A DNA stretch of 64,000 nt. It comes from Amphiscolops sp. MND2022. Its lineage: Eukaryota. This document shows, one piece after another, positions 1 to 64,000 of this stretch (within the stretch, counting starts at the first letter, position 1; every line of letters starts with the position of its first letter). Where the stretch lies: assembly GCA_964187785.1 (NCBI GenBank), contig OZ076409.1, positions 45,634,001-45,698,000 on the forward strand, given 5' to 3'. The notes beneath the pieces are model-generated. The model was not told where the DNA came from. It ran no database searches and saw only the letters and a program-made list of their open reading frames with translations. The translations under genes and the position numbers were made by a program.

Positions 1-2
1 CC

Positions 3-110
3 GAAATACCTGAAAACGATGCTAGAAATGAAAGTCTGAGCCCTAGAGGAGGGAAATATAATCTCAGGCCTAACCCTAATCCAAACTACTCAGAAGATTT
101 CAGATACTAG
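3..110 (+). CDS. C-terminal end of retrotransposon pol (truncated by window edge)
   Basis: Open frame EIPENDARNESLSPRGGKYNLRPNPNPNYSEDFRY* ending in TAG at 108-110. Confidence 0.6.
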   Translation, partial: EIPENDARNESLSPRGGKYNLRPNPNPNYSEDFRY

Positions 111-338
111 AAAAGACTGAATTCAATTCAGGAACCGAGCCCTGAATCGTGCTTTCTTTTCCTTTTATCGTTTTTTTTCTTTCCAGTCCCATGAAGAAAG
201 TATTTTGAATAAATAATGGGACGTACAGAGATCCCTTACAAAGCAGATAAATAACGGGACCAAAAAACCAAGAATAGTGAAATGAAAATGCAAAACAACA
301 AAGTTTACAGTCCAAAAAGAACACATATATATGTACAG

Positions 339-1789
339 TTAGTCTTTAGATCCACCAGGAGTAGATTCCACCACTACAGAAGAAGATCTGGATCGGGACC
401 GACTCCTTTCCATGCGTCTGCGCTTGGTATCACTCGGTAGGCGAACAGCAGGAGCATCTCTCACAGAAGGAACGTCAGATGAAGCAACGGTCTGAGCAGC
501 CCCTCCCTCACCGGAGAGAACGGAACGGTGGGACGACATGAGGGACTTATATATAGATGAGCGACCAAAGGTATCTACATAAGCCCAGGGGTCGTAATCA
601 GAGCAGAGTCCAGATTGCCCGAACGAAGCAGATAAAAGAGAGAATTTATCAAGGTTGATGTCAGAACAACAAAGGGCCAGAAGGTCTGGGACCTCAGTTA
701 GATAGCTTTGACAGGGCAAAACCACGTCGGACATTCGGGACTGGAGACCCTTAGTGTCTATCTTCCCCATGACCACTGCGGGGTACTGAGGACTGACAGT
801 GGTCAAACACAGGCAACTCAGTTTAAAAAGGTAGCAAATCTGGCTGTGGGCATGAAAGAAATCGAGCCCCATGAGGAACTCTATAAGGTCTGCAGATTCA
901 TTAACGAGGCTAGGGTCTGAAGAATGGTTGACTCGAAGATAATCCAACAGTGCCACGTATTCGTCCCTGCATGAAGCCTCATTTGGACCAGTTACCCAAG
1001 ACCGCAACTGGAAGGTCGAATACAGGATACTGAAGTGTCGGAGGGCTACCTCAGTGGGACGCTTCAGCATGATGTACGGGTCAAATGCGGCCAGTCCTTT
1101 GATAATGTCAGAGCTGAGCCCAGTATGTCGGAGGACTGCTCCCAATAAGTACTCTATGTACTTCTTGGCACTTGCTACGAAGTCAGACTGCGCTGAGTCG
1201 GCAGTCTTGTCGATGTCTGCTTTATTGGACTTCTTGTTGAAGTGTAACCCAGCGGCCTTCAGGGTACTTGCTGCAGCAACCTTAGTAGTCATTTTGAGCC
1301 TGACTAGGAATTCGTCATCCTTCAGGAATTTCCCGTCCCGAGTTGTGAAATTGAGCAGTAGTAACCAAGCATTCTCAAGAGGAATGGTATCGGGCTCGTA
1401 AACGCGGGAGCAGAGCCGACTGATGTACCTACAAACGTCCCCACACAGGTAAAAGGTGGCGTCTCGTCTTTGTAAGAGATTGACGGTGAAGCTTGAGACA
1501 TCTAAAACGCAAAATAAGAAAGGTCCACTTGGGAACTTCGGACTGAGGTGTGTCTAAGCGTAGTCAACTTACAATCACTGACGAGACGTTGGAAGAATTC
1601 CAGTCGGACGGCAAAAAACTCGTCGGATATCAGGGACCACTCGAAGCTTTGAACCTTGTTATGCACCCCTTGGTTCTCTTGCAATCTGGAATGCATGGTC
1701 AAGAAGCGGAGAACTGACTTCCACCGCCTAACCAGGTCGCGGCACAAATCAGGGAGTTTGTTGACTTCCAGTCTGCATGTGGTAATAGC
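339..1789 (-). CDS. Antisense cargo gene exon 3 (hAT-like C-terminal part; one frameshift near 1550)
   Basis: Acceptor gttatgtttAG|GCT at 1790/1789 is in frame with ORF 1502..1747. A shift in the CACAC run near 1550 joins an open frame (LSPKFPSGPFLFCVLDVSSFTVNLLQRRD...) continuous with ORF 339..1292. Confidence 0.65.
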
Positions 1790-1876
1790 CTAAACATAAC
1801 ATTGCCTCGGAACTAGTAACACAAGCACAACACGTTCCACAGCTCACTCTCCCAGGATCAAAACGGAAATACTAAC

Positions 1877-2362
1877 GCGAGTGAGTTCAGGTGACTCTTG
1901 GACCCAGTCCTCAGTGGTAAATCCGCCCAGAGAGACAAGCAGACACTGGAGAACGGAGAACATGTCTATCCGGCCGAAAACACTGTAGGTATGTTTATGC
2001 ATCAAGTGTTGCAAATCAAGTGCTTCGAAACGGAAACAGCATTGCACCCCTCTTGCATATGAAGGATGTTGATCGATCGTCTTGATGTAGTCGACTGAGC
2101 AGCCCGAACATGCGACGATATCTGGATCGGTAGATACCACTGACAACAAGCGTGACAAGGACCCCAGTTCCCCTGTGAGGTCAGTGGCCGGAAGAGCGCT
2201 TCGGCAAATGAAAACCCTGCAGAGCTTTGATCCTCGCCAAAAGCGTAGGGACATGAGCCTGTTGGTCCCTACATCCTCGAACTCGATGGAGAAGTGTTGT
2301 GCTGAGGCGACTTGTTCTGCGATGTCCTCCATAGCGCAGTTGAAGATATGTTGGAAGACCAC
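1877..2362 (-). CDS. Antisense cargo gene exon 2 (hAT-transposase-like region, ...HFSIEFED...)
   Basis: Acceptor ttctgtttcccattccAG|GTG at 2363/2362 and donor CGC|GTTAGT at 1877/1876. Both junctions are phase 0. Confidence 0.7.
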
Positions 2363-2502
2363 CTGGAATGGGAAACAGAAGAATATAACGCAAGTTTACG
2401 CGTCTTCATCCTAACCTATGCATATAATTACGTCTACATATATGTGTATAGGTATACCTGACCACATAATAAAACACGAGCAAAAGTATGTGCAATACTA
2501 AC

Positions 2503-4512
2503 CGACATTCTCTCTTCGCTCCAATCGAAATCATGGAAGGCAGCTTGATAATTGGTAAAAGCCCCTACTCGGGACCACAGCCTGCGAAGGACAGTCAAAT
2601 CTCCTTGGCTTTGAATGAAATCACCAATCAAGCTAATCTGGGTTTTGGTTCGTGATTGGGGAGTAACGACAGCTACAGTATTGCCTTTGAGGTAATCCTC
2701 ATAAAAGGGAAACCTCTCCCCGACGTCGACAAGTTCGGCATGTATGAACTTTGGGAGCTCTCGGGCTAACTCAGCCTTACTGAGGATCTTTCCATTTCTC
2801 CCTCTGACTCTATGCTGGGTCTTGCCAGTAATGGGGTCGACGCTCTTGAGGTGCTCATAGCGCCACCGCTGGTCTTTTCGGAGATGCCTCTCAGACCTGT
2901 GATGTCTGAGGATCTCATATACCCCCTTTGTCCTTACGGAAAAATTTCTTTTGCACATATGGCACCAGACCATATAGGGGTTGTGCAGGGGGTCTGCGGG
3001 GCCAGAAATGAAAGATCGGACCCACCCAATCTTCGAGAAAAACTCCTCTCGCATGGGCACTCCTCGTCTCGGGCCGATTTTGGGCCTGGTAGTCTTCTTG
3101 CTGCATGCCTTACGTTGAGGGTATCTTGGCGACGTCTCCTCGCGTAATTCGGATAGAGTAGCGTCTAGACTGCTTTGACCAGTGGAGTCAGCACCTTCAT
3201 CGGCCTGGCCTCTTTGGACTGACTGCTGGTTGAGACTGACCTGTTCTCCTGTCGACTTTTTGAAGCTATCAGCAATTAAAGCCATCTCTTCAGCGCTGTC
3301 ACTGTCGCCAAGCAACGGAAATTCTCCTGTCTCAAACAGTGCACTGAAGTCTCCACTACCTTCAGAGTCTACTCCTGGGTCAGTGAGGAAACCCTCAGAA
3401 CTAGATCCTCCTGATTGGTGGGGTCTGGGCATGCTGGGTTGTGTCTTAGACCGGAATTGCCCAGTTCTCGGAGGGGCGGTAGCAGGTTTTCCCCTTACTG
3501 CTCCGATGACCATTTGTTCCATAGTAGTAGCAGTCATGTTTATGGCCTCATCTGTTAGGACCCTGAGGAGATGGTAGACCTGGGGTTCAGTAAAGGCAAC
3601 TGTCCTGTGGCCCACTGGGAAGGTATACGGATCATCAGTGTCGAAATACTGTTTTAGAATTGCCCGGCTCCGTCCTGACAACTCCCGTAATGGTTTCTCC
3701 TGCTGGGAATCCCCAGCCTTTGACGTCCCTGGTAAGTTGACATTTTGGTCATCAATGTCAGTGTCGGTGTCCTTCCCAGATTCAAGTCCTGCACAAAAGG
3801 GGATTGTTCCGTAAAGCAGAGGAAGATCTTCTAACCCTGATGATACCCCAGCAGTGTCCAAGTCACTGGTTGACTCGGCCTCAAGTGGTTTTCCACCCGG
3901 TAATGGGGGCGGTCCGCTAATCGTTGAAGGAGAGTCTTCGCCTAATAAAGAAGTGGACCGTACTTCCTCACCACATTCACCCGAAGATAAATGTAGCTTT
4001 GGGAGGTCGGAAGAGTTGGTCACAGCGACATGCAGCAGGGATTCGAGCTGAGACAAACCTGGCAATTCGCCCGTACTTCGGCCAGGCTCAGTCGGGGTGC
4101 TGGTTTTCCTAGGATCTCGGAGTGGTGGGGTAGCTGGAGGATCGTTATTGGAGCCGAGTCCTAACTCTTCTTCATTCTCTCCTAGTGTGGGTGTCGTTCT
4201 GGCCTGAGATGCTTCCATTCGCTGGACCATTTCTGTTGCGTAGGCGGTGACATCGACGTTGCTGTCAGTGCTAAAAGGGGATTCAGCTACATTCTGGTCC
4301 ATGAAGGTCACCGTCCTCGGAGGAGGAAAAAGGAACAGAGACGGATCTTGTATGGCTCCAGTGGAAGAAGTTGGTGCTGGGTCTGGTAATGAATCAGGTC
4401 GAGTATCAGTGCTCTCTGTAGAGTTGGTTGGTGTCTGAGATTCATCTATATTCTGGTTCTCTAAACAGAAAGAGATGAAATTTAGCGGTGTGCTTCCTTG
4501 AAAGAAATCCAT
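2503..4512 (-). CDS. Antisense cargo gene exon 1: disordered N-terminus plus BED-type zinc finger
   Basis: ORF 2434..4512 contains WCHMCKRNFSVRTKGVYEILRHHRSERH. Donor GTTAGT starts at 2502 after ...EERMS (phase 0). Confidence 0.75.
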
Positions 4513-5617
4513 TTTACCGCGTCAGAAAACTTCCGGAAGTGTTTGAAATTTTGAACAAAGCGTGCAAAGCACGTGTTCTTCAGCCATGGAAACAGGAAGC
4601 ATTTGATGAACGAAACTTAGCCTTGATCAAGTTAAACTAGTTCTAACTATGAAAATCCGAACCAACCTGCATTTGATGACATTCTGCTGGAATGAATGTG
4701 CTCAGAAGGATTCTGTCTAAATTAGGACGAAGAGGATGAGGAAGGAGGCCGGACTCGGACAGGGATGAGAAGAAGCTCGGACGACTTCAATCGGGGGAGA
4801 AGGAACTGTCTGCGACAAGTTGGAGACAAAGAGATGACGCAGTAGAAAGTAAGACGAGAAAAAAATGTGAAGAATTTAAATGGATAACAATCAATTACAA
4901 ATGGAATTGGAATTAAGTAAAAGAATTGAAAAGTTGGAGGTCGTGGCTGAAGATTATTACCAGACTAATATTATGGATTATTTACATATTTATTCTGTAC
5001 ATGGAGTCTGCCAGCAAAATGTACAAAGATTATTTCACCATTTACAACTTATGGAAGTATTGGCCGGTTACGACCGTTTGTCCTATCTCATTTTATCACC
5101 ATTGTTCCGTTGCGGTTGCTGTCCTAATCGGGACTTCCGTTATTATTGTTACTCAAATTGTTATTTCCGCCATTTTGAATTATTTTGATTTATTATTTTC
5201 GCCATTTTTATTATTTAATTTTTCATTTTATCAAAGCTCAACGCTGATTGGATGGAGCCATTACGAGAAATTTTGGTGACGCGTGCCGTTGATTGTTTAC
5301 AAGCGACCCGTTAATTACCCACTTGAGACGGGTGTTGTTGATATTCGTAAGCTGAGAGTCATTCACACCTCTTCTAGTGATGGCACTGATGCGGGGTAAA
5401 CACTATGTTATCAAAGGGAGCCGACAAATTAAGGAATTCCATTGAGGAATGTTTACGACGGATCGGGGCTATCGACCTGAGATTTACCCGCAAATTTGGA
5501 AACTTCGGGAAGAGGCCCGACTCGGCTAAATCCTCAAACTAACAAATTCATTCTGCTTTAAATTTCTGCTTAGTCCAGTTGCTCCTAACCGTTTCGAAAA
5601 TAGCGAAAAAACTTATC

Positions 5618-6403
5618 ATGGACAAATACAACTTGGCTAGAAAGTTGTTCGATCTAGAAGAATACGACTCTGACGATTCAAGAAAATCGGTGATTTACAT
5701 CTCTAGTAGTGAAGAGGAGTCTTCAGACTGGGAGACAGACTGTTCTACCGACACAGAGCAGTTGATAGAGCGGATAGAAAGAGAAGTGACATCTAGCCCT
5801 ATGCTCATTGGGGGAAGAATAATGACGTCGGAAATACCAGATGAAAATATGCCGGTGGCTGGACCCAGCTCATCCGGTGCAAATACTGAGAAGACGCCAA
5901 AAATGGATCACAGGTACTTCGACCTAGAAAGGTGCTACGCTCCCCCCAAGAGGATGGAAAAATCACGGATCGAGCTGTGCAATACAATTTTGCCAATTCT
6001 GGAGTCGCCGATGTCGCCGCCAGACCACGAAAGGGGGCCTAGCCAAGATACCCCCTTGGTCCAGCCATCAATGAGCGAGTTTTATACGTCCTATCATGTC
6101 CAAAATACCAGACCCCTTGACAACTTAAGCAATCAGAGATATACTGGGTGCATGGTATGTGGAAGATCAGTAGACGAAATTAAAGACGAGAAAATCAATT
6201 GGTACATGCAGAGATCAACGCCGCGCGGGGAACCTGAGTTTGTCACCAAATTGAGGAGAGAAGCGTACATAAATGGACTGAATGCCGGCTGTCTACTTTT
6301 CATTGCTCCCGCAGTGTCGCAGGCTGCCGCCTGTGACGGCACATTGATAACGACGTCAGCGCCAAACCAGGAAACCGTCCCAGGTACCCTACCTACATTT
6401 TAA
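5618..6403 (+). CDS. Uncharacterised acidic protein with CxxC motif (about 261 aa) in element 1 3' region/LTR
   Basis: Intact ORF 5579..6403, first ATG 5618 (MDKYNLARK...), containing CMVCGRSVDEIK. Confidence 0.5.
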   Translation: MDKYNLARKLFDLEEYDSDDSRKSVIYISSSEEESSDWETDCSTDTEQLIERIEREVTSSPMLIGGRIMTSEIPDENMPVAGPSSSGANTEKTPKMDHRYFDLERCYAPPKRMEKSRIELCNTILPILESPMSPPDHERGPSQDTPLVQPSMSEFYTSYHVQNTRPLDNLSNQRYTGCMVCGRSVDEIKDEKINWYMQRSTPRGEPEFVTKLRREAYINGLNAGCLLFIAPAVSQAAACDGTLITTSAPNQETVPGTLPTF

Positions 6404-7485
6404 ACTTCCATTTGCTGAAACTTGAATTTATGTGTTAACTATGTTCGTTTTGTTTGATCAAGTACATTTATAGTTGTTTGTAGTATTAGTCTGTTAAAAT
6501 TACGATTTGGAAATATCCAAATCAGGATGTGTTTTGAAGTTTAGCAGGAAGCTTATTGTAATACAAAATGTAAAATCAATTTGAGGCAATAACACACTGT
6601 AAGTAAGTTAATCGCGAGAAGGAAACGTGTTCAAGTGAGAAAACGTCCCTTCTCGGCAACGTAACTTTCAGTACAGCTATTAGCCAATCAGAGTGCTTCT
6701 TTTGTTAATAATGAATGCTTCATTCATGATGGCCGAATAAGGCCTATTGACTGAGCGGTGCTATTTTATGCCAGTCCTTTAGTCAAACAGCCAATTCAGG
6801 CTAATTCAAGCATATTAATACCTTTGCTGTCTAATTGATTCCATACTTACTCGGAGCTACTAGAATAGTGATTTTAATTTAGACAAATAAATTGGTGATG
6901 CTTTGATGCTTATACATTTTCAACTTGAATAAAAGGACAATTCAGGCCCTTTTACCATGTCCTTTAAGTGTGCAGTGCATGATATGGATTTAAGACTGTT
7001 CCGGCCCTGACATGTGAATATTTCCTGATATCGGTGCGATATTAAAATTCCATACATATAGCAGTACATTCCATTCTCAACTTAATCCGCAGTAAACTTG
7101 TGTCGGCACGTGCCTGCACTACCCGCTACAAGAAAATATGTAGGCTAAGGTATTTGTTTGCATCACGGTTGAAGTAAATATTCCCAATGAATTGTTTGAT
7201 GTTGCCGCTTAATATGATGACTTTGAATGCCATTCTGTAAATATTCCCCGGAAATATGTAACCGAAGGGGAATTCCTTTGTGAAATTTGAAGATCATATG
7301 ATCTACTTTCCCTCGCAGGTCATGTAAAGAATGTGATTGTCATTCCCCGAGCAGTATAAATACCACTACCCTGTTGGGGAATTCATTAATCTGTTCTGAT
7401 CTATGCGAGTAAAGTTGTACAAAAGCAGTTAACCTGTTAGTTTTCCGGTTCTGATAATTCAAATATTCAACCCGGTTCAGTCTCA

Positions 7486-8071
7486 ATGCCTACTACCAGA
7501 AAACAAAAGAAAGCAAGGAAATCTAGAGGACTTGAAATTCTCTCAGATATAGAAAACTTGAACGTAATGTTAGGTGAAAATCATTTTAATGAGACAGAAA
7601 AGGACGATAGTTTCGATGGTACTTCCATCAGAAGACAGGAAAGTGTCATCAGTAATAACTTGGAAAATGAAGGAATGAATCCTTACTCTAATCATAGAAA
7701 TTTGGGAGTTGGGACTAGTGCCGATTACGGCCAAAATTCAGCAAGCGCAGATTCCCAAGTTGAGATCAATAGATTGTCGAGTGAATTGAACTCTAGGATA
7801 TCAAGGGAAATGGATGAGATGATGAATAATGTTAGTTCCCAGATCCAGAGGGCCATAAACGATGCCATCAATAACCAAGTTTTGCCTCAAATTCAAAACG
7901 TTATTATGGCCGGCCCGGGACAGGGGACTAGAAGGGGATGGGAGAGGTCCGTAGAGAGACCGGAAGTTTATCCCGAAGTTCCACACAGCTCAAAAGCCAG
8001 AATTAATTCAAACAATGAACAAAGTGAAATCCATCATAGAGGTGAGAAATCACATCATAATGTTCATGACA
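7486..8071 (+). CDS. Probable gag N-terminal segment encoded inside the LTR of element 1 (reads off the LTR end)
   Basis: The MPTTRKQKK... ORF has a coiled-coil-like segment and stays open to the LTR end at 8071. Analogous ORFs occur at 13891 and 31231. Confidence 0.55.
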
Positions 8072-8195
8072 GGTGGTTTAAGGAATGTTTCTAAAATGTG
8101 GACCGATCAGTGTGAGGTATGTGGTCTGAAGAAATAAAAAAAGGTCACTGCTATAATCGGGCATTTTTCCTTAAAAGGAAAACGCGCCAACTAAA
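8072..8195 (-). mobile_element. HINE/Helentron-like repeat, 5' end fragment
   Basis: Matches the reverse complement of the family head; compare 33700-33773 and 57989-58035. Confidence 0.55.
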
Positions 8196-8211
8196 AAAAG
8201 ATCACAATTGT

Positions 8212-8441
8212 GCGCCCATCACTACGAATTTGAATACGGTTTTCAGTTATTCAATGTTTATGTTCTTTTTAATTATAGCAAATACGAAAAAAATGTCCAC
8301 AGAAAGCTGAACATCGTCTTCACATTAATATGAAGACGATGTTCAGTTTTCTGTGGACATTTTTTTCGTATTTGCTATAATTAAAAAGAACATAAACATT
8401 AAATAACTGAAAACCGTAGTCACATTCGTAGTGATGGGTGC
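8212..8441. repeat. Near-perfect foldback inverted repeat (about 110-bp arms)
   Basis: gcgcccatcactacgaat...catcgtcttca is mirrored by tgaagacgatg...attcgtagtgatgggtgc with few mismatches. Confidence 0.9.
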
Positions 8442-8918
8442 TCTAGATGTTCCAGAGGTGAATTTGCTTTATCCCAATTTCCTCAAATGGACAATTTTTG
8501 CCATTTAAAGGTCAAATTATTCCATTTGCATTTTCCCAGTTAGCCACGGTATCTGCTAAATTCAAAATCTTGTTCTCAAAAATGATTAAATTACCGACAT
8601 AAGTATTCACTCTTTCTTCACCCACTTAATTTCTTTGTCTACACGCATTTATTGTACTGAAATTTTATATGCTCTCGAACAATCACGGTGTTGATGAATA
8701 GAACCGAAAACTCCCGTTTTATGGGATTTCACCAGCTAAGCGTGGCTTTCTTTTGTAACTATTACAGAAAATTTCAAGCACCTCAGAATCCCTTGTTTCC
8801 GATTTTTTTTTCATAAATGAAACAAAGAGTACATTAACGTGATTTTTTGATCAGCCATAATTGGGTATACGCGAAAGGAATTCTCATTTTTTTACTTTGC
8901 GAGCGTCGATGAACCAAA

Positions 8919-9038
8919 ATGTATGGTCTGCTTCTGGGGGCGTTTGCTGATGGCATCATCGCAAAATATGGACAAGATGTCTGGTTGAAAATTAAAGAGA
9001 AAGCTGGTGTCACTTATTCATCTTTTGCAACTCACACA
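8919..9038 (+). CDS. sGC exon 1 (H-NOX N-terminus)
   Basis: [40 protein letters not shown] followed by GTGAGT. Confidence 0.92.
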
Positions 9039-9608
9039 GTGAGTAGAAATTTCTAGTTCGTCATTGGGAAGTTTGATTCCTGGTGAGTAAGTTAGAACTC
9101 AGATTGTTTAAAACTGCTATTTTTACTGTTGATTTTATAATGTGTTCTAAAGTTAGAGAACGTTTGTAGTGCTCTTGGATTTATTCTTGGAAACTTCCCC
9201 CTCACACACGAAGAAAATTACATGAGAAATTTGTAGAATTAGCATAAATTAGTTGCTGATTAGTTGAATATGTGTCAAGTCATCAAAAAAATAAGAGTGT
9301 ATTAGGAGTTTTTAAAAGGCAACTGTAATAAGAAAGTTTAGGCAAAAATTTAGTTTTTTTTCATTGCGTGGGAAAGGAAAAAGAGAATATTCTGGAGATG
9401 GCAAATAAATGTGCCGATCCTAAATTGTTGTATTTCTTTTCAAACACTTTTCAAACGGTATATATTTTTAGTGATACAGTTTCAAAGTATTTATGATAGC
9501 AGAATTTTTGTTTCTTTTGTTTGTTTTCAAATGATGATGAAAATCTAATTACATTTTTAATCCATTTATTTGCCCATTATTTCGTATAGAACAATAAGTA
9601 TATTCACT

Positions 9609-9640
<32 letters not shown>

Positions 9641-12600
9641 TCATTTTCTAGATATACTCAGAAACGCTGCTTCCTCGGTTGGTGAACGCATCATCGGTCA
9701 TTTTGCAAGAGTCTGTGGATGAAATCCAATTATTCAATGGAGCAAACTTCGTGGAGTACTCTATTAAATTCGGTTATGACAACTTTATGCGTCTGCTCGG
9801 CCGTACCTTGTCGGATTTCTTCAATGGACTGGATAATCTTCATGCTTACTTCCACCAATCGTACCCCGAGATGAAACGGGTGAGCTTTGTTGTGAGTGAA
9901 GAGAGTCGTAATGGGTTGACGTTACATTACAGGAGCAAACGCAAGGGGTATAAAAACTACGTGCAAGGTCAAATCATTGCAGTTGCCAAACTTCTATTTG
10001 ACAAGGAGGTCAAAATTGAGATCAAAGATGAAAGGTTGGTGGATGGGACAACGTTTGTGGAATTTGACGTCTTCTTCGACAATGCGGAGTATACAAAAAG
10101 GTAAAAATCGATTACGTATCAAAACTGCAAATTACTTTTTTTCCTGCGATCAGGTTAAATATTCTAAGAACCAATATTTAAGACGTCCACGAAGTCTGGA
10201 GGGATTAACCAATTTTTTGAAGGAAGAAAAATCATTCATTGGTCCCGATGTTGTTTCGGTGTCGCAATGCCAATTATAAACATGGACAATTTCAATTACG
10301 TTGGTTCAGTGGGTCAGTTACACACTGCCAATAAGTAGGTCAGAAGTTTCTAAATTTTGGGGTCTTCCATACTTTTTTGGGATTTTCCATACAAGCATAG
10401 TAAACTGAAAGGGACTAAACTTCCTTTATTCAATGGGTCTTTTCATTAGTCCCATATTTTCCGACCATATGGGTATTTGTTTATATTTTCTGACTCAATA
10501 GCACCTTTTAATTTTCCGCCCACATGTAATTATGAGATTACATTATGTCATTATGAGACCTACTTTCATTTGTTTGGGAAGACTTGGATGGGGGGGGTGT
10601 TGTTGGATAAGAAACAGTATTTATCTGAGGGAGGATAAGGCACATGGTCCAAACTTCGTTTTTAGTTCAATAATTCAAGATCGGTATTCCATAAACTACT
10701 GTTTTCGGTTTGATAAAGTTACAACTTCGTATAGACTATTTGTTACAACTTTTCTTGATGTTGCTCACGACAGGGATCAAAATAGATCCTTGCCAATACC
10801 CTGGCTCAAAATACCCAGACCAAAATAACAAGTTATCCAATCATTCCGGTGACTGTGCTCACGACAAGGACCAAAATTAAAATTAGTTAGGCAACTATTA
10901 ATGAGGGCTGCTTTGAAATTATGTTTTGTTAAAATAGGAAACCTGTTGACAGATCAATCAATTGTACTAATTAGAAGCTACAAGGTATTTTATTTGCACG
11001 TGAATGCGTGGATGAAACACACGTGTTCACGTGTGCAACTTGCATTGAATGCAGTTTATACGTACTATGCACGGTAGAGCTCAGTAATGATAACTAATTA
11101 TTTATTGAATCATTGTTTACTTTGACTGGTTTACGATGCTGTGGTATGAATTGGAATTAAAATGAACACTGAGTTTTGAATGCATATAAACATGGTGTAA
11201 GTTAGTCAAAACTTTGACTAACTTCCACTTATTGCAAGTATAGCGATCTGCAATTTACAAAAAGCGGAAGTTAGTCAAAGTTTTGACTGAATTACGAAAA
11301 AGAGTCTTTTTGGACTAACTTCACTTCCACTTTTCACTAACTACGTGTTTTGACTAGCTTACACTATTTTCCATTACGCGCGTTGACACAGCTACACCGT
11401 TGAAGCATAGAGCGTCTTGACTAACTTACGCTGAATGACCATTTTACGGATTACACAGATTACGCTGCTTGACTGAAATGCAGCTTACCGGTACGTGTAT
11501 CGTAATGGAGGAAAATCATGATCTGTGTTGCGTTTTTTTTCCAAATTCTGCCAAATCTCCACGATCTCCATCCACTACTTGACTATTTTTAGTCAGCGCT
11601 TCATGAAGTGAAACACGACTATTATAGTGACTTTTTTAAATCACACTAACTGACCAAAATAGTTCTTGCAAGTTCTACGAAAGTTTATGGTTCCAAATTG
11701 AATCATTTGGCCCAGCAAACTGGACAAAAAAGGTTTCCCTTTTTCCTCGTAACATCAAATACCGGGAGAAACTAAAGGGTTCCCCTTTCAGTTTCTTTCG
11801 GCATTGTGAGACTTTTCTCCCCGGTCACAGCCCGCTCCCGGTCTGGGTTGCCATTGCAGACGAGTGGGGATCGGAAGAGGCCATGGGTGCAGCCTGCGAT
11901 TCCCCATATGGTACTTCAACTACTAATTTGAAAACTTCAAACCACAATCTTAAACAAACTGTGACTAGAAATACGAAAACGCACGTCTAACTTACGTAAA
12001 GTTTGAACGAAAATGAGAACAGAAGCTAAAATGAACCAAAATGATTTCATACACTTCCGGCAGAACGTTTTTATCACGTCGAAATAGAAACATTCGTCAC
12101 CTGAAAACTTAATTAAGAATACGTCTTGAAACAAAGACCATAGACCGATCTAAATGGAAACATATCCAAAATAGTCAATCGGGAAAGAACAACAATCAGA
12201 TCTAAAATAGAAAATACATTGGGATGGCACGCCAAAACATTTACGCCTTTTGTAAGAAACGTAGCTTAGTTGCACTTTGAACAGCAATTAATGTAGAATA
12301 GGACGATCCGCGTCGCTGAGCAAACAAATGTTAAAAGTACATGCAAATATTACTATAATCGTGACGTCAGCATTCCGCCGCTAACTAGTTAACGAGGTAG
12401 AAAGTATTCCAAATCAGACGTCAGTGTGACGTCACAGCTATAACAGCTACCTAGATTTCATTCCAAATTTACGTCAATGCTACGTCCAATACCAGCGGAC
12501 TAAGGCTAATGCTAATACGTACGTCCGCGTTACGTCCAAAATCCATCAAAATAGCTGTTTTAGTCCATTCAGTATAGTGGAATGAGTACCGGTATTATGG

Positions 12601-15600
12601 AAATGACGGAAAGGAAACGTTTAAGGACGATTTCGAGCTCAACAAAGATAAGAACAAAACCTGATAGATTACGTCTGAGCCTCGTCAATTTGAGTACTGG
12701 CCGTTTGAAATCACGTTACAAAATAACCTAAATAGGGTTTTTCCTACTCTTTATGACTAAAGTCACTGTTTATTCTAGAAGAGAGTGTTGTTACTGTACA
12801 TTTTGTATAAACTGTTACAGACTTTGGATAGTATTTTGAATAACTTGACGTCGTTTTGACGTGTCCGTGAAGCAGTGAGATATGAACTGGAGGAAGCTAT
12901 CTTTTAAAAACATAATCATAATTTTTCTAATGCTATGCCCACATTTGTATCTTTTCCACTATAACTATGTTCATTGTTGCCTCAATTGTACATGAAAATC
13001 ACGTTCAAATACCTCATTATTTGTAACTACTATAGTGACTAGTTGTTTTGTTTCGTTGATCTAATTTGACGACATCAGGACGTTAATCTATAATTTCGTG
13101 AGTTATGAAGATTTACTTGCGAAGATTTGTACGCTTTGAATTTCCTGATTAACACGTCATATTCCCGTAACGTTCTAGCCAATTTTGAAATGGTCAAGTG
13201 CTGCAGTTAAATTAATTTAGTATTCTAATGTAAACGTTAATACTTCGTTGACTTGTTCTAATTAATTAACAATCATCTAAATTGAATTCAATTTAGAAAT
13301 CGTTGCTAATTCTATAACTTTTGTTTCTACTTTTCCTAGCATCATTGGAAATTCCAAGGCTGAAAACATTAGTCATAGCATTTTTCTTCAAGTGGAAAGT
13401 CAAAATCAGGTATTAGTTGTTCACGTCAGCGTCATCTCCGCGTCGATTTCTTACGAACCAAAGCAGCAAAACAGGGAAATATTTCCAGTTTGACAAATTG
13501 AAGTACTATCTACTTCCTGCTTGGGAGGAAATAAAAAGGACGCCGAGATGAAATTATATGATTATGCCTGATGACTAAAATAAAGCAAAGATTGTCGTGT
13601 CTCAAATATTGACAAAAAGTTGACGTAAAGTTGGGAACGAATGATTTTTTCATCGAAAATACAGGAAATGACTAATTTGTTCAAGGAAAATTGGGAATTT
13701 TAGTTATGATCAAATGATGCTCGGATGGTATATATACGATGATTTTAGTTGGCTGAGGGACTCAGTCTTTTGCAATTGTATAATTCTGTTGAATTCTCAA
13801 TTTGCCAAACTCTCTTTTTTCGCCTAACTCTGTTAGAAAACATTTCTGAAAGAAATTCAATTCTTCAAGATAAGACTTTTCTACAACAAAATGTCAACAA
13901 CAAGAAGGAATGATCAACAAAAAGGTGATAGAAACGTAAGTGAAGGTTTTGTTTCACCAATAGTAATGGAAAAACCCTGTTCCTCAAACCAGGACGTAGA
14001 AGTAACGGGTCCATCTAGACCAAAATCCCCTCGAATTGAAAATGGTCTCTTGGAGAATTTAAGGGTTTCTTTGAAGGAGGAAATAACTTCCGAGATCAAG
14101 AATCTCCTCATTGAATCTCAGAAGGAGATGTTGAAGCTTCTAAAACCTGAAACAAGGGAGAACGCTAGAGATAACTTCGATGAGGAAACGGAAAACGAAA
14201 CTAAGAGTTTTTACACTCCGACAAAATCAATTAGGATAAATTCTACGCAAAACGACCCGAATGTATGTCGTAACATCCCCAATTAATTTTTCTTCACCAA
14301 AAAGTCCCCCTTCCGTTTTTTTGATATTTTGCAACAATGGATTTTAAAAAATGCGAAAAGGCTCCTTTTTAACGCGTCGGGGGTTCGCGAGCCAATTCGG
14401 TCCGATTTTTTGTGTTTTTCAGGTACTGTAGAAGAAAACTTTGACACTTTGGAGTCCTTCTGCTATTTTTCAGCCTTAGATATGGCCCGACGTGGGCTGG
14501 TCCCGGCTTGTTAGAGTTACTAGTAATTAAAATAGTCAAGCAGTTACTAGTTTTAAACTCTCCATATCTCCACGATCTCCATCCACTATTTGACTATTAA
14601 CTCAATCCTCACGATCCCAATCTTTTAGTTACTTCGCTGTTTCAGTTACTATCAACCAGTAGGTTGCGGGTTCGAATCTCGACTTTTTTGACAAGACGGA
14701 AAATATCCCGGTGTTTAGCGGGCGTGTTGTTCCTAATCAACACTTTGTTGTTCAATCAATGCATTTATTCAGAAATGGGTGTTCAAAATGACCAAAATAA
14801 TTCGGTTAAGCTAGCTTTTATGTTTTGAAGGGTACGAAACATTAGGCATGAAGAAACAGCAACAACGGGTTTCAAATCTTTGACCTTGAGAAGAATAATG
14901 AATTTGACTTTTTATGATCAAATTGGAGAAATATCGCCGTCAGAGGAATAATTTTATGAATACACCGTAAGATTTTCTGTGACCGGTATCAATTTGTTGG
15001 TGGAAACGGAATATATTCCAATAGACTCTGTGTTAAAACTGGGCCCCTTAGTTTTCGTCTTCTACGTCAATGACCTACAAAAAGTTGTGAAGGACAGCCA
15101 AATAGTAATTGCTCAAACAACTACAAAATTGTCATGCCGCATTGCATGACTGAAAGTATCGACTACAATCCTTAGTCGTCACAAACTTAGAAAACTCAAT
15201 TATTAGTTACTAAATATCAAGAAGCTGCTAAAAATGGAAAAAAGACTGGCTTAATTGGTCGTCTTGTATTAAACATTTTTTCATGTAAATCAGTATAGTC
15301 CATATTTTCCATGTCATGAAGCATCGACTTGTACAATCCAGCAGTGAGTACCCATTAATGTGAAAGCATCAGAATATCATAACGAGTGTTGTTGTTAGTC
15401 ATCGATTATACTCGAGACGTCATGTAGTAGTACACTGTTCACAATCATAGAAGTTCAGCAACCATAGTTACCATGTGCAGTAGTTTAGTGCTATTAGCAC
15501 AGTGATGTGTGGTCCGATTGTTAGTATCTTAATCTAGTGGGTAGCAGGTGCAAAAAGATATTGCACAGTAGTATGCAGTAGTTAGTGACGACTGCAACAC

Positions 15601-18600
15601 GCTGTTGTAATTGACCCTGAAGCGATAACCAACCAGAAAGCAGTAACTGATGACGCATAAATAAAAGAGAGTACTCGCAAAGAGTACTAAAAAACTTCAG
15701 TAAGGCTTTGATTACCATACTGTGCAGACATCTCCAAAAACAGATTCTCTCAGATTTGAAACATTTCCATTCCTCATCAATTTCATTTAAAATTATTTGA
15801 ACAATCTCAATTCAATTCTTAAAACATTTTTTCAGTCATTCATTTGCGCTATCCGAAGTTAACATCGTCTTTCTGATGCCAACAACGACTACTTCCTACA
15901 GTCGTCAAATCGTCATTGCAACGGAACGAATGAGCAGCACTGTTTCAACTCATGCCTGAGCAAACAACCGATCGATGCCGACAACTAAAGTCCGCAACGG
16001 TATTTCCGAATTCCAATATTCACCATACCTCTACCAGCCTCAAGCGAACGACAACTAGTATCATGAGTCCTCACATAACCAATAACGATACGAAGAAGCA
16101 GTTCAACTTCAACACTTGCGCAAACTTGCAACTTTGAAGCGATGACGACTAATAACCACAGTCGTCACAAACTTCCAATTCCAACCTCAACTCACCATTG
16201 CTACCTCCAAGCGTCAGTGTCTTCAGTCTCAACTCAATATTTCACTCTTTTTAAAAGAAGCAGAGTGTCATGCCCGATTGCATGATTGAAAATGACGACC
16301 ACAATCCCTAGTCGTGACAAACTTAGATAACTCAATTATAATTCAACTAACATCATGAAGCTGCTAAAAACGGAAAACGACTGGCTAAAACGGTGGTCAT
16401 GTCATAAACATTTTTTCATGTAAATCAGTTTAGTGCATATTTTGAAGGTCATGAAGCATCTACTAATACAATCCAGCAGAGAGTACCCATTAATGTAAAG
16501 ACATCAGAATATCATAACGACTGTTGTTGTTAGTCATTGATTATTTTTGAGATGTCATGTAGTAGTACACTATTCACAATCACAGAAGTTTAGTAACCAA
16601 AGTTACCATATGCAGTAGTTTAGTGCTATTAACCCAGTGCTGTGTGATCCGATTGTAATAGCTTCATCTAGTGTGTAGCAGGTGCGAAAGGATTTTGCGC
16701 AGTTGTATGTGGTAGTTAGTGACGACTGCAACACGCAGTCGTAATTGCACTACAATTAACACCTGAAGCGACAACCAACCAGAAAGCAGTAACCAATTAC
16801 GCACAACAAAATGTGAGTACTTGCAAAGACTACTAGTGAACTTCAGTACGATTTTGCTTACCATACTGTGCAGACGTCTCTAACACTAGTTTCTCTCAGA
16901 TTTGACACATTCTCATTCCTCATCAAATTCCTTTAAAAGGGTCAAACAATCTCAATTCAACTCTTAAAACTAAAAAACATTCCTGTATGGTGATCACCAG
17001 ACCTCAGAGTACGAATAGCGTTGAAGTAAATAATTTCAATATGAGTGACAACTAGTATCATGAGTCCTCACATAACCAATAACGATACGAAGAAGCAGTT
17101 CAACTTCAACACTTGCGCAAACTTGCAACTTTGAAGCGATGACGACTAATAACCACAGTCGTCACAAACTTCCAATTCCAACCTCAACTCACCATTGCTA
17201 CCTCCAAGCGTCAGTGTCTTCAGTCTCAACTCAATATTTCACTCTTTTTAAAAGAGGCAGAGTGTCATGCCCGATTGCATGATTGAAAATGACGACCACA
17301 ATCCCTAGTCGTGACAAACTTAGATAACTCAATTATAATTCAACTAACATCATGAAGCTGCTAAAAACGGAAAACGACTGGCTAAAACGGTGGTCATGTC
17401 ATAAACATTTTTTCATGTAAATCAGTTTAGTGCATATTTTGAAGGTCATGAAGCATCTACTAATACAATCCAGCAGAGAGTACCCATTAATGTAAAGACA
17501 TCAGAATATCATAACGACTGTTGTTGTTAGTCATTGATTATTTTTGAGATGTCATGTAGTAGTACACTATTCACAATCACAGAAGTTTAGTAACCAAAGT
17601 TACCATATGCAGTAGTTTAGTGCTATTAACCCAGTGCTGTGTGATCCGATTGTAATAGCTTCATCTAGTGTGTAGCAGGTGCGAAAGGATTTTGCGCAGT
17701 TGTATGTGGTAGTTAGTGACGACTGCAACACGCAGTCGTAATTGCACTACAATTAACACCTGAAGCGACAACCAACCAGAAAGCAGTAACCAATTACGCA
17801 CAACAAAATGTGAGTACTTGCAAAGACTACTAGTGAACTTCAGTACGATTTTGCTTACCATACTGTGCAGACGTCTCTAACACTAGTTTCTCTCAGATTT
17901 GACACATTCTCATTCCTCATCAAATTCCTTTAAAAGGGTCAAACAATCTCAATTCAACTCTTAAAACTAAAAAACGTTCCTGAATGGTGATCACCAGACC
18001 TCAGAGTACGAACAGCGCAGAAGTCAAAATTACCAATATGAAGGATTATTGTGATAACGAAAGCGACGCCAGTTTGCACAAATTTACTCGCACAACTTGA
18101 CCACTGAAAATAGTAATCGCCATTCGAATGAACAAGAAAGGGACCATGAACAGATTCGTAATGAATGCAGATTTGGCGAAACGAACAGACAAATTGGCGA
18201 ACTACCTGGTCTGGTTAGGAGATTAACGGAAAAGTTAAAGAGACCAAAACGAGTCTAATACTCAAACTATCAGATTTATAAATCATTCTGACATGGTGAA
18301 AGGAGTCCCTGGCTTCTCCATTCCAACTCCACAACCAAACCAGCCAAGACTAACGACATTGGAACCCTAACGACATTCCAACCATCGCAGATACAGGACG
18401 TCATTTCAGAAATCCACACGCTGAGAAATACGACGGCAGATGGAATCTCTCAGCCAAAAATCTGCAAACTCAAAAGCAACTCTTCAAAGGACACCGTGAG
18501 AAATTCAATGAATTTGAACATCTACTTTCAAATCACCTACAGCCTTTCCCAATCAACAAACTGACCGAAGAACAGAACCCTAACTATTTCCAAAGCCTCA

Positions 18601-21600
18601 TCCGAGATTAAGCATTCGAGTTTGGCAAACCCTCCGAATCACAACGGAACGACAACCAAAAATGTCCGAGAGGCCTTCAGAAAACGAATACGCCAAAGAT
18701 GACCTCAAGGAAGTATCTAAATTTGAATTTGATCAGATGCGATACAACCCGTCATCTGAGTCGTTCACTGCCTTTCTAACAAGATTCAAACGAACAGCCG
18801 AACAAGCATTTCGCGAGAGAGCTAACGAAATAGCAGAGACGTTCCTCCTTGCCAAATTACAATCCAGCTACAGAACGGCCTAGCCGTAGCAGGCAATTTC
18901 GATGCATCCACTGAAAAAATAAAAGTATTTCTGCAGCGTAGATGCCAATACGCTCAGCTCATTCCGGACAGTGGCATCATGCAGCCCAACAATCAAGTAA
19001 ATCCTCAGACGGAAACAAAACCAGCCCAACCAAATCGAAAGCCAACAGAAAATTGTGGAGCAAAAAAAAGTTCGGTGGTAATTGCCGCCACTGCCAAAAT
19101 TACGGCCACAAACGGGCTGACTGCAGCGAGCGACTCCGACAAGAACCATTAGCGGGCACCAGCAAACAGCAACAAGGCCCAAATCCTGAAAATGACCAGT
19201 GCAAGCCACAATAAAACCCTAAATGTGTTTGCCAAAGTTTCAGATTAATAGACACTCAGCTGGAGATTGGAGATACCGCATACTAGGGGCATCAGCTTAC
19301 CGAATTGTTCCATATAGCAAACAGAGTCAATCGGAGAACAAAGAATTCCGCCGAGATTTCAAACTGGCACAAAATCAACAACGATCGATAAACGAAGTTA
19401 ACATAGAGACACAACGCTCAAGCGGAGAAGACGACCAGAGTGACTGCTTCGACAATGGTAATGAGACGAGGGATGTGGGTCATTCAAAAAACTTCCAAAA
19501 CCACGTCATCCAAAGACTACAAACAAAAGTGTGCTTCAACCAAACCAACTGAAGACTAATAAATACTCCAAGAATCACCTAGGGTTTCGGCAGCATCCCC
19601 AGAAGTTAACCACCACTACTAAAACTAAGAATTTGTAGGTCAAGAAACTATCAGCAGACAACTACCACATTCTATCTATGACTACGTACCCCACACACAA
19701 ACTAAATCAACCTACCTTGGAAAAGATGAACGACAGATAAGCTAACTTGTCAACAGAACGACAACCAATGAACATACCCCCAAAACGATGATGACTCCTC
19801 CAAGCAAACGAACAGCCTAACTCAATGGGTGAAAAGGTGAAGAATACAAACCCAATGAAGTAGAACCCTCCTGAAATCAAACAACTAGGTGCTACCATTC
19901 AACTGGACAAAGTAAGCCGAATGTAGTACGTCCCACTACAATTCAGGAAGTATTAAACCCAAGCTTGCTGGGCACAGGAGCAATCCAAAGTGCCATGTCC
20001 GAAAACGAACTCCGTCGGTTACTAACAGCACACATAGCAGCTCTACTCGGAAAAGACCCAGCTCCTGATATCAAAGTCCATATCGCAAATGGCAGCAACA
20101 AGTCTTCTTCGATTCTTCATTGGTTGGAAAATCGTTGAAGAAACATCCATGATTCTACCAATTGTGGGCAATATCCTCATAGGAAAGTCTTTTTTCGAAA
20201 AGTTTCCAGTTACACTTGAGCTGGACAAAAACATAGTCCGTTTCCCTGACATTTCCTTCAACTGCGACCTACAAATGGGAGATTCAAAACGGAAATAATG
20301 CGAATAGGCTCTTCTCAGAAAACAGTGATTCCACCGTTACAACAACTCTTGGTCCCAGTCGTCGCTGAAAATGACATTGTCACAGTCACAGGTACAACCG
20401 ATACGTTCCCCGCCTTCGAACGCCGCACACGACTCTTTGTTTCACCAGCACTCACAGAAACCAAAAACCAACTCAGTCACGTCCAAATCACAAATCCATT
20501 CGACCACATCATCATCCTACAACCTGGAACCACAGTTGCCGCGCTCAAAGTACTGACTCCGAACTAAGCCAAAACCGTGCAACTAATGACAATCGAACCA
20601 CTCAGTCTCAACACAAAGTACCCAGAAGAAGCAGACCAGACCCTCAACCAGCTGTTCCAGGATCCAGAAAACAAATCACCAAGACGATGGTACCATACGA
20701 CTAAGACGTGTGATAACCCCTCAACACTGAACAAAGTCGAACGACGAAACTACGATGAGATCTTCAAGCTCACGCAAGAGGAGAAGCTGGACCCTACCCA
20801 AGATAACGACCAGCGAAGGCAGTGTTTAGCAAACTTCGAGTGGGCAGACACAATCCTCACAGCCCAGGAACAACAACAAGTGGAAGCACTTTGAAAAATA
20901 TCATTCGGTTAAATATCACTCGATTGTTGCTCGACATCGTCTTGATATTGGTCTCAACACAGAAATTGGGATTAGGTTAACACCCAAGAACGACGACCCT
21001 GTCTACGCCTAAAATATGGCCACCCCTACTAATCGCAAAGACGACCTTTTAGTTGAACTAGCTTTGATTCAGGAATACGGTGTCATCACGACCCTAACGT
21101 ACAGTAAGTCCTCTTCTCCTATCTTTGCGCAACTTAAACCCAGTGGTAAGTTGGTTGATTTGAAAAGAATCAATCACCTTCTCATGAATGAGTACAACAA
21201 GCACAACCATCCATTAAAGACGATAGCAGACGCCGCGCAACACATGGCAGGTAAAAAATTTTTCGTACGCTTGACTGCTCCCAATTTTACCACTGCCTGC
21301 AAATGACAGATGAACAGTCAGTTGAACTACTTGTCTTCAATTTTGGTAGTCGCACATTTGCTTACCTCAGGTTAAACCAAGGTTTCAACAGGTCAGCTTT
21401 CAACAATGCGGTACGGGAGTACCTTGACCCACTAGTTGAAGCTGATAAAGTTGCCCAGTACGCCGATGATATTGGTTTTGCTGCTCACAGTGTTGACGAG
21501 CTAACTGCTATCATTGAAGCGGTTTTTCAGCACATACAGCAAGCCGGACTCAAACTGTGAATGTCTAAATGTGCATTTGGTCATTGTAAAATTGAGTTTT

Positions 21601-24600
21601 TAGGTAGAAGCATCACCGCCAAAGGGGTTGTCTCAATCGATGAAAAGATTGAGAAGTTCCTCAAAAACCCTAACTTACAACCTCTGTTAAATCACTTCAA
21701 CGTTACATTGGATTTGTTCAGTTTTACAGGCGATGCATACCGAATTTAGCAGCAAAACCTGTACCCAGTTTAAACTATTACAAAAGGAAGTAACTTTCAG
21801 CTTGACACAAGTTCACAAAGACTCAGTTTTTGATATCAACCAGAACTTAGCGAAGGCAGCGAAACTTTCGCTCCATTTAATCCTTGACAAGCAGCTAGTT
21901 ATTATGTGTGATGCAAGTGAGCATGCTGCTGGATATGTCCTACTGACCGAGGATTACACGGAAAAAGACAGTTCATCCCTCAAGTCATATGCATTTGTCG
22001 CCTTTGGCTCTCAACGGTTTACTTAAGGGCAAATGTCTCTAACATGGTATGGTAAGGAAGTTTTAGCCATGCACTCTGCTTTTGACGAGTTGGCCCATAT
22101 TTTATGGGAAGTCAAGAAACCAATCATTGTAATGACAGATAACAAACCTTAACCAAGTTCTTCAGTCTAAAAGGAACCCATCTAAGTCGTGGAATTTTTG
22201 CGATCAAACATTGCAGTTCTTTTTTGTTGTGGCACACGTTCCAGAATTCCTGCTGTCGATTACTTGTCACGTTTGAATATTAACCTACAAGACAGGATCC
22301 ACTTCAGGTTGAATACCCAGATCACTATGTACCTTATGGAGATTCACCTGGCAGCCAAGACGCCTACACAAGATGACTGCCAAGAAGACTATGACCCTGA
22401 TGAACCAAAACATCAAGAAAACACAGTTAACAAACCAACCCTTCAGTCACTGCTCAACTCAGTCCCTCAGTTTTCACACTAAACAACAGACGAATTCGAC
22501 ACGAAGTTGACTGAACTACGCAATTACTTTGATCAACATCTGCCCCCTGTTACGCCCTCAATGACATTCACCAGGTTTGTGCAGCCAAATAGAACGACCA
22601 CCCTGATAAGTCAGGTATGCCCGCAAGGGAATTCAAGTCTTGTCGAGGCGCAACTAGTCAACAGTGACGTCCAAAAATTGGTTGAAATCCTAAGCTGTAA
22701 CGAATCACAACCAAACCACGTCAACTTTGAAACTACTTTTTTCCAAAAACTGTTTAAGAACAAAAAATGCCTTTAAGTTGTCTACCGTGATTTGTACCGT
22801 AACCTTTACGAACCAAACTGATCATCCAGAAAATGCTCAGGCCGTAGTCAAGACACACGGTCATGAAAATCCCGGTAGGGACACCCTGGAGCCTCTAAAC
22901 TGTTGGTCGAAGTAAGAAAACAGTACTACGTGCCGAACTTAGCCGTTAACGTCCAAAACTACGTTAGCAACCGTTCTGACTGTATTAAGGCAAACCCGGC
23001 TATCGTCAGAGACCTCACACCCCTCCAGAAGATTTATTACCAAGGTAACTTTGTAATTAGACCAAGTAGGGGCGTTTTCAAACTCAAACGGTTACAAGTT
23101 CGAACTGACTGCTTGCGACTACTTCTGTAGGTACTTTTTTGCAATCCCGATCAAGAAACCAGACCCGAAATCCGTAATCCAAGCTCTAGTCCATGCAGAT
23201 GTTTACACAGCACGTATAGGTGCCCAAAACATTCACAACCGACAAAGGCACTGTCTTCACGTCCCAGATTGTGACTGAAATCATGAATTCGTCTGGCATC
23301 CAAATAGAACACGCAACTGTCAAACACGCCCAGACAAAAGGTTTAATTCAACGAATTCATCAAAAAAATGAAACAAATACTGAAAATAAACGTGCAGCTG
23401 ACACCCCTCAAGGGGTAAAGTCGTCAACATGACACACAACATCGCGCACCATGCGTCGTTGAAATGCTCACCTGCGGAAGTTTTCCACGGACGAGTTCCC
23501 TACAACGCTTTTGACTTTAAAGTCGGAAATCCAATCAAGGTGCGAACACACCAGTAGAACTCACAAAACACCTAGAAACAGTTAATGAAAAGTAAAAACA
23601 AACACAAACTAACTTTCTAGAAGCATTACATAAATACAAGGCTTACTAAGACCGAAAAGCCCAAGCAACTCCTCTGAAAGTAAATGATAACACTTTCCTG
23701 CTAAAACCAAAATTGTCAAATCAGTCAGAGAAAACAACTTTCGCGAGCGAGTTCAAATGGGGGGACTATATAAAGTAGTGAAGGTATTTTCAAGCTCAAA
23801 CTACATCGTCGGAAACGTGGGTAGCTTCAGCCCATTTACCCCGAACACACCGTTGGATGAAATTCTTGACGACCCAAACGAGCACTATGCCGATCCAGAA
23901 GCAGCTGAAGACTAGACGTATTGAACGAAAATCTACCTCCTAGAACCACCGGCAAGCCGCAACTCATCGAACAATACGAGGAAAATGATCCTGATGAAGA
24001 CATTCAAACCGAACCGACCATGGTCTAATCTGCTATGATAACAAAAAACGAACCTCCCCAATACCAATCAAATGACATTACTCTCGTCCACCCAACGCTG
24101 GAATAACTTCCAGAACAGACCAATGAATCGAATAATTCAATTCACACACGAAATAACAATTTCAGGTACAGTCTCCGGAAAAACCCGAAAGCCAAAACTT
24201 ACAACGTCTTCCTAGTACATGAGCTCCAAGTCAAACCAGCTTTACTTAAATTCATGCAAGGCAAGTCAGTCAACTAAAATTATGTAAGAAACCCGTAACT
24301 AGAACTACATGGTAAATGTCGGACATCTACATCACTCATTGGAAACAGATAAAGTTACCTCCATCACCTTGTTCTGATGATTAGTAGGCTTCGCCTCGTA
24401 TCAGAATGAGATTAAAGGACCCAAAAAATTCAGATGAAGGTGTCGTTGTATGTAAAATTCATGAAACCCATGTAACGACTAAATGTCAAGGACGTCAATG
24501 ACACACATCACGAGTGGTGACGTCCCAAGACACACATCAACGATGATGCCGTCATGAATAACGCGTCCTTTCGAAAAAAGTGCATGCAAATAAAAACGAT

Positions 24601-27600
24601 TGACGGTCGTAGCACGACACTCACTTAGTGAACACCCGCTAGAATACACGCCAGCAGAGTATGAAAGAGGAGTTATCTGAAAGGAGTGAAGCAGCTCCAC
24701 CCACTCACCAAAATGTCAAATACGCCACATGTATATTAACTGGACAACGCAGAACGACCCTTGGTGAGTGAGACCTTATTCAACTGGTAGTCGCGAAAGT
24801 GACTACACTACCAGAAACAGAACGACGGCAAAAATTAAACTAGCCGCTTCAACTTTTCAGGTGCAGCTGAAACTTAAACATGCATCCCTAGCAAAAACAA
24901 ATTGTCATAACGTAGTCTTACTTGTAATCTGTTGACAAACTAAACTGCTCACCTAACCGGGAAAACGAGATGAACTCAACTGGCAGAAAATTCAATTATA
25001 AATGCATCCAGCAACAAAACGGCGTAACAAATTGGAAAACATCACCTATGAAACCTAGTAAAAAACAAAAGAGTAGTATCAACAATCAAAAACACGTAAC
25101 AAACGCATGAAATCAACATGTAAAGAATATGCATTACATATTTGTTTTAATTACATTACTAAATTATCTGCAACGATGTTTACCAATTGTCCACTCAAAC
25201 ATCCAACCTCTCACACCACTGCAGAACCTGAGATTTGTCGGGATCGATGCTTTGCTGATTTCAGTCGGGAGACGCCGCCACTCTCAGAGTCTAATTCTGT
25301 ACCTACTTTCTGTTTCCTCTTACTCGTCGCAGTTTTCATACGCTCTGACCCTCGCTTGCCATGATTACGTCCGGCAAGTGACATGCGTGAACTCACGCCA
25401 CGGGCTCGAGGAATCATTTTTGATATACTCCCAATGGCCTCATCAGCCTTTTTACGGGGTTGAACAGGTGACGCAAGACATCTACACCCAGTCGTCAAGT
25501 CTGTCGCCGTTGTTTGCTTCGCAAAGGACTGCGGAGATCCGCCTGCCAAGTTTTTGTTCAAAGGTGTGCACAGACAGCCAATCGATACTCATCAATCGAG
25601 ACGCCTCCTGATGTTCCACTGTCTCGTTTCAACAGTTGGTCCCAAGGTCGGTAACTTTCTGCATCAGATACCCGGGATATTTGCATATCCGTAAAATTGG
25701 CATGGCGTAAGTATCCAGTCATAAGTTTACGCGCATCCCCAGCAAGTCCAAAATTCTCGCAGCTACACACTTGTTTGATACTTGACAACATTTGCCTGCA
25801 AGTCAGGGAAATTGTTCCAACGTCCACGAAGTCGGCCAGATACTCAATTCGGACCGAACCACAATTAACAATCCGAAGGCCGTTGAAGAGTTCACTACAC
25901 CACTGCCAATGCAGGTAACTTAGCCATTAATTGATTTCATCGTCAACAACAGGAATGACTGTTGGTTGGCTCCTCCACCGATACATAAAAAAACTACTCG
26001 CCTCATTGATGTGCTGGATCAATAGGGCACTACAGTCCTCCGGAACCAGAGCCGACTCGGGTGAAAACTAGACAGCAATCGACGAAAAAATCGCCACAAA
26101 ATTGACTAATGACTGACCGTCCATGTAATACTCTGACAACAGGGCTTCGCACAATCCACTCGCGAACAGCTGAACCTCTCGATAAAAGACCAGCGCATCG
26201 TAACGGGACTACTGTGCAAAAAAGGTCTTATACATTTCTTGAGGTAAAGGACCCAAAGCAAAAGCGTGGGAGCTCACACATGCTCAAAGTCAACTTCTGC
26301 AGGCACGTTCGACGATTTTTTCACCAAAACTCGCACACAGCGGATGAAAGAGACAAACTCCGGTTCAAAGTAGATGTCACGGTCGCGCCTCTGTGTGTTT
26401 CCACAAGGAAACTTCGATACGACCAAAACAGAAAGTCACTCTTCTTAAACAATAAGCAACTCAAAAAAGGCACATACCGGAAACAATCAAAATACTCTGA
26501 CATCTTCAAAGTAACAATCCTAAACAGAAGAAAAAATTACTTGAATCAAACAAAGTTACACCAAACAGGTCATACCACAAATACAAAACTAGCATACCAA
26601 CAGTCAGCTGAATATGGCAACTGAGGGCGTGATTGTCGGTCACTGAATATTAGGACGTTCGAACTGGGCACTGAACGTAACTCTATTAACGCTCCACAAC
26701 CTTCCAATCAGAAGAACCTAGCGAGATCGTCTCATCGCTCTACCAACTCGGCACAAATGGCAGCTAACTGTGGTAGAGTCAAGTCGTCGCTCCGTACATA
26801 CTAGAAAAAAAAGAAAAACAACAAATCAATATAATTCAACGCAAATTAGGTAACACAAAAAAGAGTACCAAGACTACGACTTCCAGTTACATAAAAAACA
26901 CAACACCCTAAGGAATCCCCCTGTAAACAAAAACGTTCCAATAGCTGACGTAGCTGTAGCATCAATTCGAACTCCAGTCCATTTCCAAAGTTTGAGAGAC
27001 GATACTTTGTAAGGATCCAGGCCCCCAATCGCTGTTTGAACTCTTACCGTATGACATGCTGCACCCACTGCACATCCAGATAAGGCACGGCCCACAGCCA
27101 TATTGCTCTCTGCCACAACGCTACACAGACTTCCAACTGGATCCAAACACGAGAGCACTGTCACTGCTATGGTTAAAAGTTCGAACTACCATGATTCATA
27201 AACGGTCCAAGTCACCAGAGTCATTGACTTTGTGTCCACATCGCTCACAAGGTGACAGTGAACTTGCCGAAAGTTTCCGTCGAAGAAAACTCGCAGACCA
27301 ACACGATTCCGAGCAACCACCAATTCACACAGTTTCTCGATGACGTACAGATAAATACCGTACAACACCAGAATCTAAACACAGATTATTACCATAAACT
27401 TCACCCAACCAAATCTAACGACCCAAGCAAGAAGTTATCAGCATGACCAGTCACCAAAAAAAGCACAAATACACACATGTAACACTTCGCATGAATCATA
27501 CAGTTGTAGCATGCAATCAAATTACTCACCTGAAATTTGAGCAATGTCAGACTCCTTTCTACGAAAGTTAGCTCGCCGCGCATGCTGACTGACCATCCAT

Positions 27601-30600
27601 CCATGAGCTTCATCAGACTCTTGAAGTTACCGACAGTAGCAAGCCCATTCAAAAAGAAAGCACAACCACAAGTAGGATGCACTTTCCGTACTTAAGCGAG
27701 GTCTCTCAGTTTCCGCTTTTGACTCTTTCTCCAAACGGATTCGTTCCTCCAACGATAACCGTAGCGGGCACTCCAGGTAAACTGGAGGCTCCATCATCCG
27801 ATCTAACCGAATGTGCCGGTCTTCGTCAGCTGAAATGGTTGGGCACAATTTGTCCAGAAAAGAGCGTTGCGTCATAATCCGACACTTTTGCGCGCGACGC
27901 GTATGCTCCGCCCCCTTCCAGTGTCCCCACAAGTTCTGGAGACCCTACCAGTGATGCAAACGTCAACTTTACACATCAGGCGCCTCGTAAAGCTGTCCAA
28001 AACTTGTCGTCTGTGGCGAGGAAAACTTTCAAAGAATCCGACGACACTGGAAACGAAATAAGACGGTTTCAGAGTAATAATCTTCCTTTTCCGCCGTAAA
28101 ACAACAATGACGCAGACCTTAAACGTATTTAAAAGGTTATTTCAGAAAATAGAAACCTTATCCCACAAAGTCACTAGAAACTAGGCGTCAAAATTCCCAC
28201 CATTGTGCTGTATAACATTACATGTGATCTTGAAAGTAGTTTCTAGGTATCGTTCCTCACAAAGTTGCAACGAGCACATCGCAAGTAGCCGACACCAACT
28301 CTGGGTTACCGAATGCAGTAGGCACATGTGAAACTGTGCTTGACCCACTAGCTGCCCCACCCAACGTTACTGAACCCAGCTCCAATGGCCCAGACGGCAA
28401 GAAGCGACGTCATGAACCCGAAGGAATTTAAGACTGAGATGCCATCACTTCCCGAAGCACCGGCAAAAAAATCTTTCACGGCTAGAATGCCCACGGTGTC
28501 AAGCTGCCCGAGTGACGAGTTCAAGACTGCTTTCACCCGATGACCAACATTGTCCTTCATTGGCTTCTCCAGTTGCTTCAGAAGATCTTCCAACCACTTT
28601 GTTTGAGAGTCGCTGACATCTACAAACCGAACACCCACGGGAGTCAATACCTGACAGCACAATCTAAGCAGAACTAATTAAAAACTTATTCGCGGTCAGG
28701 CAAGACGACAGTTAGGGACAATATTTACTACCCCACACGATACCCCCTCAAAATGCCAAGGAAACCCTTCTCAACTACTACGCAGGAAGCTGCGTAATTA
28801 CAATGCCCAACCTACATCAATATCTTTGATTTTGCTAACCTAGTTGCGAGTCCATCATGCAGTGTAAATGACCACCCAAACCAGTAGTCGGCCTATTGCA
28901 ACCAGGACGTCGCAGTCGCGGGAAGGCTCGGTCATAGTCTACCAACGACGACAATTCACATCATCAGTCAAAACAATTGGATTTTCAATCTAACAGCAGA
29001 CGCCTCCAAGGTCCCCTATCCAAGGTATTCTTTACAATCAACAATGCAACAGGAAGTCAGGGTCTCCTAAAGTGATGCAGCGCTAGAAATCAACAATTTT
29101 TCGCTTCCCCAAAACAGGCAGTTCAGATGATCCGAAGGAAAGCTGAAAACAATTAATGCTGAAATATTCAAGTGATGTAAGGAACTTACGGAATTGCCCT
29201 GATAGCGCAATGTTTAACAACTCATCAAGGCCTTCCCGATTGGCGGAAGACACACGCGTCACAAACTGAAAGCACTGCGACTCAGCAGCAAGCGCACCCT
29301 CAGAAATAGCCCCAATACTTGACGATATTTCCTACAGATCCCCTGAAATTTGTTCCACAAACGACACTGAAGACCACACGTCCGGATCGAAAGACGAGCA
29401 GCCAAGATCTGACATTCAAAGTGGAACCACGACGAACAGTTAATGGAGTGAATGAACAAAACAGTACCAATAAACACAACTGCAATTAATGGGCGAACGA
29501 ACGTCGGAATTGTAAAGACGACTAAACAGGATCATTGCTGGAAGGAAGAGTGGAATACGTGGTCTGATCAACATCATCTTTTCCTAGGCTCCCGCTACAA
29601 TAAACGATCAAAAGAAAAATACCCTGAGTATTTTTGAAATTCTCAAATCAGTAAAACAACGTTGTCAAAAGGATTTCACATGCCTGACAGAAACAGTCGT
29701 TCTATCCAGTTTAGCAATTCACCCAAAAGAGGAAAAAAAGAATTCAGACCGCAGATTCTACCTCATTTCAGACTGCTTACGGAAAGGCGATAAATCAACG
29801 ACAGTAACGCAATGCAAACCAAACTATGAGTTTCTTGAGCAAAACAAACAAAGACGAATCCGGAACCAATTGAATGAAACTGATGTATTGTCAAAAATAT
29901 TGGCGGACTATGAGCGAATGCCGACTGTCGCAGTTATTTTCGCTTTTGGTGTTCACTTTCTTTCAGCCAACTATTCGATAAAAGACGCACGATTGGATGG
30001 CGTTACAGCAGAAATGCCAGTACGAACAATTCACTCTCAATACTTCCTACAACGCCTCACATGTGACGTCATCTTTCAGTCATTCATTTGCGCTATCCGA
30101 AGTTAACATCGTCTTTCTGATGCCAACAACGACTACTTCCTACAGTCGTCAAATCGTCATTGCAACGGAACGAATGAGCAGCACTGTTTCAACTCATGCC
30201 TGAGCAAACAACCGATCGATGCCGACAACTAAAGTCCGCAACGGTATTTCCGAATTCCAATATTCACCATACCTCTACCAGCCTCAAGCGAACGACAACT
30301 AGTATCATGAGTCCTCACATAACCAATAACGATACGAAGAAGCAGTTCAACTTCAACACTTGCGCAAACTTGCAACTTTGAAGCGATGACGACTAATAAC
30401 CACAGTCGTCACAAACTTCCAATTCCAACCTCAACTCACCATTGCTACCTCCAAGCGTCAGTGTCTTCAGTCTCAACTCAATATTTCACTCTTTTTAAAA
30501 GAGGCAGAGTGTCATGCCCGATTGCATGATTGAAAATGACGACCACAATCCCTAGTCGTGACAAACTTAGATAACTCAATTATAAGTCAACTAACATCAT

Positions 30601-33600
30601 GAAGCTGCTAAAAACGGAAAACGACTGGCTAAAACGGTCGTCATGTCATAAACATTTTTTCATGTAAATCAATTTAGTGCATATTTTGAAGGTCATGAAG
30701 CATCTACTAATACAATCCAGCAGAGAGTACCCATTAATGTAAATACATCAGAATATCATAACGACTGTTGTTGTTAGTCATTGATTATATTTGAGATGTC
30801 ATGTAGTAGTACACTATTCACAATCACAGAAGTTTAGTAACCAAAGTTACCAAATGCAGTAGTTTAGTGCTATTAACCCAGTGCTGTGTGATCCTATTGT
30901 AATAGCTTCATCTAGTGTGTAGCAGGTGCGAAAGGATTTTGCGCAGTTGTATGTGGTAGTTAGTGACGACTGCAACACGCAGTCGTAATTGCACTACAAT
31001 TAACACCTGAAGCGACAACCAACCAGAAAGCAGTAACCAATTACGCACAACAAAATGTGAGTACTTGCAAAGACTACTAGTGAACTTCAGTACGATTTTG
31101 CTTACCATACTGTGCAGACGTCTCTAACACTAGTTTCTCTCAGATTTGACACATTCTCATTCCTCATCAAATTCCTTTAAAAGGGTCAAACAACCTCAAT
31201 TCAACTCTTAAAACCAAAAAACGTTCCTGAATGGTGATCACCAGACCTCAGAGTACGAACAGCGCAGAAGTCAAAATTACCAATATGAAGGATTATTGTG
31301 ATAACGAAAGCGACGTCAGTTTGCCCGAATTTAACTCGCACAACGTGACCACTGAAAACAGTAATCGTCTTTCGAATGAACAAGAAAGGGATCATGAACG
31401 GATCCGTATTGAACGCAGATTAAGGGAAACTAACAGACGAATTGGCGAACTAACTAGGCTGGTTAGGATTTTGACGGAAAACGGAAAAGGCTGCTTCTTG
31501 TAATAGAGAAGAGAATGACTTTAATACTCAAAATATCAGATCCACAAGTCATTTTGACATTAATGAGACACAACAAACGTTTTTACCTGCGATTATTGCC
31601 AAAAAGAACAAACCGACAACCCGCTGGAGCCAAAAAGGACTATTTTGGTCAACCAATTGCGGAACTGTAGTAGTAAAAGGGTAGACTTAGAAGCACTTTG
31701 CGAATGGCATTCAATTGGCTGAAGTGGATGGAGTTACTCCCGGAAAATATTGAGTCTTTCAGTAGTGTTCAATTGCGTAAATACTAAAACAATTCAAAGA
31801 ATCACATTTTGTTGATACCATACACCTATACTCAATTTTTTCCAAGCTTGAAAGTAAAACTAAATTCGTCAACTGGTTCGCAGGGCAAGGACTCGAAGAG
31901 TATTCATGCTAAATCCTTGTCCTTGTTGGATGTTAGATTGATAGTTATTTGTATATTTCTTTATTTTTGTATCTTTTCAATCACTACATCCATATAAATT
32001 GGTGTAACTTAACTCAAAATCGAAGGCAATTGAGCTTGTGTTGAAACACTGTGTCACATTTTCATACAGTTCTCAGAACTGTCTCAGCTTTCGTGTCATA
32101 GCATCGAGACATTGAACGCTTTGAAAATTCGTCATTTATCATTTTATTTGGGAAATAGCATCTCTCATTGGGCAAAAACTAATACACATAGCATCTTTTC
32201 ATTAAATTTACATGTCAACTGCCATTTTACAGGACACGGCCTTCGTCGAAGGTGACGAAACTGGCGATGAAGGTGCGGAGTCAGCTACTCTTTGAATTAT
32301 TCCCCTTCAACATCGTCTTCAATAGTAACATGATGATAACCAACGTCGGAAACAGTCTGTTGGAAATTATGCCAGATATTCTGGAACAACCCGTCGATGA
32401 CCTCTTCAAACTCGTCAAGCCCATGGCCAGCTTGACGTGGGAAACGGTCAGATAACCGGCTATTTCTTGTTTAACTGTCACTACTTGTCTCAGGAATTGT
32501 CATCTATAGTGATAATGAAGATTTTTAACTACTAAACTATTGCTGTGTAAAATTTTTCTATGAAAAAATTAGAAAGACAATTTTGACAGTGAAACGGTTA
32601 CTGATTATTCATCAAAGTCGAGTCTATATTTAGGCAAATTATAAAAAAAACCATTTTAGCGTTTCATGTTTCACATCGGTTTCACTGCCGTTATCAAATC
32701 ACACTAAAAAGCGTTAAGTCGTATCTTTTAAAAGCACGTTTCCATGATAACAGCACAAATGTGGTGATAAAAAATCAAGAAAATTTTTTGCTCTAAATGG
32801 ACATCCAAATACCAAGATATTACATAACAAGACGCTCACTCAACACCAGGTTACCTTCCGTTCCGATCGACTTTAGCAACAATATCAGTAAAAAGCTCGA
32901 GCATGGCCAATAAGCTACGGAACTCTCAGAAAAATTCAAAAAAATGAGAATTAAGACATTATTTGATTTTTTTTGGTTGATTTTAGGCACCTTTTTATCT
33001 GAAATGTTTTTTTTAATGAAAAAAAGAATGTCGAGGAGCCCGTTGTTTCGTTGTTGAATTCAGGTTTTTGTAGTATTTTTTCACTCAAATTGATCAAAAA
33101 TCTTCATAAGTAAATACCAACTTTTTTTCGTTAAAATTCGTGGAAGAATCTATAACATTTGAGTATAAAATTGAAAGATGCTCAAAAACGCGGCGAGAGA
33201 TTATTTTTCCCTTCCTAATAAACCATGTGTGGAAATAAAAATTCTCGAATGAAAAAGCCAGAGTTATGAAATCACGATTTAAAAAAAGACGGGAACGTCT
33301 AAAGTCGGCGCTATATCTAAGGCTCAAAAAGCGCAGTTTTTAAAACATGCGTAGGACGTTTTCATGAAAACTCCAATTTTTGCACCTCCGTCTCCTTTTT
33401 AGAAAAAACGCATTAAAGTTCGGATATAACGTCAGAAATTCGGATACAGCGCTTTACTTCGGATACTACCAGGGGGGGGGACTTCAATAATATTGAAGGA
33501 CGGACCCTTTGGGGACATCAAAAAATTTTCGAAGAGTGCCAAACAAAATTCAAAGGGGACCCTATGGTCTCGTCCGGTTTTGTATCTTAGTTGAAAATGG

Positions 33601-36600
33601 AATAAATGAAAGGGGGACCCTTTGCACTCTTAGATGCGTTTCCATTTGCCGGTCCAGTAGTTGAGTAGTTCTGCAAAAAGTGTCCACTACGCATACATTC
33701 TGTGGTCTGACGAAAAAAAACTAATCACTGTAATAGTCGGGCTTTTTTCCTTAAAGAAAAATGCACCGACTAAAAACAGATGTTTGTAATTGTAGTTTCC
33801 TCAGATTTTCGTTCTAACCATAGAATGCAGTATTTGTATTCATTTATTTTGAAATTTGGTTGTCTGTTTTAGCTGAAAGATTATGAAAACAACTCATTCG
33901 AGCTGGAAACAGTGGATTGTTTGACCTCGAACATGGCTGAGAGTAAGCTTCACTTGATTCTGCTCCCAGTTATTTTTTTCATCACTACAGTGAAATGACG
34001 TCGGTACATGTTTCGTCCAGCAATGTACGAATTTTCTTGTACCGTTGCTGAACTACCGATTGACACGATTAACTCAAAATGAGGGGCAGGATTTAAATGT
34101 GTTTTAAATTATTGAATTATGTGCATAAATATAGATTAGGAGAACTCAAATATGTGAAAAAAAATGGGAAAAACAATCTTGTAATTTCCTTCAAATGCAT
34201 TCCATCGCATAACATGGTTTAGCAATTTCTCAAAAGTCAATTTAGTCTCCAAGGAGATTGTAGTGCATGCTAGGCTATTTCTTTTTACGAAACATGGAAA
34301 ATTCCGGGAAACTCCCAGGAATACTTTTGTAGGATTGCAATGCAGCTTCCACTATTTCAAATAAAACTGAAAATATTTCCACTTTTTCACCATTTCGATC
34401 ACTTTGTTTTCACACGTTAATTTTTCAAGTACGTTTTTTGTAATCACCGTTAGTCAATTTGCACGCTGAATATGACGCTATGTTGAAACGTATAACGTGA
34501 CTGACGTTTATTTGCTCTAAAAAAGGCGGTACAATTGATGGGGTCTCAGCTGCTTTTTAAAAAAGACTGCTTCTTTACGGAACCTGCAAAACTTCCTGGC
34601 TTCGAATTGCCGCCAAATTTAGCATCTTATAGCCAGATTGATAAAAGCCAAAGGATTCACTGAAATTTTGATGCACGGACATTTTTTGAGTGTTATCTAA
34701 TGAAATGATAAAATAACTTGGCAACCTAGAATAACTTGTGGAAAATTCGAGCAGTTTCACCTGAGATGAACTTAAATAATTTCCAAAATTTTTATTTCCT
34801 ACAATCGATACACGGTTCCGTACACGATAATTGTTTGCAAACAAAACCGATGAGCTGAAGGAAAAATCACGAAAAACACGATTTACAATTTCCATCACAC
34901 AAGTCTATTCACTGAACCACACATCCAAAAACTGCAATAACAAAGTTTGTTGTGAATACACATAGTCTTCAGTATTTAAAAACCGAACGTTGAGTAAAAA
35001 GCGGGGACCGGTCGAAGTCGGTGCCCCGCGCAAGTATCAAAAAACCAAACTTCTTAAATAAACAAAAGACCATATTGTTAAAATTTTATCAATTCCTCAG
35101 TGCCAAAAAGAATCCCAAGGTATACGCATTAGACTCGAAAAACATATTTTCGCCAACTGGAAACACTAGAAAGCCATTTTTGAAAATGATTTTTCAAACG
35201 TTTTTGTCGGGAATAAGTCCCATAGTGTCCAAAAGGAGCTTCAAGCTCGGAAAATGTTTTCATCTAGTTGAAAATATTTTTGAAAATCAAGGGAGTACAC
35301 TTTCACCAAGTGGATGCATGTTTGAGAAAAAGTCGCACATAGTCGAAACATACCAGAAGTCATTCCAACGAGTTTTGCGAAAACTCTCATTCATTTCATA
35401 GGACCTAAAAACAATCAAGGTGACCCGTTGAACTCCGGAGTGTTAATATTTCAGAAATTATCAAAAACTTAAAAAAACTGAGAACAATTTTAATTTCACT
35501 TCGATTGAGGAAATTTTTGAAAAAAAGTCGCACAGTTCCGAAAAAAATTTGAATAGGGACCCTTTGGTCTTGCTTTTTGCAAACATGAATTTTTTTGGTT
35601 TAGTGCGAGACTCGAACCCGCATAACGTCATCAGGATAGGAAATCCGCGTTTACCACTAGGCCAAGTGGCAGTGATGTTCTAACTTTCTAAAAATTCAAG
35701 AACTCGTGGAACTATTTTGGCCGCTTCAGGTCTATCGAAAAAAAAATTCACGAGAATTTTTTGAGAAAAAAAGCCATGACTATAGTCGAATCTTTTCTAA
35801 AGAAAAGCGCCGTCTAAAAATAATACAGTGCGTTGTTTTTGAAATATTAATTGGAGCTGTGTATTGTCATTTGCATAGGTGTCAGTGGGACAGGTTCTTT
35901 GGACGGAAATGGGAAGGAAAAGACAGCTTTGGGAAAATTGCTGCTTCGAGGTCAAATGCTGTTTGTGGAAGATTGGGATCAAATTATGTTCGTCTGCACC
36001 CCAGTGTAAGTTCCTTGATTCAAAAATTTAAACATTTTTGAACTTTTACGAAGACTTTAACGTTACTTTCACTGCTCTCTGTTTATTTCGAAGCGTGAGC
36101 CATCTCTCAATAAAATTTATATTGTTAAAATTGTTCAGAATGGCAGTGGCAAATTAACCATTGAATGTCCATTAGACTTGGCATGCAAAATTCAACTTGA
36201 TCAGATCAAATCGAACCCAAGTTGAAGAGTCTCAGTGGATTTGTGACGTCAATATGCAGTTTTCCATTCATTCTATTATTTTCCATGGATATATTCCATA
36301 TTCTGAAGGAAAATTAATTACTCGGCTGGCGTTAATTTAACAAATTTTCAATGCTTTTTTACTCTAAAGGTAAACTTTATTCAGGTTACGCTATTAATAT
36401 TTATCTGAACAAATGAATTCAAATTCAAAGTAAAGTTAAGTTACCTTTCGAGTTCATGATAAAATTTGTTAAATTAAGTAGAAATTTCTTCTACGTAATT
36501 CAACGACAAAAAACAAAGTTCGTAGCATACGTAGTTATGAAGATATCCGAATTCTTTTTGGAAAAGTCAAAACAGCTGGTGTTTCAAGTGGTATCTGGTT

Positions 36601-39600
36601 CGATCTCTGAACTCACCTTCATTGCGCCTTTATCTCAAAAAATTTATGAAAGTCAACGATGATGTCAGGCCTTTTTGACTTTAAACAAATCGTTCTGAAA
36701 CCACAGCTTCAAGCAGATTTCTGCTTGACGACTTGGCTCGATGATATGGTACCATAGCTTGCTATCTGAAGAACTATTTTGAAAAGCAGAACCGGAGAAA
36801 ATGAGCTTTCCTCTTCTTGTCCTTCGAATGTAAAAGAAAGAAGTGTCTTCGCAGAGCACTTTATTTTAATCAGATCAGATGTTAAAAGAAGCATTTAGGC
36901 TGCGAAATGTAAAGCAGATGCTTTCTTGTGGGCTGTACATCAATGACCTGAGTCTGCACGACACCACAAGGGCAGCTGTACTTGCCGGGTCTCAGCAGTC
37001 GAACCAGACGGCGGCAGAGCTCAGAAAAGTAAGTCTAACACTCGTGAATTACCACCAGAAACAACTTTCACATCTGAAGATTGAAAAAATGGCCTAAGTG
37101 GTTATTAAAATCTCAATTACAAAGCTACGAAAGGTGGATGTATTTCCTTTATTGTCCAAAACTCCGAATAACTCACGTATTGTCACAAAAAAGTTCAAAG
37201 AAACTCACTAAATTGAAAAAATGAATGCATTATAGCTCAGCCATATTCTAAAACATATTTACTATTAAAACCTTCGATTACAGTCGTTCTGAAATTCAAA
37301 AGGCTAATTTTGCACCGCTTCATATGTTTTTGAAGAGACTAGTTTTACAGAATATGCGTTTTGTCTGTAACTAAACTGATTAAAGAATAAGAAAGCATTT
37401 ATCATTATTGCTTTCCGGGATCTAGTTCCAGACTCTTCTGGGATTTAAACGTTATCACTTCCACCAATTTATTCAAAAACTAAACCTTTCTTGAACTTAA
37501 ACTGTGGAGCTTCGATTTGATTTTTGAAGCCTTGGTTAAGAGCTTTTCTTGTTTGTTAAATATAGCAGTGTTGTGATGTTTTCAGGTAAAATCGCATGCA
37601 TCAACTCTGCAGGAGAGTCTGAAGAAGCTGGAGTCGGAGATGACCCGCACGTCCAAGTTCTTGCAAGAGATGATGCCCAAGAGCATAAGTGACCGGATGC
37701 GCAATGGCGAGCACGTCTTGTCACTCACTGAGGTAACCCAGCACAAACTAAATTACAAATCTGTCTTCAACATGTAACAATTATGCATTGTTTTAATTCG
37801 AGAAATTATCAGGGTTTGAAGGTAGAGTTTCTACTACAATTGTGTACCAGAATTAGGTTATCTTCATTCAATTTCAACGCTTCATGCTTCATAAACGCCT
37901 TTTTCAGCAAAATTCGGTTTACTGAATATGTTCAAATTTTGGATAAACTTTTTTTGGTAACCTTCCCGGAAATTCATAGCTAACTCATCAATGATGTGTT
38001 TCCAATTGTCCATGCAAGAATTTTGAAAGGTTTTGTACATCAAACGAAAAAACACGACACTCTCAATGGTTGTTGCTCACATCATAATTCGTTGCGTTTC
38101 CGAGGTTGTGTCATTCCAATTCTTTCTATCCTTCACAATAGGGTTGATTAATTGGTGGATCAATTGTAACTTTCTGCGTCAAAAGATCACCGACAAGGTT
38201 CATAATTAGCTGTTTGAATAAAAGAAAAATTACCAATACTAGTAGCTCGGCTTCCTTCATGAAACCCATATGATTATTGTAGAGGAGAGTGCTCCGATCA
38301 GTCTAGACAGTGTTACTAAACACCTGTCACGAACTTTAAAGGACACTAGTTTGTACTATTCAGTGATGCTAACTTTTAGTTCGAATACAGTTAATCTATA
38401 CATTGTATCGTTACTTCTTAATTCTAACTTGAGCATCCAACCTTAATCTCTTATCGAGTCTATAACATGGCGCAGTCATAGAAGAAAGAACCAGAAGAAG
38501 AATCAATGGAAAACACCAGTGGATCCGACCCAACAGCGGTCAATCAAACGACAGTCGAGAGGACTGAGAAAAACAAATACAAAATTCCAATCCTATCAGA
38601 TAGAGAAACCGATCTATCGAAAGCAAACCCCAAGATGTGGTGGGAACAAATATCAGAATACATAGACCTAACATACCAAAAGAAACTGGAAGAATTATTA
38701 GAAAACGGAACCGACTCCATCGATCCACATACAACATACCACATCAAAGGCGATGTCATATGGGCTCTGGGCCCGAAGGCAAAACACGAGATCATGAGGG
38801 GCCAATGGGGAAAAGAGCTCAAGGACATCAGTCTACAAGAACTGCTGAAACTGTTCAAAAAGACCTTCCTACCCGCAAGAAACATATTTCATAGCCGGGC
38901 CCAATTTTTTAACATTAAACAAGAAGAGGGCGAAACACTGGACGAGTACTGGAAGAAATTAGTAGACATAGAGAGAAAGTGCGAATTCGGTAACATCACA
39001 CCCGAAGACATAATTACCTACAAATTTGCAGCATCCATAAATGACAAAAAAGCCCGTGATAAATTCATCAAAGGCCCCCTGAAACTGCAACTGGTATTGG
39101 AGACGATCGAACTAGACAACTACAATCGCAAATACGGGGACAAGCCATCACATTCCAAGAGACAACGAAAGAATTCTTCAGAAAATACATCCGAAGACGA
39201 ACAAGTCGGATACACCAAACCGGCAGCGAAACGAAAAAACACATTCACCGGTAAGAAGAAAAATTCAGAACAAAATTGTCACTTTTGCGGAAAGTCAAAC
39301 TGGACACCCGAGCACATTTGCCCGGCACGGAAAGCTAAATGCAATAACTGCAGGAAATCCGGACACTTTGCCAGGGTTTGCCGATCAAAGACCGTGAATT
39401 TGGTACACGAAGAAGAAACGGACGGCAGCACGGAATCATGGCCAGAAATCGACCATATTCAATCCGTGAACGGAATAAACCGCGTAGATTTCTACAAAGC
39501 AATCCTATTGGTGGAGGGGCAGCCAATAGAATTTGTCATTGATACCGGCTCACCCGTGACGATAATTCCACCGATTATTAATCCAAAAGGGATTAAACAA

Positions 39601-42600
39601 ACCACAAAATGCTTCGTAGACGTAAATAAAAATCCCATCAAATTTAGAGGCGAGGCGATGGTTGAGGTCAAGACCGAGAAAACACAAGTGACACTGCCCA
39701 TACTAATTACGGAGAAGAAGAATACACAACCCTTACTGGGATTGGACTGGCTCGACAAACTGGAAATTGGGTTACAGGGGAGCCGAGAAACAAATATCAT
39801 CAGAAACATATCCACAAACGGTAAAGGTGAGAGAATCTTTGAAGATTTCGGAAAGCTTTTCAAAACAAACCACACGATAAAAGATCTAACTATAGAAATT
39901 CAATTGAAAAAAGACGCAAAACCGATACAACAAAAGGGAAGACCGGTGCCAATACACTTTCAAAAAATAGTGAAAAATGAACTAGATAAACTCATCGAAA
40001 AGGGGCACCTAGAAAAAGCAGACAAGACAACTGAAAATTGTTTCGTTTCACCGGCGGTTATAACAATTAAAAAAGATAAATCAGTGAAAATCGCGTTAGA
40101 CTCCCGGAAATTGAACGAATCGTGTATAAAACGAAAAGCAACCATGCCCAACATGGAGGAATTAATCAGTCAAATTTCCGCGAAAATCACACAAAGCGAC
40201 GGCGAAATTTGGATGTCCAAAATCGATTTAGATTATGCGTACGGACAAGCCAAGTTATCCGCCGAAGCGTCGAGACACTGCGTATTCTCCATCATTGGTG
40301 GAGAATTCACCGGACACTACCGGTTCAAGAAAGGTTTTTATGGACTCGCGGACATTCCAACGGTGTTTCAAGAGCACATAGATAAGGTCTTAGAGTTTAA
40401 GACACCGGTATGGTTAGATGACATCATTTGCGTCACAAACGGAACAATAGAAGAACATGAACGGGAATTGCGCGAAGTGTTAACAAAACTACAAGAAGCC
40501 GGCTACCGAGCGAGCGAAAGAAAAACAGAACTGTTCAAAAAAGAGCTAACCTGGTTGGGATACTTGATAAATCAGAACGGAGTAAAACCAATCCAGGATA
40601 AAACTGATGCGATAACAAAATTAAAAGCTCCCACGAACACAAAAGAATTGAAATCATTCCTTGGCTCAATACAACATCTGTCAAAATTTTTAAACAACTT
40701 GTCGAAAAAGACCGATCGAATGCGAAAACTACTCAAGAAAGACGTAAAATGGGAATGGACAAAAAAGATAAATGACGATTTCGAACAGCTAAAGAAAGAA
40801 ATAACTGAAGCACCGTGTCTAGCACATTTTGATCCGAAGAAGGACAATTTTATAACAACAGACGCTTGTAACACCGGACTAGGGGCAACCCTATGGCAAA
40901 AAGAAAACGGGGCGTTTAGACCGGTCGCGTTTGCAAGTCGATTCCTCACCGACTGTGAGAGAAAATACGCCATAAATGAGCTAGAATTACTAGGCGTACT
41001 CTGGGGCCTCGAGTACTTCCGATATTACGTATACGGCAAACGGATAAACCTCTTGACCGATCACCAAGCACTACAACCATTATTGAAACGAAATAGAGCG
41101 CATAAACAATACAGCGCAAGACTTACTAGATGGTTAGACCGACTAAGCCATTTCGACGTGAATGTGCAGTATACAGCCGGTAAAAACATCCCATTAACGG
41201 ATTATCTGAGCCGACATCCAATCGTCAACGAACTCGGAACGGAAGAACTTAACGCAAACGAAGAAAAAGAAGCCGAAGAGGAGTTCGTAATCAATCAGAT
41301 ATACGGCTTATTTGAGTTTAACCGAACGAACGGCAGTATTACGCAATACATCAAACGACCACACTCGGCAACGAATTCCGGCCAATCACAATGCCGCGCG
41401 CGAACACGTGAACAGAACAGCCGCGAACGGTCAGATCAAACTTTCTCATCGTCAGATAACACCGAATTAATTGACAATTCAAAACACTTATCCAAATTAA
41501 CTGAAATGTCTAAATTGGAAAAAGTTAATGGAATTGATTTACAATTCATCTTCAAAAAACGCGGACATTCCCCGGAAACCGGCAGACTGAGGACGGAGAG
41601 GCTAAAATTATTGCAGCCAAATAAAACCCGGATTGTAGGCAAAGGTAGCGAGAACGAACGAATCCAGGACTACCGCCCGACGCAACAAGAGAGAAAAGAA
41701 ATCGAGAGGATAAATATCCTGATATACAATCGATTTTTCAATTACTGTGAAACCATCGGGACAACACCACTGAAGGAGTTTAACGAAAATGTGCACGAGT
41801 CCTGGATCAGCAACCCCTCAGACAACGAGAGCCACGTTAGCCATATGAAAACCGAGAAATGCCCAATCAGTGTCCTGAAAAAGTTCAAAAGACACGAAAG
41901 TGTAAACTTGATCCGGCTGAAACAGACCGCAAAATTAAATACACTACCCGAAGACAGGAACCAAAAGACAGCCGAAACAATTCGGAGAGCAGAAAAGGAC
42001 TTCGCATTAGATTTGCCACTGCTGGTGGAAGAGACGGCACAAGATACGAAGATATTGGACGCCATAATTGCACTGGAAGCCGGCAGAGCGGAAGATCTAT
42101 TCTATCCTTACCGCCCCCACCGAGAGCACTTAGGGACACGATTCGGGCTGCTCTTCTACAACGATCGAATCGTTATTCCGGAGACAATGCGCTCAACAAT
42201 CATAGCGATGCTACACAGCGGCCACGTGTCCGTCACAAAGATGGACAAATCAGCAGAGGCGTTCTGGTGGCCCGGACTACACCGTGAAATCAGAGAAAAG
42301 GCGGAGACCTGCCCAAGTTGCCGAACAGCAGGTAAGAATCTAAAAACACAAATTCCGCAAACGGAGGTAAATAGACTCGAAATTTTAACCGAACCGGGCC
42401 AGGAAATCCAACTAGATTTTGCGGGTCCGATAAAATCGAAATCACGCGGAGACGTTTACATTTTAGTCGCGGTCGACCGTTTTAGCAAATGGCCGACGGC
42501 CCAAATTTGTAAGAGAACGGACTCTCGGACCGTAATAAAGTTTTTAACAAAATATTGTGCCGACAACGGAACACCGAGAACAATACGTACCGATAACGGC

Positions 42601-45600
42601 AGTTGTTTCAAAAGCCAAGAGTTTAAAATTTACTGTAAAGGCGAAAATATAAAAAGGATACGCAGTACTCCAAATTTACACACAGGAACCGGATTGGTTG
42701 AAAGAACCATACGCACAATCAAATCACTGACCAGAGCCAACTTGGAAGACGGCTTAACTTTTGAAGAAAGCGTCACAAGAGCAATTAAAACAATTAGACA
42801 AACCGTGCATAGCACACTTAAAATGACGCCTTTCCAATTACATTACGGCCGTAAACCGCGCACACCAATAACAAATCTAATTGGACAGCCCACCTGCCTA
42901 TTAACTGACTGGAAGAAAACACTAACTAACTACATTTTAGCCCAACCCGCAGAATTACAAGTCTACACCATACAAGACTCAGATGGGGAACTGGCCGACT
43001 ATCTGGTCCTGAACGAGTCGAGGAAGAGGGGTAGATCGGTAAGCGGTGATTTTAAAAACTATAAATTTTTTGAAAAAGAAACCAAGCCAAATGCAATGAA
43101 ATGCCGGTTCAAAACCGATAAAATTTTAACCGCAGCCAAAGAAACTAAACACACCATAACAACAACTGAGGGAAAACTAATTCATAAGAAATTGGCATCT
43201 AAACCCCTAAAATTTCAGCCATCAAAGAAGCCAGATGAAACACGAAAACCAACAACGAGATGCAAAAGGTGCGGCCGCTTCAGCAATGGAGACCTATGTG
43301 ACACCCACAAACGGCTGTACCACAAACAAGATGACCAGAAAAAGGCAACATCGGCCATGACTTTCCCAACAATGCCGGCTGAACAACCAAAGATAATACC
43401 AGACATCACCACGATATCAACCGACAGCCAGTCAGACCATACCGAGGAGTTACCGTCCACGGCAAATATCGATCCCGAGCTGACCGTAACCGCGGACATA
43501 AGGTATGCCAACGGACAGCCGGAGGAACAAAAGGCCACGGATACCCCTGCAATTTCTTCGCCGATCGGTTGCAGCACCGAACGAGCCCCGAAACGAAAAA
43601 CAGCAGGACGTGACGGTACCCCCACCGGATCTCCCAACAAAACAAACAGCCCAGCCAAGAGAGGTTTAGTAGATTTTGGCTTAGAAAGGGGGGAAAATAT
43701 AGAGAACATAGAGGGAGATAGGGGGATACGTAGATCAAATAGAATTAAAACAGCTAAGAGGGTCGTAAAAATGGGCGGGATCGAATACTTTTAACAAACT
43801 TAAAATAATTCCAGATCCAAAGCAACAACAGCAGAAAAAAGTGATCCACTTTACTCGGAACAGCCCACAACCATCCGACACCCCGAAGCCTGATGGACAG
43901 AAGAAAACCCTAAAACCCGAGGAGGGGGGAGTGTAGAGGAGAGTGCTCCGATCAGTCTAGACAGTGTTACTAAACACCTGTCACGAACTTTAAAGGACAC
44001 TAGTTTGTACTATTCAGTGATGCTAACTTTTAGTTCGAATACAGTTAATCTATACATTGTATCGTTACTTCTTAATTCTAACTTGAGCATCCAACGTTAA
44101 TCTCTTATCGAGTCTATAACAATTATTCATTTTCCGTGTTGTCTTTTCACATCCTCACTGAGTATTACAGAGCTAGCAAGAATCATCGATAAAATTCGTT
44201 TACTAGTGAAGCTCAAATTATTTAGTCTGAGCAAATTAGCCATAAAACTTAACACATAACTTCCGAAATTTCACCAAGGAAAACGTATTTTGTTAAAAGT
44301 TTTTGTGAAGTATGACTCCAGTTATAGGTTGTCAAGTATGTGCCACAGAAACTACCTTTCGTGAATTTGCTCGTTTCAGCAACATCCGACGGTGACAATT
44401 CTGTTTGCGAGCATCGTGAATTTCCCAAGCTACGTAAACGAATCGAAGCCTATGAATGTGATCAAACTGCTCAATTTGGCATTTTCTGTCTACGACCAGC
44501 TCGTTAAGTCTCACAATGCTTACAAAGTAACTTTTGTTTGATTGACTTATTTTTCCTTGCTTTACAGCAACTATAACACAAATTTATAATCGTGGCAAAG
44601 CTAATCCTCCCTCCCTCGAAAAAAATTGTCATGGCTTTGAGAGGATCAAGGGAAGGCTCGTATTCAGATGAAAACGTAGAGATCTGTCCGGAACCCAACA
44701 TACTTTATGCTATTGATTGCACTGTGAAACCGGTACACGAAAGAAAACGAAAAACATGGTATTTTTTTTAACAAACCTACTGGAGGACAAACCTATGTCT
44801 GCAGACTGCATAGAGAAAAGATAACGGTAATCAAGACGAATCATGTTGTAACAGGTGGAAACAGTGGGTGACACCTACATGGTGGCATGTGGAGCCCCCG
44901 AGCCATTTGAGAACCATGCAGAGGAAGCAGCTGACTTGGCACTGCACATGTTGCATGTGGCCAACTTCATAATCCCCCCAGACCATGAGTCACCCATCGA
45001 AGTAAAAATAGGTGAATGAAATTTGATACACAGGTTTCACCGATATCGGCAATCGATAACAAACTCATCTCTCTATTTGCAGCTAGAATTATCTTTTCGC
45101 CTTCGGCGCATATTGTTTGGTATTTGCTAAAAAAGAACTTTGGTGAGCATTTGGAGGTGTGAAAAAAATAAGACTTCTTAAACACGAGTCTTTAGAAAAC
45201 ACATGCTTTTTGCACAACAATGTAAATTTTAAACGTATAAGAGACAGCCATTAGATTTCTACCATTGTGATTTTGCAAGAACATCTTTAGAGGAAAAACT
45301 TATGCGCGAGCTAGTTGAGTTATTGTCGACTTTATAAATCAGAAATTAGGTTTGTTATGATCATTTCATGTCAGGGTTCCACACTGGACGAGCTTCTACT
45401 GGTGTGATTGGCATGCGATGTCCACGATTCTGCTTCTTCGGGGATACAGTCAATACAGCGTCCAGAATGTGCTCCAATTCAACGGTCAGTAGCAGTAAAC
45501 TTACAATAACAAACAAAACCAATTAGCACAGTTGAACTAACTTTTCAAACTACAGTATCAGCTTCGATTATATCTGCTTTGAAGATCATCAGCTGAAGTA

Positions 45601-48600
45601 TAGTGTAAATTCAAGATCAATCAAAGAGCTCTTCAAGTCTGCAATCACTTGAGAAAATATATTTAGAAAAGAACAATGCCGTGGATTCTGGAAGGGATCG
45701 AAACTTTGACCAAGAATTTCCCGTACTTTAATTCAGTATAAGCACCGAAAAAGAACCCTCGGAACTAAACCTTAAGAATTGTTGAATTAATCACTATTTT
45801 ATTTGAATACAAAAGCTAGATGACAGCGTGAAAAACGTTGGTCTCCTAAGCTTGCCTGTATTTGTTAGAAAAGTTGCATAATCTTTCTTCACCGCTAGAG
45901 AAAATGGACCTAGCTAATGAAACAAAAAGCATTGATTCAATTTTACTGGAGTTGCAATATTATTTCCAAAACACAGTTATGGATTCGGAACACAGAATTA
46001 GAAAAACATATCTACTCATCAAAATATTCAAGTTTGTTGAAAACTTACCAACTTAAGACGATAATGTATCAATTTCGGAACAAGTATGTTTCTTCATCGA
46101 ACAATTTCTTGGATACAAAACATTTCCGGAGAGATTCAAGGCGTGTCATTATCTGGGATGGCAAAAAAGGAAAACCAGCGCCCCTAATTGTCAAGTTCTT
46201 CTATTTCTAAGAAAAGAAGGAGATCAGAAAAGAAGATCTATGGTCAAACTGAAGACTTGCAAAGCAAAAATCCAATTATTTCGCAAAAAAATCGACCTAC
46301 GAGAACGTCTTCCTGCGCATCAAAAAGAAATTTTAGACCATACATTGAAACACAATTTGATTATGACACCCAACGATTGTAGAGTGAATGCTTTTTGAAC
46401 ACATACTGCTGACAATTCGTCAATATCGTTGCTGTAAACTCGAAAAATGACTTTGATGAGAGTAAAAATGAGAAGCTGTGAAGACAAAACCGAAAAAGTC
46501 AATCGCATTCACTGGGTGGTCGTTCAATACAACACCTGACACAAAAAAAATTGACTGACGGCAAATTTCGAGCATTCCTCGAGCGAATCGCCAGGCCAAT
46601 ATGGAATAGAAGTACTCAAAAATATCTGTAAGGGTTCAAAACTGACAACGAAAAGAATTCGACTAAAGAATCGAACAAGACGCCCGCTGAGCAGCGAGAT
46701 ATTTTCCGCCCCAAACTGTTCTGCAACTACATAAATTTGAGGCTCAAGAATAGCCAATGCACTATGAAAAAAAGTTCGAAGAAAAAAGCTTTGATTCATC
46801 TTAGTCCATTTTTAAAGCCAACACCTATTTTATTAGTCGGCGCTTCATGAAGTGAAACGCGACTATTATAGTGGCTTTTCTTTTTTTAGTCGGCGCTTCA
46901 TGAAGTGAAACGCGACTATTATAGTGACTCTTTTTTTTCTATCCACACGAACTGACCAAAATAGTTCTTAAAAGTTCTACAAAATATTATGGTGTCAAAT
47001 TGCACCATTTGGCCTAGCAAACTGGACCAAAATGGATTTACCTGTTTTTCGGCAATTTTCTTCCTCAAAGGGTCCCCCCTCCCTGCATTTTTTTGATGTT
47101 TTGCGACAGAATGGATGTTGGAAAATCCCAAAGGATTCCTCCTTTCAGTTTTTTCGGCATTGTGAGATTTTTTCCCGAAAATAAAAAAAATTTCTTCTAT
47201 TTTTTCATGTTTTGCGACAGAATGGATGTTGAAAAACCTCAAAGGCTCCCCCTTTCAGTTTTTCGGCATTGTGAGACGTTAGCGCGCCAGGGGCTCGCGC
47301 TAGCGGGCCCCAGCGCGTTCCTCGGTCCATTTTTTTAGTATGTAATTTTTTCAAAAAAAAATCGAAAAATTTTCGATTTTCGAGTACTGTAAAAGAATAC
47401 TTGACACTTGGAAGTCTTTTTGCTATTTTTGAGTCTTGGATATGGCGCCGACTTGGGCTGGTCCCGGCTTGTTTTCAATCCACACGAACTGACCAAAATA
47501 GTTCTTAAAAGTAAGTTCTACAAAATATTATTGCACCAAATTGCACCATTTGGCCTAGCGAACTGAACCAAAAAGGTTTTTCTTGTTTTCCCGCGTAGCA
47601 TACCATACCGGGCGAGCATAATTGCACCAAATTGCACCATTTGGCCTAGCGAACTGAACCAAAAAGGTTTTTCTTGTTTTCCCGCGTAGCATACCATGCC
47701 GGGCGAGACCCCCTTTCAATTTTTTTCTGCACTGCGACTTTTTTCGGAATTTTTTTTCCCAAAGGGTCCCGCTTCAATTTTTTTTGCTGTTTCGCGACAG
47801 AATAGATGTTGAAAAATCCCAAAGGGTCCCCCTTTCAGTTTTTTTCGGCATCGTGAGATTTTTTTCCGAGAATAAAAATTTTTCCCCCTCCATTTTTTGA
47901 TGTTTTGAGACAGAATGGATGTTGAAAAACCCCAAAGGGTCCCCCTTTCAGTTTTTCGGCATTGTGAGACTTTTTTTCTAAAATTTTTTTCTCTTTAGCG
48001 CGCCACTCGGTCCATTTTTTTGGCTTTTCGATTTTCCAGTACTGTAAATTGACACTTGGAAGTCCTTCTGCTATTTTTGAACCTTGGATATGACGCCGAG
48101 TTAGGCCGGTCCCGGCTCGACTTTTCTGCAATAGCTGCCCACTTCTTGTATTTTCGGCACTATGCGACTTACCGCGTAAAGAGAAACTTTTCGAAGACAA
48201 TTTCCGAAAAACATTTTTCACAAATTTTAGTTTTTGAGGTTTTCTGTAAAGGAAATAAGTTTCCCGAGTCTAGGGGGTGACCTCTTTGTTACTTTTGATA
48301 CTTTGGAACTGATGAGTTTTCTTGATTATTGTGGAAAATGCCTCTCTTCATTTTTGTTTTTGGGTCATTTCCAGCTTTTTTCTTTCTACGTGGGAAACTG
48401 CAAAAACATTTTCCCTTTGAAGTTTTACTCCATATCTAGTGATTTTACTTGCAGCTTTTTGAATAACGATTATTTCACAAAAAAAAGTCGAAAAAGAATT
48501 TTACGTTTTCAAATAAAGTTTCTGAAAATTGTGCACAAAAACTTGTCTGATATCTTTCCGAAACACTACCGGCAGCTACACGTTTCAGTCCTGAGCCTAT

Positions 48601-51600
48601 GGGTTTTGTTATTGCACTAAATTTTCGGAAAATTTCCAAAATTGTTACTTGGTTGTCGAAAATTGAGAAAATTCGGAAATTCTGACACCTTCGTTGTAAA
48701 GTCGAAGAACTTTATTGTACTTTCTTTCCCAAATTGCGTTTTGAATACCTCATCGTTCCAACGTTCAAGTAAATGGAATTTCTATTCTGGAAAACTTTCG
48801 TGGGTTGAACAAAAATTTGGATTGATTTGTCAAAAAAACATGCTTTTTTGTCGTTTGTTTGATTTTGGGTTGTTTTTGGGGCCAATTCCAAAAACATTGC
48901 AGTTATATCTTCAAAAATGCTTACTGGTTACCGGGATTAGTCATTACTGCGTTTTTTAAACCTCTTTATGCAAAGAAGTAGCTTAAAAGGTATACAAAAA
49001 GTGCATAAACTTTTTCAAAAAATTGAAAAATCTCAGTTTTTGCATTATTTGGGTCCTTCGGAGGAAACTTTCTGCCATATAATATGCAAACTTCTCTTCA
49101 CAAAACGTGCTGCGGACCTGATTTTACCATCTTAAGCTTTTAGAAGCTTTTATCTTTATAATTTTCCAATGTCAAAACTTTCTAGTCTCAAATAAAACTT
49201 CACTGGAAATGTCAAAATTGGCAAAAATTTCAACTTTTTGCAGTCAATTTTGACCATTTTCCAACCGAAGTCTGCAAATTTTTCCGCAAGAGCCTATTGG
49301 AATATGAGTTCAATCATTGTTGAACGTTTGCCAACATTCTGACTCCAAAGCGATTCAAAAAGTACATATAAGTTGCTTAAAAACGAGGAAATGTTGAACT
49401 TTTTCGATTTTTCGACTCATTTGGAGTCATTCTGGAGTGTTTTTGGAGCAATTCGCTGCAACGTACTCTTCAAAAAATGTAGTGCATAGTTTATGTATTT
49501 CCGTTTTGACTGTGTTAGAACTTGTAACGAAAGCCCTCGGAAATTGTACAGAAATTGCATCAAAACAACAAAAACTTCATATTTATCAACATTTTCTGAG
49601 TCAATTTGGGGCAATTTCTATTACAAATTGTATTTATCTCTCAACGAAAGCCCATTGAAACGAGGAGTCCTTCCATTGCTTAGGGCTTTCAACATTCTAG
49701 TCCACGAAGTCTATCGATAATTTGACAAAACCTGCATAAAAACATTGAAAATTTTGGGTTTTTTGTCTATTTCAGTGCCAATTTGAGAAATCATCTCTTC
49801 ATAAAACACTACTGCACAACAAATTTTTACTTTGATGTCTATTTTCAACATTCCAATACGCAAAGTCTGTCGAAATTTCGACAATTGCATAAAATTTTTG
49901 AAAATTGGAAAATTTTGGATTTTTGTCAAATTCGAAGCAAATTTAAAATTTTTTTCAACTTGAAAACCGCAATTAACATTTCGGAAAAGCCTACTGGACA
50001 ACAAACTTGTTCCTTGTTGACCGTTTTCAACATTTCAATCCGCGAAGTCTGTCATAAATTTGACAAAAACTGCATAAAAACTTTGAAAATAGGAAAATTT
50101 TAGGTTTTTTGTCTTTTTCGGTTTCAATTTGATATATTTTTCATTTAAAAGACAGCAATTATCTCTTCGGAAAAGCCTACTGGACAACGAATTCCTGCCA
50201 TGTTGAGCGCTTTCAACATTCTAATCCACGAAGTCTATCGAAAATTTGACAAAAATTGCATAAAAACGTCAAAAATCGAAAAATTTTGGAAATTTTGTCA
50301 TCTTTGGGGTAATTTTTCTTTTAAAAACCGCATTTATATCTTCATAGAATACTATTGGACAACGAATTCGTGCCTTGTTGAACGTTTTCAACATTCTAAT
50401 CCACGAGGTTTATCGATAAAAAGATAAAAATTGCATTAAAAACGTTGAAAATTGGGAAATTTTTGAATTTTTGCTATTTTCTGGGTTATTATGGGGTCAT
50501 TTTCGTCATTCCCAAAAAAGTCCAAAAATCTCTACAAATACATATCGTACGAAGCTAAATTTACGTGAGTTGAATTCTATGGGTAACGCCCTTTAAGGTG
50601 AATATAAATTTCGTTCTTTGCAAATTTTGTAAAAAAACCGTTTGATTTAAATATTTTCCTTTCCCATATGAAATATGGGCGGAAAATAACAAGGCAACAA
50701 AGAGATGATAATACAGGACTGGGTCATATACCTAGCGGTCAAAACTAAAAAAAAACTAAAAGTTATGATCAACTTAGATCAAGCGAGTAACATAGGTGCC
50801 TCTTATACATTAAACAAAAAGCCGTGAATGCTATTCGAGGTAACGGTTGCCTGCAGCAACTCTGGAATTTTTTAATGTTTAATATACTGACGATCGAGAG
50901 CCAATAGCAAGAGTATGAAATTAGTGACAATGAAAATAAACTGTTCTTATTAGACCTTAACATAATATCACTTTTTCAATTTTGATAAACCACTACTTGC
51001 ACTACTTGAAACTTGGTTAGTCGAGGAATATGACTGGAAACAAATTGGAATTGTTGGTTATCGAACCATGGAATCTATCCTTAAGGGAACCTTGGGAAAA
51101 AAGAAGCGGCATTGTTTTTTTTCAGTAATGATGATTCTTATGAAGCCGTCGAATTTCAGTGCAGAATAAAATGCGTCCTATAGAACACTAGATTCAATAA
51201 AAATTACTAGGAGTATCTGTACTATAAATCGACCGCAATCTAAAACAGGTAACTTTTTCTGAGGTAACTGAGAACGTCCCGGGATATTCTTGCAAAATGA
51301 TTTCATACCATTTTGGTGATTTTACCAAAGACAACTTGAAAAACCATATAGATAGAACCAAAACGTAACCTTGTTTGAGTCCTACAGGTTCAAAAGACAA
51401 AATTTCCTTATAAACCAGTTTGTCGACGAAATCGAAATCCTGCATCGAACTAGTAATCACTGGTTCTCCAATTGAAACGCGAACTTCATTGACTAATTCA
51501 GGCAATACAAGGTCCAACACATACCACTTCTTTGATGCGTAATCAAAGTTAATTTTGTCCAAAACAAAGGAATCTGATTGAACTGAGAAGCGCGAATTTT

Positions 51601-54600
51601 ATATGAGTTCTGAAATCTGGGTTTTAAATCTGGGTTCTGAGTTCTGAGTTTTAAATCTGGTTCTGAAACCGCAATTCTGGAGAATTCACGAAGTTACTTC
51701 CTACAAATTGAGAACACCAATGTGTTGAGAAAGTTGCACCTGAAGAGTGAAAAAAAACCATGAAAGTGAAAAATATTTGGATAAATGAAGGACTGATCAT
51801 TTTTTCGACAAAAAGGAACTATTTTTGAATGCCCAGTAAAGAAACGCACAAGTGATAAAAAAACTCCCAGAAATAGTTACACAAAAATTACACAGAGGCG
51901 AAGCCGTGCTTCGCAAACACTTGCGAACTTTTGAAGAAAACCAAATAAGCAATATCATACGGAAAACCAAGGGTAAAAGGAGATTAAAATTTCATCAATT
52001 TTACAGCGCCAAAAAATACTCGAAGGGATACGCATAAGCCTCGAAAACCATTCTTCCCCAACTGAAAACAGCAAAAAACCCATTCTTTCTCAACGGAAAA
52101 CCTTAAACAGAAAATAGAAGAAAAAAAATTCAAAATTTTTCGAAAACATTTTTGATGGTCTCCGGTAAGTCGCAAAGCCTTGAGGAGTCCTCTCGCAAAA
52201 CGTTTCGTTTCTTGTAAAAATTGAGCAGGGGCTTCGGTGAAAACAAATTTTAAAAAAGTCGCATAGAAAAAAGATCGGTCTTTAGAAAAACGGTCTTTTA
52301 AAACTAAAAATTGAAAAAAAATTTCCGAAATTTTTTGAAGTTACCGCTAAGTCGCATAGTGCCGAAAAATGTGAAAAAGGGACCCTTTAGGATTTTATAA
52401 CATTCGTTCTGTTGCAAGATATCAAAAAATTGAAAGGAGGACGCTTTGGGGACATTAAAAAATTTTTGAAAAAAATAAGGGAGTCTAAAAAATTTTTGAA
52501 AAAAATTAGAATTTTGAACAGTCTCATAGTGCCGAAAATTCTGAAAAAAGGGACCCTTTGGGATTTTTTAACATTCGTTCTCTTGCAAAATATCAAAAAA
52601 ATTGAAAGGAGGACTCTTTGGGGACATTTAAAAAATTTCGAAAAAAAGTCTCACAAAGCCGAAAAAAAGTCTCACAAAGCCGAAAAGTCTCATAGTGCCG
52701 AAAAAAGTCAGAACCTTCTGCTTCGGAATACTTGTAAAAAAATTAGCGCATACCCACGGGTTCGAACACGAAACCTCTTGGTTGAAAAGCAAGCATCTTA
52801 CCATTAGACAACGAACGCGTGAAACGTGCGAGTTGCCGCGTGAAATCAGAGTTGTCGCGCGGAAAAAAGCACCCGCACTTTCCCATAACACTGGCTTATC
52901 GCAAGTGTAATAAGCGCGAACGTAATTCCAAATATTTGGCTGATAATCCAATATCTGAAAGAATATACCGAAGATATAATAATTTCAGCGAAGATGCAAC
53001 GCGGTTAAAGTCAACTAACTGTCAACACCCCGGATGTTAACACGCTGAAAGCCTATTTCACAAACATTGGACCAGCTTTTGGGCTCAAAGTTCGATGAGC
53101 AACAACATAAAATCCCCCACATTCAACGCCATCTTAATAAGACGGTTCTCCGAAAAGTAACGATTAAGTTGAAGCTAATTGATGAAGAAAAGTTGGCAAA
53201 TAAGAAAACAAAAGAAGCACTACTAATGATGGAGTAAGTAATAATGAAAAATGCTGCTTACCTGTATTCGACTAATATTAAATCGAACTTTTCACTAAAT
53301 GTCCAGAAAGGAAAAAGTTCCGGAAATGAGATCTGCAAAAGTAGTTCTCTTCTCCAAAAAATGTGACTATCTTCACCTGTGCATAACATGCACATCACTC
53401 TCCTAAGCAGCTTTAGCAAGATTTTCGAATCATTTTTATGCAAACGATTGACATTTTTTCTCTCAAAAGGAGCTGTTTTCGAGAAATCAATCTGGTTGTC
53501 GAAAGAAATCGATCGTGCATCAAGACAATTTTAAATTTGCAGAAAATATACAAGTACAGTAGGACAAAAAAGACACCTTGGTTTCCTTAATATTAGGAAA
53601 AGCTGGTGAAAGAATCGACCTTTTAATTCCTTTGTGTGAATTAGAGAGATATATGGTCTTTAGGAACGACACATTCACTTATTGAAGAATACATCACAAA
53701 TTGTAGGCAATTTGTTACACTGATCGGGAAAAACGCATCTTGCGGCAAACAACCATGCTCCCCGAAGCTTAGTACTGGTCCCTTTATTGATAGTATGCGA
53801 ACGCTTGCGAGGCTACAAAGTCGACACTTTTCGCTGATAATAGATTTTTGTATTAAAATGTGGAGATCGCTAACGTCGAGAAATGGCTGAAAGAAAAACT
53901 CAAACTAACTAATTAGTAATGTGAATCAATAGGCATAGGAATTACAAAACCTATTTCAAACAACAAAACGTCGCGCAAAAAATCTTGGAGCATAGATGGA
54001 CAAAAATATGAATTTCAAAGACCCCTGCTTACGCAAAATCAATCATGGATTACGGCATTCTGAGCTACGGTGCAGCTAACAAACCAACTTAGCGAAAACT
54101 ACTTTGACACAACGAAGAATATTGATATTGAGGGCATGTTTCAAACGAAACGGACACCCTGGTATCTACATATAATGAATTCCAGTTTTTAACAGTATAT
54201 GAAACATAAACATGGGATTTTTGTCACGAAGTAATCAGGCAGATAATAAGTAAAAACGCAAGCATTCTGGAGTTGAACGAGGATCCAAATTCTTCTACTA
54301 GCAGCAGAGAAATCAAGAAATTACTTCCTTCCTCGTATAAAAGAACGAAAGGAAAAATATCTGAAAAGGCGAATAAAAGTGGAATACGAATACAACTAGC
54401 GCAAAGCACTGAAGATATCACCAATGAAATTGACAGTCTTTAGATAAATGAAATTGAAGGTATTATAAAACGCATCAGTTACATTAACATCGTCGACAAT
54501 ACAGATCTGTTTCAAATGTTTCACTGAGTAGATTTTCTTGAGAGGGCCTCCAAGATAATCACTTGTTGCCTATCCCTCTAACTATCGATCAAAGTCACAA

Positions 54601-56510
54601 TTCATCTAGCTGAACAGCGTTTTTGTGTACCTTTGTGGATGTCTTGCAAATACTTTTCTAAGCATTGTTTTTTTATCGAAGCATTGAAATAAACTTTTTT
54701 CGTTTCTAGTTGAGAGCTAATTTTTCAACAATTATCAAATTTTTATGCTCTCTTGATGATTCTCCGTTTCTAAAAAGTAATTAGAAATGAAAATAATCTG
54801 TTTCAGGCAAATCGGGCTCAATTTTCGGAGACGACGAAGCTGCTGCTGGATAAAACTGAAAATTATATATTCGAGAGTCGTGGCCACATTCCCATCAAGG
54901 TACATGACCAATAAACGCGAAACTTCATACGACTAACTTTCACAAAGAAGTTCTTTTTTGCAAAACTTTTCTTACTGTGGTCTTCAAGTCAAACCTCAAA
55001 AACTCTTTCGAAATTATGATCCGTCATCAGAAATAACACGAAAGGTTCATCAGTTGTTAAAATCATGCAGAGTTTTTGAGAAATGATTGTAACCAATAGC
55101 CATGACGTTGGACAAAAAAGTAGCTGTTTTTCGTTTCTTTCAAGATATTTTCAAAGTAAAAATTATTCTCCGCGACTCTGAGAAGGTAGTTCTACCCTTT
55201 CATTCACCACGTAAAATTGAATTGAATAAAAATCTTCACAGGGATAAACGTGGAACAACGAGTTTTCATTGTTTACAAGCTACCTTTGATGTGCAGGACT
55301 CTTTTTTCAGGGTAAGGGTGACATGAGGGTGTACTATCTGCTGGGAACCCACAAGAAGATGAAATACTTGGAACAGCTGAAGGTCATTGTGATCCAGTCG
55401 ATGAACAAACAGCATGAACAGGATGTGCAGCTCATGTTGGCAGCCCAAGATACCGAGGAGGCCCCTCAAAAGGAACCGGAACCGAGCAAAACAGAAGCGA
55501 AAGCTCCTGAGACTAACAAGGCTCCTCCAGCCAGCGTCAAAGCAGAAATCAAACAGTTAGCAAAAGTAGAACAAGATGTTTGAGTTAATTAGAGAAAATC
55601 AAAGTATCTACTTTCACTTTTACGATAATTTACTATTTGCTATTGTTCAGAAAATAAGCTATTGTTCAAAAAATAGGTATTTCCAGCAATACACATACCA
55701 GCTATGAAAAATATATAAGGTACTCAATGATACGCAATAGAAACTCCAAGGAAAATCACAGTTTTTCAGAAGCAAATTGTGTACTCAATGAAGTCAAAAG
55801 TTGAGTGACATCTGTTACTATTTTCGTCCATATTTCATACTTGGAAAAACATTGATCACCCAATCACGTTTTTTAAAGTTTTGGTCATTGGCAATTTACT
55901 AGATTTTTTGATAGGTAGCTTAGTCGGTTAGTTACACGCCTTGCCAGGCAGTAGAACATGGGTTCGAATCTTGCCATACAAATTTATTTTTTTGTTTCTT
56001 TGAAACATCACCTAGTGGAAACAAGCAAGCATCACATGTTAATTATCAACTTCAATGTAGTATCCAGCTTTAATTGCATCATTAGGGTTTTCACTACTTT
56101 TCAGACCGGAGCCACCGAAGCAAGTGACCAAATTGGAAAAGGTGGAGAACCGCGATGAAATGGCTGAAAAAAAGATCGAGGCTGATATGAGAGACAAAGA
56201 AACTCGACAGCTGACAAAACAAAATGAGAAAATTCCTCCCATTCCGGTCAACACAAACGTTGTGAAATGTGCACCTGAGCAAAAACCGATGAAACATAAT
56301 ATTGACAATGAGAAGGAGGAACACGCTTTCAGTCCGAGAGAAAAACCTGTGAATGAAAAGAAAGGCAGAGAGACTGGCGAACGAGGAGCAACCAGAGATC
56401 AAAGTCTGGAAAAAGATGTGGAGCCGAGATACGATCAAGTTGATTGTCCAGTACAATTGTTCAACATAAGCACACAAACAAGAGGCAAAGAAAACACGGA
56501 CAATGGTTAG
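8919..56510 (+). CDS. gcy: Soluble guanylate cyclase (atypical/beta-type, H-NOX-PAS-CC-cyclase), 13 exons, about 804 aa
   Basis: Phase-compatible GT-AG exons: 8919-9038, 9652-10100, 32233-32446, 33873-33942, 35879-36005, 36899-37028, 37586-37732, 44380-44526, 44855-45011, 45375-45484, 54807-54899, 55311-55555, 56105-56510. Motifs: [62 protein letters not shown]. Confidence 0.93.
9608..9642 (+). repeat. (TTTC)n microsatellite forming the polypyrimidine tract of exon 2
   Basis: Tandem TTTC run just upstream of the AG at 9650-9651. Confidence 0.9.
9652..10100 (+). CDS. sGC exon 2 (H-NOX heme-binding domain)
   Basis: [10 protein letters not shown]...GLDNLHAYF...[18 protein letters not shown]..., ending AG|GTAAAA (phase 2). 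Confidence 0.93.
11823..14275 (+). mobile_element. Solo LTR (2453 bp) with 5-bp TSD TCCCC
   Basis: TCCCC at 11818-11822 and 14276-14280, termini GGTCAC...GTAACA. It splits a HINE copy and carries ORF 13891.., which is open to the LTR end. Confidence 0.8.
13891..14275 (+). CDS. Probable gag N-terminal segment inside the solo LTR
   Basis: [11 protein letters not shown]...[24 protein letters not shown] is open until the LTR boundary. Confidence 0.5.
14860..15110 (+). mobile_element. Degenerate non-LTR (LINE) reverse transcriptase fragment
   Basis: [23 protein letters not shown] near 15040-15108 resembles the LINE RT LGPxLFxxYxNDL motif. Confidence 0.55.
15130..17262 (+). repeat. Tandem LTR/3'-internal duplications upstream of element 2
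   Basis: Diverged partial LTR at 15130 to about 15825. 15830-17040 copies about 30074-31285 (3' internal, PPT, partial LTR from 16266). 17047-17262 repeats the 3' internal region and PPT again (997-bp period). Confidence 0.85.
17263..18293 (+). repeat. 5' LTR of element 2
   Basis: TGTCATGCCC...TTCTGACA followed by the PBS; homologous to 30510-31559. Confidence 0.9.
17985..24280 (+). pseudogene. Disrupted gag-pol of element 2
   Basis: Many short ORFs with stops and frameshifts: [63 protein letters not shown]. Confidence 0.88.
25200..28700 (-). pseudogene. Decayed antisense BED-finger/hAT-like cargo gene of element 2
   Basis: Minus-strand remnants [35 protein letters not shown] (about 27880-27985), AIGGLDPY (about 27010-27035) and ESYRPW (about 25640) parallel element 1 motifs. 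A GTGAGT donor lies at 27529-27524. Confidence 0.55.
30510..31559 (+). repeat. 3' LTR of element 2 (contains gag-start ORF 31231..31503)
   Basis: Direct repeat of 17263-18293, ending TTTTGACA. Confidence 0.9.
32233..32446 (+). CDS. sGC exon 3 (PAS/H-NOBA start)
   Basis: ttttacAG|G, then ...[25 protein letters not shown]...LTWET|GTCAGA. Confidence 0.9.
33285..33773 (-). mobile_element. HINE/Helentron-like repeat copy
   Basis: Reverse-complement tail (aagtcggcgctatatctaaggctcaaaa) at about 33300 and head (cactgtaatagtcggg...caccgactaaaa) at about 33726-33773. Confidence 0.7.
33873..33942 (+). CDS. sGC exon 4
   Basis: tttt[25 protein letters not shown]+A|GTAAGC. Phases 0/1 fit the neighbouring exons. 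Confidence 0.8.
35879..36005 (+). CDS. sGC exon 5
   Basis: ...[30 protein letters not shown]. Confidence 0.9.
36899..37028 (+). CDS. sGC exon 6
   Basis: [30 protein letters not shown]...ELRK|GTAAGT. Confidence 0.9.
37586..37732 (+). CDS. sGC exon 7 (coiled-coil helix)
   Basis: [55 protein letters not shown]. Confidence 0.88.
38278..44121 (+). mobile_element. Intact young Ty3/Gypsy (Mag-like) LTR retrotransposon (element 3)
   Basis: 190-bp LTRs at 38278-38467 and 43932-44121 differ at one position. TSD ATTAT, PBS TGGCGCAGTC at 38468 (tRNA-Ser-like), PPT GAGGAGGGGGGAG, single intact ORF. Confidence 0.97.
38506..43794 (+). CDS. Gag-Pol polyprotein (1762 aa): gag, two Zn knuckles, protease, RT, RNase H, integrase
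   Basis: [42 protein letters not shown]...CPSC, LDFAGP, TDNG, VER. Confidence 0.96.
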   Translation: MENTSGSDPTAVNQTTVERTEKNKYKIPILSDRETDLSKANPKMWWEQISEYIDLTYQKKLEELLENGTDSIDPHTTYHIKGDVIWALGPKAKHEIMRGQWGKELKDISLQELLKLFKKTFLPARNIFHSRAQFFNIKQEEGETLDEYWKKLVDIERKCEFGNITPEDIITYKFAASINDKKARDKFIKGPLKLQLVLETIELDNYNRKYGDKPSHSKRQRKNSSENTSEDEQVGYTKPAAKRKNTFTGKKKNSEQNCHFCGKSNWTPEHICPARKAKCNNCRKSGHFARVCRSKTVNLVHEEETDGSTESWPEIDHIQSVNGINRVDFYKAILLVEGQPIEFVIDTGSPVTIIPPIINPKGIKQTTKCFVDVNKNPIKFRGEAMVEVKTEKTQVTLPILITEKKNTQPLLGLDWLDKLEIGLQGSRETNIIRNISTNGKGERIFEDFGKLFKTNHTIKDLTIEIQLKKDAKPIQQKGRPVPIHFQKIVKNELDKLIEKGHLEKADKTTENCFVSPAVITIKKDKSVKIALDSRKLNESCIKRKATMPNMEELISQISAKITQSDGEIWMSKIDLDYAYGQAKLSAEASRHCVFSIIGGEFTGHYRFKKGFYGLADIPTVFQEHIDKVLEFKTPVWLDDIICVTNGTIEEHERELREVLTKLQEAGYRASERKTELFKKELTWLGYLINQNGVKPIQDKTDAITKLKAPTNTKELKSFLGSIQHLSKFLNNLSKKTDRMRKLLKKDVKWEWTKKINDDFEQLKKEITEAPCLAHFDPKKDNFITTDACNTGLGATLWQKENGAFRPVAFASRFLTDCERKYAINELELLGVLWGLEYFRYYVYGKRINLLTDHQALQPLLKRNRAHKQYSARLTRWLDRLSHFDVNVQYTAGKNIPLTDYLSRHPIVNELGTEELNANEEKEAEEEFVINQIYGLFEFNRTNGSITQYIKRPHSATNSGQSQCRARTREQNSRERSDQTFSSSDNTELIDNSKHLSKLTEMSKLEKVNGIDLQFIFKKRGHSPETGRLRTERLKLLQPNKTRIVGKGSENERIQDYRPTQQERKEIERINILIYNRFFNYCETIGTTPLKEFNENVHESWISNPSDNESHVSHMKTEKCPISVLKKFKRHESVNLIRLKQTAKLNTLPEDRNQKTAETIRRAEKDFALDLPLLVEETAQDTKILDAIIALEAGRAEDLFYPYRPHREHLGTRFGLLFYNDRIVIPETMRSTIIAMLHSGHVSVTKMDKSAEAFWWPGLHREIREKAETCPSCRTAGKNLKTQIPQTEVNRLEILTEPGQEIQLDFAGPIKSKSRGDVYILVAVDRFSKWPTAQICKRTDSRTVIKFLTKYCADNGTPRTIRTDNGSCFKSQEFKIYCKGENIKRIRSTPNLHTGTGLVERTIRTIKSLTRANLEDGLTFEESVTRAIKTIRQTVHSTLKMTPFQLHYGRKPRTPITNLIGQPTCLLTDWKKTLTNYILAQPAELQVYTIQDSDGELADYLVLNESRKRGRSVSGDFKNYKFFEKETKPNAMKCRFKTDKILTAAKETKHTITTTEGKLIHKKLASKPLKFQPSKKPDETRKPTTRCKRCGRFSNGDLCDTHKRLYHKQDDQKKATSAMTFPTMPAEQPKIIPDITTISTDSQSDHTEELPSTANIDPELTVTADIRYANGQPEEQKATDTPAISSPIGCSTERAPKRKTAGRDGTPTGSPNKTNSPAKRGLVDFGLERGENIENIEGDRGIRRSNRIKTAKRVVKMGGIEYF
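44380..44526 (+). CDS. sGC exon 8 (cyclase start)
   Basis: [55 protein letters not shown]. Confidence 0.92.
44855..45011 (+). CDS. sGC exon 9
   Basis: [32 protein letters not shown]...IEVKI+G|GTGAAT. Confidence 0.93.
45375..45484 (+). CDS. sGC exon 10
   Basis: [43 protein letters not shown]. Confidence 0.93.
46833..48119 (+). mobile_element. Two nested HINE/Helentron-like copies
   Basis: Heads ttagtcggcgcttcatgaagtgaaacgcgactattatagtg at 46833 and about 46886. Tails gatatggcgccgacttgggctggtcccggcttgtt (about 47473) and gatatgacgccgagttaggccggtcccggc (about 48117). Internal aaagggtccccctttcag repeats. Confidence 0.8.
49640..50470 (+). repeat. Degenerate tandem array, unit about 160-185 bp
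   Basis: ttcaacatt(c/t)(t/c)aatcc(a/g)cgaagtct...ttgacaaaa..tgcataaaaa recurs at about 49688, 49845, 50027, 50213 and 50388. Confidence 0.75.
52330..52720 (-). repeat. Internal tandem repeats of the HINE-like family (minus strand)
   Basis: Repeated agtc(g/t)catagtgccgaaaa...aaagggacccttt units, the reverse complement of those at 47700-47980. Confidence 0.6.
53860..54700 (+). mobile_element. Degenerate LINE (CR1/L2-like) 3' fragment
   Basis: [12 protein letters not shown] and TQRRIL near 54045-54125 resemble a LINE RT C-terminal region; aataaa at about 54688. Confidence 0.45.
54807..54899 (+). CDS. sGC exon 11
   Basis: [37 protein letters not shown]. Confidence 0.9.
55311..55555 (+). CDS. 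sGC exon 12 (cyclase end plus tail)
   Basis: [12 protein letters not shown].... A phase-2 donor GTTAGC is at 55556; alternatively the frame reads through to the stop at 55583. Confidence 0.8.
55913..55977 (+). other. tRNA-derived/SINE-like degenerate sequence
   Basis: A-box-like TAGCTTAGTCGGTTAG and B-box GGTTCGAATC at tRNA-like spacing; no convincing full cloverleaf. Confidence 0.4.
56105..56510 (+). CDS. Putative sGC exon 13 (charged low-complexity C-terminal tail)
   Basis: ttttcAG|A CCG GAG is in frame with ORF 56124..56510 and phase-compatible with exon 12. It may instead splice onward at GTTAGT 56506. Confidence 0.55.
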
Positions 56511-57988
56511 TGATACAAATTCTGTGTGAAGTTGAGAGAAATGAGACAATAAAATGGGGTTCCAAGTACAGTCGTGTGTTCACCTTGGTATAAAGCCGTG
56601 ACTTTTGTCGAACGATAATATAACCGAATGGTAATATAGAAGAATGTGCATGTATTGACTCTCAATTACTCTGATCGGTTGCAGCAAAGTTACACAATGA
56701 TTTCATCATTCAAAGTGTCCGATCATAATTGAGAAATCAATTATTCTTTTATAGGTTCACTTATGCATTACTACCGTGCAGCTATACTCCCTATCACCTT
56801 TACCTTTTAGTTTTCGTTTGGCCTACCAGTTAACGCGGATTTCTATGATTGGCCACGGTGCCTCTGAAGCAGGAGTTCAAGGGTTCGGTCTCGCATTAGA
56901 CCAAAAATGTTTAGAGCTTGCAAACAGAGGACAGAGCAAATTGCCCCTTCTTGGGTTTTTTGACACTGTGCGGCTTTTTAAAATGATTTTAAGCCTCTTT
57001 TAATTTTTAATAGGAAAACGAGTTTCAAGAGCACATACGGCTGCCTTTAAGGTTTTCTAATGTGCGACTTATAAAAAAATTGCGAAAACAATTTTTTTAA
57101 TAAAATTAGTTGAAACTTCCCCACAAAGTTTAGTTTATTGAGGTTTTCTGATGGGGAAAACAGTTTTTCGCTGTTGGTTTTTGGTACTGTAGGACTGACG
57201 AAGATTTCTCAAGAATTGTATTCGAGTATATCGAAAAAAGCAACGCTTTTGTCGGCTCTGTGCAATTTGCTTTTTTCCTTTTCACCAGATCTTCACTGCT
57301 TCGGTCTTTTAAATGTTTCTTCTGGTTTTCTTTTACTGGTGCAAACATGAGATCTTTTTGGTCCAGCGTAGGATTCCAACCCACGTACGCCTGATTTCCA
57401 GCCATTGTCACACCCGCGGTAACCATAAAACCAAGTGGCAGGAGCAAATTGAGTACAGTTACAGAATTTATAGAAATGTGCCAGTTCGTTGGTCTTTAAA
57501 ATCACTCCTAAGTCTATGTGTTCAATCCATAGCGACAAATAAAAATTGCGTTTTCAAACCTGAAGGGTCGCAACCTTGGGAATTTTCGGCAGTGAGCATG
57601 ATATTTCGCCCGTTTCAGTTCGTTAACAAAATTCAGGTATTGTAAAATTAGTGACAGAGTGTATGTAGTAGCGACAAGAATGGGGTTTTTCCAAATTAAC
57701 ATTTTTTTTCTTAGATCTTGCAAAGGATACAAGGATAAGCAGAATACCTTTTTTAAATTGCCCTTCAGGACCCAATATACAAAGCTTGATCTGGTTTTCG
57801 GATCTTTAGACGCATTTTGGTTGAGACTATTTCAGTAATACTCAGTTTTCATAATAATATTTTTTTCCAAACACCTCTTAAAACAGTGAACGAAAAATGT
57901 CGCAGTGCCATTTTGGCTCTTGTTCGGAATTATTGTTGTTTTTGAAAATAATCAGTCGAACAATATCAAGCGTAAACAATTACTGTTT

Positions 57989-58532
57989 TTAGTCGGCGCA
58001 TTTTAGTAGAAAATGTGCCCGACTATTACAGTGGGTAGTTTTTTTTTAATAGACGCGTAAGGTCCACTTTTTTGTTCATTTGTTCAACAACTTCAAACCT
58101 CAACAACTTCAAACCCCAACAACTCCAACATCAGAAGCGCGTCCAAAACGAAAAGAAAAAACAAAACAGACATCCAAAGATCCCACCTTAGCCCCACTTT
58201 TTTTCGGCACTATGCGACTTTTTTTTGAAGTTTTTTGGATTGCATCAGAGGGTCAGAGGGCCCCTTCATTTGTTTCGATATTTTGCAACACAATGGATGT
58301 CAAAAAATCGCAAAGGGTCCCCCCTTTTACATTTTTCGGCACTGTGACACTGTTTAAAAATCTCAATAAAAAATTTTTTTTTGAGAAATTTTTCCATGTC
58401 TCCAAAGGGTCCCCCCTTCAATTTTTTAAAATTTTTTTTGCAACCAGCTGGAGTTTCACAAAGCCCGAAGGGTCCCCCTTTTAAATTTTGAGCCTTAGAT
58501 ATGGCGCCGACTTTGGCCGTTCTCGGCTTGTT
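57989..58532 (+). mobile_element. HINE/Helentron-like repeat copy
   Basis: Head ttagtcggcgca...cccgactattacagtg and tail gatatggcgccgactttggccgttctcggcttgtt. Confidence 0.75.
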
Positions 58533-58726
58533 TATTGTACATGTGAAATTTGTTTGCGTCCTTGTTTCATATTGGTTATGAAATTTTTTCAAGAACAGGA
58601 CACTTCTTTTCATCATTTTTCAAGAAGTCAACAGATAGCGTGAACGTGTCCGGACATTTGTCTCAAAATCACAAGGCCTTTCAGTCTCAGACATTTGAGT
58701 GCCGGAACAGCAGACATTTTAGTCAC

Positions 58727-61700
58727 TGTTATAGTCTTGCGAAATACGAAATGTTGAATGTTGTAATGAATGTATTAAGATTGATGCAGGATGCAAAATG
58801 CCGAAAGGTAGATGTAATGTAAATGGCAACAGCAGCGTTTCGAATGAATATGTAACGGTCTATACTTCTTTTGACAGGTAATGATAACATGTTTACAAAT
58901 ATGTCTGTTTTGCAACGTTACACTCTATAACACTCCCCGTTTTAATTACAAATGTACGGGTACTTCCAATCATAGCTCAGTTATCACATTATCAAGGTAT
59001 TACGAGGTTAGGATTAATGTTAATGTTAAATGTGGATTAACTGCACTTTCAATGTTAATGTTGCTAGCTTCAGGTATTCATGTAAATGTAAACAAATGTA
59101 AATGTGGTTATTAATTGTATTCAGTTATTCAGTTAAAATTTCAATGTAAAAGTTTTGTGGATGTTCTCTTGATTACTCCGGTATTCCTTTTCGGGAATCT
59201 TCTGGGTTGTCTACAGCCATTATCACGTCAATGCCATAACGCTGGGTAGCCTTTTTCTTCCGGGTGGGCTGGTCCCGAGGATTTGGCTTTTTGACAGTTC
59301 CGGTTGACTGCTTTGGTTTCGCCACTTTCTCAGGTTTTGCCGTTACGAGGGAAGTTGGCGACTCTTCCAATTTGGTGGTTTTTGAACAGCACGGCTCATC
59401 TTCATGTTGCTTGTTTTACTCTTCCGAGGATGTTTTCTGATTCTAAGTCGTTTCAATTGGTGTTATTTCACAGCATTTGTCTGAGGTTGGGGCTGGTCCT
59501 TCGTCATCTGACATCTCTTCTTCCATTATGACCGCTTCTCTTGGCGAATCACGGACTTCCGCCACCTTCTTTTTTGTCTTATTGGCCTGCTCCTTTGGGG
59601 GGGGGGTTGTGGCTTTTGCCACGTCTCTCATTGCTAATTTGGTAGCTTTCTTTTTTCCTTGTGGAACGAAGGTGATGGTGTGCTCAGTTTCTTCGAGTAC
59701 CCTTCCTCTCTTCTTGCTGGTTCCAGCTTGCTACCCCGCGTTCTCTCCCTCACTAAGATGGTGGAGTCTATTTCTTCTTCAAAATCTGAGGTTGCAAAGG
59801 TGGCTTTGCTGTCCTGTTCTAAAACACCCTTGGGCTTCCTTAACCATTCATTCAAGATATTACTTTTAACCGTATTCGGCTCTCCCCCGTGTGGTTTTTC
59901 AAATGGAGACGTCCCGTCCGCCTTCTTCCCTATCCGCAATGAGTAGAGAATTTAAGACAATCCCGAGTTGTGTTTCTTTAAGATTATGTTCTTATTTATG
60001 CGTAGCCGCTCGTTGATGGTTCTGATCAATCTTTCGATCTTACCATTCCCTCGGTGATCCCTCACCGGACAAAAACATCTTTTATGCAAAATTGCTGAAA
60101 GTTTTTTTGATTTGTTCACTCATGAATGCCGTCCCGGGTCCGATCTTATCCTTCTTGGATTTCCATACTTTGCCATATAATTTTTTAAAAAATCGGTCAC
60201 TTTCTTAGTTGTTGGTTCGTGTAAAAACATCGCGTCCGGCCAAGCTGAAACATTATCTAACGAAACTAGCAAATATTTTTTTCCTTGTTTAGCGTTCTGA
60301 AACAGGCCTGCGAAATCGATAGCTATTTCTTCGTTCGGTTCCGATGACTGCGTAATTTGCCCGTATTCCTTTTGTTTCTGAAGTAATTTAACGTTCTTAC
60401 CTGCTTGACTACAGTCCTCGCAGAATCTGGCCGTATTGATGACCTCACGGTGGATTTTAGGCCACCAGATGTCGGAGATTCCTCTAACATTGTATCCCTT
60501 CCAGGATGACCGTATTGTATAATAGACGCGCGAAGATTTAACGGAATTACCAGCCGGTTATCCAAGTAAAGGACGTTACGTTTGTCGAGGCTCAGAGAAA
60601 TAAACTTTTCTCTCCACGACTATGGCAATCTGGAAGTTTTCCCCCTTCCTGGGTTTTTCCTAATTTTATTATTTTCTGCAATTGTTTGTCGGCCTCGTAA
60701 TTAGCCGGTAAAAACGCTTCGTTTATTCTGTCAATTGCCGCACTCATGCGTAAATTGTTTACTTGACTTTTTACAGGATTATACGCACCACTGATTTCTG
60801 TCGCGTTGTTCTTAACTCGACCGTACGGCGATTTGATTGGCTGTCGCATATCGTGCTTCTCATCGCCTGATGGTGCTTTGCTGCTTTTCTCATTTTCAAC
60901 TTTCAATATTGAATCTTTTGCGCGTGTCAAAATTTTCTCTTTCTGCGTCACCCTCGGTTGCGCCGTATCCCCTGAAATAAATTAAAGTTAGAAGTGACAT
61001 TTACGGTGACCCAGTCATTCCACAGCTCCTCCGCTTGGATTGTTGCTCCCTTCATTTTGCTTGGATGCCTTGACAAGTAATCGGCAAAGCCTAACACTCG
61101 TCCAGGGGCGTGGGTTACTTCGAAATCGAACGGTAATAAACGGTCAACCCATCTCGTTAATCGACTGGAAAACCAGGTCATTACCTCGATTAGGTCTCAA
61201 CACCGACGATAGCGTCTTATGATCTGAAATAACGTGAAATTTGACACCGTACACAAAATTTTGAAAGTGTTCAATGGCCCACACGACGGCCAGCAATTGG
61301 ACTCAAACTCAGTTAAGAATCTAGATGCAAATGACACAGGTTTCTAATCTTGGGTACTTCGCTGTTGCTGAAACACTGCTCTCAATACCTTTTTACTTGC
61401 ATCACAAACTATTCTGATTAGTCTATCTCTTTTAAAATGTGTCAGTTCTGTAAATTTCTTCAGTTCTTGGTTAACTTTTAAAAACGCCTCCTCATGCTGT
61501 TCTGTCCAAATCCAAGGAATATCTTTCTTTAAAATTAATCTAAAAGGAAAACAAATACTGGCAAGGTCTGGCACAAATTTATCTATTTGATTGACTGCTC
61601 TTAGAGACGATCTCAGTTCCTTAAAACTGGTTGGTCTCGCTTTTTCACTGATGCCTTGGACTTTTCCGTTTACTGGGGAAATGCCGCTTCCCGATAATTC

Positions 61701-64000
61701 GTACCCAAGCCACTCGATCTTTTAACAGGCTATTTTACCTTTATCTACTTTCAGTTGCAAATTCGCTTTATCTACTATGTTCATTACTTCTCTGACTTTT
61801 TGCATATGTACATGTTTACTACCTTTAGTTACAATTAAAATATCGTCAATATTTAATAAAAATGTACAGTCGATAATTACAGGGGTCAGATCCATCACTT
61901 TCTGAAATTCCGTGGGCATAATCGTTAGCCCATATTGCCGTTATAAACCGGTACGTACCGGTGGATTTTCCTCCGATGATTTGAAAGTTACGATGTCGCG
62001 CTGTATTTTCATGTAAAGGTACTTGTCCGTAGGCATGTTTTAAATCGACTGATGAATACAAAACTTCGCCTTCTTGTCCTTCAATTTTTTCCGCTATCAT
62101 GTCCATTAAATTTTCTAAGTTGGGCATTTGATATTTATTTTTTGCAATAGATTCGTTCAACGCTCTCGCGTCTAGGGCGATTTTGAATGACCCATCCTTT
62201 TTCACAGTAACAACTACAGGTTGTATGAACACATCATCTTTTATAGTATCAACTCTTTCAATGTGCCCCTTCTCTAGTAAATTGTTGATCTCTCTGTCAA
62301 CCTGTTCTTGTAACTGTATAACTGTACCGGGATGCGCCTGCCCTTTTGTTGAGTGACGCGCGCGCCTTCCTTCATGTCTATTTTAATTGAGTAATTACTT
62401 ACACAACCGCGTCTTTCAAACAGATCAGGGAATTCCGCCTTTACTTGCTTTACTTCAGCACTTAGCTGGACCTCAGGTTTTGCTTTCTCTCTGACTACGC
62501 AATTTATTGAATTCTCACCTTCCTCTGTTGAATGGACGATTTTGTATCGAAGAGCAGTTAGCCAATCACGGCCCACTTTTGGCCTTGTGCCTCTCCTTGC
62601 TACCAGTACTCTTGCCTTTGTGACACTGATTCCGTTGACTTGCAAACTCACGAACATGTACCCCAGCGAGGGTAACTGCTTTCTGTTAAAATCAACATAT
62701 CGCTCATTGTCAATCATTTCTCGCACCACTACTCGTTGTTTCCCCACAATTCTCTGAAGTTCATCTATTGGGAAAACTGACACTGATGATCCTGTATCAA
62801 TGATTGCTTTAAATGCATTGGCGCACAACAATCCTTCGATCATAAATGGGTTCGTTCCTTCACCATTTACCTGTAACACCATCTCGTCGTCTTCCAGTTC
62901 GCCTTCTTCCTCTTCTGACACGTAATTAATTCTTCTTGGTTCCTTTCGTTTATTTGTCATTCTTTGTTGCATGTCTCTTTTACGTTGTGGATATTTTTGG
63001 ATACAACATTTTTCCAGATGTCCCATTATTGAACAAAACTCGCATTGATGATTCTTAGCCAGGCATTTCTATAAATGTTCCAAATCAAAATTTTCGGCTC
63101 CACAACGATAACATTACCTTCGATTGGTTTTATCGACTGCGAATACCGGCTCACTTTTTGTCTTCCTTTGCTCCGCAGCGCTTGTACCCATCGATCGCTG
63201 TCTTTTTAGTCCTTCTTCATATGATACGGCATACTGTAAGGCATCTAACGGGTTTGCAAAGGGTTCTACGCACAATCTTTCTTGAACCTTCCTGTTATTC
63301 ATATTTAAAATGAATACATCGTGCACTAGAGTTTGGGTTATGTCTCCCAATTCGCATCTTGCTGCTTACATGTTTAACGCATGCGAGAATTGTTGCAACG
63401 ATTCCGTTGGCAATTGTTGTCGCGATAGAAAATGATTGTCTGTCCAATGTTCTGTTTCTCTCAATCCGAAAACAGCTTTCGCAATTTTCTAACATCTGAG
63501 TAGCTTGCAACGACCAAATTGATGTTTCTGTGTATTCGTTTCGGAGCATTTTCCGACCAGTTTCCCCCAATGATAGGAACATCATGCTCACCACTTTCTT
63601 GTTTGCTGCTTCATCTGCTATATCCCCCAGAAGTGACTTTACCTGGGATTTGCCTCATCCACCGTTCTAGTCAATTCGTTCAGTGATATGGAATACTTCG
63701 CCATCATTGCTACTTAAAACAGGTCAATCCATTTCTCCCATTATTGACTGCGATTTTGAAGCTTCATGCCAGAATAGAGGCAACCCAGCTAATAATGAAT
63801 TCGTTGAAGACGGGCTTGCTGACGATGACGAAGTTGATGCTCGCAGCGCCGTTATAGTCTTGCGAAATACGAATTGTTGAATGTTGTAAAGAATGTATTA
63901 AGATTGATGCAGTATGTAAAATGTCGAAATGTAGATGTATTGTTAATGGCAACAGCAGCGTTTCCAATGAATATGTAATGGTCTATACTTCTTTTGACAT
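58727..64000 (-). mobile_element. Decayed Ty3/Gypsy (Mag-like) LTR retrotransposon (element 4); 5' LTR runs off the window
   Basis: 3' LTR at 58727-58932 is repeated from 63851 onward, with the PPT complement CTCCCC at 58933. PBS-like GGCGCTGCGAGCA on the minus strand at about 63838-63850. Disrupted gag, IIDTGS, NIDDIL, VCDASK, DYLSRHP and GHPG fragments. Confidence 0.9.

Follow-up and report, generated by a model that had tools for sequence, protein, structure and literature searches.

Antisense accessory ORFs are already known from plant Ty3/gypsy elements, such as maize Grande (gene23), rice RIRE2, Retand (TRP28, with PF04195) and PvRetro13, and from the fungal element Boty (PMC7264820; PMC11963269). 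As far as these accounts go, the plant ORFs occupy the interval from pol to the 3' LTR in most copies and have been proposed to be regulatory, and an own promoter and a nuclear location have been shown for that of Grande (PMC7264820; PMC11963269). The passages of the 2020 review that deal with them report no similarity to other transposable elements, describe their origin and function as unknown, and call for the study of antisense and spliced transcripts (PMC7264820). The PMD, a domain of Gypsy and MULE elements whose host relatives (MAIN/MAIL1) act in silencing, is likewise common to retrotransposons and DNA transposons, though it is an accessory domain rather than a transposase body, with a direction reported in that account as host or Gypsy to MULE (PMC5418596). 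HTLV-1 encodes the antisense nuclear regulator HBZ close to its 3' LTR (PMC11963269). This short bZIP protein, read from an LTR promoter, belongs to a retrovirus with an envelope and is unrelated to the protein described here. HBZ is spliced. Catalytically dead hAT bodies have been domesticated by hosts as nuclear DNA-binding regulators, as in ZBED, GTF2IRD2, FAM200 and DAYSLEEPER.

The gene studied here lies in a window of 64,000 nucleotides (the whole stretch of DNA that was analysed) from Amphiscolops sp. MND2022. Its antisense position, with pol on one side and the 3' LTR on the other, is that of the plant ORFs, from which it differs by its length of 1291 aa, by three to four spliceosomal introns with exact losses, and by the likeness of its protein to the transposase of a TIR element from the same genome; PF04195, present in Retand TRP28, was not found in it by Pfam. 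The text of PMC11963269 on antisense ORFs contains the word "intron" 0 times, whereas the Amphiscolops gene is intron-bearing. A spliced, hAT-like form was not found in print: the literature searched gave no account of such an element type, and Repbase Reports or Steinbauerova 2011 could hold one. Here, a DNA transposase is the probable source of a gypsy antisense accessory ORF that, judging by the neighbouring genes, is found outside plants; its young copies number in the hundreds, selection on it can be measured, and its cassettes have been swapped.

Anatomy of the carrier element

The carrier is a complete gypsy element of about 16 kb, whose LTRs (1757 bp, TG..CA ends) are 99.7% identical and which has the 5-bp duplication GGTGG at both ends (Table 1); a 5-bp target duplication was present in five of the six gypsy elements checked. 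Pfam matches correspond to gag followed by pol in the order PR-RT-RH-IN, and no env was seen in the element. The pol-type C-terminus read at 3-110 in the initial annotation is indeed the end of pol, at 110. The LTRs, the target duplication and the gag-pol order identify the carrier as Ty3/gypsy, while a polypurine tract, which had also been annotated as putative, was not found ahead of the window's 3' LTR (5 purines in 15 nt). The 15 nt at this place hold 5-7 purines in 11 of 16 elements (the window's included), and 8-10 with a G run in the remaining 5. The sequence TGGTGACAGGAG follows the LTR in the lineages displayed and is a candidate primer-binding site; no tRNA was matched to it.

The 3' LTR starts 1.8 kb beyond the start of the antisense gene. 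Part of this interval is taken up by ORF3, which crosses the usual position of the polypurine tract, extends into the 3' LTR and had no match in a Pfam search. The non-coding block between the two divergent genes is 86% identical between subfamilies A and B, with pS close to pN and broken frames in the three frames tested, and may be a promoter common to both. Small frames at 4722-5279 were rejected as coding. A decayed element at 15.8-31.5 kb of the window has no homology to the antisense gene (tblastn, HMM).

Table 1 Features of the antisense gene and its carrier (window coordinates unless a contig is given).
Feature	Position	Strand	Remarks
3' end of pol	1..110	+	1738-aa frame (PR, RT, RNase H, integrase) starting 5.1 kb upstream of the window
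Exon 4	339..1501	-	aa 905-1291; all-helical; matches insertion and C-terminal part of hAT-like transposase
Intron 3	1502..1572	-	71 nt, phase 1, GTAAGT..TTTAG; exactly missing in two sister lineages
Exon 3	1573..1789	-	217 nt
Intron 2	1790..1876	-	87 nt, phase 0, GTTAGT..TTTAG; exactly missing in one sister lineage
Exon 2	1877..2362	-	aa 671-832; FSIEFED strand; region read by eye as RNase H-like core
Intron 1	2363..2502	-	140 nt, phase 0, GTTAGT..TCCAG
Exon 1	2503..4512	-	aa 1-670; N-terminal 470 aa acidic and of low complexity, followed by zinc finger and a helical region that is conserved
CxxC...H...H zinc finger	2884..2964	-	aa 517-543
Conserved non-coding block	4893..5215	.	between divergent antisense gene and ORF3
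ORF3	5618..6403	+	261-aa sense accessory ORF; conserved, purifying selection
Polypurine tract position	6300..6314	+	not purine-rich in the window's clade; short G run in distant lineages
3' LTR (TG..CA)	6315..8071	+	99.7% identical to 5' LTR
5' LTR	G000:C1:45626022-45627780		partner of 3' LTR 6315-8071

Exons and introns of the antisense gene

The gene runs on the minus strand from an ATG at 4512 to a stop at 339 in four exons, and the window copy codes for its 1291 aa without a stop. Of the earlier reading as three exons coding for about 1300 aa, the length holds and the exon number does not, as the supposed frameshift near 1550 was rejected in favour of a third GT-AG intron (1572-1502): the break is common to 30/30 aligned copies, and in two sister lineages without the intron the predicted frame reads straight through. 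The two phase-0 introns that had been placed at 2502-2363 and 1876-1790 are confirmed, with GT..AG ends in 30/30 copies and the exact absence of the second one from a sister lineage. Once intron 3 is removed, 21 of the 30 copies are open end to end. Most other lineages have a further intron at the 1655/1654 junction, within exon 3, which is exactly missing in the window's clade. Exact absences thus concern three introns (4 of 17 loci, in one clade, 1 of 9 and 2 of 9), and since they fall at the predicted joins they lend indirect support to splicing. The ATG at 4512 is common to 11/11 near lineages; an upstream exon joined through an AG at about 4463 was not adopted, its candidate GT not being shared in this way.

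Sense introns are lost from retroelement RNA, and antisense introns survive reverse transcription. Being reversed relative to the genomic RNA, the introns of this gene would not be spliced out of it, and so would survive this step. Several automatic gene models of the homologues had wrong or unresolved junctions and served for column counts only. L063 was left out of the exon-2 alignment and L067 out of the exon-1 alignment (internal stops), and the exon-4 alignment comprises 107 of the 150 homologues among the matches listed.

Constancy, selection and cassette exchange

The antisense gene was found between pol and the 3' LTR, on the same strand, in 9/9 mid-distance copies and in 9/9 distant copies (8 with both LTRs whole, one with the 3' LTR partly covered), and likewise in the window copy and those of subfamilies A and B. 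Place and strand are therefore the same throughout the lineages inspected, whose protein identity goes as low as 30%, and none of the 18 diverged copies inspected lies outside a gypsy element. No TIRs were seen: the flanks share 19 inverted 12-mers, a number expected by chance (9-43 across 20 shuffles). Comparison of subfamily A with B over aa 471-1291 gives a pS of 0.68-0.83, synonymous sites being saturated, and a dN of 0.07-0.13. Variants common to at least two copies have a pN/pS of 0.07, compared with 0.33-0.36 for singletons, which indicates that selection acts through transposition. The proposal that the gene was captured as an accessory gene is in agreement with this fixed antisense place, the absence of TIRs and the dN/dS comparison: the data support a stable gypsy accessory gene under strong purifying selection, and not a nested insertion. 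The carrier family is large and recently copied, with hundreds of young copies. Within the same elements, integrase is 92-99% identical while exon 4 goes down to 55%, and the gene is swapped as a cassette among near-identical gag-pol backbones.

Protein features and likeness to hAT transposases

The N-terminus annotated as disordered is borne out by composition (S/T/P/G/E/D make up 55% of aa 1-470). Of the BED-type finger that had been proposed, the CxxC..H..H pattern stands, with C517, H538 and H543 invariant wherever the 15 gene models have residues, and the family assignment finds no match to zf-BED in Pfam. The word FSIEFED is present at aa 694-700, where hAT transposases were said to have FSxxxDE, and the hAT catalytic positions are not kept. 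The NLLQ word, read as a helix, is not conserved to the letter, and the suggested hAT-dimerisation-like C-terminus was not picked up by Pfam searches, which gave no Dimer_Tnp_hAT and no notable family match; PF05699 was not matched in 113/113 family members, and a hAT C-terminal profile was also without signal.

A likeness to hAT transposases does emerge from three modest lines of evidence. A family profile scores 10.4 bits against aa 29-225 of the ORF of a TIR element from the same genome, a value reached by 0/1000 shuffles (maximum 4.2) and 0/94 control pieces (maximum 3.0), in a collinear alignment of 267 columns. The zinc finger matches that of the same transposase with an E of 0.009, and the order of domains runs parallel from the finger to the C-terminus. 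This comparator bears TIRs of 12 bp, and of the four copies seen to both ends, three are flanked by a 6-bp duplication and one by a 5-bp duplication. As 6-bp TSDs are given as a defining trait in the description of the hAT6 group (PMC12730594), the comparator is presumably of hAT6 type. The structure model of exon 4 (pLDDT 82; a first fold from 9 sequences, at 40.5, was set aside) aligns collinearly through residues 1-273 with Hermes 368-609 over 166 residues, at rank 22 of 48,161 in a structural aligner and with a weak Z; Hermes is the only entry above 90 residues among the matches listed. In the ESM neighbour list, the protein falls near a cluster in which 68% of members carry PF05699 (score 0.90), with a FAM200-GTF2IRD2-like cluster at row 30.

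Other searches were negative: PDB sequence searches with three alignments found nothing related, and the Foldseek comparison suggested earlier, run against PDB and viral models with a second look at its 650 chains by VIA, gave no significant match. Profile tests against the genome's Ac-type hATs and a group that we take to be CGGBP1-like were negative, both locally and globally; a motif pattern tried at first for a further hAT group had 0 matches, the named ESM Atlas clusters yielded no usable match for exon 2, and word-index searches, which are weak evidence, found no longer relatives. The claimed hAT likeness is thus upheld by profile, Hermes alignment and ESM neighbours, and not by Pfam, PDB sequence, Foldseek or two other hAT groups. 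We consider a hAT origin likely.

Given such an origin, the sequence predicts with little doubt a catalytically dead protein, as had been proposed. The first Asp position (placed by eye and by the comparator motif) reads E, A or V in 9, 5 and 1 of the 15 gene models, none of which has an Asp at aa 752-760, and E[RS]xFS occurs in 0 of the 79 exon-4 homologues spanning that helix. At the site of the CxxH after the fifth strand, the columns read Q-[SC]-[CP]-[FP]-R-F, with no His at aa 774-785 save in one lineage at 774. What the gene shares with Hermes and hAT6 is the N-terminal CxxC..H..H finger, the order of regions, the insertion-domain likeness to the element with 6-bp TSDs and the weak collinear match; unlike them, it lacks flanking TIRs and TSD, the DDE triad and CxxH, carries a 470-aa acidic extension and some 60 extra residues past the hAT-like end, and moves only by retrotransposition.

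Possible origin and role

Taken together, these data suggest a mobile element that has taken over, as a helper protein, the enzyme of a mobile element of another kind. A gypsy-clade ancestor would have acquired a hAT-type, probably hAT6-like, transposase gene, reversed, between its pol and its 3' LTR. This gene would then have lost its element ends and catalytic residues, kept the zinc finger and helical scaffold, and gained the long acidic disordered N-terminus. It would be read from its own antisense promoter into a spliced transcript, and its protein would most likely bind DNA or chromatin in the nucleus and keep its own element expressed or unsilenced. The reading that we favour, with some confidence, is a hAT-derived accessory protein, now catalytically dead, that works on DNA or chromatin to the benefit of its own element; that its function is regulatory or anti-silencing has about an even chance.

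A passive hAT transposon nested independently in one retrotransposon copy is exceedingly improbable. The presumed donor class is present in the genome, but the gene sits in the same place in all lineages inspected, its flanks have inverted repeats at chance level only, and it is under strong purifying selection without catalytic residues. It also seems unlikely that this is a true antisense accessory gene of other descent, for instance from a zinc-finger gene taken from the host or from a helical protein restricted to the lineage, which resembles hATs by chance. The negative library searches and profile tests, the weak Z to Hermes and the presence of introns, as in host genes, would suit such a descent, whereas three independent weak lines agree on the hAT family and on the expected part, the order from finger to C-terminus parallels that of the comparator, and no copy was found outside gypsy elements among the 18 inspected.

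A hAT-derived protein could instead act at the particle or integration step, riding the pre-integration complex and assisting nuclear entry or target-site choice rather than transcription, an idea also raised in the review of plant antisense ORFs (PMC7264820). Selection through transposing copies is expected of a product favouring its own element, the C-terminus in exon 4 has a basic cluster (KRRR at aa 1264), and the exact intron losses suggest that spliced RNA met reverse transcriptase. We nevertheless regard this role as quite unlikely, since the near-constant integrase beside an exon 4 as low as 55% gives no sign of tight co-evolution between the two. A long acidic N-terminus is also a better fit to transcription or chromatin roles. 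A nuclease or recombinase that is still active through a rewired site, used for instance in processing element DNA or in plus-strand priming where the polypurine tract is lost, would account for the invariant exon-2 residues E697, R719, R724, E735, D767, R781, H792 and D803 and for the recent copying of the window's clade without a purine tract; it is highly improbable, as each of the three canonical positions either varies or lacks an acidic residue and the gene is also present in lineages with a G-rich tract.

Returning to the dead accessory protein, a wider scenario can be put forward tentatively, as possible rather than probable: a class II transposase would have been turned by the whole gypsy clade into an exchangeable antisense cassette that is spliced. 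Its many deeply diverged versions would be shuffled over near-identical gag-pol backbones because the protein counters silencing or serves self-recognition while element and host are engaged in an arms race, and its spliced mRNA would occasionally be reverse-transcribed, leading to repeated exact intron loss. If true, one transposon class would have domesticated the gene of another, much as hosts have done with hAT genes, except that here the domesticator is itself a transposon and the gene a mobile one in many copies; the clade would also be a natural, many-times-replicated test of intron loss mediated by reverse transcription. The three exact intron absences, occurring in a reverse-transcribing element, bear on how introns get lost. 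No sequence link was found between the PMD and the antisense protein. As a warning for annotation, spliced antisense genes of this kind appear in protein databases as separate fragments of exons without a name (558 matches).

Structure of the element and of its antisense gene

The window spans G000:C1:45634001-45698000 in an assembly of 1.07 Gb. Window and upstream bases together give a complete element of 16,050 bp, in which the parts follow each other as 5' LTR, gag, pol, antisense gene, sense ORF3 and 3' LTR (see table). The LTRs are 99.7% identical, with TG..CA termini and GGTGG on both flanks, and five of the six elements examined have a 5-bp duplication. The Pfam domains PR, RT, RNase H and integrase are in gypsy order, and no env-like frame was seen. 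The gag frame opens some 630 nt into the LTR (window 7441-8071 and upstream LTR) and continues across the primer-binding site. At window 6300-6314 the polypurine tract is missing in 11 of 16 elements, despite LTR pairs that are 98-100% identical; this stretch codes for part of ORF3, and its last three nucleotides are CAG or CTG.

Coordinates of the annotated features (window positions unless a contig is named)
Feature	Position	Strand	Description
5' LTR	C1:45626022-45627780
gag			585-aa frame, start within LTR
pol	end at 110		1738-aa frame
Antisense gene	4512-2503, 2362-1877, 1789-1573, 1501-339	-	four exons, 1291 aa
ORF3	5618-6403	+	261 aa, sense
3' LTR	6315-8071
Frame	9652-10104	+
Small gypsy element	38278-44121	+	190-bp LTRs, 99.5% identical
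Decayed gypsy element	58728-63999	-	149-bp repeats, 93% alike

A DNA search gave 40 scored matches among 1701 candidates. Of these, 30 loci were extracted: 17 are 98-100% identical (subfamily A, that of the window copy) and 13 are 73-74% identical (subfamily B). The initial annotation had described a minus-strand hAT-like gene with two introns and a frameshift near 1550. Both introns have GT..AG ends in all 30 aligned copies. The supposed frameshift is explained by a third intron (1572-1502), whose GT..AG ends are likewise present in 30/30. The frame is open from end to end in 21 of the 30 copies (A 14/17, B 7/13). Introns 1 and 2 differ in length between the two subfamilies and are 65% and 51% identical, against 75-80% for the flanking exons, while exons 2 and 3 are constant in length. 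The gene is real, stable and under selection; the initial annotation holds in its main lines, the frameshift excepted.

Distribution and exchange of the cassette

With exon 4 as query, 131 scored matches among 7273 candidates were obtained (65-100% identity), and two distant homologues used as queries led to further lineages. Nine mid-distance and nine distant copies, chosen for differing frame length and identity, were inspected. In all 18 the gene is antisense, lies between pol and an LTR and is followed by ORF3; both LTRs are whole and 98-100% identical in 17, the remaining copy showing part of the 3' LTR. Identity to the window is as low as 30% for exon 4 and never under 66% for pol. A nested DNA-transposon insertion is ruled out by this constant placement and by flank inverted repeats at chance level (19, compared with 9-43 in 20 shuffles). 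At L099-L100 (G000:C2:84435910-84453909), the spacer between antisense gene and ORF3 holds a 1.9-kb tandem duplication. A reverse-oriented ORF3-like frame immediately past the 3' LTR (L114:17399-18000) is probably an adjacent element or a solo LTR from this clade.

Searching 1.84 billion proteins with a profile gave 558 matches (E<=0.001). Among those listed, all 150 are exon-sized (85-418 aa), and all ten looked up are unnamed. One distant homologue, P0082, has no scored counterpart in this genome above 31% identity, so the family probably reaches into other genomes.

Compared with lineages K, M and N, the window copy is 96-98% identical in RT-RNase H and 55% in exon 4. At the DNA level, B2 and N are 92-98% identical over LTR, gag, pol and ORF3, while the gene is 71% identical or unalignable; backbone and gene give 84-97% versus 62-70% for K/M and 84-96% versus 68-69% for C/F. 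As judged from these identities, the cassette moves by block exchange between backbones. Either cassette diversity is favoured, or recombination homogenises the backbone and diverged cassettes move only as blocks; the data fit both readings.

Selection and probable intron loss

Between A and B, dN is 0.07-0.13 over aa 471-1291, far below a pS at or near saturation (0.68-0.83), which indicates constraint on the protein; dN is 0.27-0.30 in the disordered N-terminus. Within subfamilies, variants found in at least two copies have a pN/pS of 0.07 (aa 471-1291) and 0.21-0.22 (aa 1-470), below the 0.33-0.56 of singletons. Copies leaving offspring therefore had an intact protein, so that selection acts through transposition, and the gene would benefit the element encoding it.

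A further intron interrupts "exon 3" in 13 of 17 matched loci and is exactly missing in the other four, which form one clade (support 0.95, tree of exons 2 and 4). Introns 2 and 3 are exactly missing in one and two of nine loci, respectively. In every intron-less case the codons are continuous across the join predicted for the window, and there is good, indirect indication that the transcripts would be spliced at these joins. Loss is a simpler reading than gain, because the forms lacking an intron fall within groups that carry it; recombination with reverse-transcribed spliced mRNA is an established mechanism yielding exact intron loss.

ORF3 has a pS of 0.75-0.81 and a pN of 0.16-0.27 against ten near lineages, and is still 29-34% identical in distant ones. 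It has no Pfam match. Its acidic N-terminus has a conserved VIYISS plus an acidic run, which resembles a SUMO-interacting motif, and the frame contains one CxxC. Its last 29 codons fall in the LTR.

Catalytic positions and possible function

Catalytic positions were placed by eye, by setting the F-T-L-S-F-D-E strand of a transposase from a TIR element of the same genome on F-S-I-E-F-E-D. With this placement, the first Asp position is occupied by E (9), A (5) or V (1) among 15 gene models, an Asp at aa 752-760 is absent in 15/15, and E[RS]xFS occurs in 0/79 exon-4 homologues spanning the last helix, in agreement with the loss of catalysis proposed initially. The invariant residues are densest in the CxxC..H..H finger and the next 45 residues and the catalytic positions are unkept, so the parts kept would be the DNA-binding end and the scaffold. 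The protein could alternatively be a rewired enzyme, or the gene could be of non-hAT origin.

A promoter for the antisense gene may lie between 4513 and 5617, perhaps common to ORF3 via a conserved non-coding block (4893-5215). The predicted product, with its finger, acidic tail and basic cluster, would most likely be a nuclear, DNA- or chromatin-binding protein that sustains expression of its own element; nuclear entry or targeting is an alternative role. Strict sequence specificity for the LTR is argued against by B2 and N, since they have a common LTR yet different cassettes.

The gene's mode of action would resemble that of plant antisense aORFs or of retroviral antisense regulators. It belongs neither to TRP28 nor to the working hAT transposases. 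Gypsy and MULE elements have PMD in common (PMC5418596), extra domains of other kinds occur in giant planarian gypsy elements (PMC6431247), and no precedent came from PMC8220671 and PMC12477816. Full-text literature searches, not extending to Repbase Reports or subscription papers, gave no LTR element with an antisense gene that is spliced and derived from hAT.

Other features

A TIR transposon family (L164-L175; G000:C7:5483499-5484573 and other copies) has 12-bp TIRs and 6-bp duplications, together with TCAGGGAA repeats in subterminal position; each of the five inspected copies has an internal deletion, in a different place, and the family's protein has no Pfam match. A second, decayed large gypsy element (window 15830-31481) has LTRs of about 1.4 kb that are 97-98% alike, with part of an LTR duplicated in tandem and pol lying about 6 kb away from the 3' LTR. 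No homology to the antisense gene was found in this element, and its relatives are few and diverged. The small gypsy element has a single 1770-aa gag-pol frame with the RT motif WLDD. The frame at 9652-10104, which we take to resemble the haem-NO-binding domain of soluble guanylate cyclases, is probably a host exon, and on it rests the view of the host as animal-like. A perfectly abutting inverted repeat (8212-8441; 115-nt arms, 95% complementary) lies 140 nt past the LTR, and a dispersed repeat family (11578-11816, 46822-48172, 52350-52732 and 58267-58528), whose short, subterminal-like repeats occur in either orientation, is probably a non-autonomous DNA element.

Follow-up and report, generated by a model that had tools for sequence, protein, structure and literature searches.

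Antisense open reading frames between pol and the 3' LTR (aORF-3R) are described in two reviews for maize Grande (gene23), rice RIRE2, Retand (TRP28, PF04195) and Botrytis Boty (PMC7264820, PMC11963269). The reviews name insertion of a nested transposable element as a possible origin of such frames and state that no similarity to other transposable elements supports it (PMC7264820, PMC11963269). Here we describe an antisense gene, hereafter the cargo, of two Gypsy groups, A and B. The cargo resembles these aORF-3R in position and strand, in the long region from pol to the LTR, in its retention in most copies and in the nuclear regulatory role proposed (PMC7264820, PMC11963269). In contrast to what the reviews say of aORF origin, its predicted structure points to a DDE transposase. 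It further differs from aORF-3R in having at least three conserved introns, in being reshuffled against pol and in residing in an animal-looking genome (Amphiscolops sp.) and, unlike Retand TRP28, its exons gave no PF04195 match in Pfam scans.

Two other systems are relevant for comparison. In Hermes and in domesticated hAT proteins (Kat1), a BED-like C2H2 finger, an RNase-H-like core, the RW tryptophan and a helical insertion or C-terminal region follow each other in the order that our models predict for the cargo. ZBED and DAYSLEEPER are also domesticated hAT proteins; unlike such proteins, the cargo is retained by a retrotransposon and not by the host. VANC proteins of VANDAL/MuDR transposons target motif arrays. 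The cargo would resemble VANC as an accessory factor encoded by a transposable element and diversified between subfamilies (PMC13547354), and the VANC anti-silencing proteins may serve by analogy as a model for the function proposed below. However, VANC is MAIN-like, of unrelated fold and origin, and belongs to DNA transposons, the cargo function is predicted, and the 10 LTRs analysed here contain no repeated 9-mer arrays of the kind seen in hAT subterminal regions or VANC targets.

Two Gypsy groups with an antisense gene behind pol

The window, i.e. the whole 64-kb stretch of DNA analysed, holds parts of two such elements. Element 2, on the plus strand, has a 5' LTR (TG...CA, 17263..18293) followed by the PBS-like TGGTGAAAGGAG, a gag remnant of which the portion matching a clade-B query lies at 18519..19453, a pol remnant at 19483..23912, a polypurine tract at 30496..30509 and a 3' LTR at 30510..31559. 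The pol remnant is collinear with the PR-RT-RH-IN order and consists of nine HSPs in all three frames with 32 stops. A preliminary description had placed the pol end at about 24280 and the polypurine tract at about 30500; the tract was borne out (tract and LTR start at 30496-30510), whereas pol homology to the clade-B reference stops at 23912. No TSD was seen around element 2 itself. The element has decayed and belongs to an active Gypsy clade, B, whose intact copies match it with E 1e-38 to 1e-61.

The cargo remnant on the minus strand, previously delimited as 25200..28700, is real but longer, beginning at an ATG at 29415. Its first coding exon (29182..29415, E 1e-18) is followed by a clade-B-specific upstream exon (28221..28626, E 1e-13), a zinc-finger exon (27530..28093) with frameshifts near 27944 and 27650, an RNase-H-like exon (26924..27371) with an internal deletion and a frameshift, a small middle exon carrying the RW motif (26618..26800; 62% to an intact B copy, E 1e-21) with a stop at the W position, and a last exon for the helical region (25507..26429) with four stops and a frameshift near 26277. 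The peptides quoted earlier were found on this strand, and most of their pairings with element 1 held: the zinc-finger motif pair, in which the element 2 finger spans the frameshift near 27944, the pair with partner IGDFIQSQGDLTVLRRL, and YRPW with YDPW, where PW is invariant. The splice donor GTGAGT at 27529 likewise corresponds to GTTAGT at 2502 of element 1. The pairing of AIGGLDPY with GLAAFDPY was a misalignment, as GGLDPY in the RNase-H exon pairs with GRIDMF and GLAAFDPY in the last exon with TAFAPEA.

The gag-pol of element 1, a clade-A copy, is located left of the window. Its cargo, also on the minus strand, comprises an exon with a long P/S/T-rich N-terminus and then the C2H2 BED-like finger (2503..4512), an exon homologous to the clade-B RNase-H-like exon (1877..2362), a 217-nt exon with the RW motif that had been missed before (1573..1789) and a last exon ending in a basic, RS-rich tail (339..1501); cargo C-terminal tails are basic. 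A second extra ORF of clade A, with CxxC, lies in sense orientation (plus strand, 5543..6400) and runs into the 3' LTR (6314..8071, plus strand), which holds the gag start.

Copies elsewhere in the genome, all found through the cargo, show Gypsy hallmarks. Pfam gave the PR-RT-RH-IN order for pol of element 1 (L061) and of L070. Among nine flank pairs examined, all had TG...CA LTRs 97.9-100% identical and eight a 5-bp TSD, with the PBS reading TGG(C/T)GA(C/A)AGGAG. The polypurine tract precedes the 3' LTR in clade B and in element 2, while in clade A the same place is rich in pyrimidines. In these samples, which were selected by cargo, pol lies behind the cargo in 18/18 loci of one and 16/20 of another, and the arrangement is tail to tail, the integrase being on the opposite strand in 17 of 18 loci and on the same strand in one. 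Behind pol, clade-B copies also contain a 67-nt motif that is conserved but does not code for protein. A first look with the last exon gave 7,673 clade-A and 1,576 clade-B candidates, which are not copy numbers. Both groups, which are distant relatives of each other, have been active recently and include many young intact copies. Separately, pol-less loci of a group D were considered as free hAT elements and rejected: they are fragments in large duplicated blocks, with no LTR pair, terminal inverted repeats or 8-bp TSD seen around them.

Homology, selection and exchange of the cargo

The A and B cargos can be recognised as homologous only through intact copies. Direct tblastn of the three long ORFs of element 1 against 24000-30600 reached a best E of 0.1, which is chance level, and a clade-A profile against element 2 was not significant (i-E 0.94). 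The collinear profile homology that had been proposed was recovered via intact relatives of element 2 and profile-profile alignment, with clade-A gene models from which three of nine A loci were missing, as they could not be modelled. The alignment extends over 557 columns (P 1.5e-9) with a score of 81.8, compared with a maximum of 28.6 among 20 block shuffles; single exons aligned with P 6.9e-7, 1e-5, 9.8e-6 and 4.2e-5, and cross-exon controls with P 0.51 and 0.88. Identity between the clades is about 17% and the N-termini differ. As noted previously, the LTRs of the two families are dissimilar, with no A-vs-B match at E 1e-4 among 10 LTRs.

Three introns occupy the same alignment positions in A and B, with phases 0, 0 and 1 and GT/AG kept; P0252 and P0291 have no intron 2, and their reading frame continues across its site as predicted. 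Purifying selection acts on the cargo, with dN/dS of 0.03-0.12 in the eight pairs with measurable dS; most other pairs are saturated in dS at 40-90% protein identity. L081 and L083 were excluded from the RT dN/dS estimates because of frameshifts. In a quick RT tree, A and B form one clade with support 100, so that a single ancient capture in their common ancestor is likely. The earlier view of an old, homologous and functional cargo at the same place is thus supported by the three shared introns, by purifying selection and by the RT clade.

Strict vertical retention with pol, also proposed earlier, is not supported below the clade level, and with only two deep clades the A/B congruence of cargo and RT is not a strong test. 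In clade A (10 elements), AU tests reject the integrase tree and the cargo tree against each other in both directions (p<1e-40), with a Mantel rho of -0.02; among six clade-B elements the conflict is partial (rho 0.8), the shallow nodes disagreeing. Within clades the cargo has been swapped by recombination and not inherited strictly with pol. Integrase dS is 0 between L093 and L095 and 0.06 between element 1 and L087, whereas their cargos are saturated at silent sites. The LTRs of four A subfamilies align only partially (66-74%), with pol proteins 92-97% identical to that of element 1; co-divergence of LTR and cargo may reflect no more than linkage, because the cargo has the 3' LTR as its neighbour. 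Divergent cargo homologs were also encountered in another source (ENA), which suggests a wider spread of the cargo; scans of JGI metagenomes found no relative.

Predicted transposase fold of the cargo

The cargo is likely of hAT-like origin, with its catalytic activity lost. The model of the N-terminal half (pLDDT 46 overall, including a read-through intron) has a beta-beta-beta-alpha-beta-alpha-beta-alpha core at pLDDT 63-77. With it, Foldseek placed Hermes chains at ranks 2, 3, 4, 6 and 7, in the longest alignments (199-263 columns, E 2.6e-3 to 8.6e-3), no model reaching E <=1e-3, and VIA, searching 48,161 chains, placed Hermes 8edg_A at rank 25 (Z 6.3, rmsd 5.6, 123 aligned, chain 133-264), where other RNase-H-like folds outscore it by Z. 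The independent model of the last exon (pLDDT 51), from an intact relative of element 2, gave Hermes 8edg_A in VIA at rank 17 (Z 4.8, rmsd 3.9, 151 aligned, chain 364-575), and Foldseek found nothing for it. The matches from the two separate models are in collinear order, each being weak and neither significant alone. Furthermore, the finger C-x2-C...H-x5-H is invariant in 14/14 rows, with zf-BED recognized weakly in six of nine B sequences (best E 0.036, below cut-off). A tryptophan at position 23 of the middle exon is equally invariant (14/14 rows) and, as this exon sits between the two Hermes-matched parts, would be the equivalent of Hermes W319.

The catalytic residues of Hermes, which we take to be numbered D180, D248 and E572, have no conserved counterpart: on a mapping that assumes the VIA ranges to be ungapped at their ends, no acid exceeds 55% at the end of strand 1 or 60% at strand 4 (35 rows), and near the position equivalent to E572 no acid is conserved across clades (19 rows). 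The CxxH motif is absent, with H reaching no more than 6% at the expected columns. Moreover, comparison with the hAT transposases of the Amphiscolops genome (BLAST, HMMER, HHalign) gave a weak finger match only, and Pfam and PDB sequence searches of the cargo exons gave nothing above cut-off and no Pfam transposase family; a search with PF14291 had no hit anywhere and is thus uninformative. Searches for long full-length cargo homologs found none, which is weak evidence, nor did any close relative of the cargo turn up as an intact, free-living transposon. The cargo differs from hAT elements in lacking a conserved DDE or CxxH and in showing neither terminal inverted repeats that we could find nor a match at the sequence level.

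Alternative explanations and significance

Our preferred explanation, which we consider just probable, is that the cargo is a selected, intron-containing antisense gene, likely derived from a DNA transposase of hAT type, which entered the A/B ancestor a single time and lost its catalytic residues; the protein would now help its element from within the nucleus, by binding the element's own DNA and sustaining its transcription. From established retroelement biology, its introns would persist through reverse transcription, since the packaged RNA corresponds to the other strand, and its transcription would start at an antisense promoter that is internal or lies in the 3' LTR. It is about as likely as not that the BED-like finger and transposase scaffold recognise sequences in the LTR or 3' region of the element and that the protein counters host silencing or activates transcription. 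Old combinations of cargo and LTR would then remain as specificity classes among which pol is exchanged.

Independent capture of similar genes by A and B, or a neutral nested transposon, could account for the low identity between the clades, the different N-termini and the conflict of cargo and pol trees within clades, but is highly improbable and largely refuted by the three introns at the same positions and phases, the same site and strand in sister groups by RT, purifying selection and the presence of pol behind the cargo in most sampled loci. It is rather unlikely that the gene, although selected, is not hAT-derived, its RNase-H-like fold coming from MULE, P, Kolobok or a host gene and the Hermes matches being a coincidence at the fold level. 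The weak structure scores and the lack of a sequence match to hAT would fit this, and MULE transposases have CxxH and W in common with hAT (PMC5225508); yet two independent models match Hermes in the right order, and the order and spacing of finger, helix, RNase H, RW and helical region resemble, by eye, the hAT ORFs of L147.

Different roles for the same protein have also to be weighed. That the dead transposase acts at integration, where it would bind chromatin or DNA and tether or escort the complex of the integrase and so affect target choice or nuclear import, in the way that chromodomains do in other Gypsy elements, is unlikely: a transposase-like scaffold and basic tails would suit such a role, and one review proposes nuclear-import roles for proteins of antisense ORFs (PMC7264820), but the near-identical integrases that travel with saturated cargos indicate that a tight cargo-integrase partnership is not required. 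Distinctly unlikely is binding of the element RNA for export or packaging of the unspliced genome via finger and RS-rich tail, as with Rev or C. elegans CERV; the RS/K-rich tails, the 67-nt motif of B copies and a precedent reported for Cer1 (PMC10309623) speak for it, whereas BED fingers and hAT scaffolds bind DNA in described cases (PMC4763223).

Among openly accessible papers, our literature search found none describing a transposase-derived antisense gene in a Gypsy element. Where the antisense accessory genes of LTR retrotransposons come from and what they do are open questions, and the A/B family is a candidate case of a nested transposon. In this family, moreover, a gene with several introns is passed through reverse transcription by a retroelement, and introns have been gained or lost in it. 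The young intact copies and the natural swaps of cargo and pol alleles make binding specificity and anti-silencing directly testable under the preferred explanation. Tentatively, this lineage may have turned a cut-and-paste transposase into a sequence-specific regulator of its own, kept as a spliced antisense gene. Old alleles of this gene would set subfamily specificity while pol enzymes are freely exchanged, and the regulator may have aided the very high copy number of the lineage; if true, this would be domestication of one transposon by another.

Homologous cargo genes and their introns

Sampled natural copies of clade A (the type of element 1) and clade B (the relatives of element 2) were used to compare the cargo, the antisense extra gene between pol and the 3' LTR. 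As the preliminary description had proposed, the cargos of the two clades are collinear, their exon profiles aligning in register. The last-exon profiles matched with P 6.9e-7 over 200 columns (0/40 block shuffles reached the score), the finger-exon profiles with P 1e-4 (P 1e-5 with deeper rows) and the RNase-H-exon profiles with P 0.004-0.008, later 9.8e-6, while cross-exon control alignments gave P 0.51 and 0.88. A small exon that had been missed, 211-217 nt in both clades, was traced via splice signals and carries RW at residues 22-23 (A vs B P 4.2e-5). The alignment of the whole exon chain, built from 6 A and 8 B rows, spans 557 columns with a probability of 96 and P 1.5e-9; its score is 81.8, and none of 20 shuffles scored above 28.6. 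Three of nine A loci did not fit the gene-model pattern. The N-termini are unlike each other. Three of the four motif pairs originally quoted hold, and GGLDPY/GLAAFDPY is ruled out as a homologous pair by these alignments.

The positions of three introns coincide, exactly or almost so, in the alignment of the two clades (columns 192, 361, 434/437; phases 0, 0, 1). The first donor GT is kept in 7/7 anchored A loci (11 examined) and 10/10 B loci, the first acceptor AG in 10/10 and 10/10, the second donor in 8/8 and 10/10 (A loci anchored in both cases), and the last acceptor in 11/11 and 10/11. From what is established for retroelements, splicing of packaged RNA cannot see an antisense gene, so the introns get copied. 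The database proteins P0252 and P0291 are without the second intron, translation continuing across the site in the predicted frame, and at five loci (L082, L084, L085, L086, L087) the RNase-H exon is separated from the last exon by about 120 additional bases, probably one more intron. These differences would amount to intron gain or loss within a retrotransposon gene.

The minus strand of window 25500-28100 does encode the peptides quoted for element 2. Direct resemblance to the element 1 protein is statistically undetectable (best tblastn E 0.1), and a clade-A profile search of this cargo region (i-E 0.94) did no better than on seven control stretches. A genome DNA search returned 62 matches, an intact multi-copy family but no near-identical copy among them. 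Exons of the intact clade-B copy L069/L070 match the window collinearly (E 9e-52, 3e-38, 7e-61), and therefore element 2 is a decayed clade-B element; its RT is placed with clade B and its pol contains 32 stops. Further cargo exon remnants lie on the minus strand at 29415-29182, 28626-28221 and 26800-26618. Within window 15130-18293 and 30074-31559, the two LTRs of element 2 are 98-100% identical over 750 nt and 83% in the last 130 nt, and extra tandem LTR copies lie at 15130 (83%) and 16266. As the interior is heavily decayed, this near-identity indicates that the LTRs were recently converted or duplicated, and it cannot serve to date the copy.

Element structure, activity and selection

All nine flank pairs examined have TG...CA LTRs, 97.9-100% identical, with a PBS, and eight have 5-bp target duplications; therefore both clades were recently active. 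Their pol domain order is that of Gypsy, and the pols of A and B are 43% identical. In a quick, midpoint-rooted RT tree that also includes ten other Gypsy RTs of this genome, A and B group as a single clade (SH-aLRT 100). Integrase (IN) stands behind the cargo at all 18 additionally sampled loci and runs on the opposite strand in 17 of them; pol stands there at 16/20 earlier-sampled loci, with no pol within the 10 kb examined at the other four.

The earlier suggestion that the cargo implies function is supported by purifying selection: dN/dS is 0.03-0.12 in the eight exon pairs with measurable dS, similar to or somewhat above the RT and IN medians (0.01-0.05). In most pairs silent sites are saturated and the protein is still 40-90% identical. 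Judged from these substitution patterns, the gene is functional for its carrier, whichever that be.

The LTRs (1.1-1.85 kb) include the gag start, and the gag frame crosses the PBS (window 6314-8071; L069, L131, L133, L137, L139). Beside the cargo, clade A carries another extra ORF (window 5543-6400), sense and head-to-head with it, with an acidic N-terminus and CxxC; it is conserved in L131, L133, L137 and L145, and neither a Pfam match nor a clade-B counterpart was found. A pyrimidine-rich, acceptor-like stretch (6285-6313) precedes the clade-A 3' LTR in place of a clear PPT. Behind pol at 24497-24563 lies a non-coding motif of 50-67 nt, 87-93% identical among clade-B copies with differing surroundings. 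The window also holds a distant intact Gypsy (38278-44121; 1770-aa ORF, 190-bp LTRs 99.5% identical) with no space for a cargo, and a host exon with a haem-NO-binding domain (9652-10101; PF07700, E 1e-30).

Inheritance and spread of the cargo

Cargo alleles are far older than the pol differences. Element 1 and L087 differ by IN dS 0.06, yet their last exons are 55% identical; L093 and L095 have identical IN and saturated cargo dS. Sliding identity changes abruptly where cargo meets pol, and inside pol it is patchy. Vertical retention, as originally suggested, agrees with the deep IN/cargo split of clade B (6 elements; rho 0.8, p 0.017), but shallow B nodes conflict, and in clade A (10 elements) the two trees reject each other (AU p<1e-40, inflated by topologies taken from the same data; Mantel rho -0.02, p 0.56). 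Since A and B are one RT clade with conflicting cargo and pol trees within the clades, a single old capture followed by recombination among co-existing subfamilies is likely.

A cargo profile search retrieved 224 database proteins at E <=0.001, some only 25-40% identical to the rows used; the ten looked up were all ENA records. P0252 is only about 31-34% identical to its best match in this genome and so probably comes from another organism. Several chromosomes carry blocks of >10 kb that are 95-99% identical (L091, L097, L234-L239; G000 C2, C12, C6, C4, C7); these combine a 5'-truncated cargo with a second, often internally deleted one on the opposite strand. No gag, pol, LTR pair or TIR was found in them, and these copies may be pieces transported within a larger mobile element. 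Cargo matches about 14.3-14.5 kb apart (G000 C12:14.84-14.87 Mb, C1:34.58-34.59 Mb, C3:36.42-36.43 Mb) suggest tandem elements.

Putative ancestry and function

Pfam gave a sub-threshold BED finger and nothing else. In a model of the N-half (a natural copy with open first intron: finger exon, intron and next exon) an RNase-H-like core is predicted confidently. In Foldseek RuvX ranks first, and chains of the hAT transposase Hermes take ranks 2, 3, 4, 6 and 7; theirs are the longest alignments, at E 2.6e-3 to 8.6e-3. VIA placed Hermes 25th of 48,161 (Z 6.3, chain 133-264). The last exon, folded separately (pLDDT 51), had Hermes 17th in VIA (Z 4.8, rmsd 3.9, 151 aligned, chain 364-575) and no Foldseek match. 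Taken singly, neither Hermes match goes beyond what common folds reach; the two are collinear, and the exon that separates the matched ranges holds an invariant tryptophan, placed in the same order as W319, which the available text on hAT transposases lists with H268 and CxxH (PMC4763223, PMC5225508). A non-hAT origin is possible: several actin-like and other RNase-H-like folds outrank Hermes in the VIA search with the N-half, and comparison with the hAT transposase sequences of this genome was negative. The cargo shows no conservation at catalytic positions and no CxxH. On these models we consider a hAT-like ancestry probable, and descent from any DDE-type ancestor, hAT or not, slightly more so.

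The cargo has the same layout as the antisense additional ORFs of the retrotransposons Grande, RIRE2, Retand and Boty, whose origin the accessible text calls unknown, with the nested-transposon idea unsupported (PMC7264820, PMC11963269). The layout is already known; no transposase-derived version was found among the open-access articles searched.

A dead transposase retains DNA-binding and oligomer surfaces. In hAT elements sequence-specific binding comes from the BED finger, according to the available part of PMC4763223. The lasting cargo and LTR types, among which pol is freely exchanged, are better explained by a regulator bound to cis sequences than by an integrase partner, though linkage alone could produce this pattern, and no motif arrays were found in the LTRs. 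It is possible that the protein serves instead as an integration tether or as an RNA export factor. Our best guess, by analogy with VANC, the anti-silencing proteins of VANDAL/MuDR transposons, is that the cargo encodes a nuclear protein which would bind the element it comes from and promote that element's transcription or resist its silencing.
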